This document shows positions 1 through 64,000 of a stretch of DNA of 64,000 bases, in pieces. The notes below the pieces were generated by a model. It had not been told where the DNA came from. It saw nothing but the letters and a program-made list of their open reading frames with translations, and did not search any database. The stretch comes from Takakia lepidozioides (lineage: Eukaryota; Plantae; Bryophyta), in the NCBI GenBank assembly GCA_030704615.1, contig CM060731.1, forward strand, positions 47,306,001-47,370,000, read 5' to 3'. Both the position numbers and the translations under genes were made by a program. How positions within the stretch are numbered: position 1 is the stretch's first letter; the number at the start of each line of letters is the position of its first letter.

Positions 1-327
1 GCTATTCCGGGTGACACCGGGATTGCAACTCATACACGTGTGAGTCAGTGCGGATATAATTGATTGCAAGCCGCAAGATTTTAATGAACCGCCGTCTTTC
101 GCTTAACCGACGTGCCTTACGGGTGACATCTAGCTAGCTTCGTTCTTCGTTCTTTGATCATTGTTCAGTTTTCCCCTTCTCGCAGCCTTTCATATTCTTC
201 CTGCACTCCTTGCTGTGCGTGCTCCCTGTTGTGCGTTCTTCGGAATTCTCTTGGTCTTGGTCTTTTCTTGTCTTGTCTTTTCTTGTTCTTGCTTTTCTCT
301 TCTCTTCTGTCAGCTTTTTCTTTTGTC

Positions 328-2278
328 ATGGCTGATTGTTATTTGTTCCCTGGAGAGGCTACTATTCCATTTGATCACTTGAAAAGGGATGGCGAACGAG
401 TTCGCTTCTGGTACACTGAGCATGAGCATGCTACAATGATCGCGTACTGCCACACCAGGTGTAGAGAGGCCAAGGTGGAGGGAGCAAAGGGCCGGCCTAA
501 GTTCAAATGTCCTTATTGTGGGGCAGTAAAGGTAGATAAGAGCAGATTGAATCGGCATATTGTCGATGGAACGGCCGCATGTATGGCCAGACCGAAAGGA
601 ACAAAACCGTTTCCTGATGCGGAGCTCAAGCATGCCATGGCTGTTGAAAATGTGATGAATTCTGTTCCAGCTTCTTCTGTTGATGCATATCATGCATGGA
701 TTCTGCAAAATAGGGTGGCTTTGGGTGAGATTGCAGATCCTATTGAAGTGCCTGCTATTGTACCTACTTCGGCTATTTCTGTTACAGAGGTTCCATCTTC
801 TAGTGCTCCTGCTGTTTCTGTCCCTGGTCCTTCTATTCGGCAGGTTTCTAACGAGAGAGACAAGCGGCGATTGAGCCCGCCTCTACCTGTCCCTATTGCA
901 AAGAAAATCAACATTGGAAACCGGGGAAACCGGAGCTCAAGGTTCATCTTGCGAAAGAGAACTCCAGGCTCAATCCTTCTGCTACCGCATGGCCTTATTC
1001 CTCAGTTCCCATTTCCGAATGTCAATGAGAAGGGGTTTTGGCCGGCATTCCAAGAATTTGTTGCGCGAGGCGAGGGCGCAGTCCATGCGACAGCTGCAAA
1101 ATCAAGTTGGGTTCTATCGACAGACAATCAAGTTGGATTCCCTGCCATTTCTCTGTTTTTCAAATTTTGGGCTGTTGTCTATCCATGTAACCCCTTGTGT
1201 TACCCCCCCTGTCTCTCATGTGGCGTGTAACCCAGAGTGTAACCCACCTACAGAGGACCCCTTTTAAAAACCCCTATGGTGTGTAACCCACCTCTGTGTA
1301 ACCCCGTGTAGCCCATCTTGTTTGTAACCCATTTTCATGTGTAACCCCTCGTGCTGTAACCTTTTTCTCTGGTGTAACCCCTCACGCTGTATTGCGCAGG
1401 GAGCTCATATCATCTTAGAAGCGATGATATGGACAGTGTTGTTGCTGCCCACAAGGCGTTTACTGCCCAGCCGGATCATGGTCCGTTAATGATAGAGGAA
1501 TTGAATCGGGTGAAGGAGTATTTAGAGAGCATTGGGCATCCTGACATGCCAAAGTAGAAAAAGAAAAAAGGTGGGAGACTTACACGAGTCCATCGAGAGA
1601 GCCAAGCCTCACATGATGATGACACGATGGACGAACTAGCTGTTGGCAATACCGACCTTGACGATGCCAGAACTTCAAATCCTCTTGTCATCACTATTAC
1701 TGTAGATGGAATCAAAGGTTTGGTTGTTCCACATCCGTTGGAATTCACTCGTGGTTTTGCCGAAGGATTGATCAGTCAAATGGAGAATCTCACCAAACCG
1801 CACATTGGACCGCCACCACTCCTTTTGAGAATTCTAGCCCACAACGATGTAAGAAATCATGGCAGGTCAGTTTCCCAAACGCATCCCAGGTTGGGGTTCA
1901 CGACTGAACTTCTGGAAAGTGCTCTTACGGCCTCAAAGGTGAAGGACCTGGTCGATGAGTATTACGACTTTAGTCTGATGTACTTTGCACAACCTGGTGA
2001 CGGAATTGCGACCTTGGATTCTGAGCTCGAAGACTTAAGATCGAGTTTGAGTACAGAAGAGTGGGGTGACCGGTCAATTAAGATCAACGGAGCTATACAG
2101 TTTTGCAAGGCAAGCCGTCGTCGCGCCGCCCATCACTTTGCGATCCAACAGAGAGAATCGTTTATCCAGCTTTGGTGTTGTGGCCTCTTCAGCGAATCAC
2201 CAACAGAAATGGACTTCAATGCGCGTTTGGGCATCCAGTATATGAGAGACCTTGGGTCTGTAGTGCCTTGGTATCCCT
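328..2278 (+). pseudogene. Transposon accessory gene, N-terminal part, with a C2H2/BED-like zinc finger; spliced, one in-frame stop
   Basis: ATG at 328 gives FKCPYCG-x8-RLNRH-x6-C. The repeat-filled intron ends at an acceptor at ~1399 (gcgcag). The next exon has an in-frame TAG (~1555) and continues into ORF 1627-2343 up to a gtaagt donor at 2279. Confidence 0.5.
1186..1385. repeat. GTGTAACCC motif cluster (intronic)
   Basis: Many tgtaaccc/gtgtaacc copies in about 200 bp. Confidence 0.85.
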
Positions 2279-2309
2279 GTAAGTGTTACTCCATCCACTG
2301 TCACCCCTC

Positions 2310-2700
2310 TCGTCGTGTAACCCCTTTGTGTGTAATCTTGTAATCATTGTAACCCTCGCTATGTGGAACCTTGTAACTCAGTGTAACCCTCGTTGTGTGG
2401 AACCTTGTAATCAGTGTAACCCTCGCTATGTGGAACCTTGTACTCAGTGTAACCCTTGCTGTGTGTAAATCAGTGTAACCCTTGGAGTATGTAACCCTGT
2501 AATCAGTGTACCCCTAATGGTACCCCTCGCTGTGTTACCCTAGATTTGTTACCCTCTCGTTGTGTAATCTCAGTAGTGTAACCCATGGTAGTGTAACCCA
2601 TTGCAAACTACTGTCTCTAACAGGGTGGTGTAACCCATATCGTGTAATCCGAACCACTGTCTTGTCCTAGTCAGTGTAACCCTTACATAGTGTAACCCTT
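2310..2700. repeat. GTGTAACCC motif cluster / ~35-bp tandem repeat (intronic)
   Basis: Repeated cagtgtaaccctcgctatgtggaaccttgta-type units. Confidence 0.85.
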
Positions 2701-2894
2701 GCACTTTCAAAAACCTCGTTCCACGACTAAAAACCTTTGTCTTTTCCCCGATGCAGATGAGTCCGAGCTCATGACCAATCAAGTCGCCAATGCGTTCAAA
2801 AACCTTTTTGAGGCTCAACGTGAGCTTCACGAAGTTGTGTATGGGGCCCCTCCACAATGCGATACAGGGGGCGTAGGGGGCGCGCAGACGAGCG

Positions 2895-4754
2895 ATGGGC
2901 CAATTTCCGCCCCGCAGAGCGACGATGTACATGACGAGGACATCATTCCAAGTCAATCTGCCGTTGTATCTGCAGGTTGGTGAATTGTACTCAACCCAGC
3001 TGCACTTAGGGGTGAACCTAGCAGACTTGACGCGGGATTTGCCCATGATTTCTGATACTGATACTGAAGATGATACATCAAGGTGGAACACCCAAGTGCG
3101 AACCTCTTTGTCCGCAACCCCAGTCATTTCTTTTGAAGGTCTTAATCAAAGAATCGGGGACCCGCTTGACCCAGAGTCTGTGTATGACTTTGAATCTGGA
3201 GATGCTGGGTTGAACCCTCGATGCAGCAATGTAAGTATTTGTCAGGATCATGTGGTCAACCTCTCTCAGAATGACCCAACCTTCGTGGGTCCCATTGATG
3301 CGCAGGGTGACTCTGCAAGGGGAGGATGCCCTGAAACCGAGGGTTACACTGCACCCGAGGGTGACACTGTGCAGAGAGGAGCAATAGGGAAGGAGGGTTA
3401 CACTGCACCTCAGGGTGACACTGTGCAGAGAGGAGCAACAAGGAAGGAGGGTTACACTGCACCTCAGGGTGACACTGTGCAGAGAGGAGCAACAGGGAAG
3501 GAGGGTTACACTGCACCTCAGGGTGACACTACGGATACCGGTGTGGCTGACAATGTCGTGAGGGACATTGTCGTGGGTGACACACCATTGCCCGTGAACA
3601 CTGCAACTTCCGTTGAGAGTGACATTGACATGGGTTACACTGATAGGGGTGACACCCCACAGCCAACCCACATGGTAGATGTCAGTGAGTGTAACACTGT
3701 CATGGATGACATTCCACTATCACTAGTCGTGGAAGGTGACACTCCTTTGCCACGGCCACTAGTTGACGGTCTTCTGCTAGTCAACATGGTCTTGGAGGGT
3801 GCGGAGAAGGGCGACACAATCAAGGATGGCATTGAGGAGGTTGATGCAAAGAATAGTGACATCGACATGGGTGACACGGGGAAGGGTGTCACCGAGGAGG
3901 TTGTCAGTTGGAAGGGTGACACAAAGCAGGGTCACACTGAGAAGCGTTTCACTGTGGAGAGTCACGAAGAGAAGGATGTTGCGGAGCATCTAGACACTGA
4001 GAAGAGTGACACTGCCAAGGGTGACACACATAAGATTGTTACTCAGCAGAGTGACACTGGGAAGGAACCCGATGAGAAGGGTGACACTGCGAAGAGTGAC
4101 ACTGATAATGCGGCCAAAGAGAAGGGTGACACTGAGAAGGTAGCCGGAGAGAAGGGCGACACTGAGATGCGTGACTCTGAGGAGGTAGCTGAAGAGAAGG
4201 GTGACACTAAGAAGAGTGACACTGAGGAGGTAGCCGAAGAGAAGGGTGACATTGAGAAGGAAGCCGAAGAGAAGGGTGACACTGAGAATCGTGACACTGA
4301 GGAGGTAGCCGAAGAGAAGGGTGACACTAAGAAGCATGACAAGGGGTTTGAACAGAAGGGTGACACTGACAGGGGTAGCACCGAGGAGGTGAGCTGTGAC
4401 ACTTCTGCCCTTGGTCAATCACCTCCCCAGCACGTCTCAGACGAGGGAGTGCAGTCTTCAGCACTTGCAGCAAACTCAGAACAAGGCACCTCTGGCTCAG
4501 AAATTCCCCCTACCGGCGGCATTGTCAGGGTTGCAGAGAATCCCAGGAGGTCAAAACGGCCGCCTGCTCAAAGAAAGCGGTTGGCTGAACCCCCTAGCGC
4601 TGACAAAGAAGTATCTGTTCTTGTCGCACCCAAAAAACAGCGAACCAAACCGAAAGGCAAAAGTGCAGGGGTCTCGGAGGTTGACGTTGTCCAGCAGCAA
4701 GAGGTCCTTGCCAAGCACTTGCAGGAGCGTTCGAGGTACCTCATTGTACTTTGA
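2895..4754 (+). CDS. Low-complexity acidic repeat exon/ORF (GDT/GYT and EKGDT repeats), probably part of the same transposon accessory gene
   Basis: 619-aa ORF with 3 x 60-bp repeats (EGYTAPQGDTVQRGATGK, ~3340-3530) and EKGDT repeats (~4070-4370). Basic NLS-like C-terminus; donor gag|gtacc at ~4736. Confidence 0.5.
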   Translation: MGQFPPRRATMYMTRTSFQVNLPLYLQVGELYSTQLHLGVNLADLTRDLPMISDTDTEDDTSRWNTQVRTSLSATPVISFEGLNQRIGDPLDPESVYDFESGDAGLNPRCSNVSICQDHVVNLSQNDPTFVGPIDAQGDSARGGCPETEGYTAPEGDTVQRGAIGKEGYTAPQGDTVQRGATRKEGYTAPQGDTVQRGATGKEGYTAPQGDTTDTGVADNVVRDIVVGDTPLPVNTATSVESDIDMGYTDRGDTPQPTHMVDVSECNTVMDDIPLSLVVEGDTPLPRPLVDGLLLVNMVLEGAEKGDTIKDGIEEVDAKNSDIDMGDTGKGVTEEVVSWKGDTKQGHTEKRFTVESHEEKDVAEHLDTEKSDTAKGDTHKIVTQQSDTGKEPDEKGDTAKSDTDNAAKEKGDTEKVAGEKGDTEMRDSEEVAEEKGDTKKSDTEEVAEEKGDIEKEAEEKGDTENRDTEEVAEEKGDTKKHDKGFEQKGDTDRGSTEEVSCDTSALGQSPPQHVSDEGVQSSALAANSEQGTSGSEIPPTGGIVRVAENPRRSKRPPAQRKRLAEPPSADKEVSVLVAPKKQRTKPKGKSAGVSEVDVVQQQEVLAKHLQERSRYLIVL

Positions 4755-4832
4755 TCCTCTCTGATTTTGAATATTGATTATAACTCTTGTATGATGCATC
4801 GTAATGTTCGTAATGTGCGGTTTGTTGTGCAG

Positions 4833-5790
4833 ACTAAAACAACAGTACTTGACAAAGTTCAGAATGGTGTTGGACCCTCCTGGGGCGCCCGAAGTGAAGT
4901 TTTATTATGGCGATGCCTTCCTGGCTTCTAGTCCGTTACAGTTTTACTTGGAAGAGACAGATTTTGAGCCGATGTATAAAATAAGAGCAACTGTCACAGA
5001 TGCATTGCTCTCGGGTTACAACAAACTTCTGGAGGCCAAATTGTTTAAGGCTATCGCACCTGAGTTTGTCATCTGTGCTCCTTTTCAATGGCATGTCATG
5101 CGTACCAATGGTAACGATCTGCAGACGCTATTCGGGTTGGTGCAAGAATGGTACACTCAGGATGCCCGAGGGATGGTGTTCACAAAGAATCGAGATCTTG
5201 TGGACGTGGTTGTCATCCCTATTGTCTTCGAGTAAGTAATTTCAGCGTTGACTGAGCATGTTGGGTTACACTCCTCTATTCTAGACTGAGTTGCACTAGT
5301 GACTGCTGACTAGTTGTGTAACACCGTTTAGAGTTACAGTACAAAGGGTTACACTACTGGGTTACACCACAGCCGGGTTACACCACAATGGGTTTCATTG
5401 GAGATGTTTTTTTCTATTCTGACGTAACGGCTTTATTTGTGTTGCAGTGATCACTGGAGTGTTGCTGTTTTAGAGCGCCGAGGTCGGATAGTACATTTGG
5501 ACTCCCATAAAACAATTGCCCGACCCAAACTCATTGAAGGAATTTTGCGAAATTTTGCCATAGCGTTCTTTGATTTCATGCCTGGATCTGATGACTTCAG
5601 TTACGTCATGGAGAGGATGGAATGGTTTGAGGCCAGTGTCCCCCAGCAACGAAGCTGTTGGGAGTGCGGCTATTATGCACTTTGTTTTGTGCAATTTTAC
5701 TTGGAGTGGAAGTTCAATGTGAAAACCACAGAAGATCGAACCCGTCATAGGCGGGCGTTTACTACAAGTTGGTTCAACGAGTCAACCATG
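4833..5790 (+). CDS. Ulp1-like (peptidase C48) SUMO protease domain, 2 exons, 3'-truncated; typical MULE accessory gene
   Basis: VVVIPIVF|DHWSVAVL...VHLDSH...VPQQRSCWECGYYAL supplies the His/Asp/Gln/Cys motifs of Ulp1. Intron ~5230-5447 (gtaagt...gttgcag) contains ggttacac repeats. Confidence 0.8.
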
Positions 5791-5799
5791 ATAGAGCCT

Positions 5800-7700
5800 G
5801 CTGGAGAAGGGCAAAGAGGTCCATGGTTGCATCGTCAAAGCTGGAACACAAGGTCGAGGACAAGGTGGTGAGGGCACCTTCTTCAACCTATTTCAGCCTG
5901 TTTTTCCCTCTCATCAGACTCGGCCCTGAGATGCATATTGAATTCTGTAAGTTAGCTCGTTGGCTTCTGAAAGAGGATCAAGAGAAGGAGTCCGCAGTGC
6001 CTCTTCTGGCTCTTCTGGGCATGTGAAGATGCTTTGTAGGCAGGTAGACTGAAAGAGGCTCTACAGACTTTAAACCAAGGAGCATTTCAGCAGATTCAGA
6101 TATGTATGTATGTCTCTTGCTTAAGTGCATCAAGATGAAAGGTCTGGAAGCTGGAAAGCAGGTGCACACCCACATTATCCAAAGTGGATCCACGCCAAGT
6201 GTTTTTCTCCTCAACACCCTTGTCAACATGTATGTTAAGTGCGGGAGCATTGTGAATGCTCACCAAGTGTTCAACGGAATGCCTCAACGATCTTTGATCA
6301 CATGGAATACAATGTTGGCAGGATTTACCAAGCATGGGTGTGGTAGGAATGCTTTGGAGACATATGAGCAAATGATGCGCGAAGGGGTCAAGCCCAACCA
6401 CATCACATGTGTTTGTGTTTGCAATGCGTGTGCAAGCCTGGAAAAGGAGAAAGAGGTCCATGGTGACATCGGTCAAAGCTGGAATTGCACCAGATGTCAT
6501 TCTGAACACTGCCCTGGTGGACATGAATGCCAAATGTGGATGCATTGAGGCTGAAAATGGAGTTTTCGACACCATGGCTGAACGAGATGTGGTGTCGTGG
6601 AGTGCGATGCTTGCAGGGTATGCACAGCAGGGACGTGGGATGTAGGCTTTGGAGACCTGTGAGCAAATGATGGGGGAAGGGGTGGAGCCCGGCCGCATCA
6701 TGTTTGTGTGCATTTGCAATGTTTGTGCAAGCCTAGCAGCCCTGGAGAAGGGCAAAGAGGTGCATGTGGATATCATCAAAGTTGGAATTATACCAAATGT
6801 CATTCTGAACATTGCCCTCGTAGCTCTAGAAAAGGGGAAAGAGGTCCATGGCGACATCTTCATCGGCTCCGACCTGGCACCTACATGTCACAGTACCGTG
6901 AAATACGGATTTCCAGGCAGTTTCCCCTAGAAATCCACAATTTAAATGTCATTCTGAACAAGACCCTGGTGGACATGTTTGCAATATGTGGGTGTGCATT
7001 TGCAATGCTTGTGCAAGCCTGGCAGCCCTGGAGAAGGGCAAAGAGGTGCATGGGGATATCATCAAAGCTGGAATGGTACCAAATGTCATTCTGAACACTG
7101 CCCTGGCAGCTCTGGAAAAGGGGAAAGAGGTACATGGAGACATCTTCAGAGCTGGAATTGTACCAAATGTCATTCTGAACAAGACCCTGGTGGACATGTT
7201 TGCAATATGTGGGTGCATCGAGGATGCAAATGGAGTGTTCAATACTATGGCTGAACGAGATGTGGTGTCATGGAGTGCGATGTTTGCAGGGTATGCACAG
7301 CAGGGACGTGGGATGGAGGCTTTGGAGACCTATGAGCTAATGATGGGGGAAGGGGTGAAGCCCGGCCACATCATGTTTGTGTGCATTTGCAATGCTTATG
7401 CAAACCTGGCAGCCCTGGACGAGGGCAAAGAGGTGCATGGGGATATCATCAAAGCTGGAATTGTACCAAATGTCATTCTGAACATTGCCCTGGCAGCTCT
7501 GGAAAAGGGGAAAGAGGTACATGGCGACATCTTCAGAGCTGGAATTGTACCAAATGTCATTATGAACAATACCTTGGTGGACATGTTTGCAAAATGTGGG
7601 TGCGTCGAGGATGCAAAGGGAGTATATTCAACACTATGGCTGAACGAGATGTGGTGTCGTGGAGCCACAGCAAGGCTGGGGATGTATTCACGATTTGTAC
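5800..7700 (+). pseudogene. PLS-class PPR pseudogene (RNA-editing-factor-like) with internal tandem duplications
   Basis: Repeated P/L/S motifs (NTLVNMYVKCGSIVNAHQVF, RDVVSWSAMFAGYAQQG, LEKGKEVHGDIIKAG) with stops and frameshifts; no E/DYW domain seen. Confidence 0.9.
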
Positions 7701-8322
7701 ACAGGCATGGATAGCTGAAGGATTATTGTATTGCTGCCGTCTTAAAGGAAAAGGATGTTGGATATAAATGGTATCTGGTGGTAAATGAATGTTCATGGAT
7801 TCCACTCCATTGATATGGAGGGGAACTTGTCCCTCTATCTGACGTTAAATTAATGCCACAGGTGACCAGCGATGGCCAAGAATGTCTGGGGCCTACTATT
7901 TTCAATTTCTGGCTGTAATGGGGGTTTAGTTGTAGTAGGCAAAGACAGACCACAGAGCGATTGGCCTGATATTGTTGTATGCACTGTTTGACTAATTGAA
8001 GCAAAGATCAATATGAAGGCAAGGAAACCATGCAGCAGTGGAAGTTGAATATCCCTTTGTCAATAACCATATGTTGCAATTATTTCCTGTCAAACATCTT
8101 TGTTGCTTTATTCTTTGGCCTAGTTTGAGAGTAGGCAATGTTTATGGCAAACTCACCAGTGGTTGCTATGGAGGGAGGGCAGCCCACCATTATTACCAAT
8201 GCTGAGGGTCATCAAACCACACCTTCGGTACTCTCTTCCCCGGCCATTATACAGTACCATTTTATTTTATCTCTTTAGTGCCAAAACGAATTTAGGCATA
8301 AAACTTCCCTGCAGTTTGTGAA

Positions 8323-8700
8323 ATGGGTGAGGACCTTCAGGGCCTATCTACCATCGGCACTAGACTGAAAGTTAAACTCAGCAGGGAGTCTACCTTTGTG
8401 GAGATGGGTCAAGGCCCCATGTGCGGGTGGCCTGAAGACAATATCCATTTTCTGATACAGTGTCCAGGGTATTATCATGAGAGAGTAGCCCTCTTCTGGA
8501 CCATCAAGAACATAGTCCCTGCTCCCTCCCTACTCCTCTGTTCACCAACTTTCACAATCTCGAGGCTACTTAGCCTAAAGCCCTGGCCCTGTTAGGGTCA
8601 AATTGCTCAAAGCAAATTGATGCTTGTATGAAGGGATTTCTAGGGGAAATCTGGAAAGCCCGAACCAATTGCTTATACCAAGGTAAGTCTAGTGAGCCTA
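8323..8700 (+). mobile_element. LINE ORF2 C-terminal (zf-RVT-like) fragment
   Basis: PMCGWPEDNIHFLIQCPGYYHER resembles the Cx2C...HxxxxC knuckle of LINE ORF2. Confidence 0.5.
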
Positions 8701-9187
8701 AGGTAGTGTCTGATCCCTCTTGTTCCCACAAGGCTACAACAAACAACAACTCATGAGTACATCTCCAAGGGTGTACATTTTTTCCTGTAGTTCTTGTGTC
8801 CCTGGATCCTTCAGGTTCTTTTGCTGAATTTTGAAAGAACAATTTTATCTTCTAGTGACTGACATCAGCTCCAGTTCTGTCTGATATATATATCTTAATG
8901 ATCTAGGATAATATATGTCTAAATAATATATATCCTGTAGTTCTTACAGATTTCCTTTTCATGGGGATGCAAGACAGCTAGGATATTTGCTTAACATTGA
9001 CAACAACCCCTATAGTTTTTAGACCATTGAATGATCGGTGATCCCAGCCCATAGCTCAATCAAACAATCTGAATCACAAGATGAGTCAGACTTCTCTTTG
9101 TTGTGCCGTTTGTTGCTCTTTGTAGGTGGTTGCATACACAAAGAAGGGTGACCGATTAGTGGGTCAGAGTGCCAAGCGCCAGGTCAG

Positions 9188-9485
9188 CTTGCAGGGTATG
9201 CACAGCAGGGACAGGGTATGGAGGCTTTGGAGACCTATGATCAAATACTGATGGGGGAAGGGGTGAAGCCCAACCACATCACGTTGCAGCATACGGGTAC
9301 TTCACAGCCATGGCGGCTCTCTCAGCCCCTCCATTTTATTTTATTTTTGTTTTTTTTTGGCGCTGGGAGAGAGCAGCAGCTCTGCTGTCTCCTTCCCCTT
9401 GCTTATGCCGATCGTTAAAGTGGAAATTGTACCAGTTGTCATTCTGAACTCTGCCCTGGTGGACATGTATGCCAAATGTGGTGTA
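9188..9485 (+). pseudogene. PPR fragments
   Basis: gcagggtatgcacagcaggg...MEALETYDQ...EGVKPNHIT and ...ctgaactctgccctggtggacatgtatgccaaatgtgg. Confidence 0.75.
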
Positions 9486-9499
9486 GTGTGAAAAGAAGG

Positions 9500-11530
9500 G
9501 GCGTGAATCCCCTTCTGTGCATGTGTAGTTGTGCTCCTCCCCAAGTCAATTGGAGGGAAGGAAAGGAGCTGTCCTCTCAGGTGATCCAACCCTCGTCACT
9601 CGGTGTGGGTTTCCCTCAGGTCCTTCATGATCAGAGTTCACACAATCCTCATCCACGCCGCAGCGGAAGAGAAGACATGGATGGGGAGTCTGTATTGTTT
9701 TCACCCGTGGTTCTACTTCTACACAACATCCTCTCCCTGGTACACTGCACCAGCCCTGTTACCATGCTGTCTTCAGTGATGCAACCAGCCCTACGTCAGT
9801 GATGACCACTGCCCTTGTGGGCAGCTCCCTTGGTCAGCAACAAGTGGAATCCCCTTTGTAATAAGATCACGATTTGGAAGGAGGCAACTCAGATCTGCCA
9901 TGAGTTGCAGGCCCACCAGTTTGGCCCTTCATGGGTTCATGCTTTCTTTATCTTACCGCCCCAATCATACTCTCCATCCCCTCTTGCTGGTCAGCTCTCT
10001 CCCTTATGTCCTTTTCTCTCTCCCTTTCTCTTTCCTTCAGGGTGAGTAGGTTCCTCACTCTTTCCACTGTAGCATGTCTATGATGCAATGCAATGCGCAT
10101 TCAGCCAAGCATCCAGTGCACCCAGCATTGAAATCAACCTTGGTCACACAAGATATAATCAGCCCTTTTATCAGTCCCTCTCTTGCCAATGACAGATGCT
10201 TCACGCTCTACTTTTCCCAGGTGTAGCCATTTGCCCAAGACAGCTCTCAACCCTTCTACAGGTCTCAATTTACACACCCTGACAGCTCTCTTTTTCCCAT
10301 CAACTGTGAACCTCAGTGGTTCACATGCTGAGAGCACCCTGAGAATCAGATCCAAACCCAAACAGATGTTGGTTTTTCTGCCCCATCCACATCATCCCTT
10401 CTTGTTGTTTCCAAACAGTTCAATCTAACTCTCACTGGTTTCCTCTACCTACTAAGCTAGTTCCACATTGACTGCAATGTGTCAACATCCCAGGCTAGAT
10501 TGTTTGTACAAGCTCATGACGCTGAAACAAGAAACAAGAATACAACAACAGCAACCATTCTGTCCCAGCAACGAATCAACCCTGTTTCCATTCATTTTTC
10601 CTACTCTACAATGTAACAGCAGGTGCATCCATCTCCAGTCCATCCTGGTTTGAAGTCCAGTGTCTTCATTCCATTTCCAAAGCTCTTTTTCTTCCTCACA
10701 TGTCAGTGTCTCTTACTACATACAAGAGACAGTCCAAACTTCACAAAGCGATTTCTAAGTCACCCCAAAAAGAGAGAAAACCACTCTTCAAACTTATCTG
10801 TTTTATACTCATTGAAGCGGTGGGTCTGCCTGTCACGAAAGCACCTTGTCCTCTCCCTCGTCAGCCATTTCCGACGTCTCTTCTTATCGTGAATCCTCAT
10901 CAAGGCATGACGGCTCTGCTTCAGCTGCTGGCACATCCTTGTGTCTGCCAACCTCTACCCTATCCTTCTACATGTGCATTTCTTCCCTATGAAGTGATCT
11001 GGTCCTACAGCCTTTAAGACAGAGAGCAGATACAAAACTTAATTATAGATAGCTTAAGCGCCATACACACCAGAAGGCGGCACCGCTTCCTCTTGCACTG
11101 AATGCCAAGCCAGATCCCTTAACGTCGCTCTTTAAGGCAAGCTGATTCCTTTACAAAGTGATATGGTCCTAAAGCTCAAAAACAGACAGCAGCTACAAGA
11201 TTTGATCACAGACAACCTGAGGCGCTATACACACCAGCCTACATTTCTCATCCCCCAACACCTGTTGAGCCGCTCCATCTCCTCATTAATGTGCTCATCA
11301 AGACAATGGCGACAGCAGTGGTGCACCGCCCTTATCACAAACCTGATCCCTCTGGTTTGATCATTGCTTACGAAGAAGGCGGCACCGCTTCTTCTTGCAC
11401 AGAAAGCCAAGCAGGAGCTCTTAACATTTCTCTTAAAAGCAAGCTGATACCCTTTGCATAGGTGGAACTTTCTCAGATATCCTGTGCTGCCAACACCACT
11501 GCAGCAGCTGCGAAAAGATACCCGCACTCT
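9500..11530 (-). mobile_element. Possible highly degenerate LINE (APE endonuclease region)
   Basis: Only a VDFNA (GDFNA-like) motif at ~10130 and a purine-rich minus strand; a ~90-bp duplication at 11070-11160 / 11370-11462. Confidence 0.25.
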
Positions 11531-11819
11531 TCCCCTTCGAATTTCACATCCTGCTTCTAGGGTTCAACATCATGGATGAAAATCATTCATCCTAGGGATG
11601 AAAAGGCGCATGTCATTACTTAGCCATATTTTGTTCTTGGCAGATCAATAGCATAGTCTTTCCATGGAATTACCTCAAGTTATGGACAATTCCTCCCCTT
11701 CATTAGCACGAAGGGCACTCCCTTTGTAGTAGTGCCGAAACCTGATGCCAAACAAAAACTTGAATTTTTACCCCCTGCACTCACACTACAGTGGGTGCAA
11801 CAAGCCTTATTCGAAAGGA

Positions 11820-12460
11820 GAGTTGGACAATATGGCTGAACGAGATATGGTATTTTGGAGTGCCATGATTGCAAGGTATGTGCAGCATGGGTATGGGATT
11901 ACTTGGCTTTGGAAATCTAAGAGCAAATGATGTGGGAAGGGATGAAGCCAGACCAGGTCATGCTCATTTGTGTTTGTAATATGCATATGCAAGCCTAGCA
12001 GCCCTGGGAAGGGGCAAAGAGGTTCATGGTGACATTATCAAAGCTGGAATTTTACCAAATGTCGTTCTGAACATTCCCTTGGTGCACATCTACAGCAAAT
12101 GTGAGCCTGTCAGCCCTAAAAAGGGCACAAAGGTCCATGGTGACATCGTCAAAGTTGGAATTGTATCACTAGATGTCACTCTAAACACTGCCTTGATGGA
12201 TATGTATATGAAGGCAGCCCTGGATCAAGTGGATGTCACTTTGGGAGACATGGTAGCTGGCACCACCATTCTCAGGAACTACAAGTTCCTGAATTCATTG
12301 TCGAAATGATTTCTAGTGATGTTCTGTCAATTACCAGATGTCATTCTGAACACTGCCCTGGTGGACATGTATGCCAAATGTGGGTGCATCGAGGATGCAA
12401 AGGGAGTGTTCAACACTATGGCTGAATGAGATGTGGTGTCGTGGAGTGCGATGCTTGCAG
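11820..12460 (+). pseudogene. PPR fragments (same PLS family as 5800-7700)
   Basis: MAERDMVFWSAMIARYVQHG, KGKEVHGDIIKAG, NTALVDMYAKCGCIEDAKGVF; broken frames. Confidence 0.85.
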
Positions 12461-13147
12461 CCACCGCGCTACCTGTCAGCAAGACAACTCCCAAACCTCC
12501 AGTCCTTGACTGCCAGAATGGGGTAAGGGTTCCTTACCTACAATTTTCCATTTTGCACACATCGAGTTTGTGTAATGGTGCTTAGACATATTCTTAGCAA
12601 TGTTACTTTGTTTCACATATGTCAATGTTGTTGTTGCTATGATATTGCCTGAAAGCTTGCTCATGTATCTTCTGCCGTTTTCGGGCTGGATGGCAGTTGA
12701 AGGTGGGTGACCAAGTCCAGCCAAGCCAGTGTATGCATCTTCTGCTCAGGCATTTGGAAGTCTACTTAGACATTGCAGCTTTGTGCATTTTTATAGCAGC
12801 ACCGGCTTAGATTATGGAACGGATCTCTGAACATTAAGTCACGTTGTATTTTAATCGATGTTCCAATTTCAAATGTGCTTTCATGTTTCAATGCTGCTAG
12901 AGTCAGGCCCATGACCACGATCATGTACACGACTACCTCCCATCCACAAAGCCTCCGCCACGTGCCACTTTCACCCCTTCGCCCATACTCGTGCCACGTG
13001 CAGTATCCAGAGTGCGCCATGGAACATTCGGATTTCATGAGGTTTGATTGAGCTTGCACTTTCAGGACTTCCCACCGTTCCATATGTGTCTTCAATGTCT
13101 GCTTCCTTCACGGCGGGTCCCTGGATTTCTAAGAAAAAAAAAACACG

Positions 13148-13272
13148 TGACCGCTAATACTGGCGGACGCTTAATTTAACAAAATATTAAATTACAAGCG
13201 ACCGCCAATATGGGCGGTCGCTTTTATTAAAAATAATAAATTATATGCGACCGCCAATATAGGCGGACTCAT
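13148..13272. repeat. Three GC-rich hairpins (GCGACCGCC-N6-GGCGGTCGC) in AT-rich spacers; probable DNA-transposon subterminal region
   Basis: gaccgctaatactggcggacgc, gcgaccgccaatatgggcggtcgc and gcgaccgccaatataggcggactc at ~50-bp spacing. Confidence 0.6.
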
Positions 13273-13553
13273 TTTTTAATATTTTAGAATTAATAAATAT
13301 TAATAATTGGCCACGTCTGTTTTACACCATGGCTGCCATGTCATTACAAAGGGTAGAAGTAAATCGTAAAAGTCAAATGTAAAAAAAATTACGTGGATAA
13401 ACGTCCGGATTCGACGTGACGTGACGACCGACGTGTCAGCGCCACGTCACGTCAGGAATGATAACTAGGCCAGCAACAACACGGAAGCTGGGGCTCCCGA
13501 TAATTGACGTGGGGGCCTCCGTTGAAGTGCGTTCTGCCAAATGAGAGCCACAA

Positions 13554-13890
13554 TTGGCGACAAGGGTGACGTTCAACATCCCTCTCCAGCTAGGGAGTTG
13601 GGAGGGACATGAGGACTTCACGATTTGCGAGGTTGATGGAGTTGATCTCATTTTGGGGATGTTATTTTTGAGTAAATACAGAGCGGTCATAGATGGCCAC
13701 AAGAGGTTGGTCATGCTGCCGTGTGGGAATGGTAGTAAAGTTTTGAGGGTATCAAAAACGCCCAACCGAGTGGGAAGACAAATAAATTACCTGCTAACGG
13801 CGAAGGAGTGGGCCATGGAGGAGCCACACGAGCCCGAGTTTTTGCTTTACGTGAGGCAAGTGGGTGGAGAAGTTGATAGGGAACCAAGCC
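13554..13890 (+). mobile_element. Ty3/Gypsy aspartic protease C-terminal fragment
   Basis: EDFTICEVDGVDLILGMLFLSKYRAVID (DxILGxxxL motif). Confidence 0.7.
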
Positions 13891-13892
13891 CA

Positions 13893-14330
13893 AATTGTCT
13901 CCATGCTTTTATCATCGATTGTTTTTGTATAGTGTTATACATCTCATACTGTCAACTACGTCCTTGCACAAAAATCAACTATTCACGTCCATTATTTTGC
14001 ATCTATCTTCTTCCTTCTTATCTCCCATTTCAAGAATAAAAAATCTCTAGATACTCACATTCTTAATTAGTCTACCACTGTATGGTACTAGGCTTCCTTC
14101 CACCTTCTTATGTCTCATTACTATTATGTTATGATAACATTATAATGCCTCAAGACAACGTACCATGTCCACAATCCTAGCAGATGTCTCTATCTCTACT
14201 TAACTTTGCCACCCCATTCTAGACGTCCCCCTTCCATGTTTGCAGGCTGGTTCATCCATAGCGACGGTGCTCTACAACGTAACTTAGTCATAATTAGGAT
14301 TTGAAATATATGTACATTGTCTACCCAGTC
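13893..14330 (+). repeat. ~440-bp repeat, inverted copy of 18112-18549
   Basis: aattgtctccatgcttttatcat...tgtacattgtcta matches the reverse complement of 18112-18549 with scattered mismatches. Confidence 0.85.
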
Positions 14331-14479
14331 AGTTGTGACAAATGAGTTGTAAGCACCATAGAGTCGTATCTGCCAGTCGTGGTGCTCACTGTTGACGTGG
14401 CAACGGGGACGCCTAATCATAGTCATTGATAAGACCGCAGTAAATGACTGCAAATCCATGTCAGTTTCACGACAGGGTC

Positions 14480-14700
14480 TTCATGACTTATATACGACTT
14501 CTGCGGATTAACCCCAGAACAACACGTGGAGAATACCGGGCATGACACGGTGAGGAGAGGGGGTCTTCCAAGACTGGCATGTATGACTTCCGCAGATTAA
14601 CCCCATGACAACACGTGGAGAATATGGGACATGACACGTGGCATGACAATATGGAGATGGAGGTTCTTTCGTGACTGGCATGTATGACTTCGGACGTTTA
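14480..14700. repeat. ~90-bp degenerate tandem repeat (2-3 copies)
   Basis: gactt..gcggattaacccc..acaacacgtggagaata...catgacacg repeated. Confidence 0.6.
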
Positions 14701-14710
14701 ATCCCAGGTC

Positions 14711-16412
14711 CAGTGGAGAATTGCTCGCACAAAGGCGGCGTTTCAAGGCAAGTGTTCCGCAATTTGAGTGGATACACGACAACGTTATTTAGAGATGATA
14801 GGGAGGAATCCAGATGGGGTTGTCCCTGCTCCTACTTTTACAGGAAGATTTGTCCATGCAAAGTTTGCGGAGGCGACAACCACCCAGTTCTAATTCTGCA
14901 GGCACGACATTATAACTTGCGTGTATGGAAAGCCCAAGTACGGCATACAAACAATGCCAGAGGCTCCCCTGGTGTGGCCGGTGGAACCAGGCTGCGATCT
15001 GAGGTTGAGGCTGACGCCCTTACTGCCGCAGACTTTCGGATGGTGCAGCGCACTGACATCCCTAGACAACCATTTCCGCTTCCACAGCCTCCACCACCGA
15101 CCCCTGTGAGAGCAAGAACAATGGGACGCGACAGCTCTAAGCATCCTACACACCGTTGGGGGAAACCGAAGAGGCGGCGACCTCCCTCAAAAGTGAACGA
15201 GACAAGGATGGGAATGCACTTCGGATGAACTGTACAATCCAGAGCTCGACAAAAGTGCCCCCACCAGGCTTCGGACGTGTGTATCAGATGGCCACGACAG
15301 GCTCAGCTGTTCGCAATGAGGTGTACACCATCACCATTTCAGAATTATCCACCTGCAATTGCACCGACTTCCAGATGATACAAGGGGGCATCATATTGCC
15401 CTTGCATGCATCTGTACTACATGTACCTAAAGAGACTCCGAGTAATTCCACAACTCATCACTTCATACATGCACCAGGGTTGAGCCCCAAGAGGTGCACA
15501 CTCTTCTGAATATGGATCCAGGGGACCAGTGAGCTTGGCTTGCGGTCCCCACACAATGGTACGCCCATCCTTTTCGGAGTTTCAGTTATAGTAGAACTGT
15601 ACTGCTGCAAGTACCTCTGACTCTGGCCACAAAAAGGTCCGACTTATGTCTTGCCTACCAGTAACCTGTTTTGCTCGAACTAAGATAATACTATGTCATT
15701 CACTTGTGTTTCCACGTGCTTGTATTTTTGTTTGTTGGAGGGTTCCTGTTTTTCTGCTCTCCCAAACTTTGCTTTCCTCATTTGACCCCGGGCAAGGAAA
15801 TGCGGCGCCGCATTTCCAAGTAACGTCGTAGGTACTAGTAGATGCGGCCTTTGTCATAGCAAGATAGTCGCACCCAGCCTTCAGGGAGCCGACCGTCGCC
15901 AACACCAAACCCCCCAGAAATTTCGCACGTGCGAACCCTAATGCGGCACCGCATTTCTCAGTTGAGTCGCAAAGCTTTCCCGCCGAATACCCGAAGATGA
16001 CAGAATTGTGAAGTACTGTAGACTTTATTGGTGCAGACTCTATTGGTTCAATCGCGGCAGAAGGGTCAGCTTCATTCCAATGTTAAGGCATGTAAAACCG
16101 CGGAATACTCTATACAGGCCAGTATGCGACGTCCTTTTGCCGTGGTATACGGGATTTCTCGTTGCACGGTCACTCATTTCCATGAGCGGAGTTGTTACTG
16201 ACGACATATCTTCGCCGCATTATATGATCTGGAACTTCCAAAAACAACAAGGTCAAATAAAAAACTATTATTTTAATACTTTTGTAATCTGCCGCATTTC
16301 CAAATTTGGAGGAGTCCGCTCATGAAATCCGCGTGTCTTAGACTTCGGCTCATGCGGCTCATGCGGCTCATGGCTCATGGCTCATGGTTTCTGCTCATGA
16401 AATAGTAAACCT
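14711..16412 (+). mobile_element. 5'-truncated copy of the Mutator-like family at 37135-41497 (SWIM region plus terminus)
   Basis: Reverse complement of ~37135-38865. Encodes VYTITISELSTCNCTDF; has GGCTCAT subterminal repeats and ends at ...ctcatgaaatagtaaacct. Confidence 0.9.
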
Positions 16413-18012
16413 CCACTTGAGTGAGCTTTGAATCTTCTCTTGTTGGGGCAGTTTAATGCTATGTGATCTTCTTCTCCGCAATAGAGGCATAATCCATTCG
16501 AGCGCCGTCTTTGTTTTCCTTGTGGCATCAATGGCTTGAATCGGACAGCATCAATCTGCAGGGGATCACTACCGGATGTCTGATGGATCGTTGTGTTTGG
16601 TGCCGTAGTAGCAGCGGCATGATGCGTCGTCGACCATCCAGATCGCTTCTCTTGATGTAAACGATTATCGCATGCAATGACTTGGGTGATGATTTCACTC
16701 AGTGTGCTCACGTTTGGCATTGTCTGCAACAAGTTTTTTATATCATCTTTTAGCCCACATCGAAACTGACTAATGAGGCTCTTCTCATTCCAGTCGAGAT
16801 CGCACGCAAGTTGTCGAAATTCGGCAGCATAAACGGAAGCAGGACGTGCTCTTTGTCGAAGATTTCGCATCTTTGTCTCGGCAACTCTCTCTCTATTATT
16901 CTCTCCAAACGTTGTAGTGAACTCGGACATGAATGCTTCAAAATTATATAGTAAATGCGATTTTTTTTTCTAATAATGGTGCAAACCAAGATAGGGCAGT
17001 GCCTGATAAAATGGTGCCCACGAATCCCACTTGAATATCTTCATCGGGGCAGTATTGTGGATGTAGTCGTAGGCACAGTCGTACTTGTTGAATAAAACCG
17101 CGAAATCTTGATCTCGTCCCCTCAAATTTCTCGGGCATGCTGATCTTTGGTTCTCTCGTAATCTGTTGAAGATGAACCGTTGCAGTAGAAGAAGTTGTAG
17201 TAGAGACTCGTATAGTTGAAGATCCATTGTTCGACTCCTTTAACTCTGAAATTTGTTGTTGCAAATTGTAGAGAGCGTTGTCAAGATCTTGAGACTGATC
17301 AGCTTGCAATTGGGCAGTAGAGTTACGAAGTTCTTGCATCTGGAGCTGAAGACTCTGCAATGTGGCGACCATTTTTCGCAAATGTGCCTTCCATCTTAAC
17401 TAATTAAAGAACAAACTTTAGTCTCGCCAAACTGTCAAGGACAAGAACATGACTGAACACAAACAAGAGATCAAACTAGAGGTACAAGACTAGACAAGAA
17501 GTCAAAGTCGGCGTGGCCGAATGCATGATGAATAAATAGGAATCGAGATGATATTTAAAACAATGAACAAGAGTAGAAGATATTGGAATACGACTTGAAT
17601 ACTGGAATGCTGGAAACTGGACTGGAGTACCAGATACTGGAAACTGGGATAGAGTACTGGGAACTAGAAACAAGAGTAGCTTGAACTGGTGTTGGCGAGA
17701 CTGAAGAGTGTCCAGTCTCGCCTCCTATATATACTGGCTACTAGGAGGTTCCCTAAGAGGCTTCCCCAAAGGAGGTTTCTTGATGGAGAAGTTTCTTTAA
17801 ACAAAGGAGGTATTTTGATGGAGAAGTTTCATCCAAATGAAGCTTTCTGAGCAGTTTCCCAAGTTACTCTCGGTAATTTGATAAACTCCCGGTAACTTGG
17901 TAACTAATGGTAACTTATGGTAAATCATGGTAGATCATGGTAGATCACGGTAACTTTTGGTAACTTGGTAACTTCTGGTATTTACTCCCTCCTCTGGGCT
18001 ATGTCCGTGACA
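16413..18012 (-). mobile_element. Tcn1/sushi-like chromovirus (Ty3/Gypsy): 5' LTR plus gag, truncated by the MULE end
   Basis: gag ORFs 17381-16944 and 16930-16413 (EPKISMPEKFEGTRSRFRGF, SGTALSWF, CLYCGEEDHIALNC). LTR TGTCA...TGACA spans 18012-17433. Confidence 0.9.
17433..18012 (-). repeat. 5' LTR with TATA box and downstream self-priming PBS
   Basis: TG...CA termini. TATATATA (~17733-17726) lies ~31 nt upstream of AGTCTCGCCAA, which is complementary to TTGGCGAGACT just after the LTR (~17430-17420). Confidence 0.8.
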
Positions 18013-18111
18013 CACCACAGGGGCAGCCCTTCTTGTGTCTCGACCCCCCACCCTCAAGGCAAAGGGCCGCGACATACCATGTATTAATTATGATGAGGCC
18101 GGCTTGGAATG

Positions 18112-18549
18112 GACTGCTAGACAATGTACATACATTTCAAATCCTAACTATGACTAAGCTATGTTGTAGGGCACCGCCGCTCTGGGTGAACCGGCCTGCA
18201 AACATGGAAGGGGGACATCTAGAATAAAGGTGGCATATTAAGTAGAGATAGAGGCATTTGCATTGGAATCTTGTGGACATGGTATGTTGTCTTGAGGCAT
18301 AATGTTATCATAACATAATAGTAATGAGACATAAGAAGGTGGATGGAAGCCTAGTACAATACAATGGTAGACTAATCAAGAAGGTGAGTATCTAGAGGTT
18401 TTTTATTCTTGAAATGGAAGATAAGAAGGAAGAAAATAGACGCAACACGATGGACGTGAATAGATTGATTTTTGTGCAAGGTGGTTGACAGCATGAGATG
18501 TACGACACTATACAAAAACAGTCTAGATGATAAAAGCATGGAGACAATT
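18112..18549 (-). repeat. ~440-bp repeat, inverted copy of 13893-14330
   Basis: Direct visual alignment. Confidence 0.85.
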
Positions 18550-19084
18550 ATGAAGTGAATGCTTCTCGTATTATCATAACACTGAGTCTCACTCATGAAG
18601 CTCTTTCACGCAACAAGTGTTCTGAGACATTGCGATCAAGAGCATTAATTATTCATAGAAGAAAACGGAGCCAGAAATATTAGAGTGAATTTCATCTCAA
18701 AATTTTCTAAAACTTACTTGTAAAAACTGATAATATGTATTCAATGCACTCTACGACATTGGCACAAGATCAATCATCGGATCATTGACCAGCCCATTTT
18801 CTATATGAATCGCTTGATGCATAATGCACAGAGCTCGTTGAATCAAGAGGGGAGGTTTTTCCTATCACGTGGTCTACTGTTGTATTCATAAAAATAGGGT
18901 GAAGTTGTATACAATACTTCAGTTTTCTCATTGAATGGAATTCTAAATTTAGATGGAATGTTGCAAAACAATCTTTCAATATGATATGCAATTAAATGAT
19001 CATATGTGAACTAGACAAAGTAGTTTTCTAGATATAATTGCATAGTAAATTATGTAATTATCCAGTATTTATACAGTTCTAAGT

Positions 19085-21852
19085 TTATGCTTTATCTAGA
19101 AGATCACTGCTTTCCAGATAAGCCTTCACGGCAGGGCGAGGTGTAGCAGTAGCGAATAGTGGGTTTTTCAAGTGAAGCACAAACCCATTTCCCTCAGTGA
19201 TATCCATGTCTGCAGGGCTCTTTCCTAAAGGGGGTGTCCAGTCAAATGCGTGCAACATGGAAGCTAATGTCAATTGATAGAAGCGAATTGCTAATGACAT
19301 ACCTATGCAAATGCGTCTTCCACCTCCAAATGGAATAAGTTGATCGTCATTGCCCAAAACATTCAAACCAGAGTTCAAAAAACGCTCAGGCATGAATTTG
19401 TTGGGATCTGACCACACTGCAGGATCCCGTTGAATGGCAAAAGTGTTGAAAATGACCGTCGTGTTTGCAGGAATCGTATACCCTGCAAAGTTAGTGACTT
19501 CTTGTGGATTGTATCGAGGAACACCCATTGCGGCACTTGGGTGGAGACGAAATGACTCTTTCATGACTGCCTGCAGTGCGCCACAAGTGAGAATTGTTAG
19601 TGTAAACGTTCATAAACAAAACCCAAAAATGCTAGAAATAGTTACATGCAAGTAGAAGTTGTGATCAGCTCCATATTATCCTCTTTGAACACTTTGGTCA
19701 TATAGTTGAGCTCCAGTTCAAAATTCCGGAGTTCCCCAGGGCCTGCATTAATCTTCCTAGCACTATAGGAGAGGCTCTTTATAAGTTTCTTTGGGGGATC
19801 GAAGCAAGAAAAAATTGCTATCCCTTACTATAGCTCCAGCTATAATGGGGTCCTGGTCAACCAGTTACTAGATGTGTGGATATGTGGGGCGATGAGTTTA
19901 GAAACCACGTTGTTCTAGTTTGTTTTGGTAAGCGTACTCAACCTTTTCTCCCCCACCTTATAAAGAGTTTTTGCATTAGAGGGAGTTTTGGCAGTATCCT
20001 TAAATTTCTGGATTTCATTGTAAAATTATGATACAACAGTCATGAAAACTCTTGACCATGAATAATTTTGAGCTGGTCGACATAAAAACTCATGACCATA
20101 TACACTAGACTAGCCAAATTAATGCACTCATATACAGATGTTGCTTGTCGTATAAGCTTTGTGGCCATAGACCCAGTGCTGATGAGTTTAGGTGGAACAA
20201 AAGAGAATCTATAGATATATTATCTTTAATGTGAGGTAGGGGACTTACCTTGATATAAATAGTCATATAATAAGAGACAGAGACATAGGAACTTTTGCAC
20301 AATATTGGAATGTGTAACTATCGTGCATATAATAAATTTTCTAGATGGTTACAAGATATGGACTCTCATCGGGCAGAAACCACATTGATACCTGTAGGTA
20401 GGGCATCTTGGGAAGGTCTAACTCTTTGACATTCTGGTGAACTCCAACCACAACATCAATCTCTTTTTGGAGTTCTTTCATCACGTGCGGATGTCGAATG
20501 AGCTCTATAAGTGTCCACTCCATGGATGCGATCATATTATCAGAGGCCCCAGACTGCATATCCTGTATTCAAATGAGCATAATATTACATTAGCGTACTC
20601 TAGTTCTAATCAGCGCGTCGTGGCATGTCTATCCCCGACTAGTAGAACCAGGTTGTCAGATATTAGTTTCTTTGTTCTTCATACCTATAACTACTCAATG
20701 GACTCTCCAACTTATTACATTAATTAATCTATATAATATGTAATTGATGTGTCACGTGTGCTTAAAGTGCTCTCATGTTGTCAATGTTATAAACCCAAGG
20801 CGTGAACTTTATCACATTTGACCGCAGCGATAAATTTGCACTTTCAAAATGAAAGATTATTGTGTAATAGATTGGGGACAAAGCTAGAGTGGAGAAAAAT
20901 AACTTACAAAGATGAGAGACATCACGAGTTCATCGGATAAAGAGTTCTCCATAAGTATATCAGTAAAGTCCAACTGATCTGGACTATGGGTGATCGACCT
21001 ATTTGCCTTGGCCTTTCGGTGCTCCTTCAAAATGTAGGAGCCCATCTCATCAATGATCGGCTTTAGCTGTTTTAAGTTGGCCTCATAGCTCTGTAGATCA
21101 AACCTCCTCAACATTGGAATTAGGTCGCCAATATTGAGCCTCCCAGCCGTACCTATTACTTTCTCAAACAAGTCTTTGAAAATTTCAAGCTTTTCTTGCA
21201 CTTGTTTATCAGCTCTGTACAACCGACCAAGCTGGGTCCTGTACATGGTTTCTACATTGAGCCGTTGCAAGGGAGGATGGATCTCAACTACTTCTCCTAG
21301 TGTTTGGGTTGAATCCCAAAAAGACTTTATCAACTCTACAACCCCTTTATACCGCAGATTTGATGACGCATCCAGCCTTGCACTTGTAAAAAGCTCTGTC
21401 TTACATATTTGACGTAAGTGTCGTAGCTGAGGTGTGTAGACCATGAGTCCCATGGCATTTGGCAAGTACTTGCAAAATGTGTAAAAAATCGTTGAGGCGG
21501 GTCTTGAGGCAAATGCAAGATCGTTGACTTTGAACAGCTCCCTACTCATCTTCGCATTTGAGACCACTAAGACTGGAGTTGTCCCAAAGTGCATGTACAT
21601 GAGGCCTCCATATTTTTTCCAAGCAAGTTCAGCCAGGTTTCTATGTGGTTGCACACCCAAAGAAAACAAGTTGCCCACAATTGGCCATGCGGGAGGACCT
21701 GGTGGTAGTTTTTTCTTGCGCACTGACATCTTTAGACAGATGAAACCAAGAATTGTAGCGGCCAGAAGTGATTGCAACATCCACCCAATCCATGCCTTGC
21801 TTGCAACCAACACTGAAATTGCCGCAGGCACTGTAGAATTCCAACTCTCCAT
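19085..21852 (-). CDS. Cytochrome P450, clan 71 (A-type), 3 exons: 21852-20908, 20562-20392, 19570-19085 (~533 aa)
   Basis: TM anchor plus LPPGPPAWPIVGNL; K-helix KESFRLHP; FMPERF; heme motif PFGGGRRICIG. GT-AG phase-0 introns join the exons in frame with no stops. Confidence 0.92.
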
Positions 21853-24819
21853 CGCCAAGGGTGACTCTCCTGATAATATCCCAGCTTTCTACTCCAAATT
21901 TTCTTTCGAAGCTACATGAGATCTGAGTTCACTACATACTTCTCCGCAAGCCCAAATTATCATCTCTTTTCTCTTGTGTCATGTGACGGTTGGACATTTC
22001 ACAAGCCCTCATTAATTTGAGAGAACCTAATGCCTCATCGCCATCGCAATGTCCGCACCCATGTTTTTTATAAAATAAATAAAATGTTATTCTCAGATTG
22101 TTCCAAAAAACTCAACAACATGCAAACCCAACAAAAATAAGTGTACAGGGTGTATATGTGAATCTTTCATTCACTCTAAAGGGGTTACCTTCCTGGGGGT
22201 ATTTCTTCAAATCTTTTTCTTTTCCAGATATTAAGTTAAAATAGTCGCAGAATATATCAAATTCCAGAAAAGTTAACATACTTGAAGAATATTTTGGAAG
22301 GCATACATGTAGGATAACTCATGCAACTTTTTTTATTTCTTTTTCTTTGCAACTTATGTTTCATTCACACACATGTATTGTGTGCTAATAAAAATATAGT
22401 ATCTGTTTTATACTGATTTGTGGGATCTACAACTAGGACAACCAGAAATATTGGGAAAGATCTTAAAGAAGTCTGATTCGATGAGCCTTCGCTAAATTAG
22501 TATCTTCTCATGTATCCGTACATGTAAAAGCCATCGTTGTCGGATGAGTATTATTATTTTTAATACCAGCCAGGTCCTGATATTGAATTTTTTTTATTTT
22601 TTAATACCAAGTTGGCCAATATTCGTCGGTTTCCAATAAAAGCATTTCTCGATTTGTGGATGGTTGTCAACTCGACTGGTATTCCAATGATAATGCTAAC
22701 TGGTTACCAACCCAGATAAATATAATTTAAACTACGAACTAAAAAATAAAAGATGTTTTACCTTAAATTTCTATTTTTTAAATAAAAATTATATTCATAC
22801 TTTGTTTCCAAAAGAAAATAAATTATGTATTATAAACTCGTCTCCATTTCCACAGATAGACTCGCAGTTCTCATCCTGATAGCCAATTAGCAATAGCTTC
22901 TCCCTCTTCTTGCCTCATCAGATTCGCCCCTGCTCTCTCCTTCCCTCCCGGCCACCTCCAAGCACCCTCTCCAGCCTTCGGCTTCCCTGTTTTCCGTTCT
23001 CTCCACTGTCGTAGATCTAGACCTACTTTCGTTACTGTTAATGGATTCTTGAAGCAATGTAAGTCTACAAGGTTTTCGATAAGGCTTCAAGCCCATGTCG
23101 GTTCATAATGTCGTTTATACGAGAGTCCACTCTCAGGTTATGGTCCTAGAGTTATCCAGCACGGTCCTCCGTGAGTTAAGCCTTATGGCAGCATGCGGGC
23201 ACTTCAAGGGTTTTAATTTTTTGCCCTTCAAATAATCAAGTAATAAAGTTCTCAGGGCTCCATCCCTGTTTCACCAAGAATTTTTTTAAAAAGAAATAAA
23301 AAATAATAATGTAGCTAAAGCGAGTCGGCCTTTTGCATTACATATGCATATTTATAGGTATGTGCAAAATCCGGTTAGAAATTTATCTACAAGCTTCAAA
23401 ATGCTCATATTTGCAACGAGGTCCTCAATTCTCGTTGATCATATTGCATTCCCAGGACAGACAAAAAATCTTTCACCCAAGAGAGGCAGCCCACCAAGGT
23501 AGGACATGGTGGGGTAAAGATTGAAGAGGATGTGGCGGTGATTGGGGCTGCACATACCGTTGTCCATCCGCCCAAAATTGGTTAATAGTTTTACTTAATA
23601 CGTATACCTTGTACATGGTCCTTGCTTTTGCCCCTAATCCAGGTATTGTTGGGGTGTTCCCTTCAATGCCAATACTAGCCTAGATAGGGTATTGATTTTG
23701 GAAGTGCCAATAGTAACAAGAAGGTCCGGTTCTTAATCTTAAAAATACTTACCAGCTAGGTCGGTATTTTGTTACTTGGGACAATACCCTATCTACCATT
23801 CCAACATTGGTGTCCACCCTTCCCAACGGAAGGCAATAATTGTTGGGGATAAATTGACACTATAAATTACATGTGTTGTGGCACGACTCTTCCCACCTCT
23901 ATCAAATAAACAAGATTAAATAAACAATAGACAAACCAAGTAAACGTTTGCAGTTTTTGGTTGGTTTGATTTGGATTCTCTTTCAATTGTATTCTATGAT
24001 CTAAATATTTCCTTAACATGAAAATGTAGCATCAGAATTGATACATTTGTGAATTTGTTGGCTTGCCCCTAGGCAGAGTATACGCAAGTGGTTTCTCCTC
24101 CTTGTCACAAGACCAATGTTTTTGTTGGATGATTGTCATTCATTGTCACATCCATTTTGGAACGCATGCAGTGACATAAGAGAGTTATTTTTTCTTCGTT
24201 GCATTAGCTGAGGGTTGCTGGGTTGTTTGTTTGAGGTGTTTATTGGCTCCTCCCCATGGAGTGACCGCTCATAGGTAGTTTTCTCCTAACTTACCTTCCC
24301 AGTTAATACCTATTTATCAAGATCATACCTTTCCCAATAAATACAACTATAATTGATAGGAACAACATTATGATAGGTACCCATCAAACATGACTCAATG
24401 GTATAAATATCCTTCCAGAAGGTAATAAACATATTTGTTTGGATTTCTTATAAACTTTGAAAAATGATAAGAACAATCTTCCGGAGGGTACACCAACATG
24501 TTTGGATTGAGCAATTTTATCGGGATAACCTTCTGGTAGGTACCCATCAAAACATAATGGAATTTTCCATTATGAGTTGGAAAGGTAGAGCCAACTGATG
24601 GGCACAATAATGTTGTGACACGTATAGCATAAGAGAATCCAGTGGCCCAAGCTGCTGGATCATGCGCTTTTGCTTTTACTGAGTATGAAGTTGTGGCACC
24701 TCAGCATGAGGAGCTCAGTGAGTTACTTGATTGCAACTCTTTGAGACGGACACATTGAGCTCCAACAAAGTTCAACGATTACTATATGAGCAACCGAGTC
24801 AACTCTAAATTTGCTAGGA

Positions 24820-25790
24820 TTGTTGTGTCAAAGGACATCCCTGACGAACCAAGAAACTATGAAGAAGCAATTTGAGGCCAGCAATGCAAAGAGTGGAAGG
24901 AAGCCATGGTGGATGAGTACAAATCACTCCTAAACAATAATGTTTGGGTGCTTGCTGACCTGCCACTTGGTAGAAAGCAATCAAGTCTAAGTGGGTCTTT
25001 AATGTGAAAACCAAGTCAGATGGTTCAATTGCGAGGTACAAAGCACGATTGGTGGCAAAGGGCTACTCGCAGCAGTATGGGATTGACTGTGAAGATACAT
25101 TCTCTCCCGCGCAACATATGCACATCATCCAGTTTGACATAAAAATGGTCTTTTTGTATGGGAATCTGGAGGAAGAGATTTGTAGCTCAAGAAAAGCCTT
25201 TACAAGCTGAAACAAGCTTGTCGGGTTTGGAACAAGCGATTCAACGAGTTCCTTGTTGGGTACGATCTAGAGCCCACTACTGCACATCATTGTGTGTATT
25301 CCAATAAGAAGGCACCGCTTATGATAACCACGATATTTGTCGATGACGCGGGCCTTGTACGTAGCCTTAACACTGTTCGGATGTGGGACATGATTGAGTT
25401 CATTAGGAACAAATTTAAGGTCACTGTGAGCGATGCGGATCATGTCTATATTGTAGGTCTATACATAATCTGAGATAGGCATCTACAGATTCTTTGGATT
25501 GACCAAGCTAGGTACGTCATAAGCATCTTGAAGCGATATGGCTTTGAGAACGCAACGCTAGTACCAACCTTTGCGGATCCAAATGCCACCTTGACGTGCG
25601 TGGGAGCGATGAGGAGCAAGTAATTGAAACTGGTTTCCCATATTCCGAAGCTGTTGGAAGGTTGATGTTGCAGATGGCCGGCACACAACCAGATAGCCAA
25701 ATTTAAAAGCAAGCCACAACACATGCATTATAATGTCGTTAGAAGAATCTTTTGTTATTTGTGTGGCACCATTCACTACAGTCTACGCTA
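24820..25790 (+). mobile_element. Ty1/Copia RT remnant
   Basis: KSDGSIARYKARLVAKGYSQQYGID.EDTFSP, QFDIKMVFLYGNLEEEI, SLYKLKQA.RVWN, IFVDD; frameshifted. Confidence 0.9.
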
Positions 25791-26269
25791 CAATGGAGCC
25801 CCAATGGAGGGGCCAACGATAAAACCCTATTTGAACTAATTCTGGACTTTGGCTTAAATCCGGATCAAACTTAATATATTACTGAATTAATTCAAATATT
25901 AATAATATTATGGTGTAATGTGTGAATGAACTTTGTGAAATTATAGGTGATGTCATACTTGCTTCAAAATGTGTCATATAAGAGGTCCAGTTGACATTGA
26001 AGTGCTTGTGGAGTTGCAGTACTCAACAATTCATGAAACGTCCAGTGGGAAGTCGAATGATGTCATAATATTACATTATGCGATAAACAAATGTGTCGCA
26101 TCGAACATCAGGCAAACTCCTACTCTACCATACTCGACACAACTTGCTAATTTTAATTGAATCTTCATGTCAAGCACATTCATAGACAACACCATTGGAA
26201 TGATGTTTTGGGAGTAACAAGGGCAGTAAAATATTAAAATAGCATGAAACATTAGGAAGAGGTAACAGG

Positions 26270-27880
26270 TTAGCACAACAAGGTTTGGGTTTACGGGGTT
26301 TGGATTTATGGTACAAAGGGACAAACAAATATGGAAGACTCACACTCGCTCGAATTAATAAATGTAAGGGGAATTTGATATCCCTGTAATCCTTCTATCG
26401 TACCTTATCCAACAAAAGAAAATAACAAAAGAGCATGAAACATTGAAAAGAGGTAACATGGTAGTATAATAAGGTTTGAAGTGTAACTAGGGTAGTACAT
26501 TAAGGTTTTTGGTTTATGGTAAGGATAATGGCTTAGGGTAAGGGTAAGGCTTAGGGTTAGGGGAAGGGTAAGGGTTTAGGAGTAATGGTAAAGGTAAGGT
26601 TAAGGGTTTTGGGGGGTTTTGGGTTTGGGTTTAAGGTACAAATGGACAAACAATTATGGAAGACTCGCACTCGCTAGAACTTAGTGTGTGTTAGTAGGGT
26701 AGAAAATAAAAATAAAAATGGAGAAACAAATATTATGGAAGAGTCATTGAGACGGACAAGTATTTAAATTAAAGACTCATCCTTGAAACTTGGTATTAAG
26801 ATACATAGAAATGAAACTATGCAAAGGTAAGTGCATGTCAAAAACTAGCGCAAAAATGAAGGGAGAAGACATTTGGATAACCATAATGGTTATGGTTATG
26901 GTATGGATAGTTCATTCCCATTTGTAAAGGGAAGGGTAAGGGTTTAGGGTAATGGCTTAAGAGTAAAGGTTTAGGGTTTCCGGTGAGGGTTTAGGGTTTG
27001 GGTTTAAGGTACAAATGGACAAACAAACATGAAAGACTCGCATTCGCTAGAACTTAGTGTGTGTTAGTAGGGTACAAAATAAAAATTTAGATAACCAAGA
27101 CATTTGGATAACCATAATGGTTATGGTTATGGTTATGGTTATGGTATGAATAGTTCATTCCCATTTGTAAAGGGAAGGGTAAGGGTTTAGGGGTAATGGC
27201 TTAAGGGTAAAGTTTTAGGGTTTTAGGGTAAGGGTTGAGGGTAGGGGTTTTGGGTTTGGGTTTAAGATACAAATGGACAAACAAATGTGGAAGACTTGCA
27301 CTCGCTAGAACTTAGTGTTGTTAGTAGGGTAGAAAATAAAATAAAAATGGAGAAACAAAATATTATGGAAGTTTAGTCATTGTATCGGACAAGTATTTAA
27401 ATTAAAGACTCGTCCTTGGAACCTGGTATTAAGATACTTAGAAAACAAACTATGCAAATGTAAGTGCATGGCAATCGAAAACAAAGGAAAAAAGTAGCGC
27501 CAAAATGAAGGGAGAAGACATTTGAATAACCATAATGGTTATGGTTATGGTTATGGTATGGATAGTTCATTCCTATTTGTAAAGGGAAGGGTAAGGGTTT
27601 AGGGTTTGGCTTTCATGCACAAATGGACAAACAAATATGGAAGACTCGCACTCGCTCGAACTTAGTATGTGTTAGTAGGGTAGAAAATAAAATAAAAATG
27701 GAGAAACAAATGTTATGAAAGAGTCATTGAAACGGAAAGTATTTTAGTCAAAGACTCGTCCTTGGAACCTGGTATTAAGATACGTAGAAAACAAACTATA
27801 AAAATGGCAAGTGCATGTCAATCCAGAGCAAGGGAAAAGAATAATGCAAGAACGAAGGGAGAAGACATTTGGATCATCAC
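26270..27880. repeat. Tandem array of ~260-370-bp units with telomere-like GGGTTTA/GGGTAA and ATGGTT microsatellite blocks
   Basis: The core tacaaatggacaaacaaatatggaagactcgcactcgct recurs at ~26310, 26636, 27009, 27267 and 27617. Confidence 0.85.
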
Positions 27881-28819
27881 CGAGAGGAACATGTGCCAAA
27901 AATAGGAACGCACGCTGCCCATCCAAAAATAGCAAAAACACAGTTGAAAGTATGTCCCCCTATGAGATTTGGAAAGAAATGATGTTATATAACGACCGCG
28001 GACGCCGGAAAGTGCATAGTGCTCGTGGGACAAAATGGAAAAAAATATGAGAGAGATTAAAAAGTCAGAGCCCAAAATAAAAACTATGAGAAATGAAATG
28101 ATCCAATGAATTGGTGCTCTATAATGTCGCGGGAAGCTCCTAGTGTTTATGGGACAAAATGGAAGAGAACATGAGAGAGGAAATAAAATCAGAGCCAAAA
28201 ACTAAAAGTATGAGAAATGAAATGAAATGAAATGAAATGGTGCTTTATAACGTCCGCAGATAGGTCATAGAGCTTAGGGAAGAAAATGGGGGAAAACCTG
28301 AGAGATGAAACTTAACGAGTGGCAAATTGAAAACTATGGCAAGAATGATTGGCTAAGGGTCCTCTTAGTGGAAGACTTAAGTGAGAGACTTGGTTCTGCG
28401 GAAGGAAGTGCAATCATTGAGAGAATGACTCAAATTGGCCTACTTTTTTTTTGTAAAAACTTGGATGGAATGTAATGTGAATTGTGTTCCTGCCAGCCTT
28501 TTTGTTTTTGTGAACTGTATGTTTTCTAGGCCAGACTCCCCCACACAGTTATTTTTTTTCGTGAACAGTAAATATACCAGGCCAGAGTCGACCACACACG
28601 GATCAATGATTGCAAACGTCCACTGGACATTCGAGGTTGAGTGCGACAGTAGAAGACAACAAAAAGGAGCCCCCGACGTAAACAACAAGTGCCATGAAGA
28701 CAAAGAGAAATTTATTTCTTATATCGAAGTACCAAAATTGACCTCAACATTATGTCCTTCAACTGCGACTCTTTCACAAGACTCACTTTCTGATTGAAGA
28801 TTCGCCTCCTCTAAATTTG

Positions 28820-29800
28820 CACCTGCCTTCTCTGCTTCCGCAGTGGTAATTCTCTTAGTGCTATTCCTTGTCGAATTTTTCCGTGGCGGCATTGTTCATA
28901 TGTCTGAGCTCACGTGGATCCATTGAGGAGGATCCAATGGGTTATATTTCCAGACTTTTGACCAACAGTCCCTATACATGTCCACGTCAGATGGATTACC
29001 TCATTTTTTTGGTCTCCACCACTCCACCCTCACTTTCTTAAAATTACAATCCCCCCTTTCACGGATCACATCAGATATTGTCACCCCCATCCAAACCGGG
29101 CACGTCCTTGGGTCATGAGGGCGAACTAGCACAAAAAACCCTTCCTCAATATCCTTGAACGGATTCAAGGGTATTCTCGGACGCTCACACCTCGGGCCAC
29201 AGTAAGGTTCTGGAATTTCTTCCTCTTCTGCCATATCATCCTTTGTCTGTGGCTGGATTCCATCTCTCCAATATTGGTTCTTCGACCATCTTGTTTTCGG
29301 CCAGAAACCCTCAAGAAGGTCAATATTCTCAGGAGTCTCCGATATTGGCTTATCCAGTTCGGCGAGAATGTTTTCCCAGTATTGACCTTATTGTTCCATT
29401 ATAGCTTTGTAATGATCATCAAGCAACATCCCTTTCGTCCAAAAATCCCTATGTAATTTTTTATTCCATTTTTATGAAGGACTGTTTTTCTGAGGAGTCG
29501 TCTCCGTCTCCCCAGATCGGAGTTCTTGGAACGGCAAATGGGTCACCTTTCAGGGAGTTTGGGAGTCCCGTCAGGCTTCGACTTCCACATCTTCATGCTG
29601 GTGTTCTTTGGAAGCCAATCTGAATCAGTAGCTGATTTCTTGTACTTCATTACGGGCCAACCCTCTGCATCTACAAAAAACCGGAACACGTGCATCTCGG
29701 AAGTCCTAATCAACGCTTCATTTCCATCTAGAATACAACCCTTTACAAACTTCTTAAAGCCGGGAACCTCCTGAATAATCTATGGAATAAACTGCAGATC
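28820..29800 (-). mobile_element. Degenerate transposase-like coding remnant (resembles the bryophyte DUF7869-type family), cut by the Gypsy LTR
   Basis: IIQEVPGFKKFV...HVFRFFVDAEGWPVMKYK...WLP and FVLVRP...PVWMG...VRVEWWRP recognised from memory; contains stops. Confidence 0.45.
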
Positions 29801-29801
29801 T

Positions 29802-30696
29802 TGTGAGATCATTGATAACGGCTAAGTATGATACAGCTACGAGGGCCAGACAGCGAGAGTCACGATGGGACATACCAGGTAGTGATTGGTTTACACTACC
29901 TAGTCACAGGCAGAAAAGGCTCAGTGCGCGGCACTTAGCAAACGGCGGAACAAGGGGACACTACCACGGGAGCAGTAGTGGGTAGTGTAGCAGCAGTGGG
30001 CCGTGAACCACGATATCACACGGCCACGGTAGCATAGGCTTTACTAATAGAGGAAGTAGTGAAGGACCGTGGACCGTGTACCACTATGGCACACGACCAA
30101 AAGTCACGACCACTACCATGAGCCACTTTTTGGCAAACCCTTTAGGTTGCGTAGGCAGTTAGGCAACGGTCATTAACGACTGCAGGCTGTAACGGTTCTT
30201 TCGAGCATAGTATAAAAGGGCTGCACGCAACTTAGAAGGTATCAGTGATCAGTGTGTATCCAGTGGACTCAGAGTAATTTGATGTGTACTTATGGGATGA
30301 ACTCTGAAGTAAAGCCATGCTATTCCAAGTATCTCTGTGTAGAGTGAACGTGAGATAGAGAGAATGTGCATTATGAGAGAACGTGAGATAGTGAGAATGT
30401 GTATCATCTCAGAATAGATCTTGTTGTCTTGAATACTGTATGATTGTATGAACAAAGAGGCTCCAGCCTTTCCGACTAAGACCTTTTAGCTGATGAGACT
30501 GCGGGTTGGACTTAATTAATATGATTAAGCAACCTGCTGAGATGTTGATTCATACGACTAGCAGGGGTTAGCTATCTTTCAAACAATTACTCTGTAATCG
30601 TTTCAGAAGGCATACCGTCGGACAACCTCTGTTGCATGTCTTGGGAAATGGGAGTTGAGAGCCTATTTTGTCTAAGTCATAAACCAGCGGTTAACA
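29802..30696 (+). repeat. 5' LTR followed by a tRNA-type PBS (TGGCGACCATACTGGGG, 30699-30715)
   Basis: TGTGA...TAACA; TATAAAAG at ~30211; PBS begins with TGG 2 nt after the CA. Confidence 0.7.
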
Positions 30697-33600
30697 TTTG
30701 GCGACCATACTGGGGACTAACGGTATGTTGAGTTCAAGTGAACTCAAGGAAGGATGGCTACTCAATGATTTCTTGAAATCACAAAAGAACGAGTCAATGG
30801 AAGTAGAGGAATGGAAAGCATTCCTGAAAAAAATTCATGGCTTACCAGTAGCAATACAACAGAGGATCTTTCTTTCAATTGTGAAAGAAGATGACAAATG
30901 GGGATTAAAGGGAGGAGTGATCAGTATTACACGTGCACTTTGGGAATGTAGAATCAGACGTGAAGAATGGTTGTCTCGTCTAGTTTTATTGATTACTCTA
31001 ATCCCAATCAGAAAAGTTTGCTACACTAGTTTATATTTTCATGGAAGGATGTTCAAATTATGAATATTGTCATATGATCATAGAAGCAGTAGAGTACTGG
31101 ATACCCAAAGACTTGTTACAAGTCAGATATACTGAGAAAGACAAAATGCTATTATTGTGCCTATTAAAATATTGGTGATCAATCAGTACAGGAAAATTAA
31201 GTCGTGATACGGATTCTGGGAAGATAGTGTAAATCTTGGAGAAAGGGTAGAGACCACTATAATTTTTTTTCCTGACATACCAAGGCTTATTAAAGGGTGC
31301 TGAAAAGGAATTATGTATATGATGTGGGAATGAATGAGGAAATTAAGGAAAAGCTAAGCAAGACAGAGCTGAAATAATAGAGAAATATGCTGCAAAAAGG
31401 GAAGCTCGATTGAGAAAAGAGTTCCCGGAATTACAAAACTTGAATATAATTCAAGGCAAGGCATCAAGACAAATTGACAGTGATAAACCAGAAAATCAGG
31501 AAACCGGATCTTTGGAAAGTGAGAACACTACACCAAAAGGAGTTGCAAGTAATGCACTTGGCGAATGGTTACCACAAGAAAGATCTGAAGGATCTTCTAC
31601 AGTAACAAGTCCAAATCGAGGTTGTGCCGAAATATTGGAATAAAAATTTGAGAATATTCTAAGTGAAGAAGGTGAAAGAAGTGAAACTACTTCTCCAGAA
31701 AGGATAACCAGGACTGCCTCAAAGCTTTTAAAGATTCATTAAGCTTAGTGGGGACAGCAGCTGGAAGACGGCTATCCTTGGGACAAGGACCTCCTAGTTT
31801 TGAATCATTGTTTGGAAGACAAACACCAACAACACCATTAGCTTTGACAATCCCAACACCAACACGGCCACCAGTAGCGGGACCATTCCAGTTTGGATAG
31901 CCGGTTGTACCAGCAGCACCAATGGCTTTAGCAGCAAGCAAAACCAAACCGCCGTTTCTTTTATATGATGGGAAATCTGACCTGGATATCCATCTTAATC
32001 AATTTGAGAACATGTGCACCATTTACAATGAAGCAACAGACCAGGAAAAGATCCGATTATTTCCTTGTTCAATGGCCAGAAAAGGCATTGAATGGTTGGC
32101 AACCTTTCCAGCCAATCACTTTGCAAATTGGGCAGATATGAGAGCCGCATTCCAAGAACGATATAGATCCAACAAATCCACGTTTGAAATCTTCACAAGA
32201 TTACAGAACCTGAGACAAAAAAAAAAAATTGGTAGTTGACTACCTGGAGAGAATAAAGACTCTGATCAGGAAGCTACCTCAAGCACCAGGTGACGACTTG
32301 CAAAAATCATGGTTCATCAACGAACTTCGTCCTGAATATGTAACCATGGTTACAGTCATGCCTAACAACACTTTGGCTGAAGCAGTAGGAACTGCAAAGA
32401 AATTGGAATTGGGATTTCATCAGAGCAGAAGTAAAGATTCCAAGGATTCCTTGGAAGAAGAAGACTCTGATGATGAAGAAAAACCCAAGCAAAAGAAGAA
32501 AGAAGTGATTGACAAAACCACTTTGGATCAGAAGATAGCAGAGGCTATCAAGAATTTTAAAGATGAAGGGCCACGAAAGGCAACATGGTGTCACAAATGC
32601 GGAACTGCAGGACACTTGGCAATACAATGCCACATGAAAGACAAATACTGTGATATTTGTCATATGAACAATCATAATACCAGCCATTGTATTTACAAGC
32701 AACGGGCCAAGAAGAGTGGGTACACACGAGAGGTGGGGGTACACCAAGTCCAAGTCCGACGGGGAGGATCGGATGGACCAAGACGATACAATATGGGTAA
32801 TCGTTATCAGAGGCCACGAGATGACTATCCACCACGGGATAGAGAACATCAACCTAGAAACAAGGAAATCATGAGATGTCACTATTGCAAGAAAGAGGGA
32901 CACTGGAAACATGAATGCCAGTTGCGAATCAAGCATGAGGCAGAATTGGGAAATATGGAAGCCGGACCAAGTGTAGCCGTGAGTGTGGTAACTCCTGTAG
33001 TGGATACCCTTGCGGTAACCCGAACTCATGCCAAGAAACAAAAACCTCCAGATAAGGAGATTGAAGAAGAACGAAAACAATATCCAGAAAGTGCAGCATG
33101 GCAGGAAGAAAAGAGCTTACACTAGGAGGTAAGCAAAGCCATAGCTCAAATGCAAGAAGGAACCCATATACCTTCTGGAGAGCTAACTCCAGATAATCAA
33201 ATCAGACCAACGATGAAGACCACGAACGCAACCACGGAAACAGAATTGGCTGAAGTAATCTGCCAGACCAAGACCCAAATTACCATTGGACAATTATCAA
33301 AAATTGCTCCACACTGCAAGAAAACTTTATTTTGGGCAATTGAGGCATTGACCCCCACACCAAAATAAAAACCAACACCACAAGTTTACACGATTAAACC
33401 CACAACTATACAACAAACTCCAGACTACGACGAAGCAATACCAGTAATACAAGTACGTATTGGACAGAAGCTGGTAACGGATGTACTCATCGATGGAGGA
33501 TCCGGAGTGAATATCATGACAGAGAGGATGAAGAAGTCACTAGGATTGGGGCACATGGAACCTGCTCCATTCACGGTACGAATGGCCGATCAACGAAAAG

Positions 33601-36600
33601 TGCAGCCATTGGGTATCATCAGACGACTTGCAATGGAAGTAGCAGGATTGGTATACGAAGTATCAATAACCATTCTCAGAATGGAGGATGTGGCAGAAGG
33701 ATATTCGCTACTACTTGGCCGACCATGGTTAACACAAGCCCAATCACACCACGATTGGGGAAGTCAGACTCTCACGATAAAAAAAAGATCAGAACAAGTG
33801 ACTATCACTACGAAGCAATGAGGTACCATTCCACGAGAGAAATGACCTTGCATAGTGGAAGAGTATGACTGGTGCAGTGGACTGTCGGATGAAGAAGAAG
33901 CCACGGTATATGCAGCACATCCACAGTTGGAACCTATTGGTCAATTAGTGGTCAAACATACCACAACAGTAGGATGTCACATGGTGAACACCCAAGGAGA
34001 ACTGAATACTCCGAGAACGGAAGATCCTGAGGAAGAAGCTATGGACACACCTCAACACCCTGCCCGTTTTTATCAAGAAAGAGAAGAGGACATTAAAATC
34101 AGTGAAGTACCTACCACGATTGCAACCATCGGACAGGAGATTGCAGGATGGACAGTAACGGAAGAAACTCAATTGATTCAAGTGAATCTGGGAACAGTGG
34201 AAGAACCACAGATAATACGAGTAAGTGCAGGTCTTGAAGAATCATTTCTACGAGAAGTCACTGCATTATTCACTGAATACAAGGATGTATTTGCCTGGAA
34301 CTACAAAGATTTGAAGGGTATACCTTCCAATATCTGTCAGCACCGAATTGAATTGGAAGTTGACACGAAACCAATTCGTCAGAACCGTTACAGAATGAAC
34401 CCCAACTATATAGCTAAAGTTTGGGAAGAAATCGAGAAATTACTGGATGTAGGATTCATATACCCAGTAGAGACACCACAATGGTTATCACCCATTGTGA
34501 TAATACCCAAGAAGAATGGAAAATTACGAGTATGTGTGGACTATCGCAAATTAAACGTAGGAACCAAGAAATACCATTTTCCACTACCTTTCACAGAGAT
34601 AGTGTTGGACACAGTGGCAGGACATGAGATGTACTCATTCATGGATGGGTTCAGTGAGTACAACCAGGTGCAGATGGCAGAAGAAGACCGAGAAAATACT
34701 GCATTCATCACTGAATGGGGAGCCTATGCTTACAAAGTCATGCCATTTGGACTTTGCAACGCACCAGCCACGTTTCAGCGAGCAGTATCTAAGATATTCA
34801 AGAATTATCTCAATGATTTTATGCAGGTATTTTTGGATGATTTCAATGTCTTCGGACAGAAATCCAAACACTTGGCATAGTTAAAACTTTGCCTACACGT
34901 CTGCAGAAACAATGGAGTAAGTCTCAATCCGGAAAAATGTACATTTTGTGTGAATTCAGGATTACTGTTGGGACACATTGTGTGCCAACAGGGAATTTTG
35001 GTGGATCCAAATAAAGTGGATGTTATCTGGAAAATACCACCACCAGAAAATCCCAAGAAACTCAAGAGATTTCTGGGACAGACAAGCTAGTACAGAAGGT
35101 ACATGGCCAAATATGCTCACAGAGCAGCACCAGTCTATGGACTGCTGAAGAAAGATGCCGAATACCGATGGTCTCCAGCTTGTCAGGAATCATTTGATTC
35201 ACTAAAAATGGCACTCACAACAGCACCAATTCTAATAAATCCAAGATGAGATCTACTATTTCATGTACACAGTGATGCATCAGGCTTTGGGTTCTGGCCC
35301 AGAATGTGACAGGCACAATAGATTCACCAATCTAATATGCAAACAGATTGCTGACATCAGCTGAGAGGAACTATAGCACCACGGAAAGGGAAGCATTGGC
35401 AATGATTTATGCTGTTCAAAAGTTTCGGCATTATTTACTGGGCAATCGCTTTAAGTTTATTGTTGATCATCAGGCTCTAGTTCATTTAGCAAATCGACCA
35501 CTAGCTAGTGGCAGGGTTGTTCGATGGTTATTACTTCTTCATGAGTATGATTTTGAAGTTGTTCATAAACCAGGAAGATTACATGTTAAAGTAGATCATC
35601 TGTCAAGAATTACTACAGGAGAACCAGCCACATGAGTAGAGGATCAACTTCCCGACGCATTTCCGTTTGCTGTTCAACCAGAAGCACAAGATGAAGAGAC
35701 AGATCCTCTAGGCGCTCTGGGAGTGTTTCAAGGAGACTATGACCTCCCAGATTCTCTTAAGCTCATGGATGACACTGATGATGAAGATGAACCTCTTGAT
35801 GAAGGACCTATTATTGAGGAAGAGCCAGATCCAGAAGAAGAAGATGATAAAGAAAACGAAGAGCCAAATAATCAAGAATTGGCCAATATCAGTATTGGAG
35901 CTTATACAGTTACAAAAGGAAGAATCAGAAGACATTCAGAATCAAGATCAAGATCCGGACGATTGGCAATGGCCAATCAAATACTATCTGAACACAGGAA
36001 AATTTCCTAAAGACTACACCAAAGATGACAGGAGAAAGCTTTCAATGAAAAGCAAGCCATACACAATAATCAAGGGAATTCTGTACAAAAGAGGAATTGA
36101 CTCCATAATGAAAAGATGTGTGAACAAAGAACAAGCCAAAACAGTGATGCAAGAGCTACACGAAGGAATTGCAGGAGGACACTTCAGTTCTGACCTGACA
36201 GCAAAGAAGATATTATTAGTAGGTTACTGGTGGCCTACTGTATTTGGAGAGACTTATGAACACTGTCAACAGTGTGATGTTTGCCAGAGGATGGGACCAG
36301 TAGAACGAACTGGGAAGGGTACTATGCACCCAATACTACCAACAGAACCATTTCAACGCTGGGGACTAGACTTCGTGGGACCCATTAAACCTCCAGCAAG
36401 GTACACACAGAACCAATACATCCTCACAGCCACTGACTACACTACCAAATGGGTAGAGGCCAAACTAAGAGACAACACTGCCAGGTCGACAGCCAAATTC
36501 TTATATGAAAACATCATCACATGATTTGGTTGCCTACCGGAATTCGTCAGTGATCAAGGATCGCATTTTATAAACGATGCCATAAAATGCTTGACGGATG

Positions 36601-37134
36601 AGTTCATGATCGTACATCACAAGAGCACTGCCTACTATCCCCAAGGAAATGGCCAGGCTGAATCTACCAACAAGATATTATACACCATCTTAACCAAGAT
36701 AGTAAATGCCAATCGTACAGATTGGGACACCAAAATGAACACAGCGCTATGGGCATTCAGGACATCATACAAGGTGACCACAAAACATACACCATTTCAA
36801 CTGGCCCTATGGAGCAGAGGCACTATTACCCATTGAATGCATGATACCCACACTACGAACCGGAACTCATGAACGATGGGGTTTAGAGGAATCTCTACGA
36901 GTCAGGGAACATGAGTTATTTCATCTGGAAGAAGTTCGGGCAGACGCTGCAGATAACATGGCACGAATTCAAGAACAGCGAAGAAAAAGAATATCCGAAG
37001 GGAAAGAAAAATCTTTCCAGGACGGGGAAGTTATTTTATGGTTACCAAAAATCAAGAAGATCAAACTGGGAGGAAAATTGAAAATGCCATGGATGGGACC
37101 ATTTCAAATCAAAAGGGTACATGACAATGGAACA
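29802..37134 (+). mobile_element. Non-chromovirus Ty3/Gypsy element (Athila/Tat/Phygy-like); degenerate, 3' end lost at a MULE insertion
   Basis: gag 31922-33125 with Zn knuckles; protease IDGGSGVN (~33490); RT (LRVCVDYRKLN, MPFGLCNAPATFQ, FLDD); RNase H 35260-35630; integrase ([29 protein letters not shown]). Confidence 0.93.
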
Positions 37135-40100
37135 AGGTTTACTATTTCATGAGCAAAAACCATGAGCCATGAGCCATGAGCCGCATGAGCGGTGAGCCGA
37201 AGTCTAAGACACGCGGATTTCATGAGCGGACTCCTCCAAATTTGGAAATGTGGTAGATTACAAAAGTATTAAAATAATAGTTTTTTATTTGACCTTGCCG
37301 TTTTTGGAAGTTCCAGATCCTGTAATGCGGCGAAGATATGTCGTCAATAACAACTCCGCTCATGGTTTTTTAGATCCGCTCATGGAAATGTGTGACCGTG
37401 CAACGAGAAATCCAGTATACCACGACAAAAGGACGTCGCATACTGGCCTGTATAGAGTATTCCGCGGTTTTACATGCCTTAACATTGGAATGAAGCTGAC
37501 CCTTCTGCCGCGATTGAACCAATAGAGTCTGCACCAATAGAGTCTGCAATACTTCACAATTCTGTCATCTTCGGGTATTCGGCGGGAAAGGTTTGCGACT
37601 CAACTGGGAAATGCGGTGCCGCATTAGGGTTCGCACGTGCGAAATTTCTGGGGGGTTTGGTGTTGGCGACGGTCGGCTCCCTAAAGGCTGGGTGCGACTA
37701 TCTTGCTATGATGAAGGCCGCATCTACCAGTACCTATGATGTTACTTGGAAATGCGGCGCCGCATTTCCTTGCCGGGGGTCAAATGAGGAAAACAAAGTT
37801 TGGGAGAGCAGAAAAACAGGAACCCTCCAACAAACAAAAATACAAGCACGTGGAAACATAAGTGAATAACATAGTATTATCTTAGTTCAAGCAAAACAAG
37901 TTACTGGTAGGCAAGACATAAGTCGGACCTTTCTGTGGCCAGAGTCAGAGGTACTTGCAGCAGTACAGTTCTACTATAACTGAAACTCCGAAAAGGATGG
38001 GCGTACCATTGTGTGGGGACCGCAAGCCAAGCTCACTAGTCCCCTGGATCCATATTCAGAAGAGTGCGCACCTCTTGGGGGCTCAACCCTGGTGCATGTA
38101 TGAAGTGATGAGTTGTGGAATTACACCAGAGTCTCTTTAGGTACACGTAGTACAGATGCTTGCAAGGGCAGTATGATGCCCCCTTGTTCACCATCATCTG
38201 GAAGTCGGTGCAATTGCAGGTGGGTAATTCTGAAATGGTGATGGTGTACACCTCATTGCAAACAGCTGAGCATGTCGTGGCCATCTGATACACACGCCTG
38301 AAGCCTGGTAGGTGCACTTCTGTCGAGCTCTGGATTGTACAGTTCATCTGAAGTGCATTCCCTATCCTTGTCTCGTTCACTTTTGAGGGAGGTCGCCGCC
38401 TCTTCGGTTTCCCCCAACGGTGCGTAGGATGCTTAGAGCTGTCGCGTCCCATTGTTCTTGCTCTCACAGAGGTCGGTGGTGGAGGCTGTGGAAGCAGAAA
38501 TGGTTGTCTGGGGACGTCAGTGCGCTGCACCATCCGAAAGCTTGCGGCAGTAAGGGCGTCGGCCTCAACCTGACTCAGATCGCAGCCTGGTTCCACCGGC
38601 CACACCGGGGGAGCCTCTGGCATTGTTTGTATGCCGTACTTGGGCTTTCCATACACGCAAGTCATAATGTCGTGCCTGCAAAACCAAAACTGGGTGGTTG
38701 TCGCCTCCGCAAACTTTGCATGGACAAATCTTCCTATAAAAGTAGGAGCAGGGACAGCCCCATCTGGATTCCTCCTTATCATCTCTAAACAAAGTTGCCA
38801 TGTATCCACTCGAATTGCGGAACACCTGCCTTGAAACGCCAGCTTTGTGCGAGCAATTCTCCACTGTGACGCAGACACAGTCGTCTCCACAATGGCTTGG
38901 CCATACTGCATAACAACGGGCGGAATCTGGGGCAAGCGAGCGGTGGGAATTTCTTGCACGGAATCCCCGCTTGAAGGCGATGGCGATCTGGAAACTCTTG
39001 GGCTTCCACTGCTGGAAGACACATTGTGCGGCAACATGACGGGACCTCGAGGTGCTGTCAGAATGTTCCTATCGGATCTCCAAGAATCCTCTTCGCACCC
39101 AGGTTCCTCTTCAATCCTCCACCTCACAGGGCGAGTACGGACGTCCCCCTCTAGGTGTTCACCTCTGCGGGTGTAGAGGCGTCCCTTTGATCTTCTCTCG
39201 ATATGATGTCGCCCATTTCAGTGGATTCTTGGACCTCGAAGCTGTTCGTACCAACAATTCCTCCTTGTCCGGCCCAAAGCCCCATTGTTTCCCGCTCAGG
39301 AACTTGTAGTACGTGGCTTGCTACATGATTGCTCTGTCGATGTCCTCCATTGTGGCCATCACTACGTCCACCACATGTGCGGCAGAAGACGCTCGCTAGG
39401 AGGAGTGGACTGATTCTGCCATATTCGTGTTCGGCATGTCCGTGTCGGAATCCAAGCACCGCTCCTACAAGGACAGAAACAATGGTGAGGGACCAATGGA
39501 AAGGTCCGTAATAGAACAACAATTGCACGAAAATGACAGCGTCATACCTCCCGCATGTACTGTCCGAACTGTCGATACCGGAAATGCCACCACCCCAACC
39601 AGCTGTGCAAGGCTCCCAGATTGGTTGTCTCTACTGCACCTGACGTGTTCCACCAAGCCTCGATGATAGCAAACTTAACCTCCGCGTCATCAAATGTGGG
39701 TGCATCCTTCCACGCCATACAAATGACACGGTGTTTAGCCTGGAATGAGCTAGCAACAAATCCGGTAGTGTAGTGAGATAGACTCTGCATCAAATGGAAT
39801 CCACAAGATCTCTCTTTCCCCTCCATTGGAACATTGGGGTCCTCACCATACACATGCCGCACCGCTGCCCAGTTGGCGTGAGCGTTGTCTGCCATGAATC
39901 CCCTGAAATTGGGCTCTGGCAAACCCGCCCTTGCCATCTACTCGTTTATGCCCTCCCACAGATGCATCTCCGACTGTGTGTCCTCCCCTTTCATCTCGCA
40001 GATTGCAATCGTCATGAACCTCTTGGAGTGATAGTCATAAACATGCGCACCCATAGTCACCCACTGATGGTTTGTAATTTGCTTGATGTGGTCAAACATC

Positions 40101-41497
40101 ACCCAAGCATTCGACAAGTTTCCAGTTGTCATGCGAGTGACCAAGTCGATTCCACTCCCAAACCCACACGTCGACATTTTAAAAATGTAACAACGATCGG
40201 ATTCGCTGCCTTGCCCTGGAAACCTGTTACCTTGGATGTAGTCATATCTAGTCCTTCGTTTCACCTCCAGGATTGAGTGCATGGCCGACCCCCGGCCGAA
40301 CTCCTGCTTGCAAGATACGATGTGATTCCGCACATTCGGACTACAAACGTGCGAGACGGACTCCAACAGGTCAAGCATCTCCTCTTCGTTCAAGGGCACT
40401 CGGTCTGAACCATCTTTAGACATGATTTTGCCAAGAGCAATCTTGTGGGCTGCCTTCAGCTGAATCTGCTTTGGTCTGGCTCCGGGGCTCAATTTCACCT
40501 CCTCTTTTATGATGTCGTGTGCTTCCTGCACAACCTCCCGCATGTTGCCTCTCGCCAAGGGGTGGCAGTGGACCCCAACGTGTATGCAAGCTCTAGTCAA
40601 GTTCGGGAGCAAATGGATTACGTAATATTGCTTGGCTCTGTACATGGACATGCACGTCGGTGGTTCTTTGCAATGTGCGCACTTGAAAGTACCTGCAGGA
40701 GCTTGGCTGGAGACAATGAATGGATAATGGGTTGTGCAAGTCCAATCCGTCTCATTTCTCCGCCCTCGTTTGGAGAGAAAGTGGAAGCAGGCGGGATTGA
40801 GGCACCTCAACTTCCCGGCACAGAGGACGTATCGTACACGAACACCATCAGCAATTTTCGTGCTACTGGTCTTCGTCACACACCAGGGGTGTCCGTCATG
40901 CTTTCGATCCATGTCTGTTAACATCCCTGAGGCTTTGTTTGACGAAGTAACAGGTGGAAACTTGAAGATGACATTGCCATCGACTTCGGGAGGCAGATAC
41001 GTTACCTTCCTGACTGGAATTTGGCATAGTCGAGAGCAGCCAGCTTGGAGCGAGAACCATCGAGGTGATGTTGCCGTAGGAGCTACACAATGGACCGGGT
41101 TGGAGTTATGCTCGAGGGTACATGCGTGGCACCTGCAGAGACGTCCATGTCGGATTTGAACAACCGTGTGGAGGACATGGGGACCTCAATGCACTCATCT
41201 TCCTCGTCGGAAATGTCGAATACCTCCACACGAGAAGCTATGGAGGGTCTTGACGGTCCAGGTCGGGAATGATTATCGTTGCATACCTCTCTGTTGGCAG
41301 TGGCCGCCTGTCGGTTTCCCGACTCCTTTGTGGATGGTGTCGGAAGCGACTGATTCGGAAAGGGAATGGACAAGATGGTGTCTGATGGGGTAAGTGCCAC
41401 TCGATTCCGCAACCTCCGTCGTTACCTAGCATGACAATGGTCTCGTCAACCTGTCCAGGAACATCCTTCCTTTCTTCTTCCAAATAAACTGTGCCCG
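37135..41497 (-). mobile_element. Mutator-like element: GCM/WRKY-like Zn domain + DDE transposase + SWIM; pseudogenised; 5' part continues at 53513-~53790
   Basis: DGHPW...CAGKLRCLNPAC...CAHC...HVGVHCHP; VMFDH (D1); FMADNAHAN (D2); CGFH; TNMAESVHS (E, ~39429-39403); SWIM CNCTDF...CKH. Terminus AGGTTTACTATTTCATGAGC is shared with the 16412 copy. Confidence 0.85.
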
Positions 41498-41850
41498 TGT
41501 CAAGTTAAATAAGCACAGTGTGAAACTAACTAGAATAAAGCTAGTTATTTGTATTTAACACTTGGATTTAGGTCAAGTGTTTAATCAGGTGTCAAGTTTA
41601 GTTTGACACCTAAACCGTCTTATCTTCACGAGAGCGTCAGTCGCGCAGCTCATCTCTCTCGAGTTGAGCCTGCACGACCGAGCTCCTTCATCGTTTAGAA
41701 CTGAGTGTACTTATGATGGGAGGATAGGTTGTTGTGGGGTGGAGTCCCCATAGCTTGGGGTGCCCCTGACTCGACTATTATCTGAAAGAGTGATGATGAG
41801 ATGGATTTCATGTTTCTTGTGTTAAGAGTGTGTTCTTAGTTTTCTTATCA
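41498..41850 (+). repeat. LTR segment B1 (most of U3, R, U5)
   Basis: Near-identical to 53078-53426. Confidence 0.95.
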
Positions 41851-41864
41851 CTCGAGAGAGATGA
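41851..41864 (+). promoter_or_regulatory. Self-priming primer-binding site
   Basis: CTCGAGAGAGATGA is the exact reverse complement of TCATCTCTCTCGAG at 41650-41663; there is no TGG tRNA PBS. Confidence 0.75.
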
Positions 41865-42914
41865 CCTCTTACATGTGAGTGCAAGGTAGGAGTTGAGGGT
41901 TAGCACTTGTATGATTACCTGTGTGTAAGTAGTGCTTAGTTTAAGAAGCTTAAAAAAAAAAAAAAAAACCATGCAGGTTTCGATCATCTTTGGTTTCTGG
42001 GTGGTGGGGGAGGAGATGGGAGCGGAACGAGCTCCGTTGACTGTGCAGCGATGAGTCTCTCAACTCGAAAGCTTTGAGACGGTTGCGGGTGTCCTCATTG
42101 CGAATGACTGCATCTCCTCCAAACAGAACAAACTTGTCCTTGTTAGTGAACCCCCGCTCGTGGTTGCCTTGTGCAGAGCGTGTCCGGCTGCAACGCTGTC
42201 TGATTGCACAAACTTGTGTAGCTCCTGCTCCTCTACTCCAGTACACCACGGCCTTGTGGCTGAACACCTTGGTACCCAGGGCTGTCTTTGGCTGTGTTCC
42301 AAGCCTAGCTTTCACCCACTTTGGTATTTCACCTACACCTGCAGAACTGCTGGCTCCAACAGAGTTCTGACTGTCCAAAGCGATATTGAGTCCCTCAACG
42401 CCAACTACAGCAGTTTGTTGTCTACTGCTAATGCCTGACTCCCAATATGCAATCAATTCGTCCAACTGTTCTCCACTCAAATCAGTCTGAGTTCCTTGGG
42501 AAACATAAATCTTGTCCCCTTATATGCACAGGCTAAGAGACGAGACCTGCCCTTCAATTACGTCCTCATTTCCCCCAGCCATACAAGGAGGACATCCACA
42601 GATTTGTCTCTCATATAGACCAGAACAGGTTCTAGAAACAAAATTGTGGATCTTTCACGGCACACTCACACTCTAAAAATTCCATAGATTTTTAGCAGAG
42701 TCCCAAAAACAAAAACCAGGTCTAGATAGGTAGATTTCCCCTTTTTGTAGGTCCCTGCGCAAGTTTTGGGTCAAACGGCCTTGGTAGGCCAAAGTTATGG
42801 CCAAACAGGCTCTATCTAATTTAAATTAGATCAAAGAACGAATTTCTTTTAATTTTTCACACCCAACATGTTCTCGCCATTAAAAACTGTTCCCACATTT
42901 TTTGCGATTCAGTA

Positions 42915-43154
42915 CAGGTTCCCTAAGAATTCCTTGGACTCCTTCTTCAAACCTTCATAATAGCTTTCCAAGGCTAAAGCAGGAGAAGCCAATGTCAACA
43001 CAGGGGCCACGACCGCAGCCATCACAGCCCGTCGCTGCAAGGCTTCAGCGTCTGTTTTTGCTTGGCACCTCACAGGAGCCATCTTGAAAGAGACAGCGGC
43101 ATGGTGAGACGGCACAGCCACACAAGTTCCCACCAACGAAGAAGCGGATGCCAT
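42915..43154 (-). pseudogene. Captured host fragment: bipartite chloroplast transit peptide with twin-arginine (Tat) thylakoid-lumen signal
   Basis: MASASSLVG...VRCQA...LQRRAVMAAVVAPVLTLASPALA|LESYYEG. Confidence 0.6.
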
Positions 43155-43999
43155 AATGCTTGAGGAAACTGAGTGACGCCAGTGGTTGAACTCTTCCGTG
43201 GTTGACAATTGCAGGTTGCATGTGCTGCGGGCTTACCAAATAGATATGGCCAGTTCTGTAGCAGACAAGTTCGCTGCAGAATTTTGAGAGCTCAAACGCG
43301 AAGAAAAGTTGTGATTTTGGATGGCGAGAGAGTGAAGAAGTCGCAATGATTTGTACGCATGCGCTCCGAAAGCCAGAGAGATGCTAGGGTTATTGCAGGT
43401 GATTAAGGCCATGCCGGTGTGTTTGGTTTTTTCTGTCGGAGCCACATTGCTAAAGCGAACTTGGAGGATGTTGCCTTGGCCCATGATGGAGTGCAGCGCC
43501 TCTGTAGTGGCAGGCTGTGAGTGGAGGGAGTTGAGGTGTTTGAGAACCAGTGTCAACGCGTCCCTTTCAGGTACGATCTCGTGAGCTGTGGCGGCAATCC
43601 CGATCGGCTGGTCCGTAGAATCTTGAGTTGTGGTCGGATCAGCATATTTTCAACGCGAACTCCCTGCACTTGCATTCTTTGTTTGGTGTCTTCAGATGCA
43701 ATGTAGATGAAGCAGAACTTAGAATCAGCCTTGGCATTGTGTACATGGAGGATTTCAAACTCGTCTCCATGAAATACGTTTCCATGAAATACGTTTCCAT
43801 GATCAGGCGCTAGTGACAGCTACTTGACATTGTGATATCGACCACGGAGGGAGCAGATTCGTTGCCAGAGAGTGTTTTCTTGTGTACACGGGGATACTGT
43901 ATCCTGCTACAGGAATCCACCAGAAGGAAAGCTACACGCAGCAATGGCCTCTACTCACACAATGCTATGTAAATGTTTCTCAAGGAGAAAAGAAGAGAA

Positions 44000-44620
44000 G
44001 CAAGGTTGGGCGGCAGTTGTTACAGGAATCTGGCCTGCTTGGAGGACATGAGACTTCAAATTCGGAAGGAGCTTCCTCATGATATTTCGCGATGGAGAAA
44101 GCCATCAGGTGAAGTTGTTGACAGTACTGATGCTGCCGTAACAGAGCCTGCAGCTCCTGCTTTTGAACTCGAAGTAGTTTCTGCTGCAGCACCTGGAGCT
44201 GGCCGAGACTGCTGCAGTTGCGGAGCCTACTCCAGTGGTGGATGCAGTAACTCCTGCTCCCGAGGCCGATGTATCTGTTGTGATACCAGAGACAGAAACC
44301 AAAGAAGTTGTGCCCACTGAGACTGAGACGAAGGAGGCGGTCTCTGCCAAGACAGGGCTTTCCAAGGAGACTGTAGTTGAAGAGCGAGATGAGAGTATCC
44401 CTGAAGATGTAGCTATGTGGGGCGTCCCTTTGCTCCACACCAAGGGGGATGAGCGAACTCGGTGCAAATCACAGAGCTGAAGAACTTCCCATTTTTCTCC
44501 CCTACCAAGAAAGAACTGAGGATAGCTACAAATGAGGCTCGGGTGTTGTTGCAGGATAATTACCCGGAACTGGTTGTGAAAAAGGTTTTCACCAACGTCC
44601 CGTTTCATCAATTGCAAGCT
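44000..44620 (+). pseudogene. Captured patellin (Sec14/CRAL-TRIO) fragment with internal deletion
   Basis: Acidic repeats, then VAMWGVPLL..KGDERT fused to KELRIATNEARVLLQDNYPELVVKKVFTNVP. Confidence 0.8.
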
Positions 44621-45282
44621 TCCCTGCCGTTGTTGTTGTGCGAGCTCATATCAGACCCTACCTTTGTTTTCTTTAGTGTTCAGTGAGCGGGAGATAGAGG
44701 AGTATTGCTTTGTCTCTACTTGGCAGAAAGAGGAGGAGGGTTGGTTAGAGCGAGCTACTGTAGCTTGGGACAAGGTTAGTGGCAGGTTTCTGGACATAGA
44801 TATACCTACCTACACCTTACCATCATGCAGAGCGAGGCACTTTGAGAGAAGTCTGGCAGTTGATAACATAGATCAGGATTAGATCTTGCTTGGTCGGGCT
44901 TCTATTCTTCCCCTCCATCTCTGTACTATTTTCATTACCTTGTACTTGTAGTTGCCAAAGCCTCTCTTGGTGGAGGCCAGTCAGTCCGGGGTTTTGGGCT
45001 GGGATATTCTGCAGGTCAGCACTGCAGATGGATTTTGGTGTGGGGGTGTTGATGTTTTGATTTCTTGTGTTTGGATCCCCCCCAACACCTGCATGCTTGA
45101 CTGTGCGCCATGTTGGTTTTGTGTGGGCACTTGCTTTCATAGGGATTAGGCCGGATTTGATCACCGGTCAATCCTAGAGTATGCTGTCGGTGGTGAGGCT
45201 GGAGTGATGACTAGCAAGACCACCAGTGTTTCTTCTATGGTGAGACTGGGTTGATGACCAGCCAACCTTAGGAGTTCTTGCG

Positions 45283-47000
45283 GTGGATGCAGGTGCAGGT
45301 GCCCTGAGCCACTGGGATATGACCCTTAAACTGCAACAAGTACCTACCCGTGTCACTATTAGAATTAGTAATAGAGCCTTAAAGTGTCACGTGGGGGAGG
45401 TGCACATTGTGAGTGTCATCACGGAGTTACCCAGGGGTTCTGAGGGGAGCACGGCTACAGGCAGTAGCAGTGAGAGTGGGTTCACCAGACGAGGTGTTCA
45501 TTTCAGACCACCTTCACCTCCACCTTCAACTAGTGCAGAGTCAGACATAGACTCGGAGGCTTCATCAACAGGTGTGCAGTTTCATTCGCCATTGTTGTGG
45601 GACGACATGGAGGAGATGTATGGAGCTACCAAGGGCCTCGTAGGTACTCTGGAGCTGTGGGCACAATCGAGTTGGATGACTTTATCCAGGGTTCGACAGC
45701 TGGTGTGATTTGCAGCAGATGCGCAATCCACAGCTATTCACCCCATTCATGGCGTGGAAGGGATTGTTCCAGCATTTGGAAGGCCCGCCTATGGACGATT
45801 ACCACGAGTTCAGGCGAGGACATGAAGCAGAGATTGAGGAGTGGAGGATGTATTGGTCACCTGACTACGTCTCCATTACTCAAGGCACGACGCGACCAGT
45901 AGCTGCATCAGTACCAATATCTCCCACTGCCAGCACTAGTAGTGGAACAAGTAGTGCCGGTACTTCTGCAAGTGGTACCAGTTCAAAAGGTGCTACTACT
46001 CCTCCTGCCACGACTACAACACATGTGCCTAGATTCAACCTGGTGGTGGAGTTCTTCCAGGAGTTGTGGAGGAACTACCAAGGTGTACGGACAGAGAAGC
46101 TGCGAAGTTTGCAAGACTTCCAGCGCAAACCCAATGAGAGCCTGCGAGAGGCGTACACTCGTATGAGGCGCTTGATAAGTGTGACCCAAGGGGTTACTGA
46201 AGCTCAGGCAATCCAGTTCTGGTATGGAATTTTGGACAAGGAGCTCAGGAGAAGGGTGCGGGATGCAACCCTGTTACAAGTAGCCCACCCACATTAGCAG
46301 TGTTTTCTGCTGCTGAGCGATTGAGCTAACATAGTGGAGGAGCGAGTTGTTACCATTGGATTGGCAAAGACATGCCTGCACGAGGCGCACTGCCAGCCCA
46401 CAGGCACAATGGACGGCCCAACAAACGTGGTAAGGGGGGCAAGGTTTCCCAACCCAAGTTCCATGGAGGCTTACAGGGGACCTCAGGTGCAGAGGGCCGT
46501 GGCATCTTTTGCAGGCCAACAGCAACCAGGGGTGATATGTTGGACATGTGGAGGACCCATGTCAAGAGAGATTGCCCAGAGAGTGGCAGAAGGCCGGCAC
46601 AAGCAACAGCCTGCACAGTTGCAGTGTTGGGCATTGTGGCAAGTATGGGCATAGAGATGCCCAGTGTTATGACTTGCATCCTGAGTTGCGCCCAGGCCAG
46701 TTCCAAGGAACAATGGTGGCCGGGGGCGAGGTGGACCAGCCCAGAGAGGACGAGGTGGTCGGGCACAAGTGCAGGCCAAGGGCAAAGCTCAACAATGGCC
46801 AAGGAGCGGAGGTCCGGGTGTTGACCAAGGCATGGCCAACCTGCTTTCAGTAAGCTAGAGCAGAGGCTCGCTGCCATGGCCACAGCTCAGGCGGTACCAC
46901 GGCCCAGGCGGGATGGTCCACCTCCTGCGCCTGAGGGAGGAGATATAGGAGGCATGGGATTCATGTGCGGAGCAGCGCTAACACTAGAGCAGGTGGAGTC
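45283..47000 (+). pseudogene. gag of the DNMT-Gypsy element (frameshifted)
   Basis: LQDFQRKPNESLREAYTRM; knuckles CWTCGGPHVKRDC and CGHCGKYGHRDAQC. Confidence 0.8.
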
Positions 47001-47589
47001 TGCTGCAGCCGTGACTCGAGAGCATCACGAGTTCCTGAGCCACGAGGTGCAGAGGTGGAATTGGATCCACAGCGTGGGGGAGGCAAGCCGTCATGCGAGG
47101 CTTCCTCAGTCATTCACATTGGCGAAGACAGTGTCGACGCCATCCATGGACCATAGTTCTCCGCCCGACTGTTACCGAGGCGGATGTTACTATGCCATTG
47201 GGGAGAGCTACACGTGCAGCACTGACCACCTGCTACCAAGGCTAGTGCAGCCGGTGTGTTGTTGGGCAGCCACGTCTGTGTGTCAAGCCCCACTGTTTTC
47301 GTCAGGCAACCATGATTGCGACCGCCGGGGGTCAGAAAACCAGCTGCCAGTGTCAAACTAGCAGCACACTCTGTGAGAGTGGGGAGGTACTTTCACTTCA
47401 TCTTCTGGCGGAGTTAGTGGAAGGTTTAGTGGCAGAGGGATCCTCGATTTGAGGGTCAAGACTGCCATGCAAGCTACAGCTGCCAGTTGACGGAGCTGCC
47501 AGCTAGGTCCAGCCTTTGAGCGCGCCATGGTGACACCTGGAGTTGTCGTTGTTAGACAACCAAGATGACATTTTCACTTTGAGTGGACC

Positions 47590-47920
47590 AGCAGCAAGAT
47601 TACCAGCCACTGCGGGTCTTGTTGGACTCGGGCAGCTCACCATTGATGTTGGGCAGAGCTGCTATTGCAGGTTTGGGCCTCATGGAGGGCGGATATGGAG
47701 CCTTGTCCTTTCCAGATACAGACATCTCTGGAGGATCAAAGCAGGCTCGGGGCATGACACGGCGTGAGTTGGCATTGGACTACAGCCGGATCATCCTGTA
47801 GATGGCTCAGTGATGTGAGCCAAGCCATTGTGACAGACCGCGTCTCTTACGATGTCCTCATTGGTGGGGCAGTGTTATTTCCCATGGGCTTCACTCTGGA
47901 CTTTTTGGAGGAGTCCAGCA
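47590..47920 (+). pseudogene. Aspartic protease domain
   Basis: LRVLLDSGSSPLML ... SYDVLIG. Confidence 0.85.
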
Positions 47921-48335
47921 TCCTACAGGCCTGGATGGCCGTCATGGGATGGTCGTCGTGACACAGCTCCCTGTGACATTCATTGGGGGTATTGCGGCTG
48001 CCCAACAGGGCAAGATGCCAACACTAGCCGCCTTTACACTGCAGTTAGTTGGCCTGAGAGTTTGCTGGAAGGCAATGCCCATGCAGAGGATGTGCCACCT
48101 CCAGCAGAGTAGGATGAACATGCATGGTATGGCGGAGTTGCCTGCCATGGTTGCTCACACTCCATTGTGGGGTACGAGCAAGGATTTGCAGCAGGTTGCT
48201 GATCGACGGGTGCAACAAGCCTGGGTAGAGACCTTTTGTACCGTCAGGACAGGAGGAAGTGCGGGTATTGCACCAGGACCACCTCAGTTATCACCATTGG
48301 ATATACCACCCTATTGTGTGGCAGTATCCGGATGA

Positions 48336-49290
48336 GGCATTTGCCTTCTGGACTTGTGTGGCGGGATCAGCACTGGATTGGCTGCTGTGGGCTACAGGTA
48401 GGTGTGCGGGTAAGGCGTTACCTGTATGTGGAGAGGGATAGAGACCTGCACGACGCGTCTCATGCGCCATGTTGCTCAGTTGGTACAGCATTACCCTGCT
48501 TTGTTGCCAGTGTCTGCAGTTCGTGGATACCAACAAGCCTTGCCAACAGACATTCGTTGCTGGGGGCGCCAGATTTGGAGCAGGTTGGCTCCATTGATCT
48601 GGTAGTGGCAGGCTGGCCCTGCCAAGGGCATTCATCAGCCGGCATGGCAGGGATTGCGAGACTCTAGGACGGGTCTGTTTTGGGAGATGGTGCGGATTTT
48701 GCGCCACTTGCAGCTTCACCAGCGTATCGCCAGCATACATTTTGGAGAATGTGCCACTGATGGGCGATTCTCGGGCCAGGGTGATGGCCAGTGTTGCATC
48801 AAGTCCGGTCGTGGCTTGGGTCAGCAGTGCTGTTGGATGCAGCACAGTGGGATCACGGGCTCATCGTCCACGGCTATGGTGGACTAACTTGATGCCACCC
48901 CACTGCTCAAGCGTGCATTTGAGGGGTACAGCGGCCAACACACCTCACAGTGGACAAACATTTTGGGACCAGGGAGGCAGTCTCACGTGTGAGACACGAT
49001 GACCATTCGCCTTTGGCAGTGGTCAACAGGGTGGGTCAACCACGAGCAGCATTACCTACATTGCTCAGCTTCCCAGGATTCCATGCGTTCGGGATGGTGG
49101 ACCTACCTGGCCTCATGTGGGATGCTTCAGTTGCGCAGTTTAGTGGACCTAATGCCAACGAGCAAGAGCGGGCTATGGGGTTTTTCCACTGGGACCACGG
49201 CGGTGCCTTCTCTTTCTGAGGCATCACGTCGTCAGGTGTTGGGGCCAAGCAATGGATCTCAATTGCTTGACCTGGATTATCAGCTTGGCT
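48336..49290 (+). pseudogene. C5-cytosine DNA methyltransferase domain, DNMT3-like (frameshifted)
   Basis: Motif I LLDLCGGISTG; II VRRYLYVERD; IV IDLVVAGWPCQG (48596-48628); V RTGLFWEMVRIL; VI ENV (48745-48753); VIII SRAHRPRLWWTNL; IX EQERAMGF; X SRRQVLG..MDLNCL. Confidence 0.9.
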
Positions 49291-49729
49291 ATGGCTGAGC
49301 AACGTAGAGTGCGGAGTGCACTTCCTTGACTGTCTCTCTGCCTACCGAGACGGTACAGGCAGCGAGTGGGGGCGAGCCGGTGAGGACCACGGGGTGTAGA
49401 CATCCATGGCACACGTGGGAGGTGCTCGAGGTTCAGAGGGAGTTGGTAGCCAAGGCAGCTGTGATGGATAAGGTTGGGGATTCTTCTCGGGATGATGAGG
49501 TCCTCAAGGATGAGATGATGGGGCAGGATGAGGCCTTGTCATTGACTGAGCAGGCAGCGATTACTGCTCAAGAGGTTGCGGCATAGCAACCATGGGACGC
49601 GTCTTCTACCTCTAAGCCCACTGGACTTAAGGTTGCAGTTACGGAGGACAATTGGGAGCCTGACATTGGACCCATTGTCACCGGAGGAGAGAGACGACGT
49701 ATACGGTGGTTCCTGAGGGCTTACAGGAA

Positions 49730-51080
49730 TTGCTTTGCCTTCAGTTGAAGGACTTAGGAGCACTGAAGGGTCAAGAGATTCGCATTGAATTGGCTACTGA
49801 CATGCCAATCTTTCGGAGACCCTATAGATACAGTGACATGGAGAGGTCCTTGATTTAGATGAGAACTCAGGACCTTTGGGAGGCTGGTTTGGTGGAGCTA
49901 TCTAGGGGAGAGTATGCTTCAGCCACAGTGATGCCAGCCAAGATGGATGTCTATGGCAATTGGACGGAGAGACGTATGTGCGGTGATTACCGGCCTGTAA
50001 ATCGTCAGACCAAGTCCGATAGGTATGCCATGCCGACACCAGAGGAGATCTTTGATGCCATTGGGCATGCCAAGGCTTTAGCACGTTGGATTTACGATCC
50101 GGATATCACCAGTTGCCGATCACGGAGGCGGATAAGCAAAGACGGCTTCTGGGGGATCAATGAGCACGGGAAGGATTGCTATACCAGTGGCGGTTCTTAC
50201 CATTTGGGCTTAAGAACGCTCCGGCAGAATTTCAGAGAGTCATGGACAGGATTCTAGCAGGGGTGGAGTTTGCTCGGTGCTACATAGATGACATCATCAT
50301 TTTTAGTGCTACGGTGGAAGAGCATGAGAGACACCTTCAGGGGTATTTGAGCGCTTGAGGGCGCACGGATTGAAGTTACATCCGGGAAAGTGCAAGTTTT
50401 TCCACAACCAAATTGAGTATCTGGGTCACATGATATATCCTGGAGGATTGGGGGTACAGCAGACTAAGGTAGAGTCCATTGCACAAGTTCCACGCCCCAC
50501 GGATGTGAGCCGGGTTCGAGCTTTCATGGGTTAGCAAACCTATTATAGACGGTTTGTTAAGGGATTTAGTGCCATTGCAAAGGCTCTAACCAAGCTAACC
50601 AAGGTGGACCAGGAGTGACAGTGGGGAGATGAGCAAGAACAAGCTTTTCAAGAGCTCAAGGCGAGGTTGACCTCGGCGCCCATCTTGAGACGACCTATCA
50701 GGGGGCGTCCTTTTCAGCTGCATACAGATTGAAGCATGCTGGGGCTTGGAACGGTGCTCATACAGGTGGATGATGAGGGAAGAGAGTTCGTAGTGGCTTA
50801 TGCTAGCCGCTCGAACAACGTTGCAGAGTCTAAGTATAGCTCATATGATGGAGAATGCTTAGCTGCAGTGTGGGCCGTGGGATACTTCAGGTGCTATCTA
50901 TACGGCAATCTCTTCACCTTTGTCCGGATCACCAACCACTCAAGTGGTTGATGGAGTCAGACAAGCTTCGGGAAGCTTGCACGGTTGGCACTCATCCTTC
51001 AAGAGTATGACTTTTCAGGTGGTGCATCGACCGTGGTTTTGGCCAATCGCAATGCAGATGGGTTGAGTCGCAATCCATGC
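49730..51080 (+). pseudogene. Reverse transcriptase and RNase H
   Basis: RMCGDYRPVN, LPFGLKNAPAEFQ, CYIDDIIIFS; FQLHTD, VVAYASR, ECLAAVWAV. Confidence 0.95.
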
Positions 51081-51450
51081 ACGAGCCAGCATGATGACAC
51101 TGGAGCTCGTGGCAGGTGAGACGGACGAGGAATGGTGCCCGGATGTCATGCAATCTTATTTCTGTGTATCTTGGCAGCGAAGGCCAGGTTGGACCTGCAA
51201 ACCAGGGATGAACTGTAGATACAAGTGTCTGAGGACCCCCTGAGGCCAACAATGAGGCAGTCGCCAAAATATACATGGGATTCAGTTGTGTTGGATTAAC
51301 CTCCGCACTGAGCACTGCAGCCACCGGTGACTGCCACGGAGAGGATCGGATCCTACAACGAGCCAAGAGGTTTCAGTGGGAGGGAACCCTGCTCAAGTGG
51401 GAGGGGACACACCTGCTCCAAGTGTGGGAGGATGGTTGTTTGAGTGAGGA

Positions 51451-52729
51451 TTGTGCCTCACCCAACACAGCGGGACACGGTTACGCGGCATGCCCATGAG
51501 GAGTTGGGGCATTTTGGGGTGCGACGCACTCATAGTCTACTGTAGCGGGCAGTATTGGTGGCGTGGTATGCACACAGAGGTGCAACAATTTGTGGCTAGG
51601 TGCATGGTGTGTGACAGGGTGAGTGCTTCATTCAACGCCCCTACTCCACAATTGCACCCTTCTGATCATGGGATTGGGCTACAGTGGAGTCTTGACTTCG
51701 CAGCAGGGCCGTTGTCACTGACCATGCGCCACAACAAGTACGTGTTGGTGATGGTGGAGCACTTCTCCAAGTGGATTGAATTGGTTCCATTGCCTGATAA
51801 GGCTAGTGAGGAGCTGCGTATGCATTTGGATTGTGTGCTTAGCCGATTCGGTGCTCCAGCTGAGGTACTCACGGACAAGGGAGAGAGTTCTTGGGGGAGT
51901 TTCAGGCTTTGTGTGACAAGGCCTTGATAGACCACCGCACCACTTCTCGGGATCATCCTGAGGCCGATGGCTTGGAAGAGAGAGTTGTTCACACAGTAAA
52001 GAGGGATGTGCGCAAGTATGGCTTGCAGAAGGGACACCTAGGAGATTGGGACCTTCAGTACCCTGGTTAGCCATGGGCTACAGGTTCAGCAAGCAAGCAT
52101 CATTGCCTCCTTTTCACCATACTTTCTTCTCTTTGGCCGAGAGCCGGATTTGCCTACATCCATTCGCAGGGAAGCTGCTACAGTTCTTAACCTTGACGAT
52201 CCGGACGTGTGGGCACGTGCATGTGAGCAGCGTGCAGAGTTGTTCAAGAAAGTTATGCCCATGGCTTCGAGAACTTGCCATTGCACAACACCGTGATACG
52301 TTGAGGTATGCTACCATACGTGGTGGGGGCTATCGTTCTGGGGCTCGGAGATTCAACCCTGGTGACTATATCTATCTGCAGCAGACTGCTCCTACAACCT
52401 TGGATGTGACTGCATGACGTGTTATTTTGAGGGTTCGAGAGGTCTTGCCCTCAGGCGTCGTGGTCTTGGAGGGTTGGGAGGGCATAACTTGGAAGGACCA
52501 TGTGCGTAATTGTGCGTCATGTCACCTTCCGAATGTCGATGGCAGGATTGACCCAAACCTGGCAGTGGTATCTGCAAGTTTGAGGTGCATGTTGTGTGGG
52601 TCTGCTAAAGGGGCAGCCACCATGTTGGTGTGTGATCGATGCTCTAGAGGTTAGCATACGGGATGCCTGACTCCACCTCTTGAGATGGTTCCGGATGGGG
52701 ATTGGTTATGTCCAGAATGCATTGGATAG
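51451..52729 (+). pseudogene. DDE integrase with C-terminal PHD finger (52586-52720)
   Basis: HEELGH..YWWRGM..CMVC; WSLDF; EHFSKWIE; VLTD; HPEADG; CMLC...LVCDRC...*HTGCLTPPL..VPDGDWLCPEC. Confidence 0.9.
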
Positions 52730-52979
52730 TGGGAGTGGATACAACCATGGGAGGCTAACAAGAAATGCAAGGCCAAGCTACTAGGAGACCTTGAACACAC
52801 GGATCCTGGCTCAAGTTCACAGATTGCAAGACGGCGACTAACGATGGGGCTACTCTTATACCCGGCCTCTTGGTCTACAGAGTTTGAGTACAACAAGGCC
52901 AGTGATAGTAGAGGACTTAGTACGGCTGTGGCTATTACATCTTGTAGCTATCTGGAGTTAGGGGACCTATCCACCAGCT

Positions 52980-53512
52980 AGGGGGGCGATTGTGGCAGAC
53001 TACTTTATTGTGCATATATGTGTGGTGTGGTTTGGACAGCGATGTAGTTGTGTAGCGATACGTATGCGCACGACAGCTGTCAAGTTAAATAAGCACAATA
53101 TGAAACTAACTAGAATAAAGCTAGTATTGTATTAACACTTGGATTTAGGTCAAGTGTTAAATCAGGTGTCAAGTTTAGTTTGACACCTGAACCGTCTTAT
53201 CTTCACGAGAGCGTTAGTCGCGCAGCTCATCTCTCTCGAGTTGAGCCTGCACGACCGAGCTCCTTCATCTTTTAGAACTGAGTGTACTTATGATGGGATG
53301 ATAGGTTGTTGTGGGGTGGAGTCCCCATAGCTTGGGGTGCCCCTGGCTCGACTATATCTGAAAGAGTGATGATGAGATGGATTTCATGTTTCTTGTGTTA
53401 AGAGTGTGTTCTTAGTTTTCTTATCATTGTGGCAGACGACTTTATTGTGCATATATGTGTGGTGTGGTTGGGACAACGATGTAGTTGTGTAGCGATACGT
53501 ATGCGCACGACA
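52980..53512 (+). repeat. PPT, complete 3' LTR (A1 52991-53075, gc, B2 53078-53426), then t and A2 (53428-53512)
   Basis: AGGGGGG-cgat precedes TGTGG; A1 and A2 are near-identical 85-bp copies. Confidence 0.92.
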
Positions 53513-53790
53513 CCCGGTTTGAGCTTGAATTTGAAACAAAGGTAAGTTTCAGTCACTCTGCAAAGTCCTCCCTCGTTTGGGATCCAGGCTCTCCTAAGTT
53601 GCGGAGGACAGCAAACTATAGCGTAGGAATTCGGAGCCATCGAACACCGCATGAAGTCCCGTACTCATATGATTAGTTGGCTGTGTGACGAGATGGACAA
53701 AGACTTGGTCAGATGGCCCAAAGAAATAAATAGCGTCTCTTGATGCATTTTTGCTTCTATGTGTTTGTTCGTAACACTTCACAGTTTGGG
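53513..53790 (-). mobile_element. 5' continuation of the MULE interrupted at 41497
   Basis: Removing the retroelement restores one frame: ...CFKFKLKPG-TVYLEEERKDVPGQ... Confidence 0.7.
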
Positions 53791-53799
53791 TTTCATGCA

Positions 53800-55010
53800 A
53801 TGGGCTTACATGGGGTTACACCTTATAAGGTTATATGAAGTGGAATCATAGACAAGTACTTGGGTACACCTTTGGGCCCTAGGGCAATGGGCTTACACTC
53901 TGGGGTTCACACATAAGTGATGGGTTACACCATGCCGGGTCTCACAACGTGGGGTTACACTTAGGGTACATACAATGGGCCTAGGGTTACATGGTGGGCC
54001 TTCCTGGCTATGTCAGGGTCACGTTGCTGAAACAGTATACTTTCGTGGCATGTAACCCCACCTCGACTATGCGCATTTTGTTTATTTTTTATTTTTTTCG
54101 CCTTGAAGTGTTTGTGCACTGAAGTTCTCAGATTTATACTACATGGGGTTACATACATGAGGGCTATGTACAATGGGGTACATACGATGGGGTCACAATA
54201 GTGTGGGGGTAACATCTGGTCGGGCTACATACTTCTTGGAGTTACAACACTCTGGGTTACACTCACTCAAGAGGGTTACGCAGTTCTAAGTTACACTGTG
54301 CACAATGTGAAGTGGGCAGGGTTGCCTATACAAGGGCTACGTGTCGTGGGATACATAAGATGGGGTGATGTAGCATCGGGGTTTATAGCGTGCACCCCAA
54401 ATTGTACAATGGGTTACATGCGATGGGGGGTGACATCAATGGGGGTACATGTGGTCGGGATGACATACTTCTTGGGGTTACACAACAACAAGTTACACTC
54501 CGGAGGGCTACACTGGTCCATAACATAGGTTTGAACGGAATAATGATTATCTATCTCATGGATTACACGTCCATGGGTTACACACAAATTGGGTTACACA
54601 TAGAGGGGTTACACATACAGGGGCTAGTGTTGGTGACTAAAGGTGCTCGACTTCAACATCTTCCCACTCTGTATTGAAGGGTCATGTAACCCCGGCAGAC
54701 TAACCCAGACCTTATAGTCACATTGTAGTCATCGACTTATAATTCTCAGAGTTACACCACTGACAGCAATATTCTATGGGGTTACATACTGGGTTACACT
54801 GTTGATAGTTACATTGCAGTTACACTTGGAGTTACACCACAATGAGTTACACTGAAGAGGTTCGACTCATCTGTGTTACACTGTGTGGAGTACCACAGAT
54901 GCAAGTTACACTAAGTAGAGCTATGTTACGTTATGAAACCCCAGACAGTGTAACCCTGCGGTGTGTGTCACCCCGGCCCATGGGTGTCCCATTGAGTGGG
55001 TTACATAGGT
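53800..55010. repeat. GGGTTACAC motif-rich region downstream of the MULE transposase
   Basis: Dozens of ggttacac/gttacat copies. Confidence 0.85.
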
Positions 55011-55188
55011 TGAATGTGGATGGAATGGCAAAGTGAATAACAACCCATGAACAAACATGTACTTCATATTAAACTTGGTGATCACAAAATAAGTGTCATT
55101 GCCAATGGACTCAATGGTCACTTACTACGGAACCGGTCTACAAAATCTACTTTCCTGGCAAGGGACATGTTGTTTCCATCATCATTTT

Positions 55189-58100
55189 TTATGAATGGAA
55201 CTGCTTGAAGAGGGTGCAACAGACCTTTGTCGATTCTAACTTGTAAAGTGACAGCCTCCCACGAACACAACGAAGCTCGGCAAGCAAATGTTTGCGCATT
55301 GTTTCACTCTCATTGCCAAGAAGCGACAGGGACTTCATCTCAGATTCAATTGATGAAACATCCAATGGCTCCTGCCGACCATGCCGGGATGATGCTGAGC
55401 ACTCCGTAGGCTCTGCTAGATTCACAAATCCTCCTCTGCATCAATATCTGGAAGTTCCGATTTCATCAACATGTGAAGACCTCCATGAATGGTCTCGAGC
55501 TTTGTGCCACAGAGCTTCACAATAAGCCCTTCCTTCAGATTTGGCTTCATCAATTGAAGAACGCGGATTTGATGTTTGCACAAGTTACCCTTCAAAGCCC
55601 ATGGACAATCGCAACAAGCCCAAGTGGTCGCAGGTGCATAGATTGTGTAGCTTCGACCAGCCGTTTGAACACTATCCACAATCGCCGGATGACCAGGAAC
55701 AGTGGGCAAATGAACATTGACATCAGGGATCTCCCTTGCAGTCCAAACAGCATTACTGATAAATTCCTCCTGTCGTACATTCCTTTTGAAGCCTTTCGAT
55801 TTCAAGTTATCTCTATACCAATAGTGGGTTAGAACAGGACCCACGAGTTCGCTGATCAGCCAATCGATTCTCCTGCCATCAAGCCTTTGCTTTCCCGAGC
55901 GTAAACGAGCCTTCAAATTTCCGTGCCAAGATTCAATTGCGGCATTAGTATCCTGACTTGCTTGGGGAATATAACGAGCCCCCGTGATCCACATGCTCAG
56001 TTTTGGGACCCATTCCATTCTGATGTAACGTAGGAAGTCACGCGCAAGCGGATAGGAATAATTCAAATCTTCCAGTCGCTCCAGCGCCCACTCTTCTGGG
56101 GTGACTCCCACACAGGCGTTAATGTCGTACATTACGTCGCCAAGCTGTTTCAAAACAGCATTGCGAGTGTATGGATCGGGCATCTTACGCCACGAATGTT
56201 TCAGCCAAGCGCGGCAAACATGCCAAAGGCATAGAAATATTGCTACGTCCCCAAACGATTCCCTGCACGCACACACATCAAATGCCACCCAATCCATCAG
56301 TGTAACTCTTGTCAGTGTAACTCTTATCAGAGGAACTCTTCGCAGTGTAACTCGTAGAAGTGTAACTCTTCAAAGTGTCACTCTTAGTAGTGTGACTCAT
56401 GTAACCCCTCGTGCATCTGGTCATGTAACTATCAGTGAAACTCACAGCAGTGTAACCCAACACATATAACCCCTCGCAGCGCTGTAACGCAATCCATGTT
56501 ACACCGTGTAACTCTCAGAGCGACCCAACCTATACAACCCTCTGCGATGCTCCCAGTGTAACTCACATGCTATAGCAGTGCAACCTAATCCATGCAGGAT
56601 TGCGGATGACACGCCGTGTAACTCCCAGTGTAACTCGCAGTGTAACCCTCTATCTACCTCATAGCAGTGTAACCCTCAGTCTAACTCACAGTAGTGTAAC
56701 CCTCGGTCTAACTCACAGCAGTGTAACCCTCCGTCCAACTCAAGGCAGTATAACCATCTGTCTAACTGATAGTATAACCCTCAGTGTAATAGACAGCACT
56801 GCAACCCAATCCATGTAACCCCTCGAGCAACTGACAGTGTAACTCCAAGTGTTACAGGCAGCAATGCACCCCCTCGTGTAACTGGCAGTTTAACTCTTAC
56901 TGTGATTCTCAGTGTAACTAGCAGCAGTGTAGCCCGATCCATGAAACCCCTCGTGCATGCAACTTGTAGTGTGACTCAGAACATTGTAACTTCTAGCCGT
57001 GTACCTGATAGCATTGATTTCTGCGTCTGCATCGTCGACAACAAAAGCATTTGGCCTCCAATCTGGTTTGCTCTGAAGAAGTCGGTCGCGAAGACGTTTC
57101 ATCCAGGGGCTCAGGTCAGTCGTTTTGTTTCTCGCTGATATAATATAAGCAACAGGTATGCCGTTGAGCCATTCGTCGAACACCATCATGGTATACATTG
57201 GGAACTGCAATGTCGCAATGGTACAAAAATGAATAAGGTGAGTGTTATAATATTGGCAACAGTTGCATGGCACTCACATTTCAGAATGCAATGAAAGGTA
57301 AAGCGTGACACGAATACCTTATTTTCGTTGGTCCCAAATGTTGCATCGCATAATACACACGGTTGTGTCCCAGGTCGATCATTTTCTGTTTTTGCCACTC
57401 CGTTTGTATTCCAATTACGAACTTCAAATCACCCGCCACTGGCGCTGTCTCTTCATGGTAGAAGAAGACGCTTTCAGGATTGCTATTGACCCACATACGT
57501 ACACTTTGTGCATCATCTGGATGTTTTTTGTAACTCTCAATCGCAAGCTTGTCGGCAATGTTTCTCACGTCGTACTCGAACAAGAAACAATCGCGACTCC
57601 ACTCCATGCCTGGCTGAGACGCACAAGCTTCCTGGAGTTGTTGAGTGTGTTGTGTCATAATCATAGCTGGAGATAGGCCACTGCGAAGACTATCGACGAT
57701 CCACTGTTTCATATCTTGGCTGAGACGAGGGGCATGCACGAATCGCGAGAAATGGGAAGAGGGGTCAGCTGAACCATGACATGGCTTTCCTTTTGCATCC
57801 ACATGTTGTTTCTGGAAGTATGTGATGATTGCCAACTCTGAATCTAGAAAACACTGGCCAACTTGAAGCTACACGTACACCCACGTTTGTATGACTCTCC
57901 GAAATCCGCTGCTTTACGTCTGATTCGCTTGACTGCTGTTTGATTATCGGAGGCTGCTATCGGTTTTTCTTTCTTCTTCACAATCGGCGGGTCCGTGCGC
58001 CTATCTATCGGGCCGTAGCAGCAATGGTACCTGCAAAAAAAGCATATAAAGCGAGAGGGTTATCGCCAGAAGACTGGGGTGGGGCTGGGAATGTTATACA

Positions 58101-58493
58101 ACCCTCATAAGTGACTTACTTATGCCACTGACGATAACTGTTTGCACGCGGTGTTGTCAAATCTGGCAACTCACGGTGCCTTCGATCTTGAACATAAAAT
58201 TGGGTCTTCCCATCCACTCTACTCCTTTCTCCCTCCAGAAAGTCAGGAATGCGAGACCCATGAACGACAGCTACTTCGATGGATATCCGTTTCCCTTTTC
58301 CCTGGGAAACCTGGCGTATCCAACGGAGGTTTGTGTGATTGAAAAGCCTGTCTATGGGCAGCTGTAGGATGCAATTCAAATGAGATACCAAATGCTGCAA
58401 ATGACAGAGTTCTCCCGCCTCATCTTTCAAACCATTTGATTCCAATGCTGCTTTGCGTTCCTCGTCTAGCACCTTCGCGGCAGCACATGCCAT
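55189..58493 (-). mobile_element. Mutator-type SWIM transposase (related to the At4g13970/At1g60560-type family), multi-exon, frameshifted
   Basis: YHCCYGP; KRGCTC..HVDAKGKPCHG; GIQTEWQ; DATFGTN (D1); FVVDDADAEINAIR (D2); CLWHV; TNAAIESWHGNLK (E); SWIM CDC...CKH; gtaagt donor at 58119. Confidence 0.88.
56295..57000. repeat. Transposase intron filled with AGTGTAAC(T/C) repeats
   Basis: Dozens of gtgtaact/gtgtaacc copies, including 27-bp tandem units at ~56660-56780. Confidence 0.85.
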
Positions 58494-58609
58494 TAGCAGC
58501 AACAGTACCACCAGTACAGTACAAATCGCATAACACACGCGGGCAACGCAGCGGAGCCCTCGGGACTGCACGTCGTCTACGCACCTGGTGAAAATGACGA
58601 GCGATGATG

Positions 58610-60530
58610 GAGTTACACGTGGGTTTTGATGTCACCGAATCGTGTAACCCAGGTTTGAATTCAAAATATCTGACACCTCTTGGAGCCCGCCAATTTTTGC
58701 CGGGCACTAAAGGGCTACACGAACAGGGGTGACATGCGTTGGGGATAAAGGATCCGGGGTGACACGAGCTATGAGTGACACAATCGGGGGTTACACGAAG
58801 GGGATTGATACAGTATCGGGGTTACATGGTGGGGTTACAATGTGAGAGTTGCACAATGAGGGTTACACGAGGCGGAGCTAAAGCGCTGACGTGCAGAGGG
58901 TTACAAGGATGATGGGGTTACGAGGAACTGGAGTTACACGGAGAGGGGTATATGGGATAAACATGATACAAGCTTACATTGGGGTTACACGATGCAGGAT
59001 AACATGGAGTGAGGGTTACACCTCGCGGAGTAACAGAGGGTTACATGGTTACAGAGGGTTACAGAGGGTCATGGGGTTACATGGGTTACAGAGGGTGACA
59101 TAGGGTTACATGGGAGGGTTACATGGAGTGAGGGTTACACTCAGCGGTGTTACAGAGGGATAAACGGGTTACGGAGGGTTACATGGTGGTGAGGGTTACA
59201 CCTGGTGAGGGTTACACCTGGTGAGGGTTACAGAGAGTCACAGAGGGTCACATAGGGTTACATGGAGTGAGGTTACACATGGGTGAGGGTGACACTCTAC
59301 GGTGTTACAGAGGGTTACTGAGGGTTACATGGTGGTGAAGGTTACACCTGGTGAGGGTTATAGAGGGTCAGAGAGGGTTACATGGAGTGAGGGTTACATG
59401 GGGTTACATGGGTTACACAGGGTCACAGAGGGTTACACGGGTTACGCAGGGTCACAGAGGATTACATGGGTTACAAGGAGTGAGGGATGCATAGGGATGG
59501 GGGTGACACTCTGCGGTGTTACAGAGGGTTACATGGTGGTAAGGGTTACACCTAGTGAGGGTAATTTTAATAGTCCGAGTCTCCGACGTAACGTTGACGT
59601 ATTTGCGTCATGTCACGTCACGTCACAAGTGACGGTCACAGAGGGTTACATGGATTACAGAGAGTTACAGAGGGTCAGAGAGGGTTACATGGAGTGAGGA
59701 TTACATAGGGGTGAGGGTGACATTCTGCGGTGTTACAGAGGGTTACATGGTGGTGAGGGTTACAAAGGGTCACAGAGGATTACATGGGTTACAGAGGGTT
59801 ACATGGAGTGAGGGTTACATAAGGGGTGAGGGTGACACTCTACGGTGTTACAGAGGATTACATGGGTTACAGAGCCACGGAGGGTCACAGAGGGTTACAT
59901 GGAGTGAGGGTTACATGGGGATGAGGGTGACACTCTGCGGTGTCACAGAGGGTTTGTGTGGGTTACGGAGGGTTACATGGTGGCGAGGGTGACACTCTGC
60001 GGTGTTACAGAGGGTTACATGGTGGTAAGGGTTACACCTGGTGAGGGATATAGAGGGTTACAAAGGGTTACATGGGTTATAGAGGGTTACATAGTGGTGA
60101 GGGTTACAGAGGGTCAGAGAGGGTTACATGTAATGAGGGTTACATACGGGTGAGGGTGACACTCTGCGGTGTTACAGAGGGTTACATGGTGGTGAGGGTT
60201 ACAAAGGGTCACAGAGGGTTACATGGGTTACAAAGGGTTACATGGAGTGAGGGTTACATAAGGGGTGAGGGCGACACTCTGCGGTGTTACAGAGGGTTAC
60301 ATAGGGTTACATGGGTTGCAAAGTGTTACAGAGGGTTACATGTAGTGAGGGTTACATAGGGGTGGGGGTGACACTCTGCGGTGTTATAGAGGGTTACATG
60401 GGTTACAGAGGGTTCATGGTGGGAGGGTTACAGAGGGTCATGGGGTTATATGGGTTAAAAGGGTTACATGGTAATGTGGGTTACACTCGGCGGAGTTACA
60501 GAGGTTACATGGGGTGATGGTTGAACCCGG
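58610..60530. repeat. ~1.9-kb AGAGGGTTAC/GGTGACAC satellite upstream of the transposase
   Basis: Continuous gagggttaca variants with higher-order ~60-120-bp units. Confidence 0.95.
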
Positions 60531-63307
60531 GGCGGGGGTTACAGGGAACTGGCGGACTGCTGGAAGCGGCGGACTGGTGTCCAGAATGACGACGCAGGGG
60601 GCGACGACACGCTGGGGCGACGACGCCGATGGGATGAGGGCGGGGGTGGGGAGGGATTGACCGAGCCCAGCCGGCTGCCTTTCGATGTTTGCCGGAGGCG
60701 AAGAACCGGCGGTACGGGTGTCAGGGCTGGACCGTCCTGACGCGCTTGCATTAAGTTCTTACATTATTCCTATTATCTTCCGTTGGTCACAATGTACAAT
60801 ATGAACAACCTACCAGCGACGTGGAGAAAAACCAATACATCTAGAGAAACCCTAGAATTGAACAGTTGAAAGATAGTCACACATCACATCACACTTCCAG
60901 GCTTCAAGTTCATACAGGGAAAATTTTCAATTGCCATTATTTACATTTTGTAGTGCTTCCTCTCCTATCAAGTGGAGTTTGGGAGACACTTACTTGTATC
61001 CATATCAACCTGCTCACCAAATGCGATCACCAGAAGTGCTGACACAAAAAAAGATATACAATGTAGGGACCAAGATTCTATAGTTACCATCACCAAACAG
61101 GGTCGTTGGCGAAATGAGAGCCCACTAGCCAAAGGGCTTGACAATATAGATGCGCTGCATTCTTGCAAATGACATAATGTAGGGAATTGCAAATATGGCA
61201 TCCTCCACCAAAGCCTCAATGCAAATAGTGATTAAATAGTATGAAATAGTTATACACCGTACCAGTCCACAAGCACTAAGAATCACAAAAACACCATGCA
61301 TCCCAATGCCATCTCCCTTCAATTTATGTTGGCCCCTTACTTTCAGCGTACGTGCCTAGTTCATCCAAATTAGTCTTGCTGAACTAGAACAGACAAGCAC
61401 TTCCCCTCAAAGCGTGCAAGCAAAGAGAGTGAGAGATGTTGGAAGGCAGAGAACTCAGGACTTGTAGCTAGAGTTGAAGCCACCAATCCAGTCATGCTTG
61501 TAAATTGGAAGACGGTCCAAAAATATCTTTCTTGATGCCCTGAAATGGCAGGAAGGTCTCCTCCATCTTTAATGATACACTCAGAGCGGAAAGGATCATG
61601 AAACTTGAAGGACGTGAAGACAATCTGAGAAGACGGGAGGACACTTACTTACCTTTGCAACTAAATCCAACAAAATTGGTGAACTAGTCTCCCGCATCAA
61701 AGTAACTTTGCAATTAATTGGTGATTTGAAAGACAAGATATCGGGATGATAGACTCTTGAAAAGATACGCTCTGAGTATGTTCACATACGGACAAATGTT
61801 GATGCAGCTTCAGCCTGCTCATTGCGGTAACGCTCTGTAAGTAATGGGTCCTGCCATGGAGCTCGCCCCTGCGAACACCAAGGGACGACTTGCAGCACGG
61901 TAATACGGTAATGAGGGCGCTGATGCACGTTGGGGATAAAGTGAGGGACGCTTTAGGATTATCACTTGTCTGGTTTGAAGTTGGGAAAGAGGGGGATTCC
62001 TAAGCCGTAGGTGACAGAGCTCTAGCATAATAAGAGCAACATTAGATTTGGCCTAGTGTTTTATTTACACAAAAACTGTGAAGTGTAAAAGTCAACATGT
62101 AGTTAAACAGTGTAATGAATGTTATTCTAACCTGACAATAACCATAATCAGAACGTGGCATAACCATAATGAGCACTTGTAGGGTCACATGTGGGCCCAA
62201 ACTACATGTATGATAGACGCATCAAGGGGCGGAAGGGGCTAGTGGTTAATTTTTGTTCAGCAAATTATAACAAATTCATACCTACACCAAAGCAAAAAAT
62301 TGCTCTCTAAGGGAGCGCCATCACATTATAACATACATGACACAATATAAAGTGTTTTGTGAGATAAAAATCCCTGAGCTTAAAAAGACGGACTTTGGGC
62401 ATCCTATATATATATATATAGTTTTGCTTATGTAACTACTGTAGTACCTTGGCAAGTTCGACACAAATTTTAATGTTTTAAAGACTGTTGAAAATTCTGG
62501 AAATTAGTGTTATGAAATTAAATAATTTCGTGAATGATAATAGAGTATCTTTGGAAATATTCCATATTTCGAAATGGAATTCTCAAAATAAAATAAATAT
62601 TCGATATAAGAGTGTTGAACTTGCCAGGTACTACGGTATATGACAAAATATATGTTGTGTATGTATAGTTTTTTATATGTATAGTTAGAGTTATCCTAGA
62701 ATTTTTCCCTTCTGCCTTCATCTTGAAAAACAAATCCCGTGCTGTAGGTACCAAGGTTTGACATCACGATCGACTACTGGCATCCATCCACTCACACCTC
62801 AATCCGTTCAAAGGACCAAGATTCGTACTCCACAAATTTCGCGACACATGATTTAATGTTCCATAATGTGTTGTTGTATCCGAGTAATTAGCCGATCTTC
62901 CACGGCTAGAAGTCTGCAGCCATGATCCACAAAAGTTGCGTCATATATCATAAAAGTAGTACATGACAAAGAGATTGCATTGTACAACTGATTTAAATCT
63001 ACATACACAGTTTAGTAGCTTTAGTACTTTTCATATAATTTAACCTCTAACGAACTATACAATATTATTTCTATTTTTCCTTTCCCAACTGATTAACACC
63101 CAATTTTAATTGTGATAGTTTGAGACATTTCTAGTTTCGGTCCAATGCTAATGTTAAGAGAAGTATATAGTTGCTGAAAAATTCTATACAAAGATTTGAA
63201 GAAATCTACAACAATTATGTTCGAGTTAGTGCGGTTGGAGATTTTTTGGGAAGGAAACAATTTAAGCGTATGGCAACATGGTTATGAATCAACCAAATGA
63301 TCATTAC

Positions 63308-63701
63308 CTGCTTCATAGTACATCTGGAATCCACTTGAGCTGGGGTATGGGCTTTTTTAATTGTACGTAATAAATGTGACAACAGCATAATTTCCTGGAA
63401 TCTCTACAATTACAGAATTATTTTGCATTCCAGCGATCTTTTTAATGTTGTGTTGATACACAAAAACTTCGATATAGTCTTGGTCATCGTAGCCCGTGGC
63501 CACGGTGGTGAAATTGAGAGTAAGGGACTTGGTATTCTTCACATCAATGATATACTCACAAAATTCTCCGGGAGCATAAGGTTGCACCCCAATACCATTC
63601 ACAAATACTCCTTCTTGAATAAAACCATGTTCTTGAGTATATACTCCAGAATTAGAGCAAGAATCTATATGCACAGTGAAAGGTCGACAAGTTGTCAACA
63701 T
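63308..63701 (-). pseudogene. CUB-domain exon of a probable extracellular/membrane protein (in-frame stop); possible downstream hydrophobic exons at ~60970-61860
   Basis: C...TQEHGFI...YAPGEFCEYII...LTLNF...DYIEVF...G...PGNYAVVTF.T...SGFQMYY follows the CUB pattern; TAA at 63357-63359; donor gtaat at 63307. Confidence 0.6.
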
Positions 63702-64000
63702 CTTCTACAATGTACTTTTTTAACTGGAGACAGTGTGATGTCAAAAAAAGTAGTACTTCATCTTAATTATATCACATATTAGTCTCAACACATATCTGTT
63801 TGAAAATGGTTTATTATATGAGGTTGCCATATTAGTTGTAAAACCTTCAACACATCTGATTTATAAAACGTTGATATAGAAGTGATGTGTAATAAAGGGA
63901 GAAGACTCTGACCATGTAACCAGCAGAATGAAGAGCCACTCTGTTTTTTAGCTACTGCCTCTTTTGGGGAGGTTGACCCTATGGAGATATAACATATAAT

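Follow-up and report, generated by a model that had tools for sequence, protein, structure and literature searches.

A Ty3/gypsy element of Takakia lepidozioides integrated with circularly permuted LTRs

How does a retrotransposon with a DDE integrase come to lie between repeats that are split and out of order? The window, a stretch of 64,000 nucleotides from Takakia lepidozioides (contig CM060731.1, positions 47,306,001 to 47,370,000), holds one such element, in the order CCCG-[B1]-body-PPT-[A1]-GC-[B2]-[A2]-CCCG, with repeats that are 96 to 97% identical. An earlier note on this DNA had described the layout and the 4-bp TSD and had read them as the insertion of a 2-LTR circle through an internal palindrome; layout, TSD and all coordinates check.

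Layout of the element, its LTR and its coding body

The repeats and terminal features, in window coordinates, are:

41494-41497, no strand: TSD, left copy CCCG, identical to 53513-53516
41498-41850, plus strand: B1, 3' portion of the LTR (proximal U3, R and U5), 353 nt
41650-41664, plus strand: self-primer sequence inside B1, a perfect 15-nt complement of 41850-41864
41850-41864, plus strand: putative PBS for Tf1-like self-priming, immediately downstream of U5 and complementary to B1 itself
52976-52989, plus strand: PPT block AGCTAGGGGGGCGA, abutting A1
52990-53075, plus strand: A1, distal U3 part of the LTR, 86 nt, 96.5% identical to A2
53072-53081, no strand: GACA-GC-TGTC palindrome at the A/B joint, with GC (53076-53077) as its centre
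53078-53426, plus strand: B2, 349 nt
53427-53512, plus strand: A2, 86 nt, terminating in the integrase-type end GACA
53513-53516, no strand: TSD, right copy CCCG, matching the left copy

B1 begins with the integrase-type end TGTCAAG, terminates in the U5 end CTTATCA and is 96.3% identical to B2; A1 starts with TTGTGG and ends with GCACGACA. No further copy of A or B occurs elsewhere in the window, and repeats this long and this identical cannot have arisen by chance. Divergence is equal in the two pairs (A1/A2, 3.5%; B1/B2, 3.7%), which fits one event creating all four pieces. The sole intact LTR is A1-GC-B2 (52990-53426). The end of B2 abuts A2 directly, giving a U5-to-U3 (LTR-LTR) joint at 53426/53427; a single t previously taken for a spacer is the first base of A, both copies of which start with TTGTGG, so that the U5 end ...CTTATCA is joined to the start of U3 without a spacer.

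None of 2000 shuffles gave a complement of at least 12 nt beside B1 (shuffle maximum, 11), and comparable complements occur in a Closterium locus (L074, 12 nt) and in a bryophyte-like metagenome family (L005, 10 to 12 nt). As far as sequence can tell, the 15-nt complement indicates Tf1-like self-priming. The genomic RNA would have its 5' end at the self-primer (41650-41664), which would end U3 at ~41649 and place R-U5 at ~41650-41850, the transcription start and polyadenylation sites being predicted positions. With the conserved PPT on one side and the self-priming PBS on the other, the reverse-transcription LTR is A-GC-B, as had been proposed. In the integrated copy the LTRs are circularly permuted, with the break at a short palindrome within the LTR; we infer that this palindrome (53072-53081) serves as an att-like site of abutted ends, internal to the LTR, where cutting produces the outer ends of the element.

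Judged by its sequence, the element is a decayed, frameshifted streptophyte Ty3/gypsy copy related to KnitGypsy-Dnmt3 of Klebsormidium. Its domains are ordered gag, PR, Dnmt3-like cytosine methyltransferase, RT, RNase H, DDE integrase and PHD finger:

41865-45611, plus strand: long 5' leader, about 2.6 kb longer than the leaders of relatives
45612-46700, plus strand: gag-like region, frameshifted (Retrotrans_gag E 9e-4, under the curated cut-off)
47583-47798, plus strand: aspartic protease remnant with an LLDSGSS motif
48377-49183, plus strand: Dnmt3-like C5 cytosine methyltransferase domain, frameshifted (tblastn)
49688-51100, plus strand: reverse transcriptase and RNase H, frameshifted (RT_RNaseH E 4e-17 at 50733-50948)
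51444-52275, plus strand: integrase with H2C2 zinc finger and DDE (rve) core, frameshifted (profile matches)
52418-52720, plus strand: C-terminal PHD-finger region, aligned with the C-termini of P0326 and P0359, which bear PHD fingers

The leader (41865-45611) includes an A17 run (41953-41969), and no recognisable domain was found in it. The gag-like region has colinear tblastx matches to L005, L002 and L072; the protease piece (47583-47798) has no Pfam match. In tblastn the methyltransferase region matches K. nitens KFL_009030040 (E 4e-11) and P0359 (E 7e-8); the PF00145 match of P0359 falls in the part aligned to the window methyltransferase, and the methyltransferase motifs are visible in relatives. 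The integrase is matched by rve (E 1e-8) and Integrase_H2C2 (E 1e-6). Its two D residues are visible in the window, and DD35E is intact in relatives, in which the PHD finger is called as well.

Removal of the element and one CCCG leaves a 135-aa minus-strand open frame that spans the junction (...KLKPGTVYLEEE...). This bears out the continuity of the MULE ORF that the empty site was said to restore but not its identity as a MULE, to which the sole pointer is a SWIM zinc finger at borderline score in a nearby minus-strand ORF (55422-56297).

Permuted ends in related families

Whether the split arrangement is a normal pathway, as the earlier note had suggested it could be, or a one-off event turns on other copies. 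A check for canonical copies among relatives (Marchantia, Closterium and the bryophyte-like metagenome) returned the permuted layout and no canonical end. The order B...A-NN-B-A with TGTC...GACA ends occurs in two Marchantia loci (L001, with TSD TAGT, and L075), in the Closterium locus L074 and in the L005 family (TSD AAGG). L072 is likewise permuted (flanks GAGT and AAGT), and L021 is a short form with TSD ACTA; one complete short copy (L044) is without a TSD. L001 and the L005 family keep the PPT block, as does L075 with a single change, and the GACA-NN-TGTC palindrome (centre GC or AC) is present in L001, the L005 family, L074 and L075. All integrated copies found in the clade end in the two halves of this U3-internal palindrome. 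Conservation of these permuted ends (TGTCA...CGACA) extends from Closterium to liverworts; the ends made by reverse transcription depart from TG...CA in both L075 (...TTTC) and Closterium (...CCTT).

The L005 family comprises 13 independent long (split) forms, ~17 short forms (B-body-A, from short-read metagenome assemblies and in part perhaps collapsed A-B-A loops) and 2 foldback forms. Canonical ends numbered 0 among ~33 3' ends and 0 among 8 5' ends of this family. The B2-A2 joint is a clean U5-U3 abutment in every intact long copy; L048 has a deletion across it. At the one K. nitens locus examined (L073), the 5' end is missing and no A repeat is shown. B-body-A forms, which had not been foreseen, account for roughly half of the copies in the family.

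Because the related families are permuted and none has a canonical end, a normal pathway is favoured over a one-off event. Permuted insertion is probably the normal mode of the clade from green algae to liverworts, a generality that rests on related families with 60 to 77% integrase identity.

Proposed integration at the internal palindrome

We consider it probable (about 0.68) that the DDE integrase acts on the abutted-end palindrome inside U3, on cDNA containing an LTR-LTR junction, the simplest such form being a 2-LTR circle. Transcription would start inside B1 and the RNA would extend to the same R in B2; self-primed reverse transcription would yield a cDNA with two A-NN-B LTRs, from which, in a purely conjectural step, a form with U5 joined to U3 would arise. 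The integrase would handle the internal palindrome as though two ends abutted there, for which IS transposases at circle junctions and retroviral integrases on LTR-LTR junctions in vitro offer precedent; it would nick after each CA, discard the central dinucleotide and insert with a 4-bp staggered cut. A cut at the palindrome of the PBS-side LTR would give B-body-A-NN-B-A, which alone keeps the promoter-bearing B upstream and R downstream and would thus be the sole product able to replicate. B-body-A copies may derive from 1-LTR circles, double cuts or later A1 x A2 deletion. The mechanism is testable and of interest.

As first described, the insertion boundaries lie inside U3: they fall at GACA-NN-TGTC, whose central dinucleotide is missing, and are flanked by a 4-bp TSD, and B2-A2, taken from the start for an LTR-LTR junction, is a clean U5-U3 joint. 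The arrangement had also been thought to regenerate itself; the B2-A2 joint, however, lies outside the predicted RNA and would be re-made every cycle. Two observations count against a circle. Its two identical palindromes predict B-A-NN-B-body-A as often as long forms, and this form was met at 0 of 8 independent 5' ends, an outcome with a probability of ~0.07 under equal palindrome use and hence a weak objection, if an unexplained one. Long forms, moreover, make up ~40% of copies, although 2-LTR circles are normally rare by-products.

The same att-like palindrome and DDE integrase could also operate on a linear over-length cDNA (for example LTR-body-LTR-LTR), with no ligated 2-LTR circle: on reaching the end of U5 the reverse transcriptase would switch to a template at the start of U3, the outermost palindromes would be those taken by the integrase, and ordinary two-LTR cDNA would give B-body-A. 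Such a substrate would account for the B-body-A-NN-B-A orientation alone, for the indel-free U5-U3 joint of all intact copies and for short forms that equal the long forms in frequency and are no older, and foldback copies show that products of faulty template switching at the PBS hairpin are integrated. Yet a three-LTR linear cDNA is the regular product of no known LTR element, and the sample of eight 5' ends is small; we regard this substrate as unlikely, if a serious contender.

Far less probable is an undetected or trans-acting tyrosine recombinase that inserts circular cDNA at the palindrome by site-specific recombination and leaves the DDE integrase vestigial. Split direct repeats are a hallmark of such retroelements (PMC4157794; PMC5890265, legend to Fig. 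1e), and the palindromic core resembles a recombinase crossover site, but the unrelated 4-bp TSDs at different targets (CCCG, TAGT, AAGG, ACTA), the TG...CA termini and the lost central dinucleotide fit DDE chemistry and not conservative recombination. Phage_integrase had 0 matches in 30 ORF pieces of the window, 20 ORFs of related loci and 5 fuller Pol proteins of relatives, and DD35E is conserved in the relatives' integrase.

An accident or artefact in an otherwise canonical family (aberrant integration, a post-insertion rearrangement such as circle x solo repeat, or mis-assembly) might be suspected from the single, heavily frameshifted copy of the exact family in the window. It is close to refuted by the recurrence of the layout with TGTC...GACA ends across independent assemblies, species and families, by exact 4-bp TSDs in three other insertions, by the layout reported for Klebsormidium (in passages of PMC5890265), by the absence of canonical ends among the relatives' copies examined and by the equal divergence of the A and B copies. 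Hardly credible, finally, is a true LTR of the form B-A (TGTC...GACA, a textbook TG...CA), with A lost from the 5' LTR, A1 a stray duplication and PPT and PBS misassigned: B2-A2 does resemble a canonical LTR with 4-bp inverted ends and a flanking TSD, but LTRs should be identical after reverse transcription, yet 5' ends consist of B only in 8 of 8 independent L005-family cases and in the window, L001 and L074, and the conserved PPT adjoins A, not B, as the self-priming PBS adjoins the B end, not the A end.

Comparison with known systems

In KnitGypsy-Dnmt3 of Klebsormidium, DIRS-type repeats are combined with Gypsy domains (de Mendoza et al. 2018, Nat Commun 9:1341, PMC5890265, legend to Fig. 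4c), a DDE precedent that undercuts the contrast drawn earlier between a tyrosine-recombinase layout and DDE integrases that normally use linear ends. Going by passages of that paper, this single line of 2018 is the one previous notice of the layout, and the kind is barely described; the same passages make no mention of TSDs, terminal TGTC...GACA, an internal palindrome or self-priming, nor of short or foldback forms or an integration mechanism. Both elements have, on the description given there, a Gypsy-type Pol with a Dnmt3-like methyltransferase inside, and an alignment of the window element with K. nitens KFL_009030040 runs through DNMT, RT, RNase H and integrase (E 4e-11 to 2e-64); unlike KnitGypsy-Dnmt3, the window copy is of liverwort type and dead.

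The topology X-body-Y-X-Y is shared with PAT, Ngaro and TOC1 (order DIRS), and in both cases it is taken to represent two LTRs in circular permutation, implying a circular or junction-bearing intermediate. PAT, Ngaro and TOC1 encode a tyrosine recombinase and, to our knowledge, lack a DDE integrase and make no TSD. The window element differs in its DDE integrase, 4-bp TSDs, TG...CA ends and Gypsy phylogeny, and no recombinase was detected in its ORF pieces. With the self-priming Ty3/gypsy elements Tf1 and Sushi it shares a PBS right after U5 that is complementary to the presumed RNA 5' end (15 nt in the window), the order PR, RT, RNase H, integrase and a C-terminal chromatin-reader module on the integrase. 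Tf1 has canonical LTRs, integrates linear cDNA ends and carries a chromodomain as its reader module; we know of no DNMT in it. In the window element the reader is a PHD finger, not a chromodomain, and a DNMT is present.

In retroviral 2-LTR circles (PFV, HIV-1), the integrase cleaves the palindromic LTR-LTR junction (PMC1180852, PMC1905944, PMC4372172). There, as we propose here, a DDE integrase cuts a palindrome of two abutted CA ends and so renders the circle integration-competent. In retroviruses it is the LTR-LTR joint that forms the palindrome, and the route is a minor or contested one; the window element has its palindrome within U3, and its LTR-LTR joint enters the genome uncut. IS3, IS30 and IS911 form circles or tandem dimers in which abutted inverted ends 2 to 3 bp apart are the reactive junction of the DDE transposase, and the long form in the window can likewise be parsed as a tandem, (B-body-A)-NN-(B-A). 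They are DNA transposons that move without reverse transcription and create the junction spacer in each cycle, whereas the window element would inherit its spacer through U3.

Permuted ends and the LTR unit of the window copy

Repeat finding and direct reading of the sequence agree base for base with the layout proposed in the earlier note, in which two pieces, A (distal U3) and B (proximal U3, R and U5), follow the order B-body-A-GC-B-A between 4-bp TSDs. Its single-base spacer "t" between B2 and A2 does not stand: this base is the first of A, and the end of U5 is therefore joined directly to the start of U3.

Features of the element
41494-41497: left TSD, CCCG
41498-41850: B1, TGTCAAG...CTTATCA
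41851-52989: body, ~11.1 kb, with the PPT block at its 3' end
52976-52989: PPT block, AGCTAGGGGGGCGA, adjoining A1
52990-53075: A1, TTGTGG...GCACGACA
53076-53077: GC, centre of the A1/B2 palindrome
53078-53426: B2
53427-53512: A2
53513-53516: right TSD, CCCG

The A1/B2 joint forms a 10-bp palindrome, GACA-GC-TGTC, and each outer end of the insertion is one half of this palindrome, minus the GC. The element thus runs from TGTC to GACA, with the TG...CA termini and 4-bp TSD (CCCG on each side) of a Ty3/gypsy element; the complete direct LTRs expected of that group at both outer ends are missing, the 5' end being B alone and the 3' end A-GC-B-A. Identity is nearly equal for B1/B2 (96.3%) and A1/A2 (96.5%), so the four pieces are of the same age, which fits their creation in one event. 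Searched by BLAST, the remainder of the window contains neither a second copy of the element nor a solo repeat.

Scanning the window against Rfam and for tRNAs returned nothing, and a tRNA-type PBS (TGG...) is absent from the element; we therefore searched for self-priming. Residues 41850-41864 (15 nt; 41850 is the last base of B1, the rest lies in the body) are perfectly complementary to 41650-41664 within B1, a match of which even 12 nt was reached in 0 of 2000 shuffles. This complement appears to be the signature of Tf1-type self-priming and would put the 5' end of the RNA at about 41650; B would then start with ~150 nt of proximal U3 and continue into R-U5. Analogous complements occur in a Closterium relative (12 nt) and in a bryophyte-like metagenome family, herein the L005 family (10-12 nt), where a TATAAAG box lies ~30 nt upstream of the candidate transcription start. 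In three other families, as in the window, the PPT block adjoins A; Closterium has a similar block. Only for the A-GC-B unit does a PBS (41850-41864) directly follow U5 and a PPT (52976-52989) directly precede U3. The position of the PPT next to A, together with the self-priming PBS after B, shows that the reverse-transcription unit is A-NN-B (NN being the central dinucleotide), as the earlier note had deduced for A-gc-B. The integrated copy is a circular permutation of LTR-body-LTR, opened within one U3. Two other definitions of the LTR, B alone and B-A, are rejected by where the TSD, PPT and PBS lie and by a census of 5' ends in relatives.

In silico deletion of the element and one CCCG yields a 135-aa minus-strand open frame spanning the site. 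The continuous reading frame anticipated for the empty site is thus recovered; the identification of the target as a MULE is not, its sole hint being a borderline SWIM zinc finger in a neighboring ORF (55422-56297, minus strand), the single Pfam match among the target ORFs. Assignment of the target as MULE or FAR1-like is unconfirmed.

Other features of the window
6986-7714, plus: PPR-repeat ORF, host-type gene
20884-21858, minus: cytochrome P450 fragment, host-type gene
33855-36524, plus: second Gypsy-type remnant (RVT_1 33855-34880; Integrase_H2C2 35739-36524)
53517-56300 and 38036-41497, minus: disrupted target, with long ORFs on either side (363, 328 and 291 aa)

The PPR and P450 genes identify the window as nuclear DNA of a plant, and the bryophyte and charophyte relatives of its retroelement point the same way. 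The second Gypsy-type remnant has no detectable terminal repeats within 24-41.5 kb. Short direct repeats (54167-54500) lie within the disrupted-target region, and a degenerate tandem array (26200-28230; ~5 copies of ~260-370-bp units, 60-95% identical) sits in an AT-rich, strongly GC-skewed stretch.

Coding content and lineage

The body carries many frameshifts (no ORF above ~200 aa) and is colinear with better-preserved relatives across 7.5 kb. Pfam on ORF pieces combined with tblastn using intact relatives gives the order gag (weak match), aspartic protease, Dnmt3-like C5 methyltransferase (48377-49183), RT, RNase H, integrase and PHD finger. The integrase comprises an H2C2 zinc finger and a DDE core (rve), and the order protease-RT-RNase H-integrase with a DDE integrase is that of Ty3/gypsy elements. 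The Pol protein of an intact relative, P0359, has the identical order, with PF00145 between protease and RT; this domain was called in P0359 and in a second Pol protein, P0326, and both the integrase DD35E and the methyltransferase motifs FGGISTG, PCQ, ENV and RxRxWW are conserved in relatives. Neither the DNMT-like pieces of the window copy, which is fragmented, nor those of L005-family copies gave a Pfam match. The homology is seen only through intact relatives, tblastn and PDB DNMT3 matches: window residues 48377-49183 align to the DNMT regions of P0359 and of P0364, a Klebsormidium nitens Pol (E = 4e-11), and a PDB search with the L005-family copy L072 returned 25 matches, all weak and all to DNMT3A/B/C through two colinear motifs.

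We searched by Pfam, which very divergent recombinases could slip past, for a tyrosine recombinase (Phage_integrase or other), and found none in 30 window ORF pieces from both strands, in 20 ORFs of five related loci (L002, L005, L066, L068 and L072), or in five fuller Pol proteins (P0359, P0326, P0004, P0001 and P0152). The last two, from Haematococcus lacustris (P0152/P0001; KAJ9507810.1, KAJ9507809.1), are gene models that fuse retinoblastoma A/B domains, two integrase copies and a PHD finger, and are probably chimeric predictions running across retroelement insertions. The 5' leader of the window element (41865-45611) is ~2.6 kb longer than those of relatives, includes an A17 run (41953-41969), has no domain match on either strand, and possibly harbors a nested insertion.

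Among named relatives, the integrase is closest to those from Marchantia, so that the source plant is probably a liverwort or something near to one; a protein search with the window integrase piece returned nothing above 77% identity. K. nitens carries KnitGypsy-Dnmt3, a Gypsy element with a Dnmt3 within Pol, and the legend to Fig. 4c of its description states that the repeats are structured as in a DIRS element while the domains are Gypsy (PMC5890265). Both a Dnmt3-like methyltransferase inside Pol, present in the window copy, and DIRS-like split direct repeats, present in the window copy and its relatives, accord with the Gypsy-Dnmt3 lineage. Taking P0364 as the KnitGypsy-Dnmt3 representative on the basis of its architecture, we found that the window element aligns pairwise to K. 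nitens KFL_009030040 over DNMT (E = 4e-11), RT, RNase H and integrase; this alignment suggests that it is a new member of the KnitGypsy-Dnmt3 lineage, on its liverwort side, not a new kind of element. Its novelty is reduced by that one-line precedent, for a kind that is barely described: section 9 of PMC5890265 and its passages containing the search terms say nothing on TSDs, ends, palindrome or mechanism, and no later paper in the collection searched uses the name. The K. nitens locus L073 begins inside the element, lacks the 5' end and has no repeated A at its 3' end, and so neither supports nor contradicts the published layout. Downstream of its PHD finger (L073:5340-5440, DF237852.1) it reads ...GCGCGACA, 17 nt, then TGTCATGCG...; the A-type end and B-type start are thus 17 nt apart rather than 2, and no second A follows.

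Ends of related elements

As no further copy of the window's own family was found, generality was judged on related families. In Marchantia polymorpha, locus L001 reads B1...A1-AC-B2...A2 with ends TGTC...GACA and TSD TAGT, and locus L075 reads PPT-A1-(GATA-GC-TGTC)-B2|A2. The Closterium locus has B1...A1-B2|A2, and a third A/B joint there retains an intact GACA-GC-TGTC. Scanning metagenomes for the conserved pattern of PPT plus start of A recovered 53 loci of one family, the L005 family, whose host is presumably a bryophyte. Probes for A, B and body were used to annotate these loci, and those sharing a flank were merged to give independent copies; exact-protein look-ups with the gag-side ORF returned mostly the same locus from other samples.

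Terminal forms in the L005 family (independent copies)
Long form, B...A-NN-B-A: 13
Short form, B-body-A, ...GACA then unique flank: ~17
Foldback: 2
Ambiguous copy (L017): 1, tallied among 18 short-type ends
Canonical 3' end: 0

All eight independent 5' ends read flank-B-PBS, none being canonical (A-NN-B) or B-A-NN-B. Canonical copies elsewhere, which the earlier note had named as the finding that would reduce the window copy to a one-off event, are thus absent from the related families, and permutation is the rule in this clade. TSDs are AAGG in L005 (long form) and ACTA in L021 (short form); the flanks of L072, GAGT and AAGT, match at 3 of 4 positions, and the short copy L044 has none. The permuted ends TGTCA...CGACA are kept in all lineages examined, while the reverse-transcription ends do not keep TG...CA (L075 ends ...TTTC and Closterium ...CCTT). 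U5 and U3 abut cleanly in every intact long copy; L048 has a deletion across the joint. In the L005 family most copies have GC at the palindrome center and several have AC (L014, L026, L039, L051 and L072); the GACA/TGTC arms carry transitions in many, which fits post-insertion decay, possibly methylation-driven.

Short copies (for example L021, L044, L010 and L016; range L008-L060) contain no repeated sequence anywhere, and the same loci assemble identically in different samples. Short forms may derive from 1-LTR circles, double cuts or A1xA2 deletion, or partly from collapse in short-read assembly; they are no more diverged than long copies (median distance 0.090 in both, p = 0.51), a comparison that does not separate the models.

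Foldback copies (oriented coordinates, reverse complement where the PPT match is on the minus strand)
L032:3246-3880 (= locus L037): foldback copy 1
L059:1168-1800: foldback copy 2

Both end in A-NN-B, then a PBS hairpin (CTCAAAGAAC-TAT-GTTCTTTGAG), then the inverted first ~180 nt of B, that is, U5-PBS hairpin-inverted U3, with the terminus ...TCATGACA beside unique flank. They resemble foldback cDNAs that formed at the self-priming hairpin and were then integrated, and their termini show that any TGTCATGA-type end is accepted.

Proposed integration at an internal palindrome and known systems

Textbook LTR retrotransposons and retroviruses insert a linear cDNA by its two termini, circles being regarded as dead ends. 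Here an element with an ordinary DDE integrase belongs to a conserved lineage that is nonetheless always found in genomes in permuted form, opened at an internal palindrome. In the route that we propose, the RNA would span B1 to B2, self-primed reverse transcription would produce A-NN-B LTRs at both sides, and a cDNA form with U5 joined to U3 would arise. Integrase would read GACA-NN-TGTC as abutted ends and nick after each CA, dropping the central dinucleotide and inserting with a 4-bp stagger. Only a cut in the PBS-side LTR would give the long form, which keeps the promoter-bearing B upstream and R downstream, and NN would be passed on through U3. The arrangement would not regenerate itself passively, as the earlier note had supposed, because the predicted RNA stops short of the U5|U3 joint, which must be rebuilt in each cycle.

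The structural reading of the window copy is supported and extends to its relatives; the circular intermediate attached to it is plausible but unproven. A serious variant, which we regard as unlikely, replaces the circle with an oriented over-length linear cDNA. A 2-LTR circle would hold two identical palindromes, yet the alternative permutation is seen at 0 of 8 5' ends (p ~0.07), which is unexplained, as is the surprising frequency of long forms for a route via a normally rare by-product. The most far-reaching interpretation, to which we give a probability of roughly 0.45, is that an ancient streptophyte lineage (Klebsormidium, Closterium, liverworts) abandoned linear-end integration, its integrase using only att-like abutted ends inside U3, so that circular or LTR-LTR-joined cDNA is required. 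Under this lineage-wide switch, 2-LTR forms would yield the replication-competent permuted copy, 1-LTR circles dead B-body-A copies, and foldback cDNAs inverted-end copies. A "circle with an att site" was proposed for retroviruses in the 1980s and later abandoned; this would be the first eukaryotic retroelement with such integration as its main pathway, and a mechanistic bridge among LTR elements, DIRS-like elements and IS-type circle-junction transposition.

The mechanism would be unusual for a DDE integrase and conserved across a very long time span, and the old question of whether a circle or LTR-LTR junction can be the integrase's normal substrate becomes testable in Marchantia, a tractable model. 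LTR-finding software, which expects paired complete LTRs with adjoining TSDs, can be expected to mis-annotate such elements, for instance by taking B as the LTR, missing the TSD or overlooking B-body-A forms; repeat counts and insertion ages estimated for bryophyte and charophyte genomes would be skewed as a result. The Dnmt3-like methyltransferase and PHD finger of the lineage link integration to chromatin marking.

The proposed chemistry is plausible given that foamy-virus and HIV-1 integrases cleave palindromic LTR-LTR junctions (PMC1180852, PMC1905944, PMC4372172). Tf1/Sushi elements have a PBS complementary to the 5' end of their own RNA; the window element has a 15-nt complement, to a putative RNA 5' end. 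In place of the C-terminal integrase chromodomain of Tf1/Sushi elements it carries a PHD finger. Its topology is identical to the split direct repeats of the DIRS order (PAT/Ngaro), but those elements encode a tyrosine recombinase, of which none was detected here, and insert without a TSD, whereas the window element, L001, L005 and L021 carry 4-bp TSDs.

Follow-up and report, generated by a model that had tools for sequence, protein, structure and literature searches.

A Gypsy retrotransposon lineage of Takakia lepidozioides and other green plants with a DNMT3-like cytosine methyltransferase, split repeats and a probable readthrough stop

Does the cytosine methyltransferase that lies within a Gypsy retrotransposon of the moss Takakia lepidozioides belong to that element, and if so, how would it be made, what might it modify, and how does an element with split repeats copy itself and integrate? 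These questions arise from a stretch of 64,000 nucleotides, hereafter the window (GenBank assembly GCA_030704615.1, contig CM060731.1, positions 47,306,001 to 47,370,000, forward strand), in which a first-pass annotation made from the letters alone had read a full DNMT3-like methyltransferase (MTase) inside the pol region of such an element. The explanation that fits the whole best, and that we favor with moderate confidence, is that the element belongs to an abundant Gypsy family of land plants, that its DNMT3-like MTase is made at the level of Gag and likely methylates the cDNA, and that the integrase would insert end-joined cDNA via a palindrome within the long terminal repeat (LTR).

The element spans positions 41498-53512 of the window, with gag, protease (PR), MTase, reverse transcriptase (RT), RNase H (RH), integrase (IN) and PHD finger in this order, and is flanked by a 4-bp target duplication. 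The succession gag-PR-RT-RNase H-DDE integrase is that of Ty3/Gypsy elements, and a primer site, a polypurine tract, TG...CA ends and a target duplication are all present. The element does not end in two complete LTRs bounded by the primer site and the tract; a repeat A stands before the coding region and repeats B, A and B stand behind it. This layout is found in the Takakia element and in six distinct complete loci, with the ends lying inside the LTR that reverse transcription defines. The features, from left to right, are the following.

41494..41497, plus strand: left 4-bp target-site duplication CCCG (flank comparison)
41498..41850, plus strand: repeat A1, which starts with TGTC, ends with TATCA and forms the left element end (comparison of A1 with A2)
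41650..41663, plus strand: predicted transcript 5' end and self-primer (complementary to the primer-binding site that follows A1)
41851..41864, plus strand: self-priming primer-binding site directly after A1 (14-nt perfect match)
42956..44611, no strand assigned: low-copy host-gene-like fragments in the 5' leader (bounds are depth bins)
45607..46643, plus strand: gag, broken in this assembly (PF03732, E 9e-4; 63.7% to Marchantia P0007)
47552..47993, plus strand: aspartic protease (LDSG within 47619-47633)
48336..49290, plus strand: DNMT3-like C5 cytosine methyltransferase domain (motifs I-X in canonical order)
49584..49592, plus strand: in-frame stop in UAG-CAR-YYA context, likely leaky, between MTase and RT
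49913..51027, plus strand: reverse transcriptase (YIDD at 50281) and RNase H (PF00078, PF17917, PF17919; 74.6% to P0032)
51462..52155, plus strand: DDE integrase with H2C2 zinc finger and rve core (PF17921, PF00665)
52586..52720, plus strand: C-terminal PHD finger of the integrase (by alignment; PF00628 weak here, E 0.067, and strong in relatives)
52980..52989, plus strand: polypurine tract directly before B1 (same place in 12 of 12 elements examined)
52990..53075, plus strand: repeat B1 (84 of 87 identical to B2)
53072..53081, no strand assigned: 10-bp palindrome GACA-GC-TGTC at the B1/A2 joint, putative integrase attachment site
53078..53426, plus strand: repeat A2 (341 of 349 aligned bases identical to A1, with four one-base gaps)
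53427..53512, plus strand: repeat B2, which ends with GACA and forms the right element end (comparison with B1)
53513..53516, plus strand: right 4-bp target-site duplication CCCG (flank comparison)

All of the C5-methyltransferase motifs that had been read between protease and RT are found there in canonical, unpermuted order (I at 48345, IV with PCQ at 48611, VI with ENV at 48739, VIII at 48859, IX at 49166 and X at 49227). They span 48345-49244, with the protease LDSG before them and the RT YIDD (50281) behind, and they include the catalytic Cys, Glu and Arg of a DNMT3-type C5 enzyme; the Cys in motif I of this copy is a natural variant, shared by 45 of 265 domains. A Pfam search of 64 stop-free pieces of the window gave a weak PF00145 match on the piece with motif IV (E 0.016), but 14 of the 18 relatives scanned passed the cut-off. 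In a frameshift-aware alignment, with breaks written as X, 258 of 406 residues (63.5%) were identical to those of an intact relative, P0013, at a score of 1078 compared to 37-44 for three shuffles.

The likeness to DNMT3, which the annotation had drawn from the wording of the motifs, is borne out by profile and fold searches in which relatives, rather than the joined sequence of the Takakia copy itself, served as queries. Against the PDB, a profile of ten relatives ranked DNMT3A first (E 5e-21), ahead of DRM-type enzymes (2e-10 to 2e-7) and HaeIII/HhaI (6e-8 to 1e-6), and DNMT1 was absent among the 57 matches. The AlphaFold model of relative P0006 (pLDDT 86) matched DNMT3A with a TM score of 0.82 over the target; an initial fold built from 10 sequences had a pLDDT of 58. 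By these searches, the domain resembles DNMT3 more than it does DRM, DNMT1, DNMT2 or the bacterial enzymes.

The copy in this assembly is broken. Its MTase domain (48336-49290) carries 14 frameshifts and no stops, whereas six relatives from metagenome contigs together carry 5 frameshifts and 21 stops in theirs, a difference that agrees with the earlier suspicion of assembly errors behind the single-nucleotide indels and makes such errors the likely source of most frameshifts in the Takakia copy. With 11 differences in 436 aligned bases between the members of its repeat pairs, the element seems to have inserted fairly recently. Since the RT-integrase region contains about nine stops relative to L161, the copy is dead as assembled.

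The MTase is real, DNMT3-like and family-wide rather than confined to one copy. All of the 80 metagenome loci returned (64 distinct) carry it in the order gag-PR-MTase-RT-RH-IN-PHD, judged as far as each contig extends and deletions aside. The domain is also present in 34 longer relatives, including proteins of Marchantia, Calypogeia and Sphagnum, and the annotation's reading of a DNMT3-like MTase in a land-plant Gypsy lineage is supported. Among named relatives, the order gag-PR-MTase-RT-RH-IN-PHD is found in Marchantia polymorpha, Calypogeia fissa, Sphagnum and Closterium. Of 265 domains, all have the Glu of motif VI and 263 have the catalytic Cys. Comparison of the Takakia domain with five relatives, the selection test suggested at the outset, gave a pN of 0.20-0.25 and a pS of 0.70-0.74, with the protease pN of the same copy (0.28-0.31) above that of the MTase; the resulting omega of 0.06-0.12, rough since silent sites are near saturation, indicates purifying selection.

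The lineage is also broad. The full profile search returned 538 clusters at E < 1e-30, of which the analysis covered the best 150. The lineage spans chlorophytes, Zygnematophyceae, liverworts and mosses, which places the capture of the MTase far earlier, and in a far wider range of hosts, than the 2018 paper on Klebsormidium reports. When 199 proteins were sorted by domain order, RT or RNase H preceded the MTase in 81 and the MTase was followed by integrase in 22, while 42 had protease before the MTase or RT/RNase H after it and 54 were too short. The order RT-RH-MTase-IN-PHD occurs in Scenedesmus, Hariotina, Tetradesmus and a Chrzof1 gene model; a few chlorophyte-type polyproteins (within P0040-P0294) carry a G-patch. 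In a midpoint-rooted FastTree of the 265 domains, all 50 PR-MTase types fall into one clade together with 8 unassigned domains (support 0.98), and the Takakia MTase groups with liverwort and moss elements (1.0). An MTase tree for which 12 distant enzymes of prokaryotes or viruses served as outgroup, a weak root, unites the 48 chlorophyte-type domains sampled from 182 in one clade (0.93), nested in a weakly supported PR-MTase grade. An RT tree joins the clade of the Takakia element with the chlorophyte type (1.0), its root, one other Gypsy element, being weak as well. Among the 12 outgroup enzymes tried, the viral MTases L081, L082 and L102 lie nearest to the transposon clade (1.0), and scans of IMG/VR gave distant MTases only and no member of the lineage. 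One member, L161, came from the prokaryote scan, in which all other matches had E values of 2e-13 or weaker. L161 (positions 1-9285), a fully intact element, is probably a contaminating eukaryotic contig that was binned with a cyanobacterial genome. Its two ends have 127 bases in common, which is what the collapse of a repeat would produce.

As to its function, we lean slightly toward the view that the MTase would place 5-methylcytosine on newly made cDNA, probably at CG like DNMT3 enzymes, and that the copy would thereby enter the genome already marked; this reading follows the 2018 proposal. By a similarly small margin of belief, the PHD finger may steer the choice of insertion site while the MTase marks the cDNA. 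The ratio of observed to expected CpG is 0.52 in the element and 0.57 in the whole window, with no sign of self-methylation, and neither CpG nor CHG ratios separate the element from other DNA of the window. A role away from packaged cDNA seems somewhat unlikely, be it that the MTase, after entry, acts on the chromatin of the host or at the site of insertion, or that it serves to bind DNA or to counter silencing. An excess of MTase over RT would fit such a role outside the particle, as would the replacement of Pro by Glu before the catalytic Cys in 125 of 265 domains and the assay of the Klebsormidium domain in yeast, which produced no methylation and which its authors call inconclusive (PMC5890265). 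However, the MTase is placed in the particle by its fusion to Gag-protease or, in chlorophyte-type elements, by its position between RNase H and integrase, and its catalytic residues are nearly invariant.

We then considered the repeats. Contigs of three DNA runs contain the empty-site joint of 41493 to 53513, and a loose contig end at 53513 matches the left flank of the element; the contigs mapped on the 3' repeats confirm the empty site and are too short for phasing the order of the repeats. Besides the six loci with the whole layout, five more have the B-A-B end, and B precedes A in none of 21 distinct left ends. The 4-bp duplication is exact in seven of nine cases, has one mismatch in one and is absent from one. 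Six loci end in B alone, and the two that could be tested both have the 4-bp duplication. An LTR composed of A alone was ruled out, since the duplication flanks B2. The loci L007, L032, L037 and L073 are rearranged; an inverted or internal B repeat is seen in L007/L016 at ~6340-6590, in L073/L074 at 8896-9056, in L032 at 7305-7417 and in L037 at 12813-13709, and such copies could be products of self-integration.

Two signals define the reverse-transcribed LTR. The site directly behind A1 is complementary to a segment from about halfway along A, over 14 nt in Takakia, and none of 100 control 30-mers matched over such a length; the fold z score is -3.3. Perfect matches of 9-16 nt were found in 13 of the 22 left ends tested, the other nine lacking a match of at least 9 nt, and across four families the sequence of the pair differs while its place is mostly kept. 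A tRNA primer was ruled out, as there is no TGG after A1, and Rfam gave no match at gathering score over 41400-53600. At the other end, a G-rich tract stands before B1 in all 12 elements. With the self-primer site behind A1 and the tract before B, the reverse-transcribed LTR should be B-A. Very probably, the RNA would start in A1 and prime its own copying behind A1, and the plus strand would start at the tract before B, yielding a cDNA of the form [B-A]-coding-[B-A]; neither a transcript start nor a poly(A) site or cDNA intermediate was seen. Self-primed reverse transcription has also been predicted for Tf1/Sushi and Tcn1 elements (PMC6317226).

The ends of the integrated element are the two halves of the GACA-GC-TGTC palindrome, which lies inside the B-A LTR, so that the integrase likely opens end-joined cDNA internally. 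The spacer between the halves at the B1/A2 joint is 2 nt in 12 of 12 elements and reads GC, or AC, GT or AT as deamination predicts; the same site is present in L161. It is probable that the integrase uses this palindrome rather than the ends made by RT, and that the two central bases would be removed as 3' processing. The A2/B2 joint, which would correspond to the joint of LTR end to LTR start, is blunt or has one added base in 10 of 12 elements, has lost 2 nt in one and has 20 extra nt ending in letters of the tract in another. In the RNA, B2 is out of reach of conventional priming, and the B2 of the element should therefore come from the left LTR of the cDNA. Each cycle would probably join the end of A to the start of B; for the simplest way, via a two-LTR circle, our judgment is evenly balanced. 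The integrase would then open the circle at the palindrome, trim two bases and make the 4-bp duplication in the manner of IS3, whose DDE enzyme, like that of IS911, opens two abutted ends lying 2-3 bases apart in a circle junction. IS3 and IS911 are bacterial DNA transposons, whereas in Takakia the joint falls within an LTR made by reverse transcription. As both palindromes of a plain two-LTR circle are equal, A-B-A-coding-B should arise from it too; because none of the 21 left ends has B before A, the circle model needs an asymmetry that is as yet unexplained.

This single permutation is explained more easily by a route like that of PAT and Ngaro elements, in which the RNA would run through B2 and the internal B-A joint would template the ends, or by a third template switch giving a linear concatemer that the integrase trims. 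We consider both unlikely. The A1-B1-A2-B2 layout is identical to that of PAT/Ngaro elements (PMC4157794), and most A2/B2 joints are precise, as either route would have it. In contrast, the covarying self-primer site and the tract define a B-A LTR and leave the B2 of the RNA uncopied, the 4-bp duplication, CA ends and DDE integrase are present, and imprecision occurs at two of 12 A2/B2 joints and never at B1/A2. A Pfam search of the plus-strand frames of the element found rve and H2C2 and no tyrosine recombinase.

Readthrough of a stop is known between gag and pol in murine leukaemia virus and between pol and env in SIRE1. Unlike these stops and that of tobacco mosaic virus (TMV), the stop in Takakia falls after the protease and the MTase and before RT. 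In most loci, MTase and RT share one frame in the DNA with a stop between them, which rules out a frameshift, and the Gag-PR-MTase proteins of relatives end ~75-80 residues past the MTase domain. Of 64 sequences anchored on the RT start (not de-duplicated), 43 have TAR-CAR-YY 16-23 codons before RT, with the full YYA in five of the 43, including Takakia (49584); three differ by one base, and the remaining 18 are one family without a conserved stop. The codon following CAR varies (CCA, CTA, TTA, TCA or CCC), and the largest family, with CAA-CCC, falls short of the full consensus. L161, whose 9.3-kb contig represents an independent family, has frames of 1162 and 1047 codons, both unbroken, with a single TAG-CAA-TCA separating them between MTase and RT. 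CAR YYA after UAG is the readthrough signal of TMV, with 6-10% readthrough in stable plants (PMC2754532), and there as here a leaky amber codon in one frame would set the ratio of two proteins. The conserved UAG-CAR-YY(A) stop is thus likely leaky, judging from its sequence context, and the MTase would be made at Gag level. In all likelihood, most ribosomes would stop there and a minority would read through into RT-RH-IN, so that the MTase would outnumber RT and be packaged with Gag.

The claim that the MTase lies inside pol therefore stands only by way of this likely readthrough; as encoded, the MTase ends the Gag-PR frame ahead of the conserved stop. An MTase in one open reading frame with RT and RNase H is not seen in the Takakia clade, but it is found in the family L050-L079 and in P0082. 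Since that family and the chlorophyte type have no stop, an MTase at Gag level is not required throughout the lineage. Bypass of the stop by splicing or re-initiation is quite unlikely: the largest family does have an in-frame ATG three codons past the stop, and some gene models of Marchantia and Sphagnum join MTase to RT across this stretch, but the ATG is absent from the Takakia element, L031, L058, L060 and L161, MTase and RT are in the same frame, and the six bases fit the plant viral readthrough consensus across families whose silent sites are saturated.

In this copy, the 5' leader is 3.8 kb long compared to ~1.2 kb in relatives, and within it 42956-44611 holds low-copy fragments of at least two host-like genes, which partly match contigs from a run presumed to be RNA; on the minus strand, 42909-43232 looks, judged by eye, like a chloroplast transit and lumen signal peptide. 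No terminal inverted repeat or duplication was evident around these fragments, and Pfam named none of nine leader ORFs convincingly. Summed contig depth, which is not copy number, was 481k-573k over the MTase and 475k-973k over RT and integrase in run X1, and 176-552 over the low-copy stretch, the MTase being ~1000-fold higher; run X6, from a different study, gave the same pattern. Although the low-copy leader fragments and the indel-rich sequence might suggest that the MTase came into one copy as a piece of a host gene, or that it is an artefact of assembly, that reading is refuted by the RT-like depth of the domain, by its occurrence at the same position both in the 80 related loci and in named genomes from four genera of streptophytes, and by the purifying selection acting on it. 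The annotation had itself named an MTase confined to this copy, with its own boundaries, as the finding that would undo its claim.

The rest of the window is rich in repeats. Another high-copy repeat with minus-strand ORFs (39938-41497 and 53513-57868) houses the element; one of these ORFs has a SWIM finger, and the repeat may be Mutator-like. Arrays of the GGGTTACA type lie at ~1.3-2.6, 53.8-55, 56.3-57 and 59-60.5 kb, and inverted 1.7-kb copies, 93.9% identical and 21 kb apart, at 14708-16412 and 37135-38870. A second, unrelated Gypsy element (32214-36800; gag-zinc knuckle-PR-RT-integrase), in which no MTase was seen, has an RT-RNase H ~35% identical to that of the MTase element. Broken PPR arrays (5700-12500), a gag/protease remnant with 400-bp inverted repeats (13545-18523) and a cytochrome P450 gene (19085-21888) were also noted.

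The closest described element is KnitGypsy-Dnmt3 of the alga Klebsormidium nitens, which has Gypsy domains and repeats that are "the same as a DIRS retrotransposon" (PMC5890265, Fig. 4c legend), so that split repeats, which the first-pass annotation did not mention, had already been noted in 2018. Both elements share the Gypsy domains, an unrearranged Dnmt3-like MTase under purifying selection and DIRS-like repeats, and their common descent is likely. KnitGypsy-Dnmt3 was treated as an acquisition of the K. nitens lineage (PMC5890265); ours resides in a land plant. KnitGypsy-Dnmt3 is stated to encode MTase, RT and RNase H in a single ORF, and the accessible parts of its description contain no primer site, tract, attachment palindrome or integration model (PMC5890265); the Takakia element has an in-frame stop between MTase and RT. 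No sequence labelled K. nitens was among the relatives found in our searches.

The A1-coding-B1-A2-B2 layout and a proposed circular intermediate are shared with PAT, Ngaro and VIPER elements and with SymbioDIRS-Dnmt3 (PMC4157794, PMC7192593, PMC5890265), the last being an example of split-repeat tyrosine-recombinase elements that, like the Takakia element, carry an MTase (PMC5890265). PAT and Ngaro elements use a tyrosine recombinase, in contrast to the DDE integrase with PHD finger, 4-bp duplication, self-priming site and tract of Takakia (PMC4157794, PMC7192593). Tf1/Sushi elements and the plant Tcn1 chromoviruses, the latter found in mosses and club-mosses, resemble the Takakia element in their predicted priming on their own RNA and differ in having ordinary paired LTRs and a chromodomain where Takakia has a PHD finger, an MTase and permuted repeats (PMC6317226); in the Pfam scans of relatives, no chromodomain was found at the integrase C terminus and the PHD finger was present. 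EpiLTRs/DAM-LTRs are LTR elements with methyltransferases and a chromatin-reader domain, whose DNMT is related to DNMT4 and paired with DAM and a chromodomain, unlike the DNMT3-like MTase here; the same preprint, in the portion accessible, mentions "streptophytes (Gypsy-DNMT3)" in passing (bioRxiv 10.64898/2026.05.21.726589). Our literature search found no account of the lineage in land plants or of its mechanism, a point on which subscription journals may bear. What is new here is the conserved stop between MTase and RT, the B-A LTR defined by self-primer and tract, and integrated ends that are halves of a palindrome.

Taken as one, the most detailed form of our proposal, to which we give about equal credence and doubt, is that a DDE integrase opens end-joined cDNA at a palindrome in U3, as in IS3, and so gives rise to DIRS-like repeats; that DNMT3 is supplied at Gag stoichiometry through a leaky stop; that copies arrive pre-methylated, methylation possibly marking which palindrome is cut; and that the lineage is an old Gypsy lineage spanning green plants. 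The textbook precursor of integration is a linear cDNA with attachment sites at its tips. If the proposal is true, an LTR retrotransposon integrates through an internal attachment site and an LTR-LTR joint, and no tyrosine recombinase is needed to turn ordinary LTRs into DIRS-like split repeats. Tools that require LTR pairs flanked by a duplication (PMC6317226) would likely miss such elements. With annotated members in the tractable model Marchantia polymorpha, the role of a cytosine methylase in a retrotransposon, the question raised in 2018, becomes directly testable.
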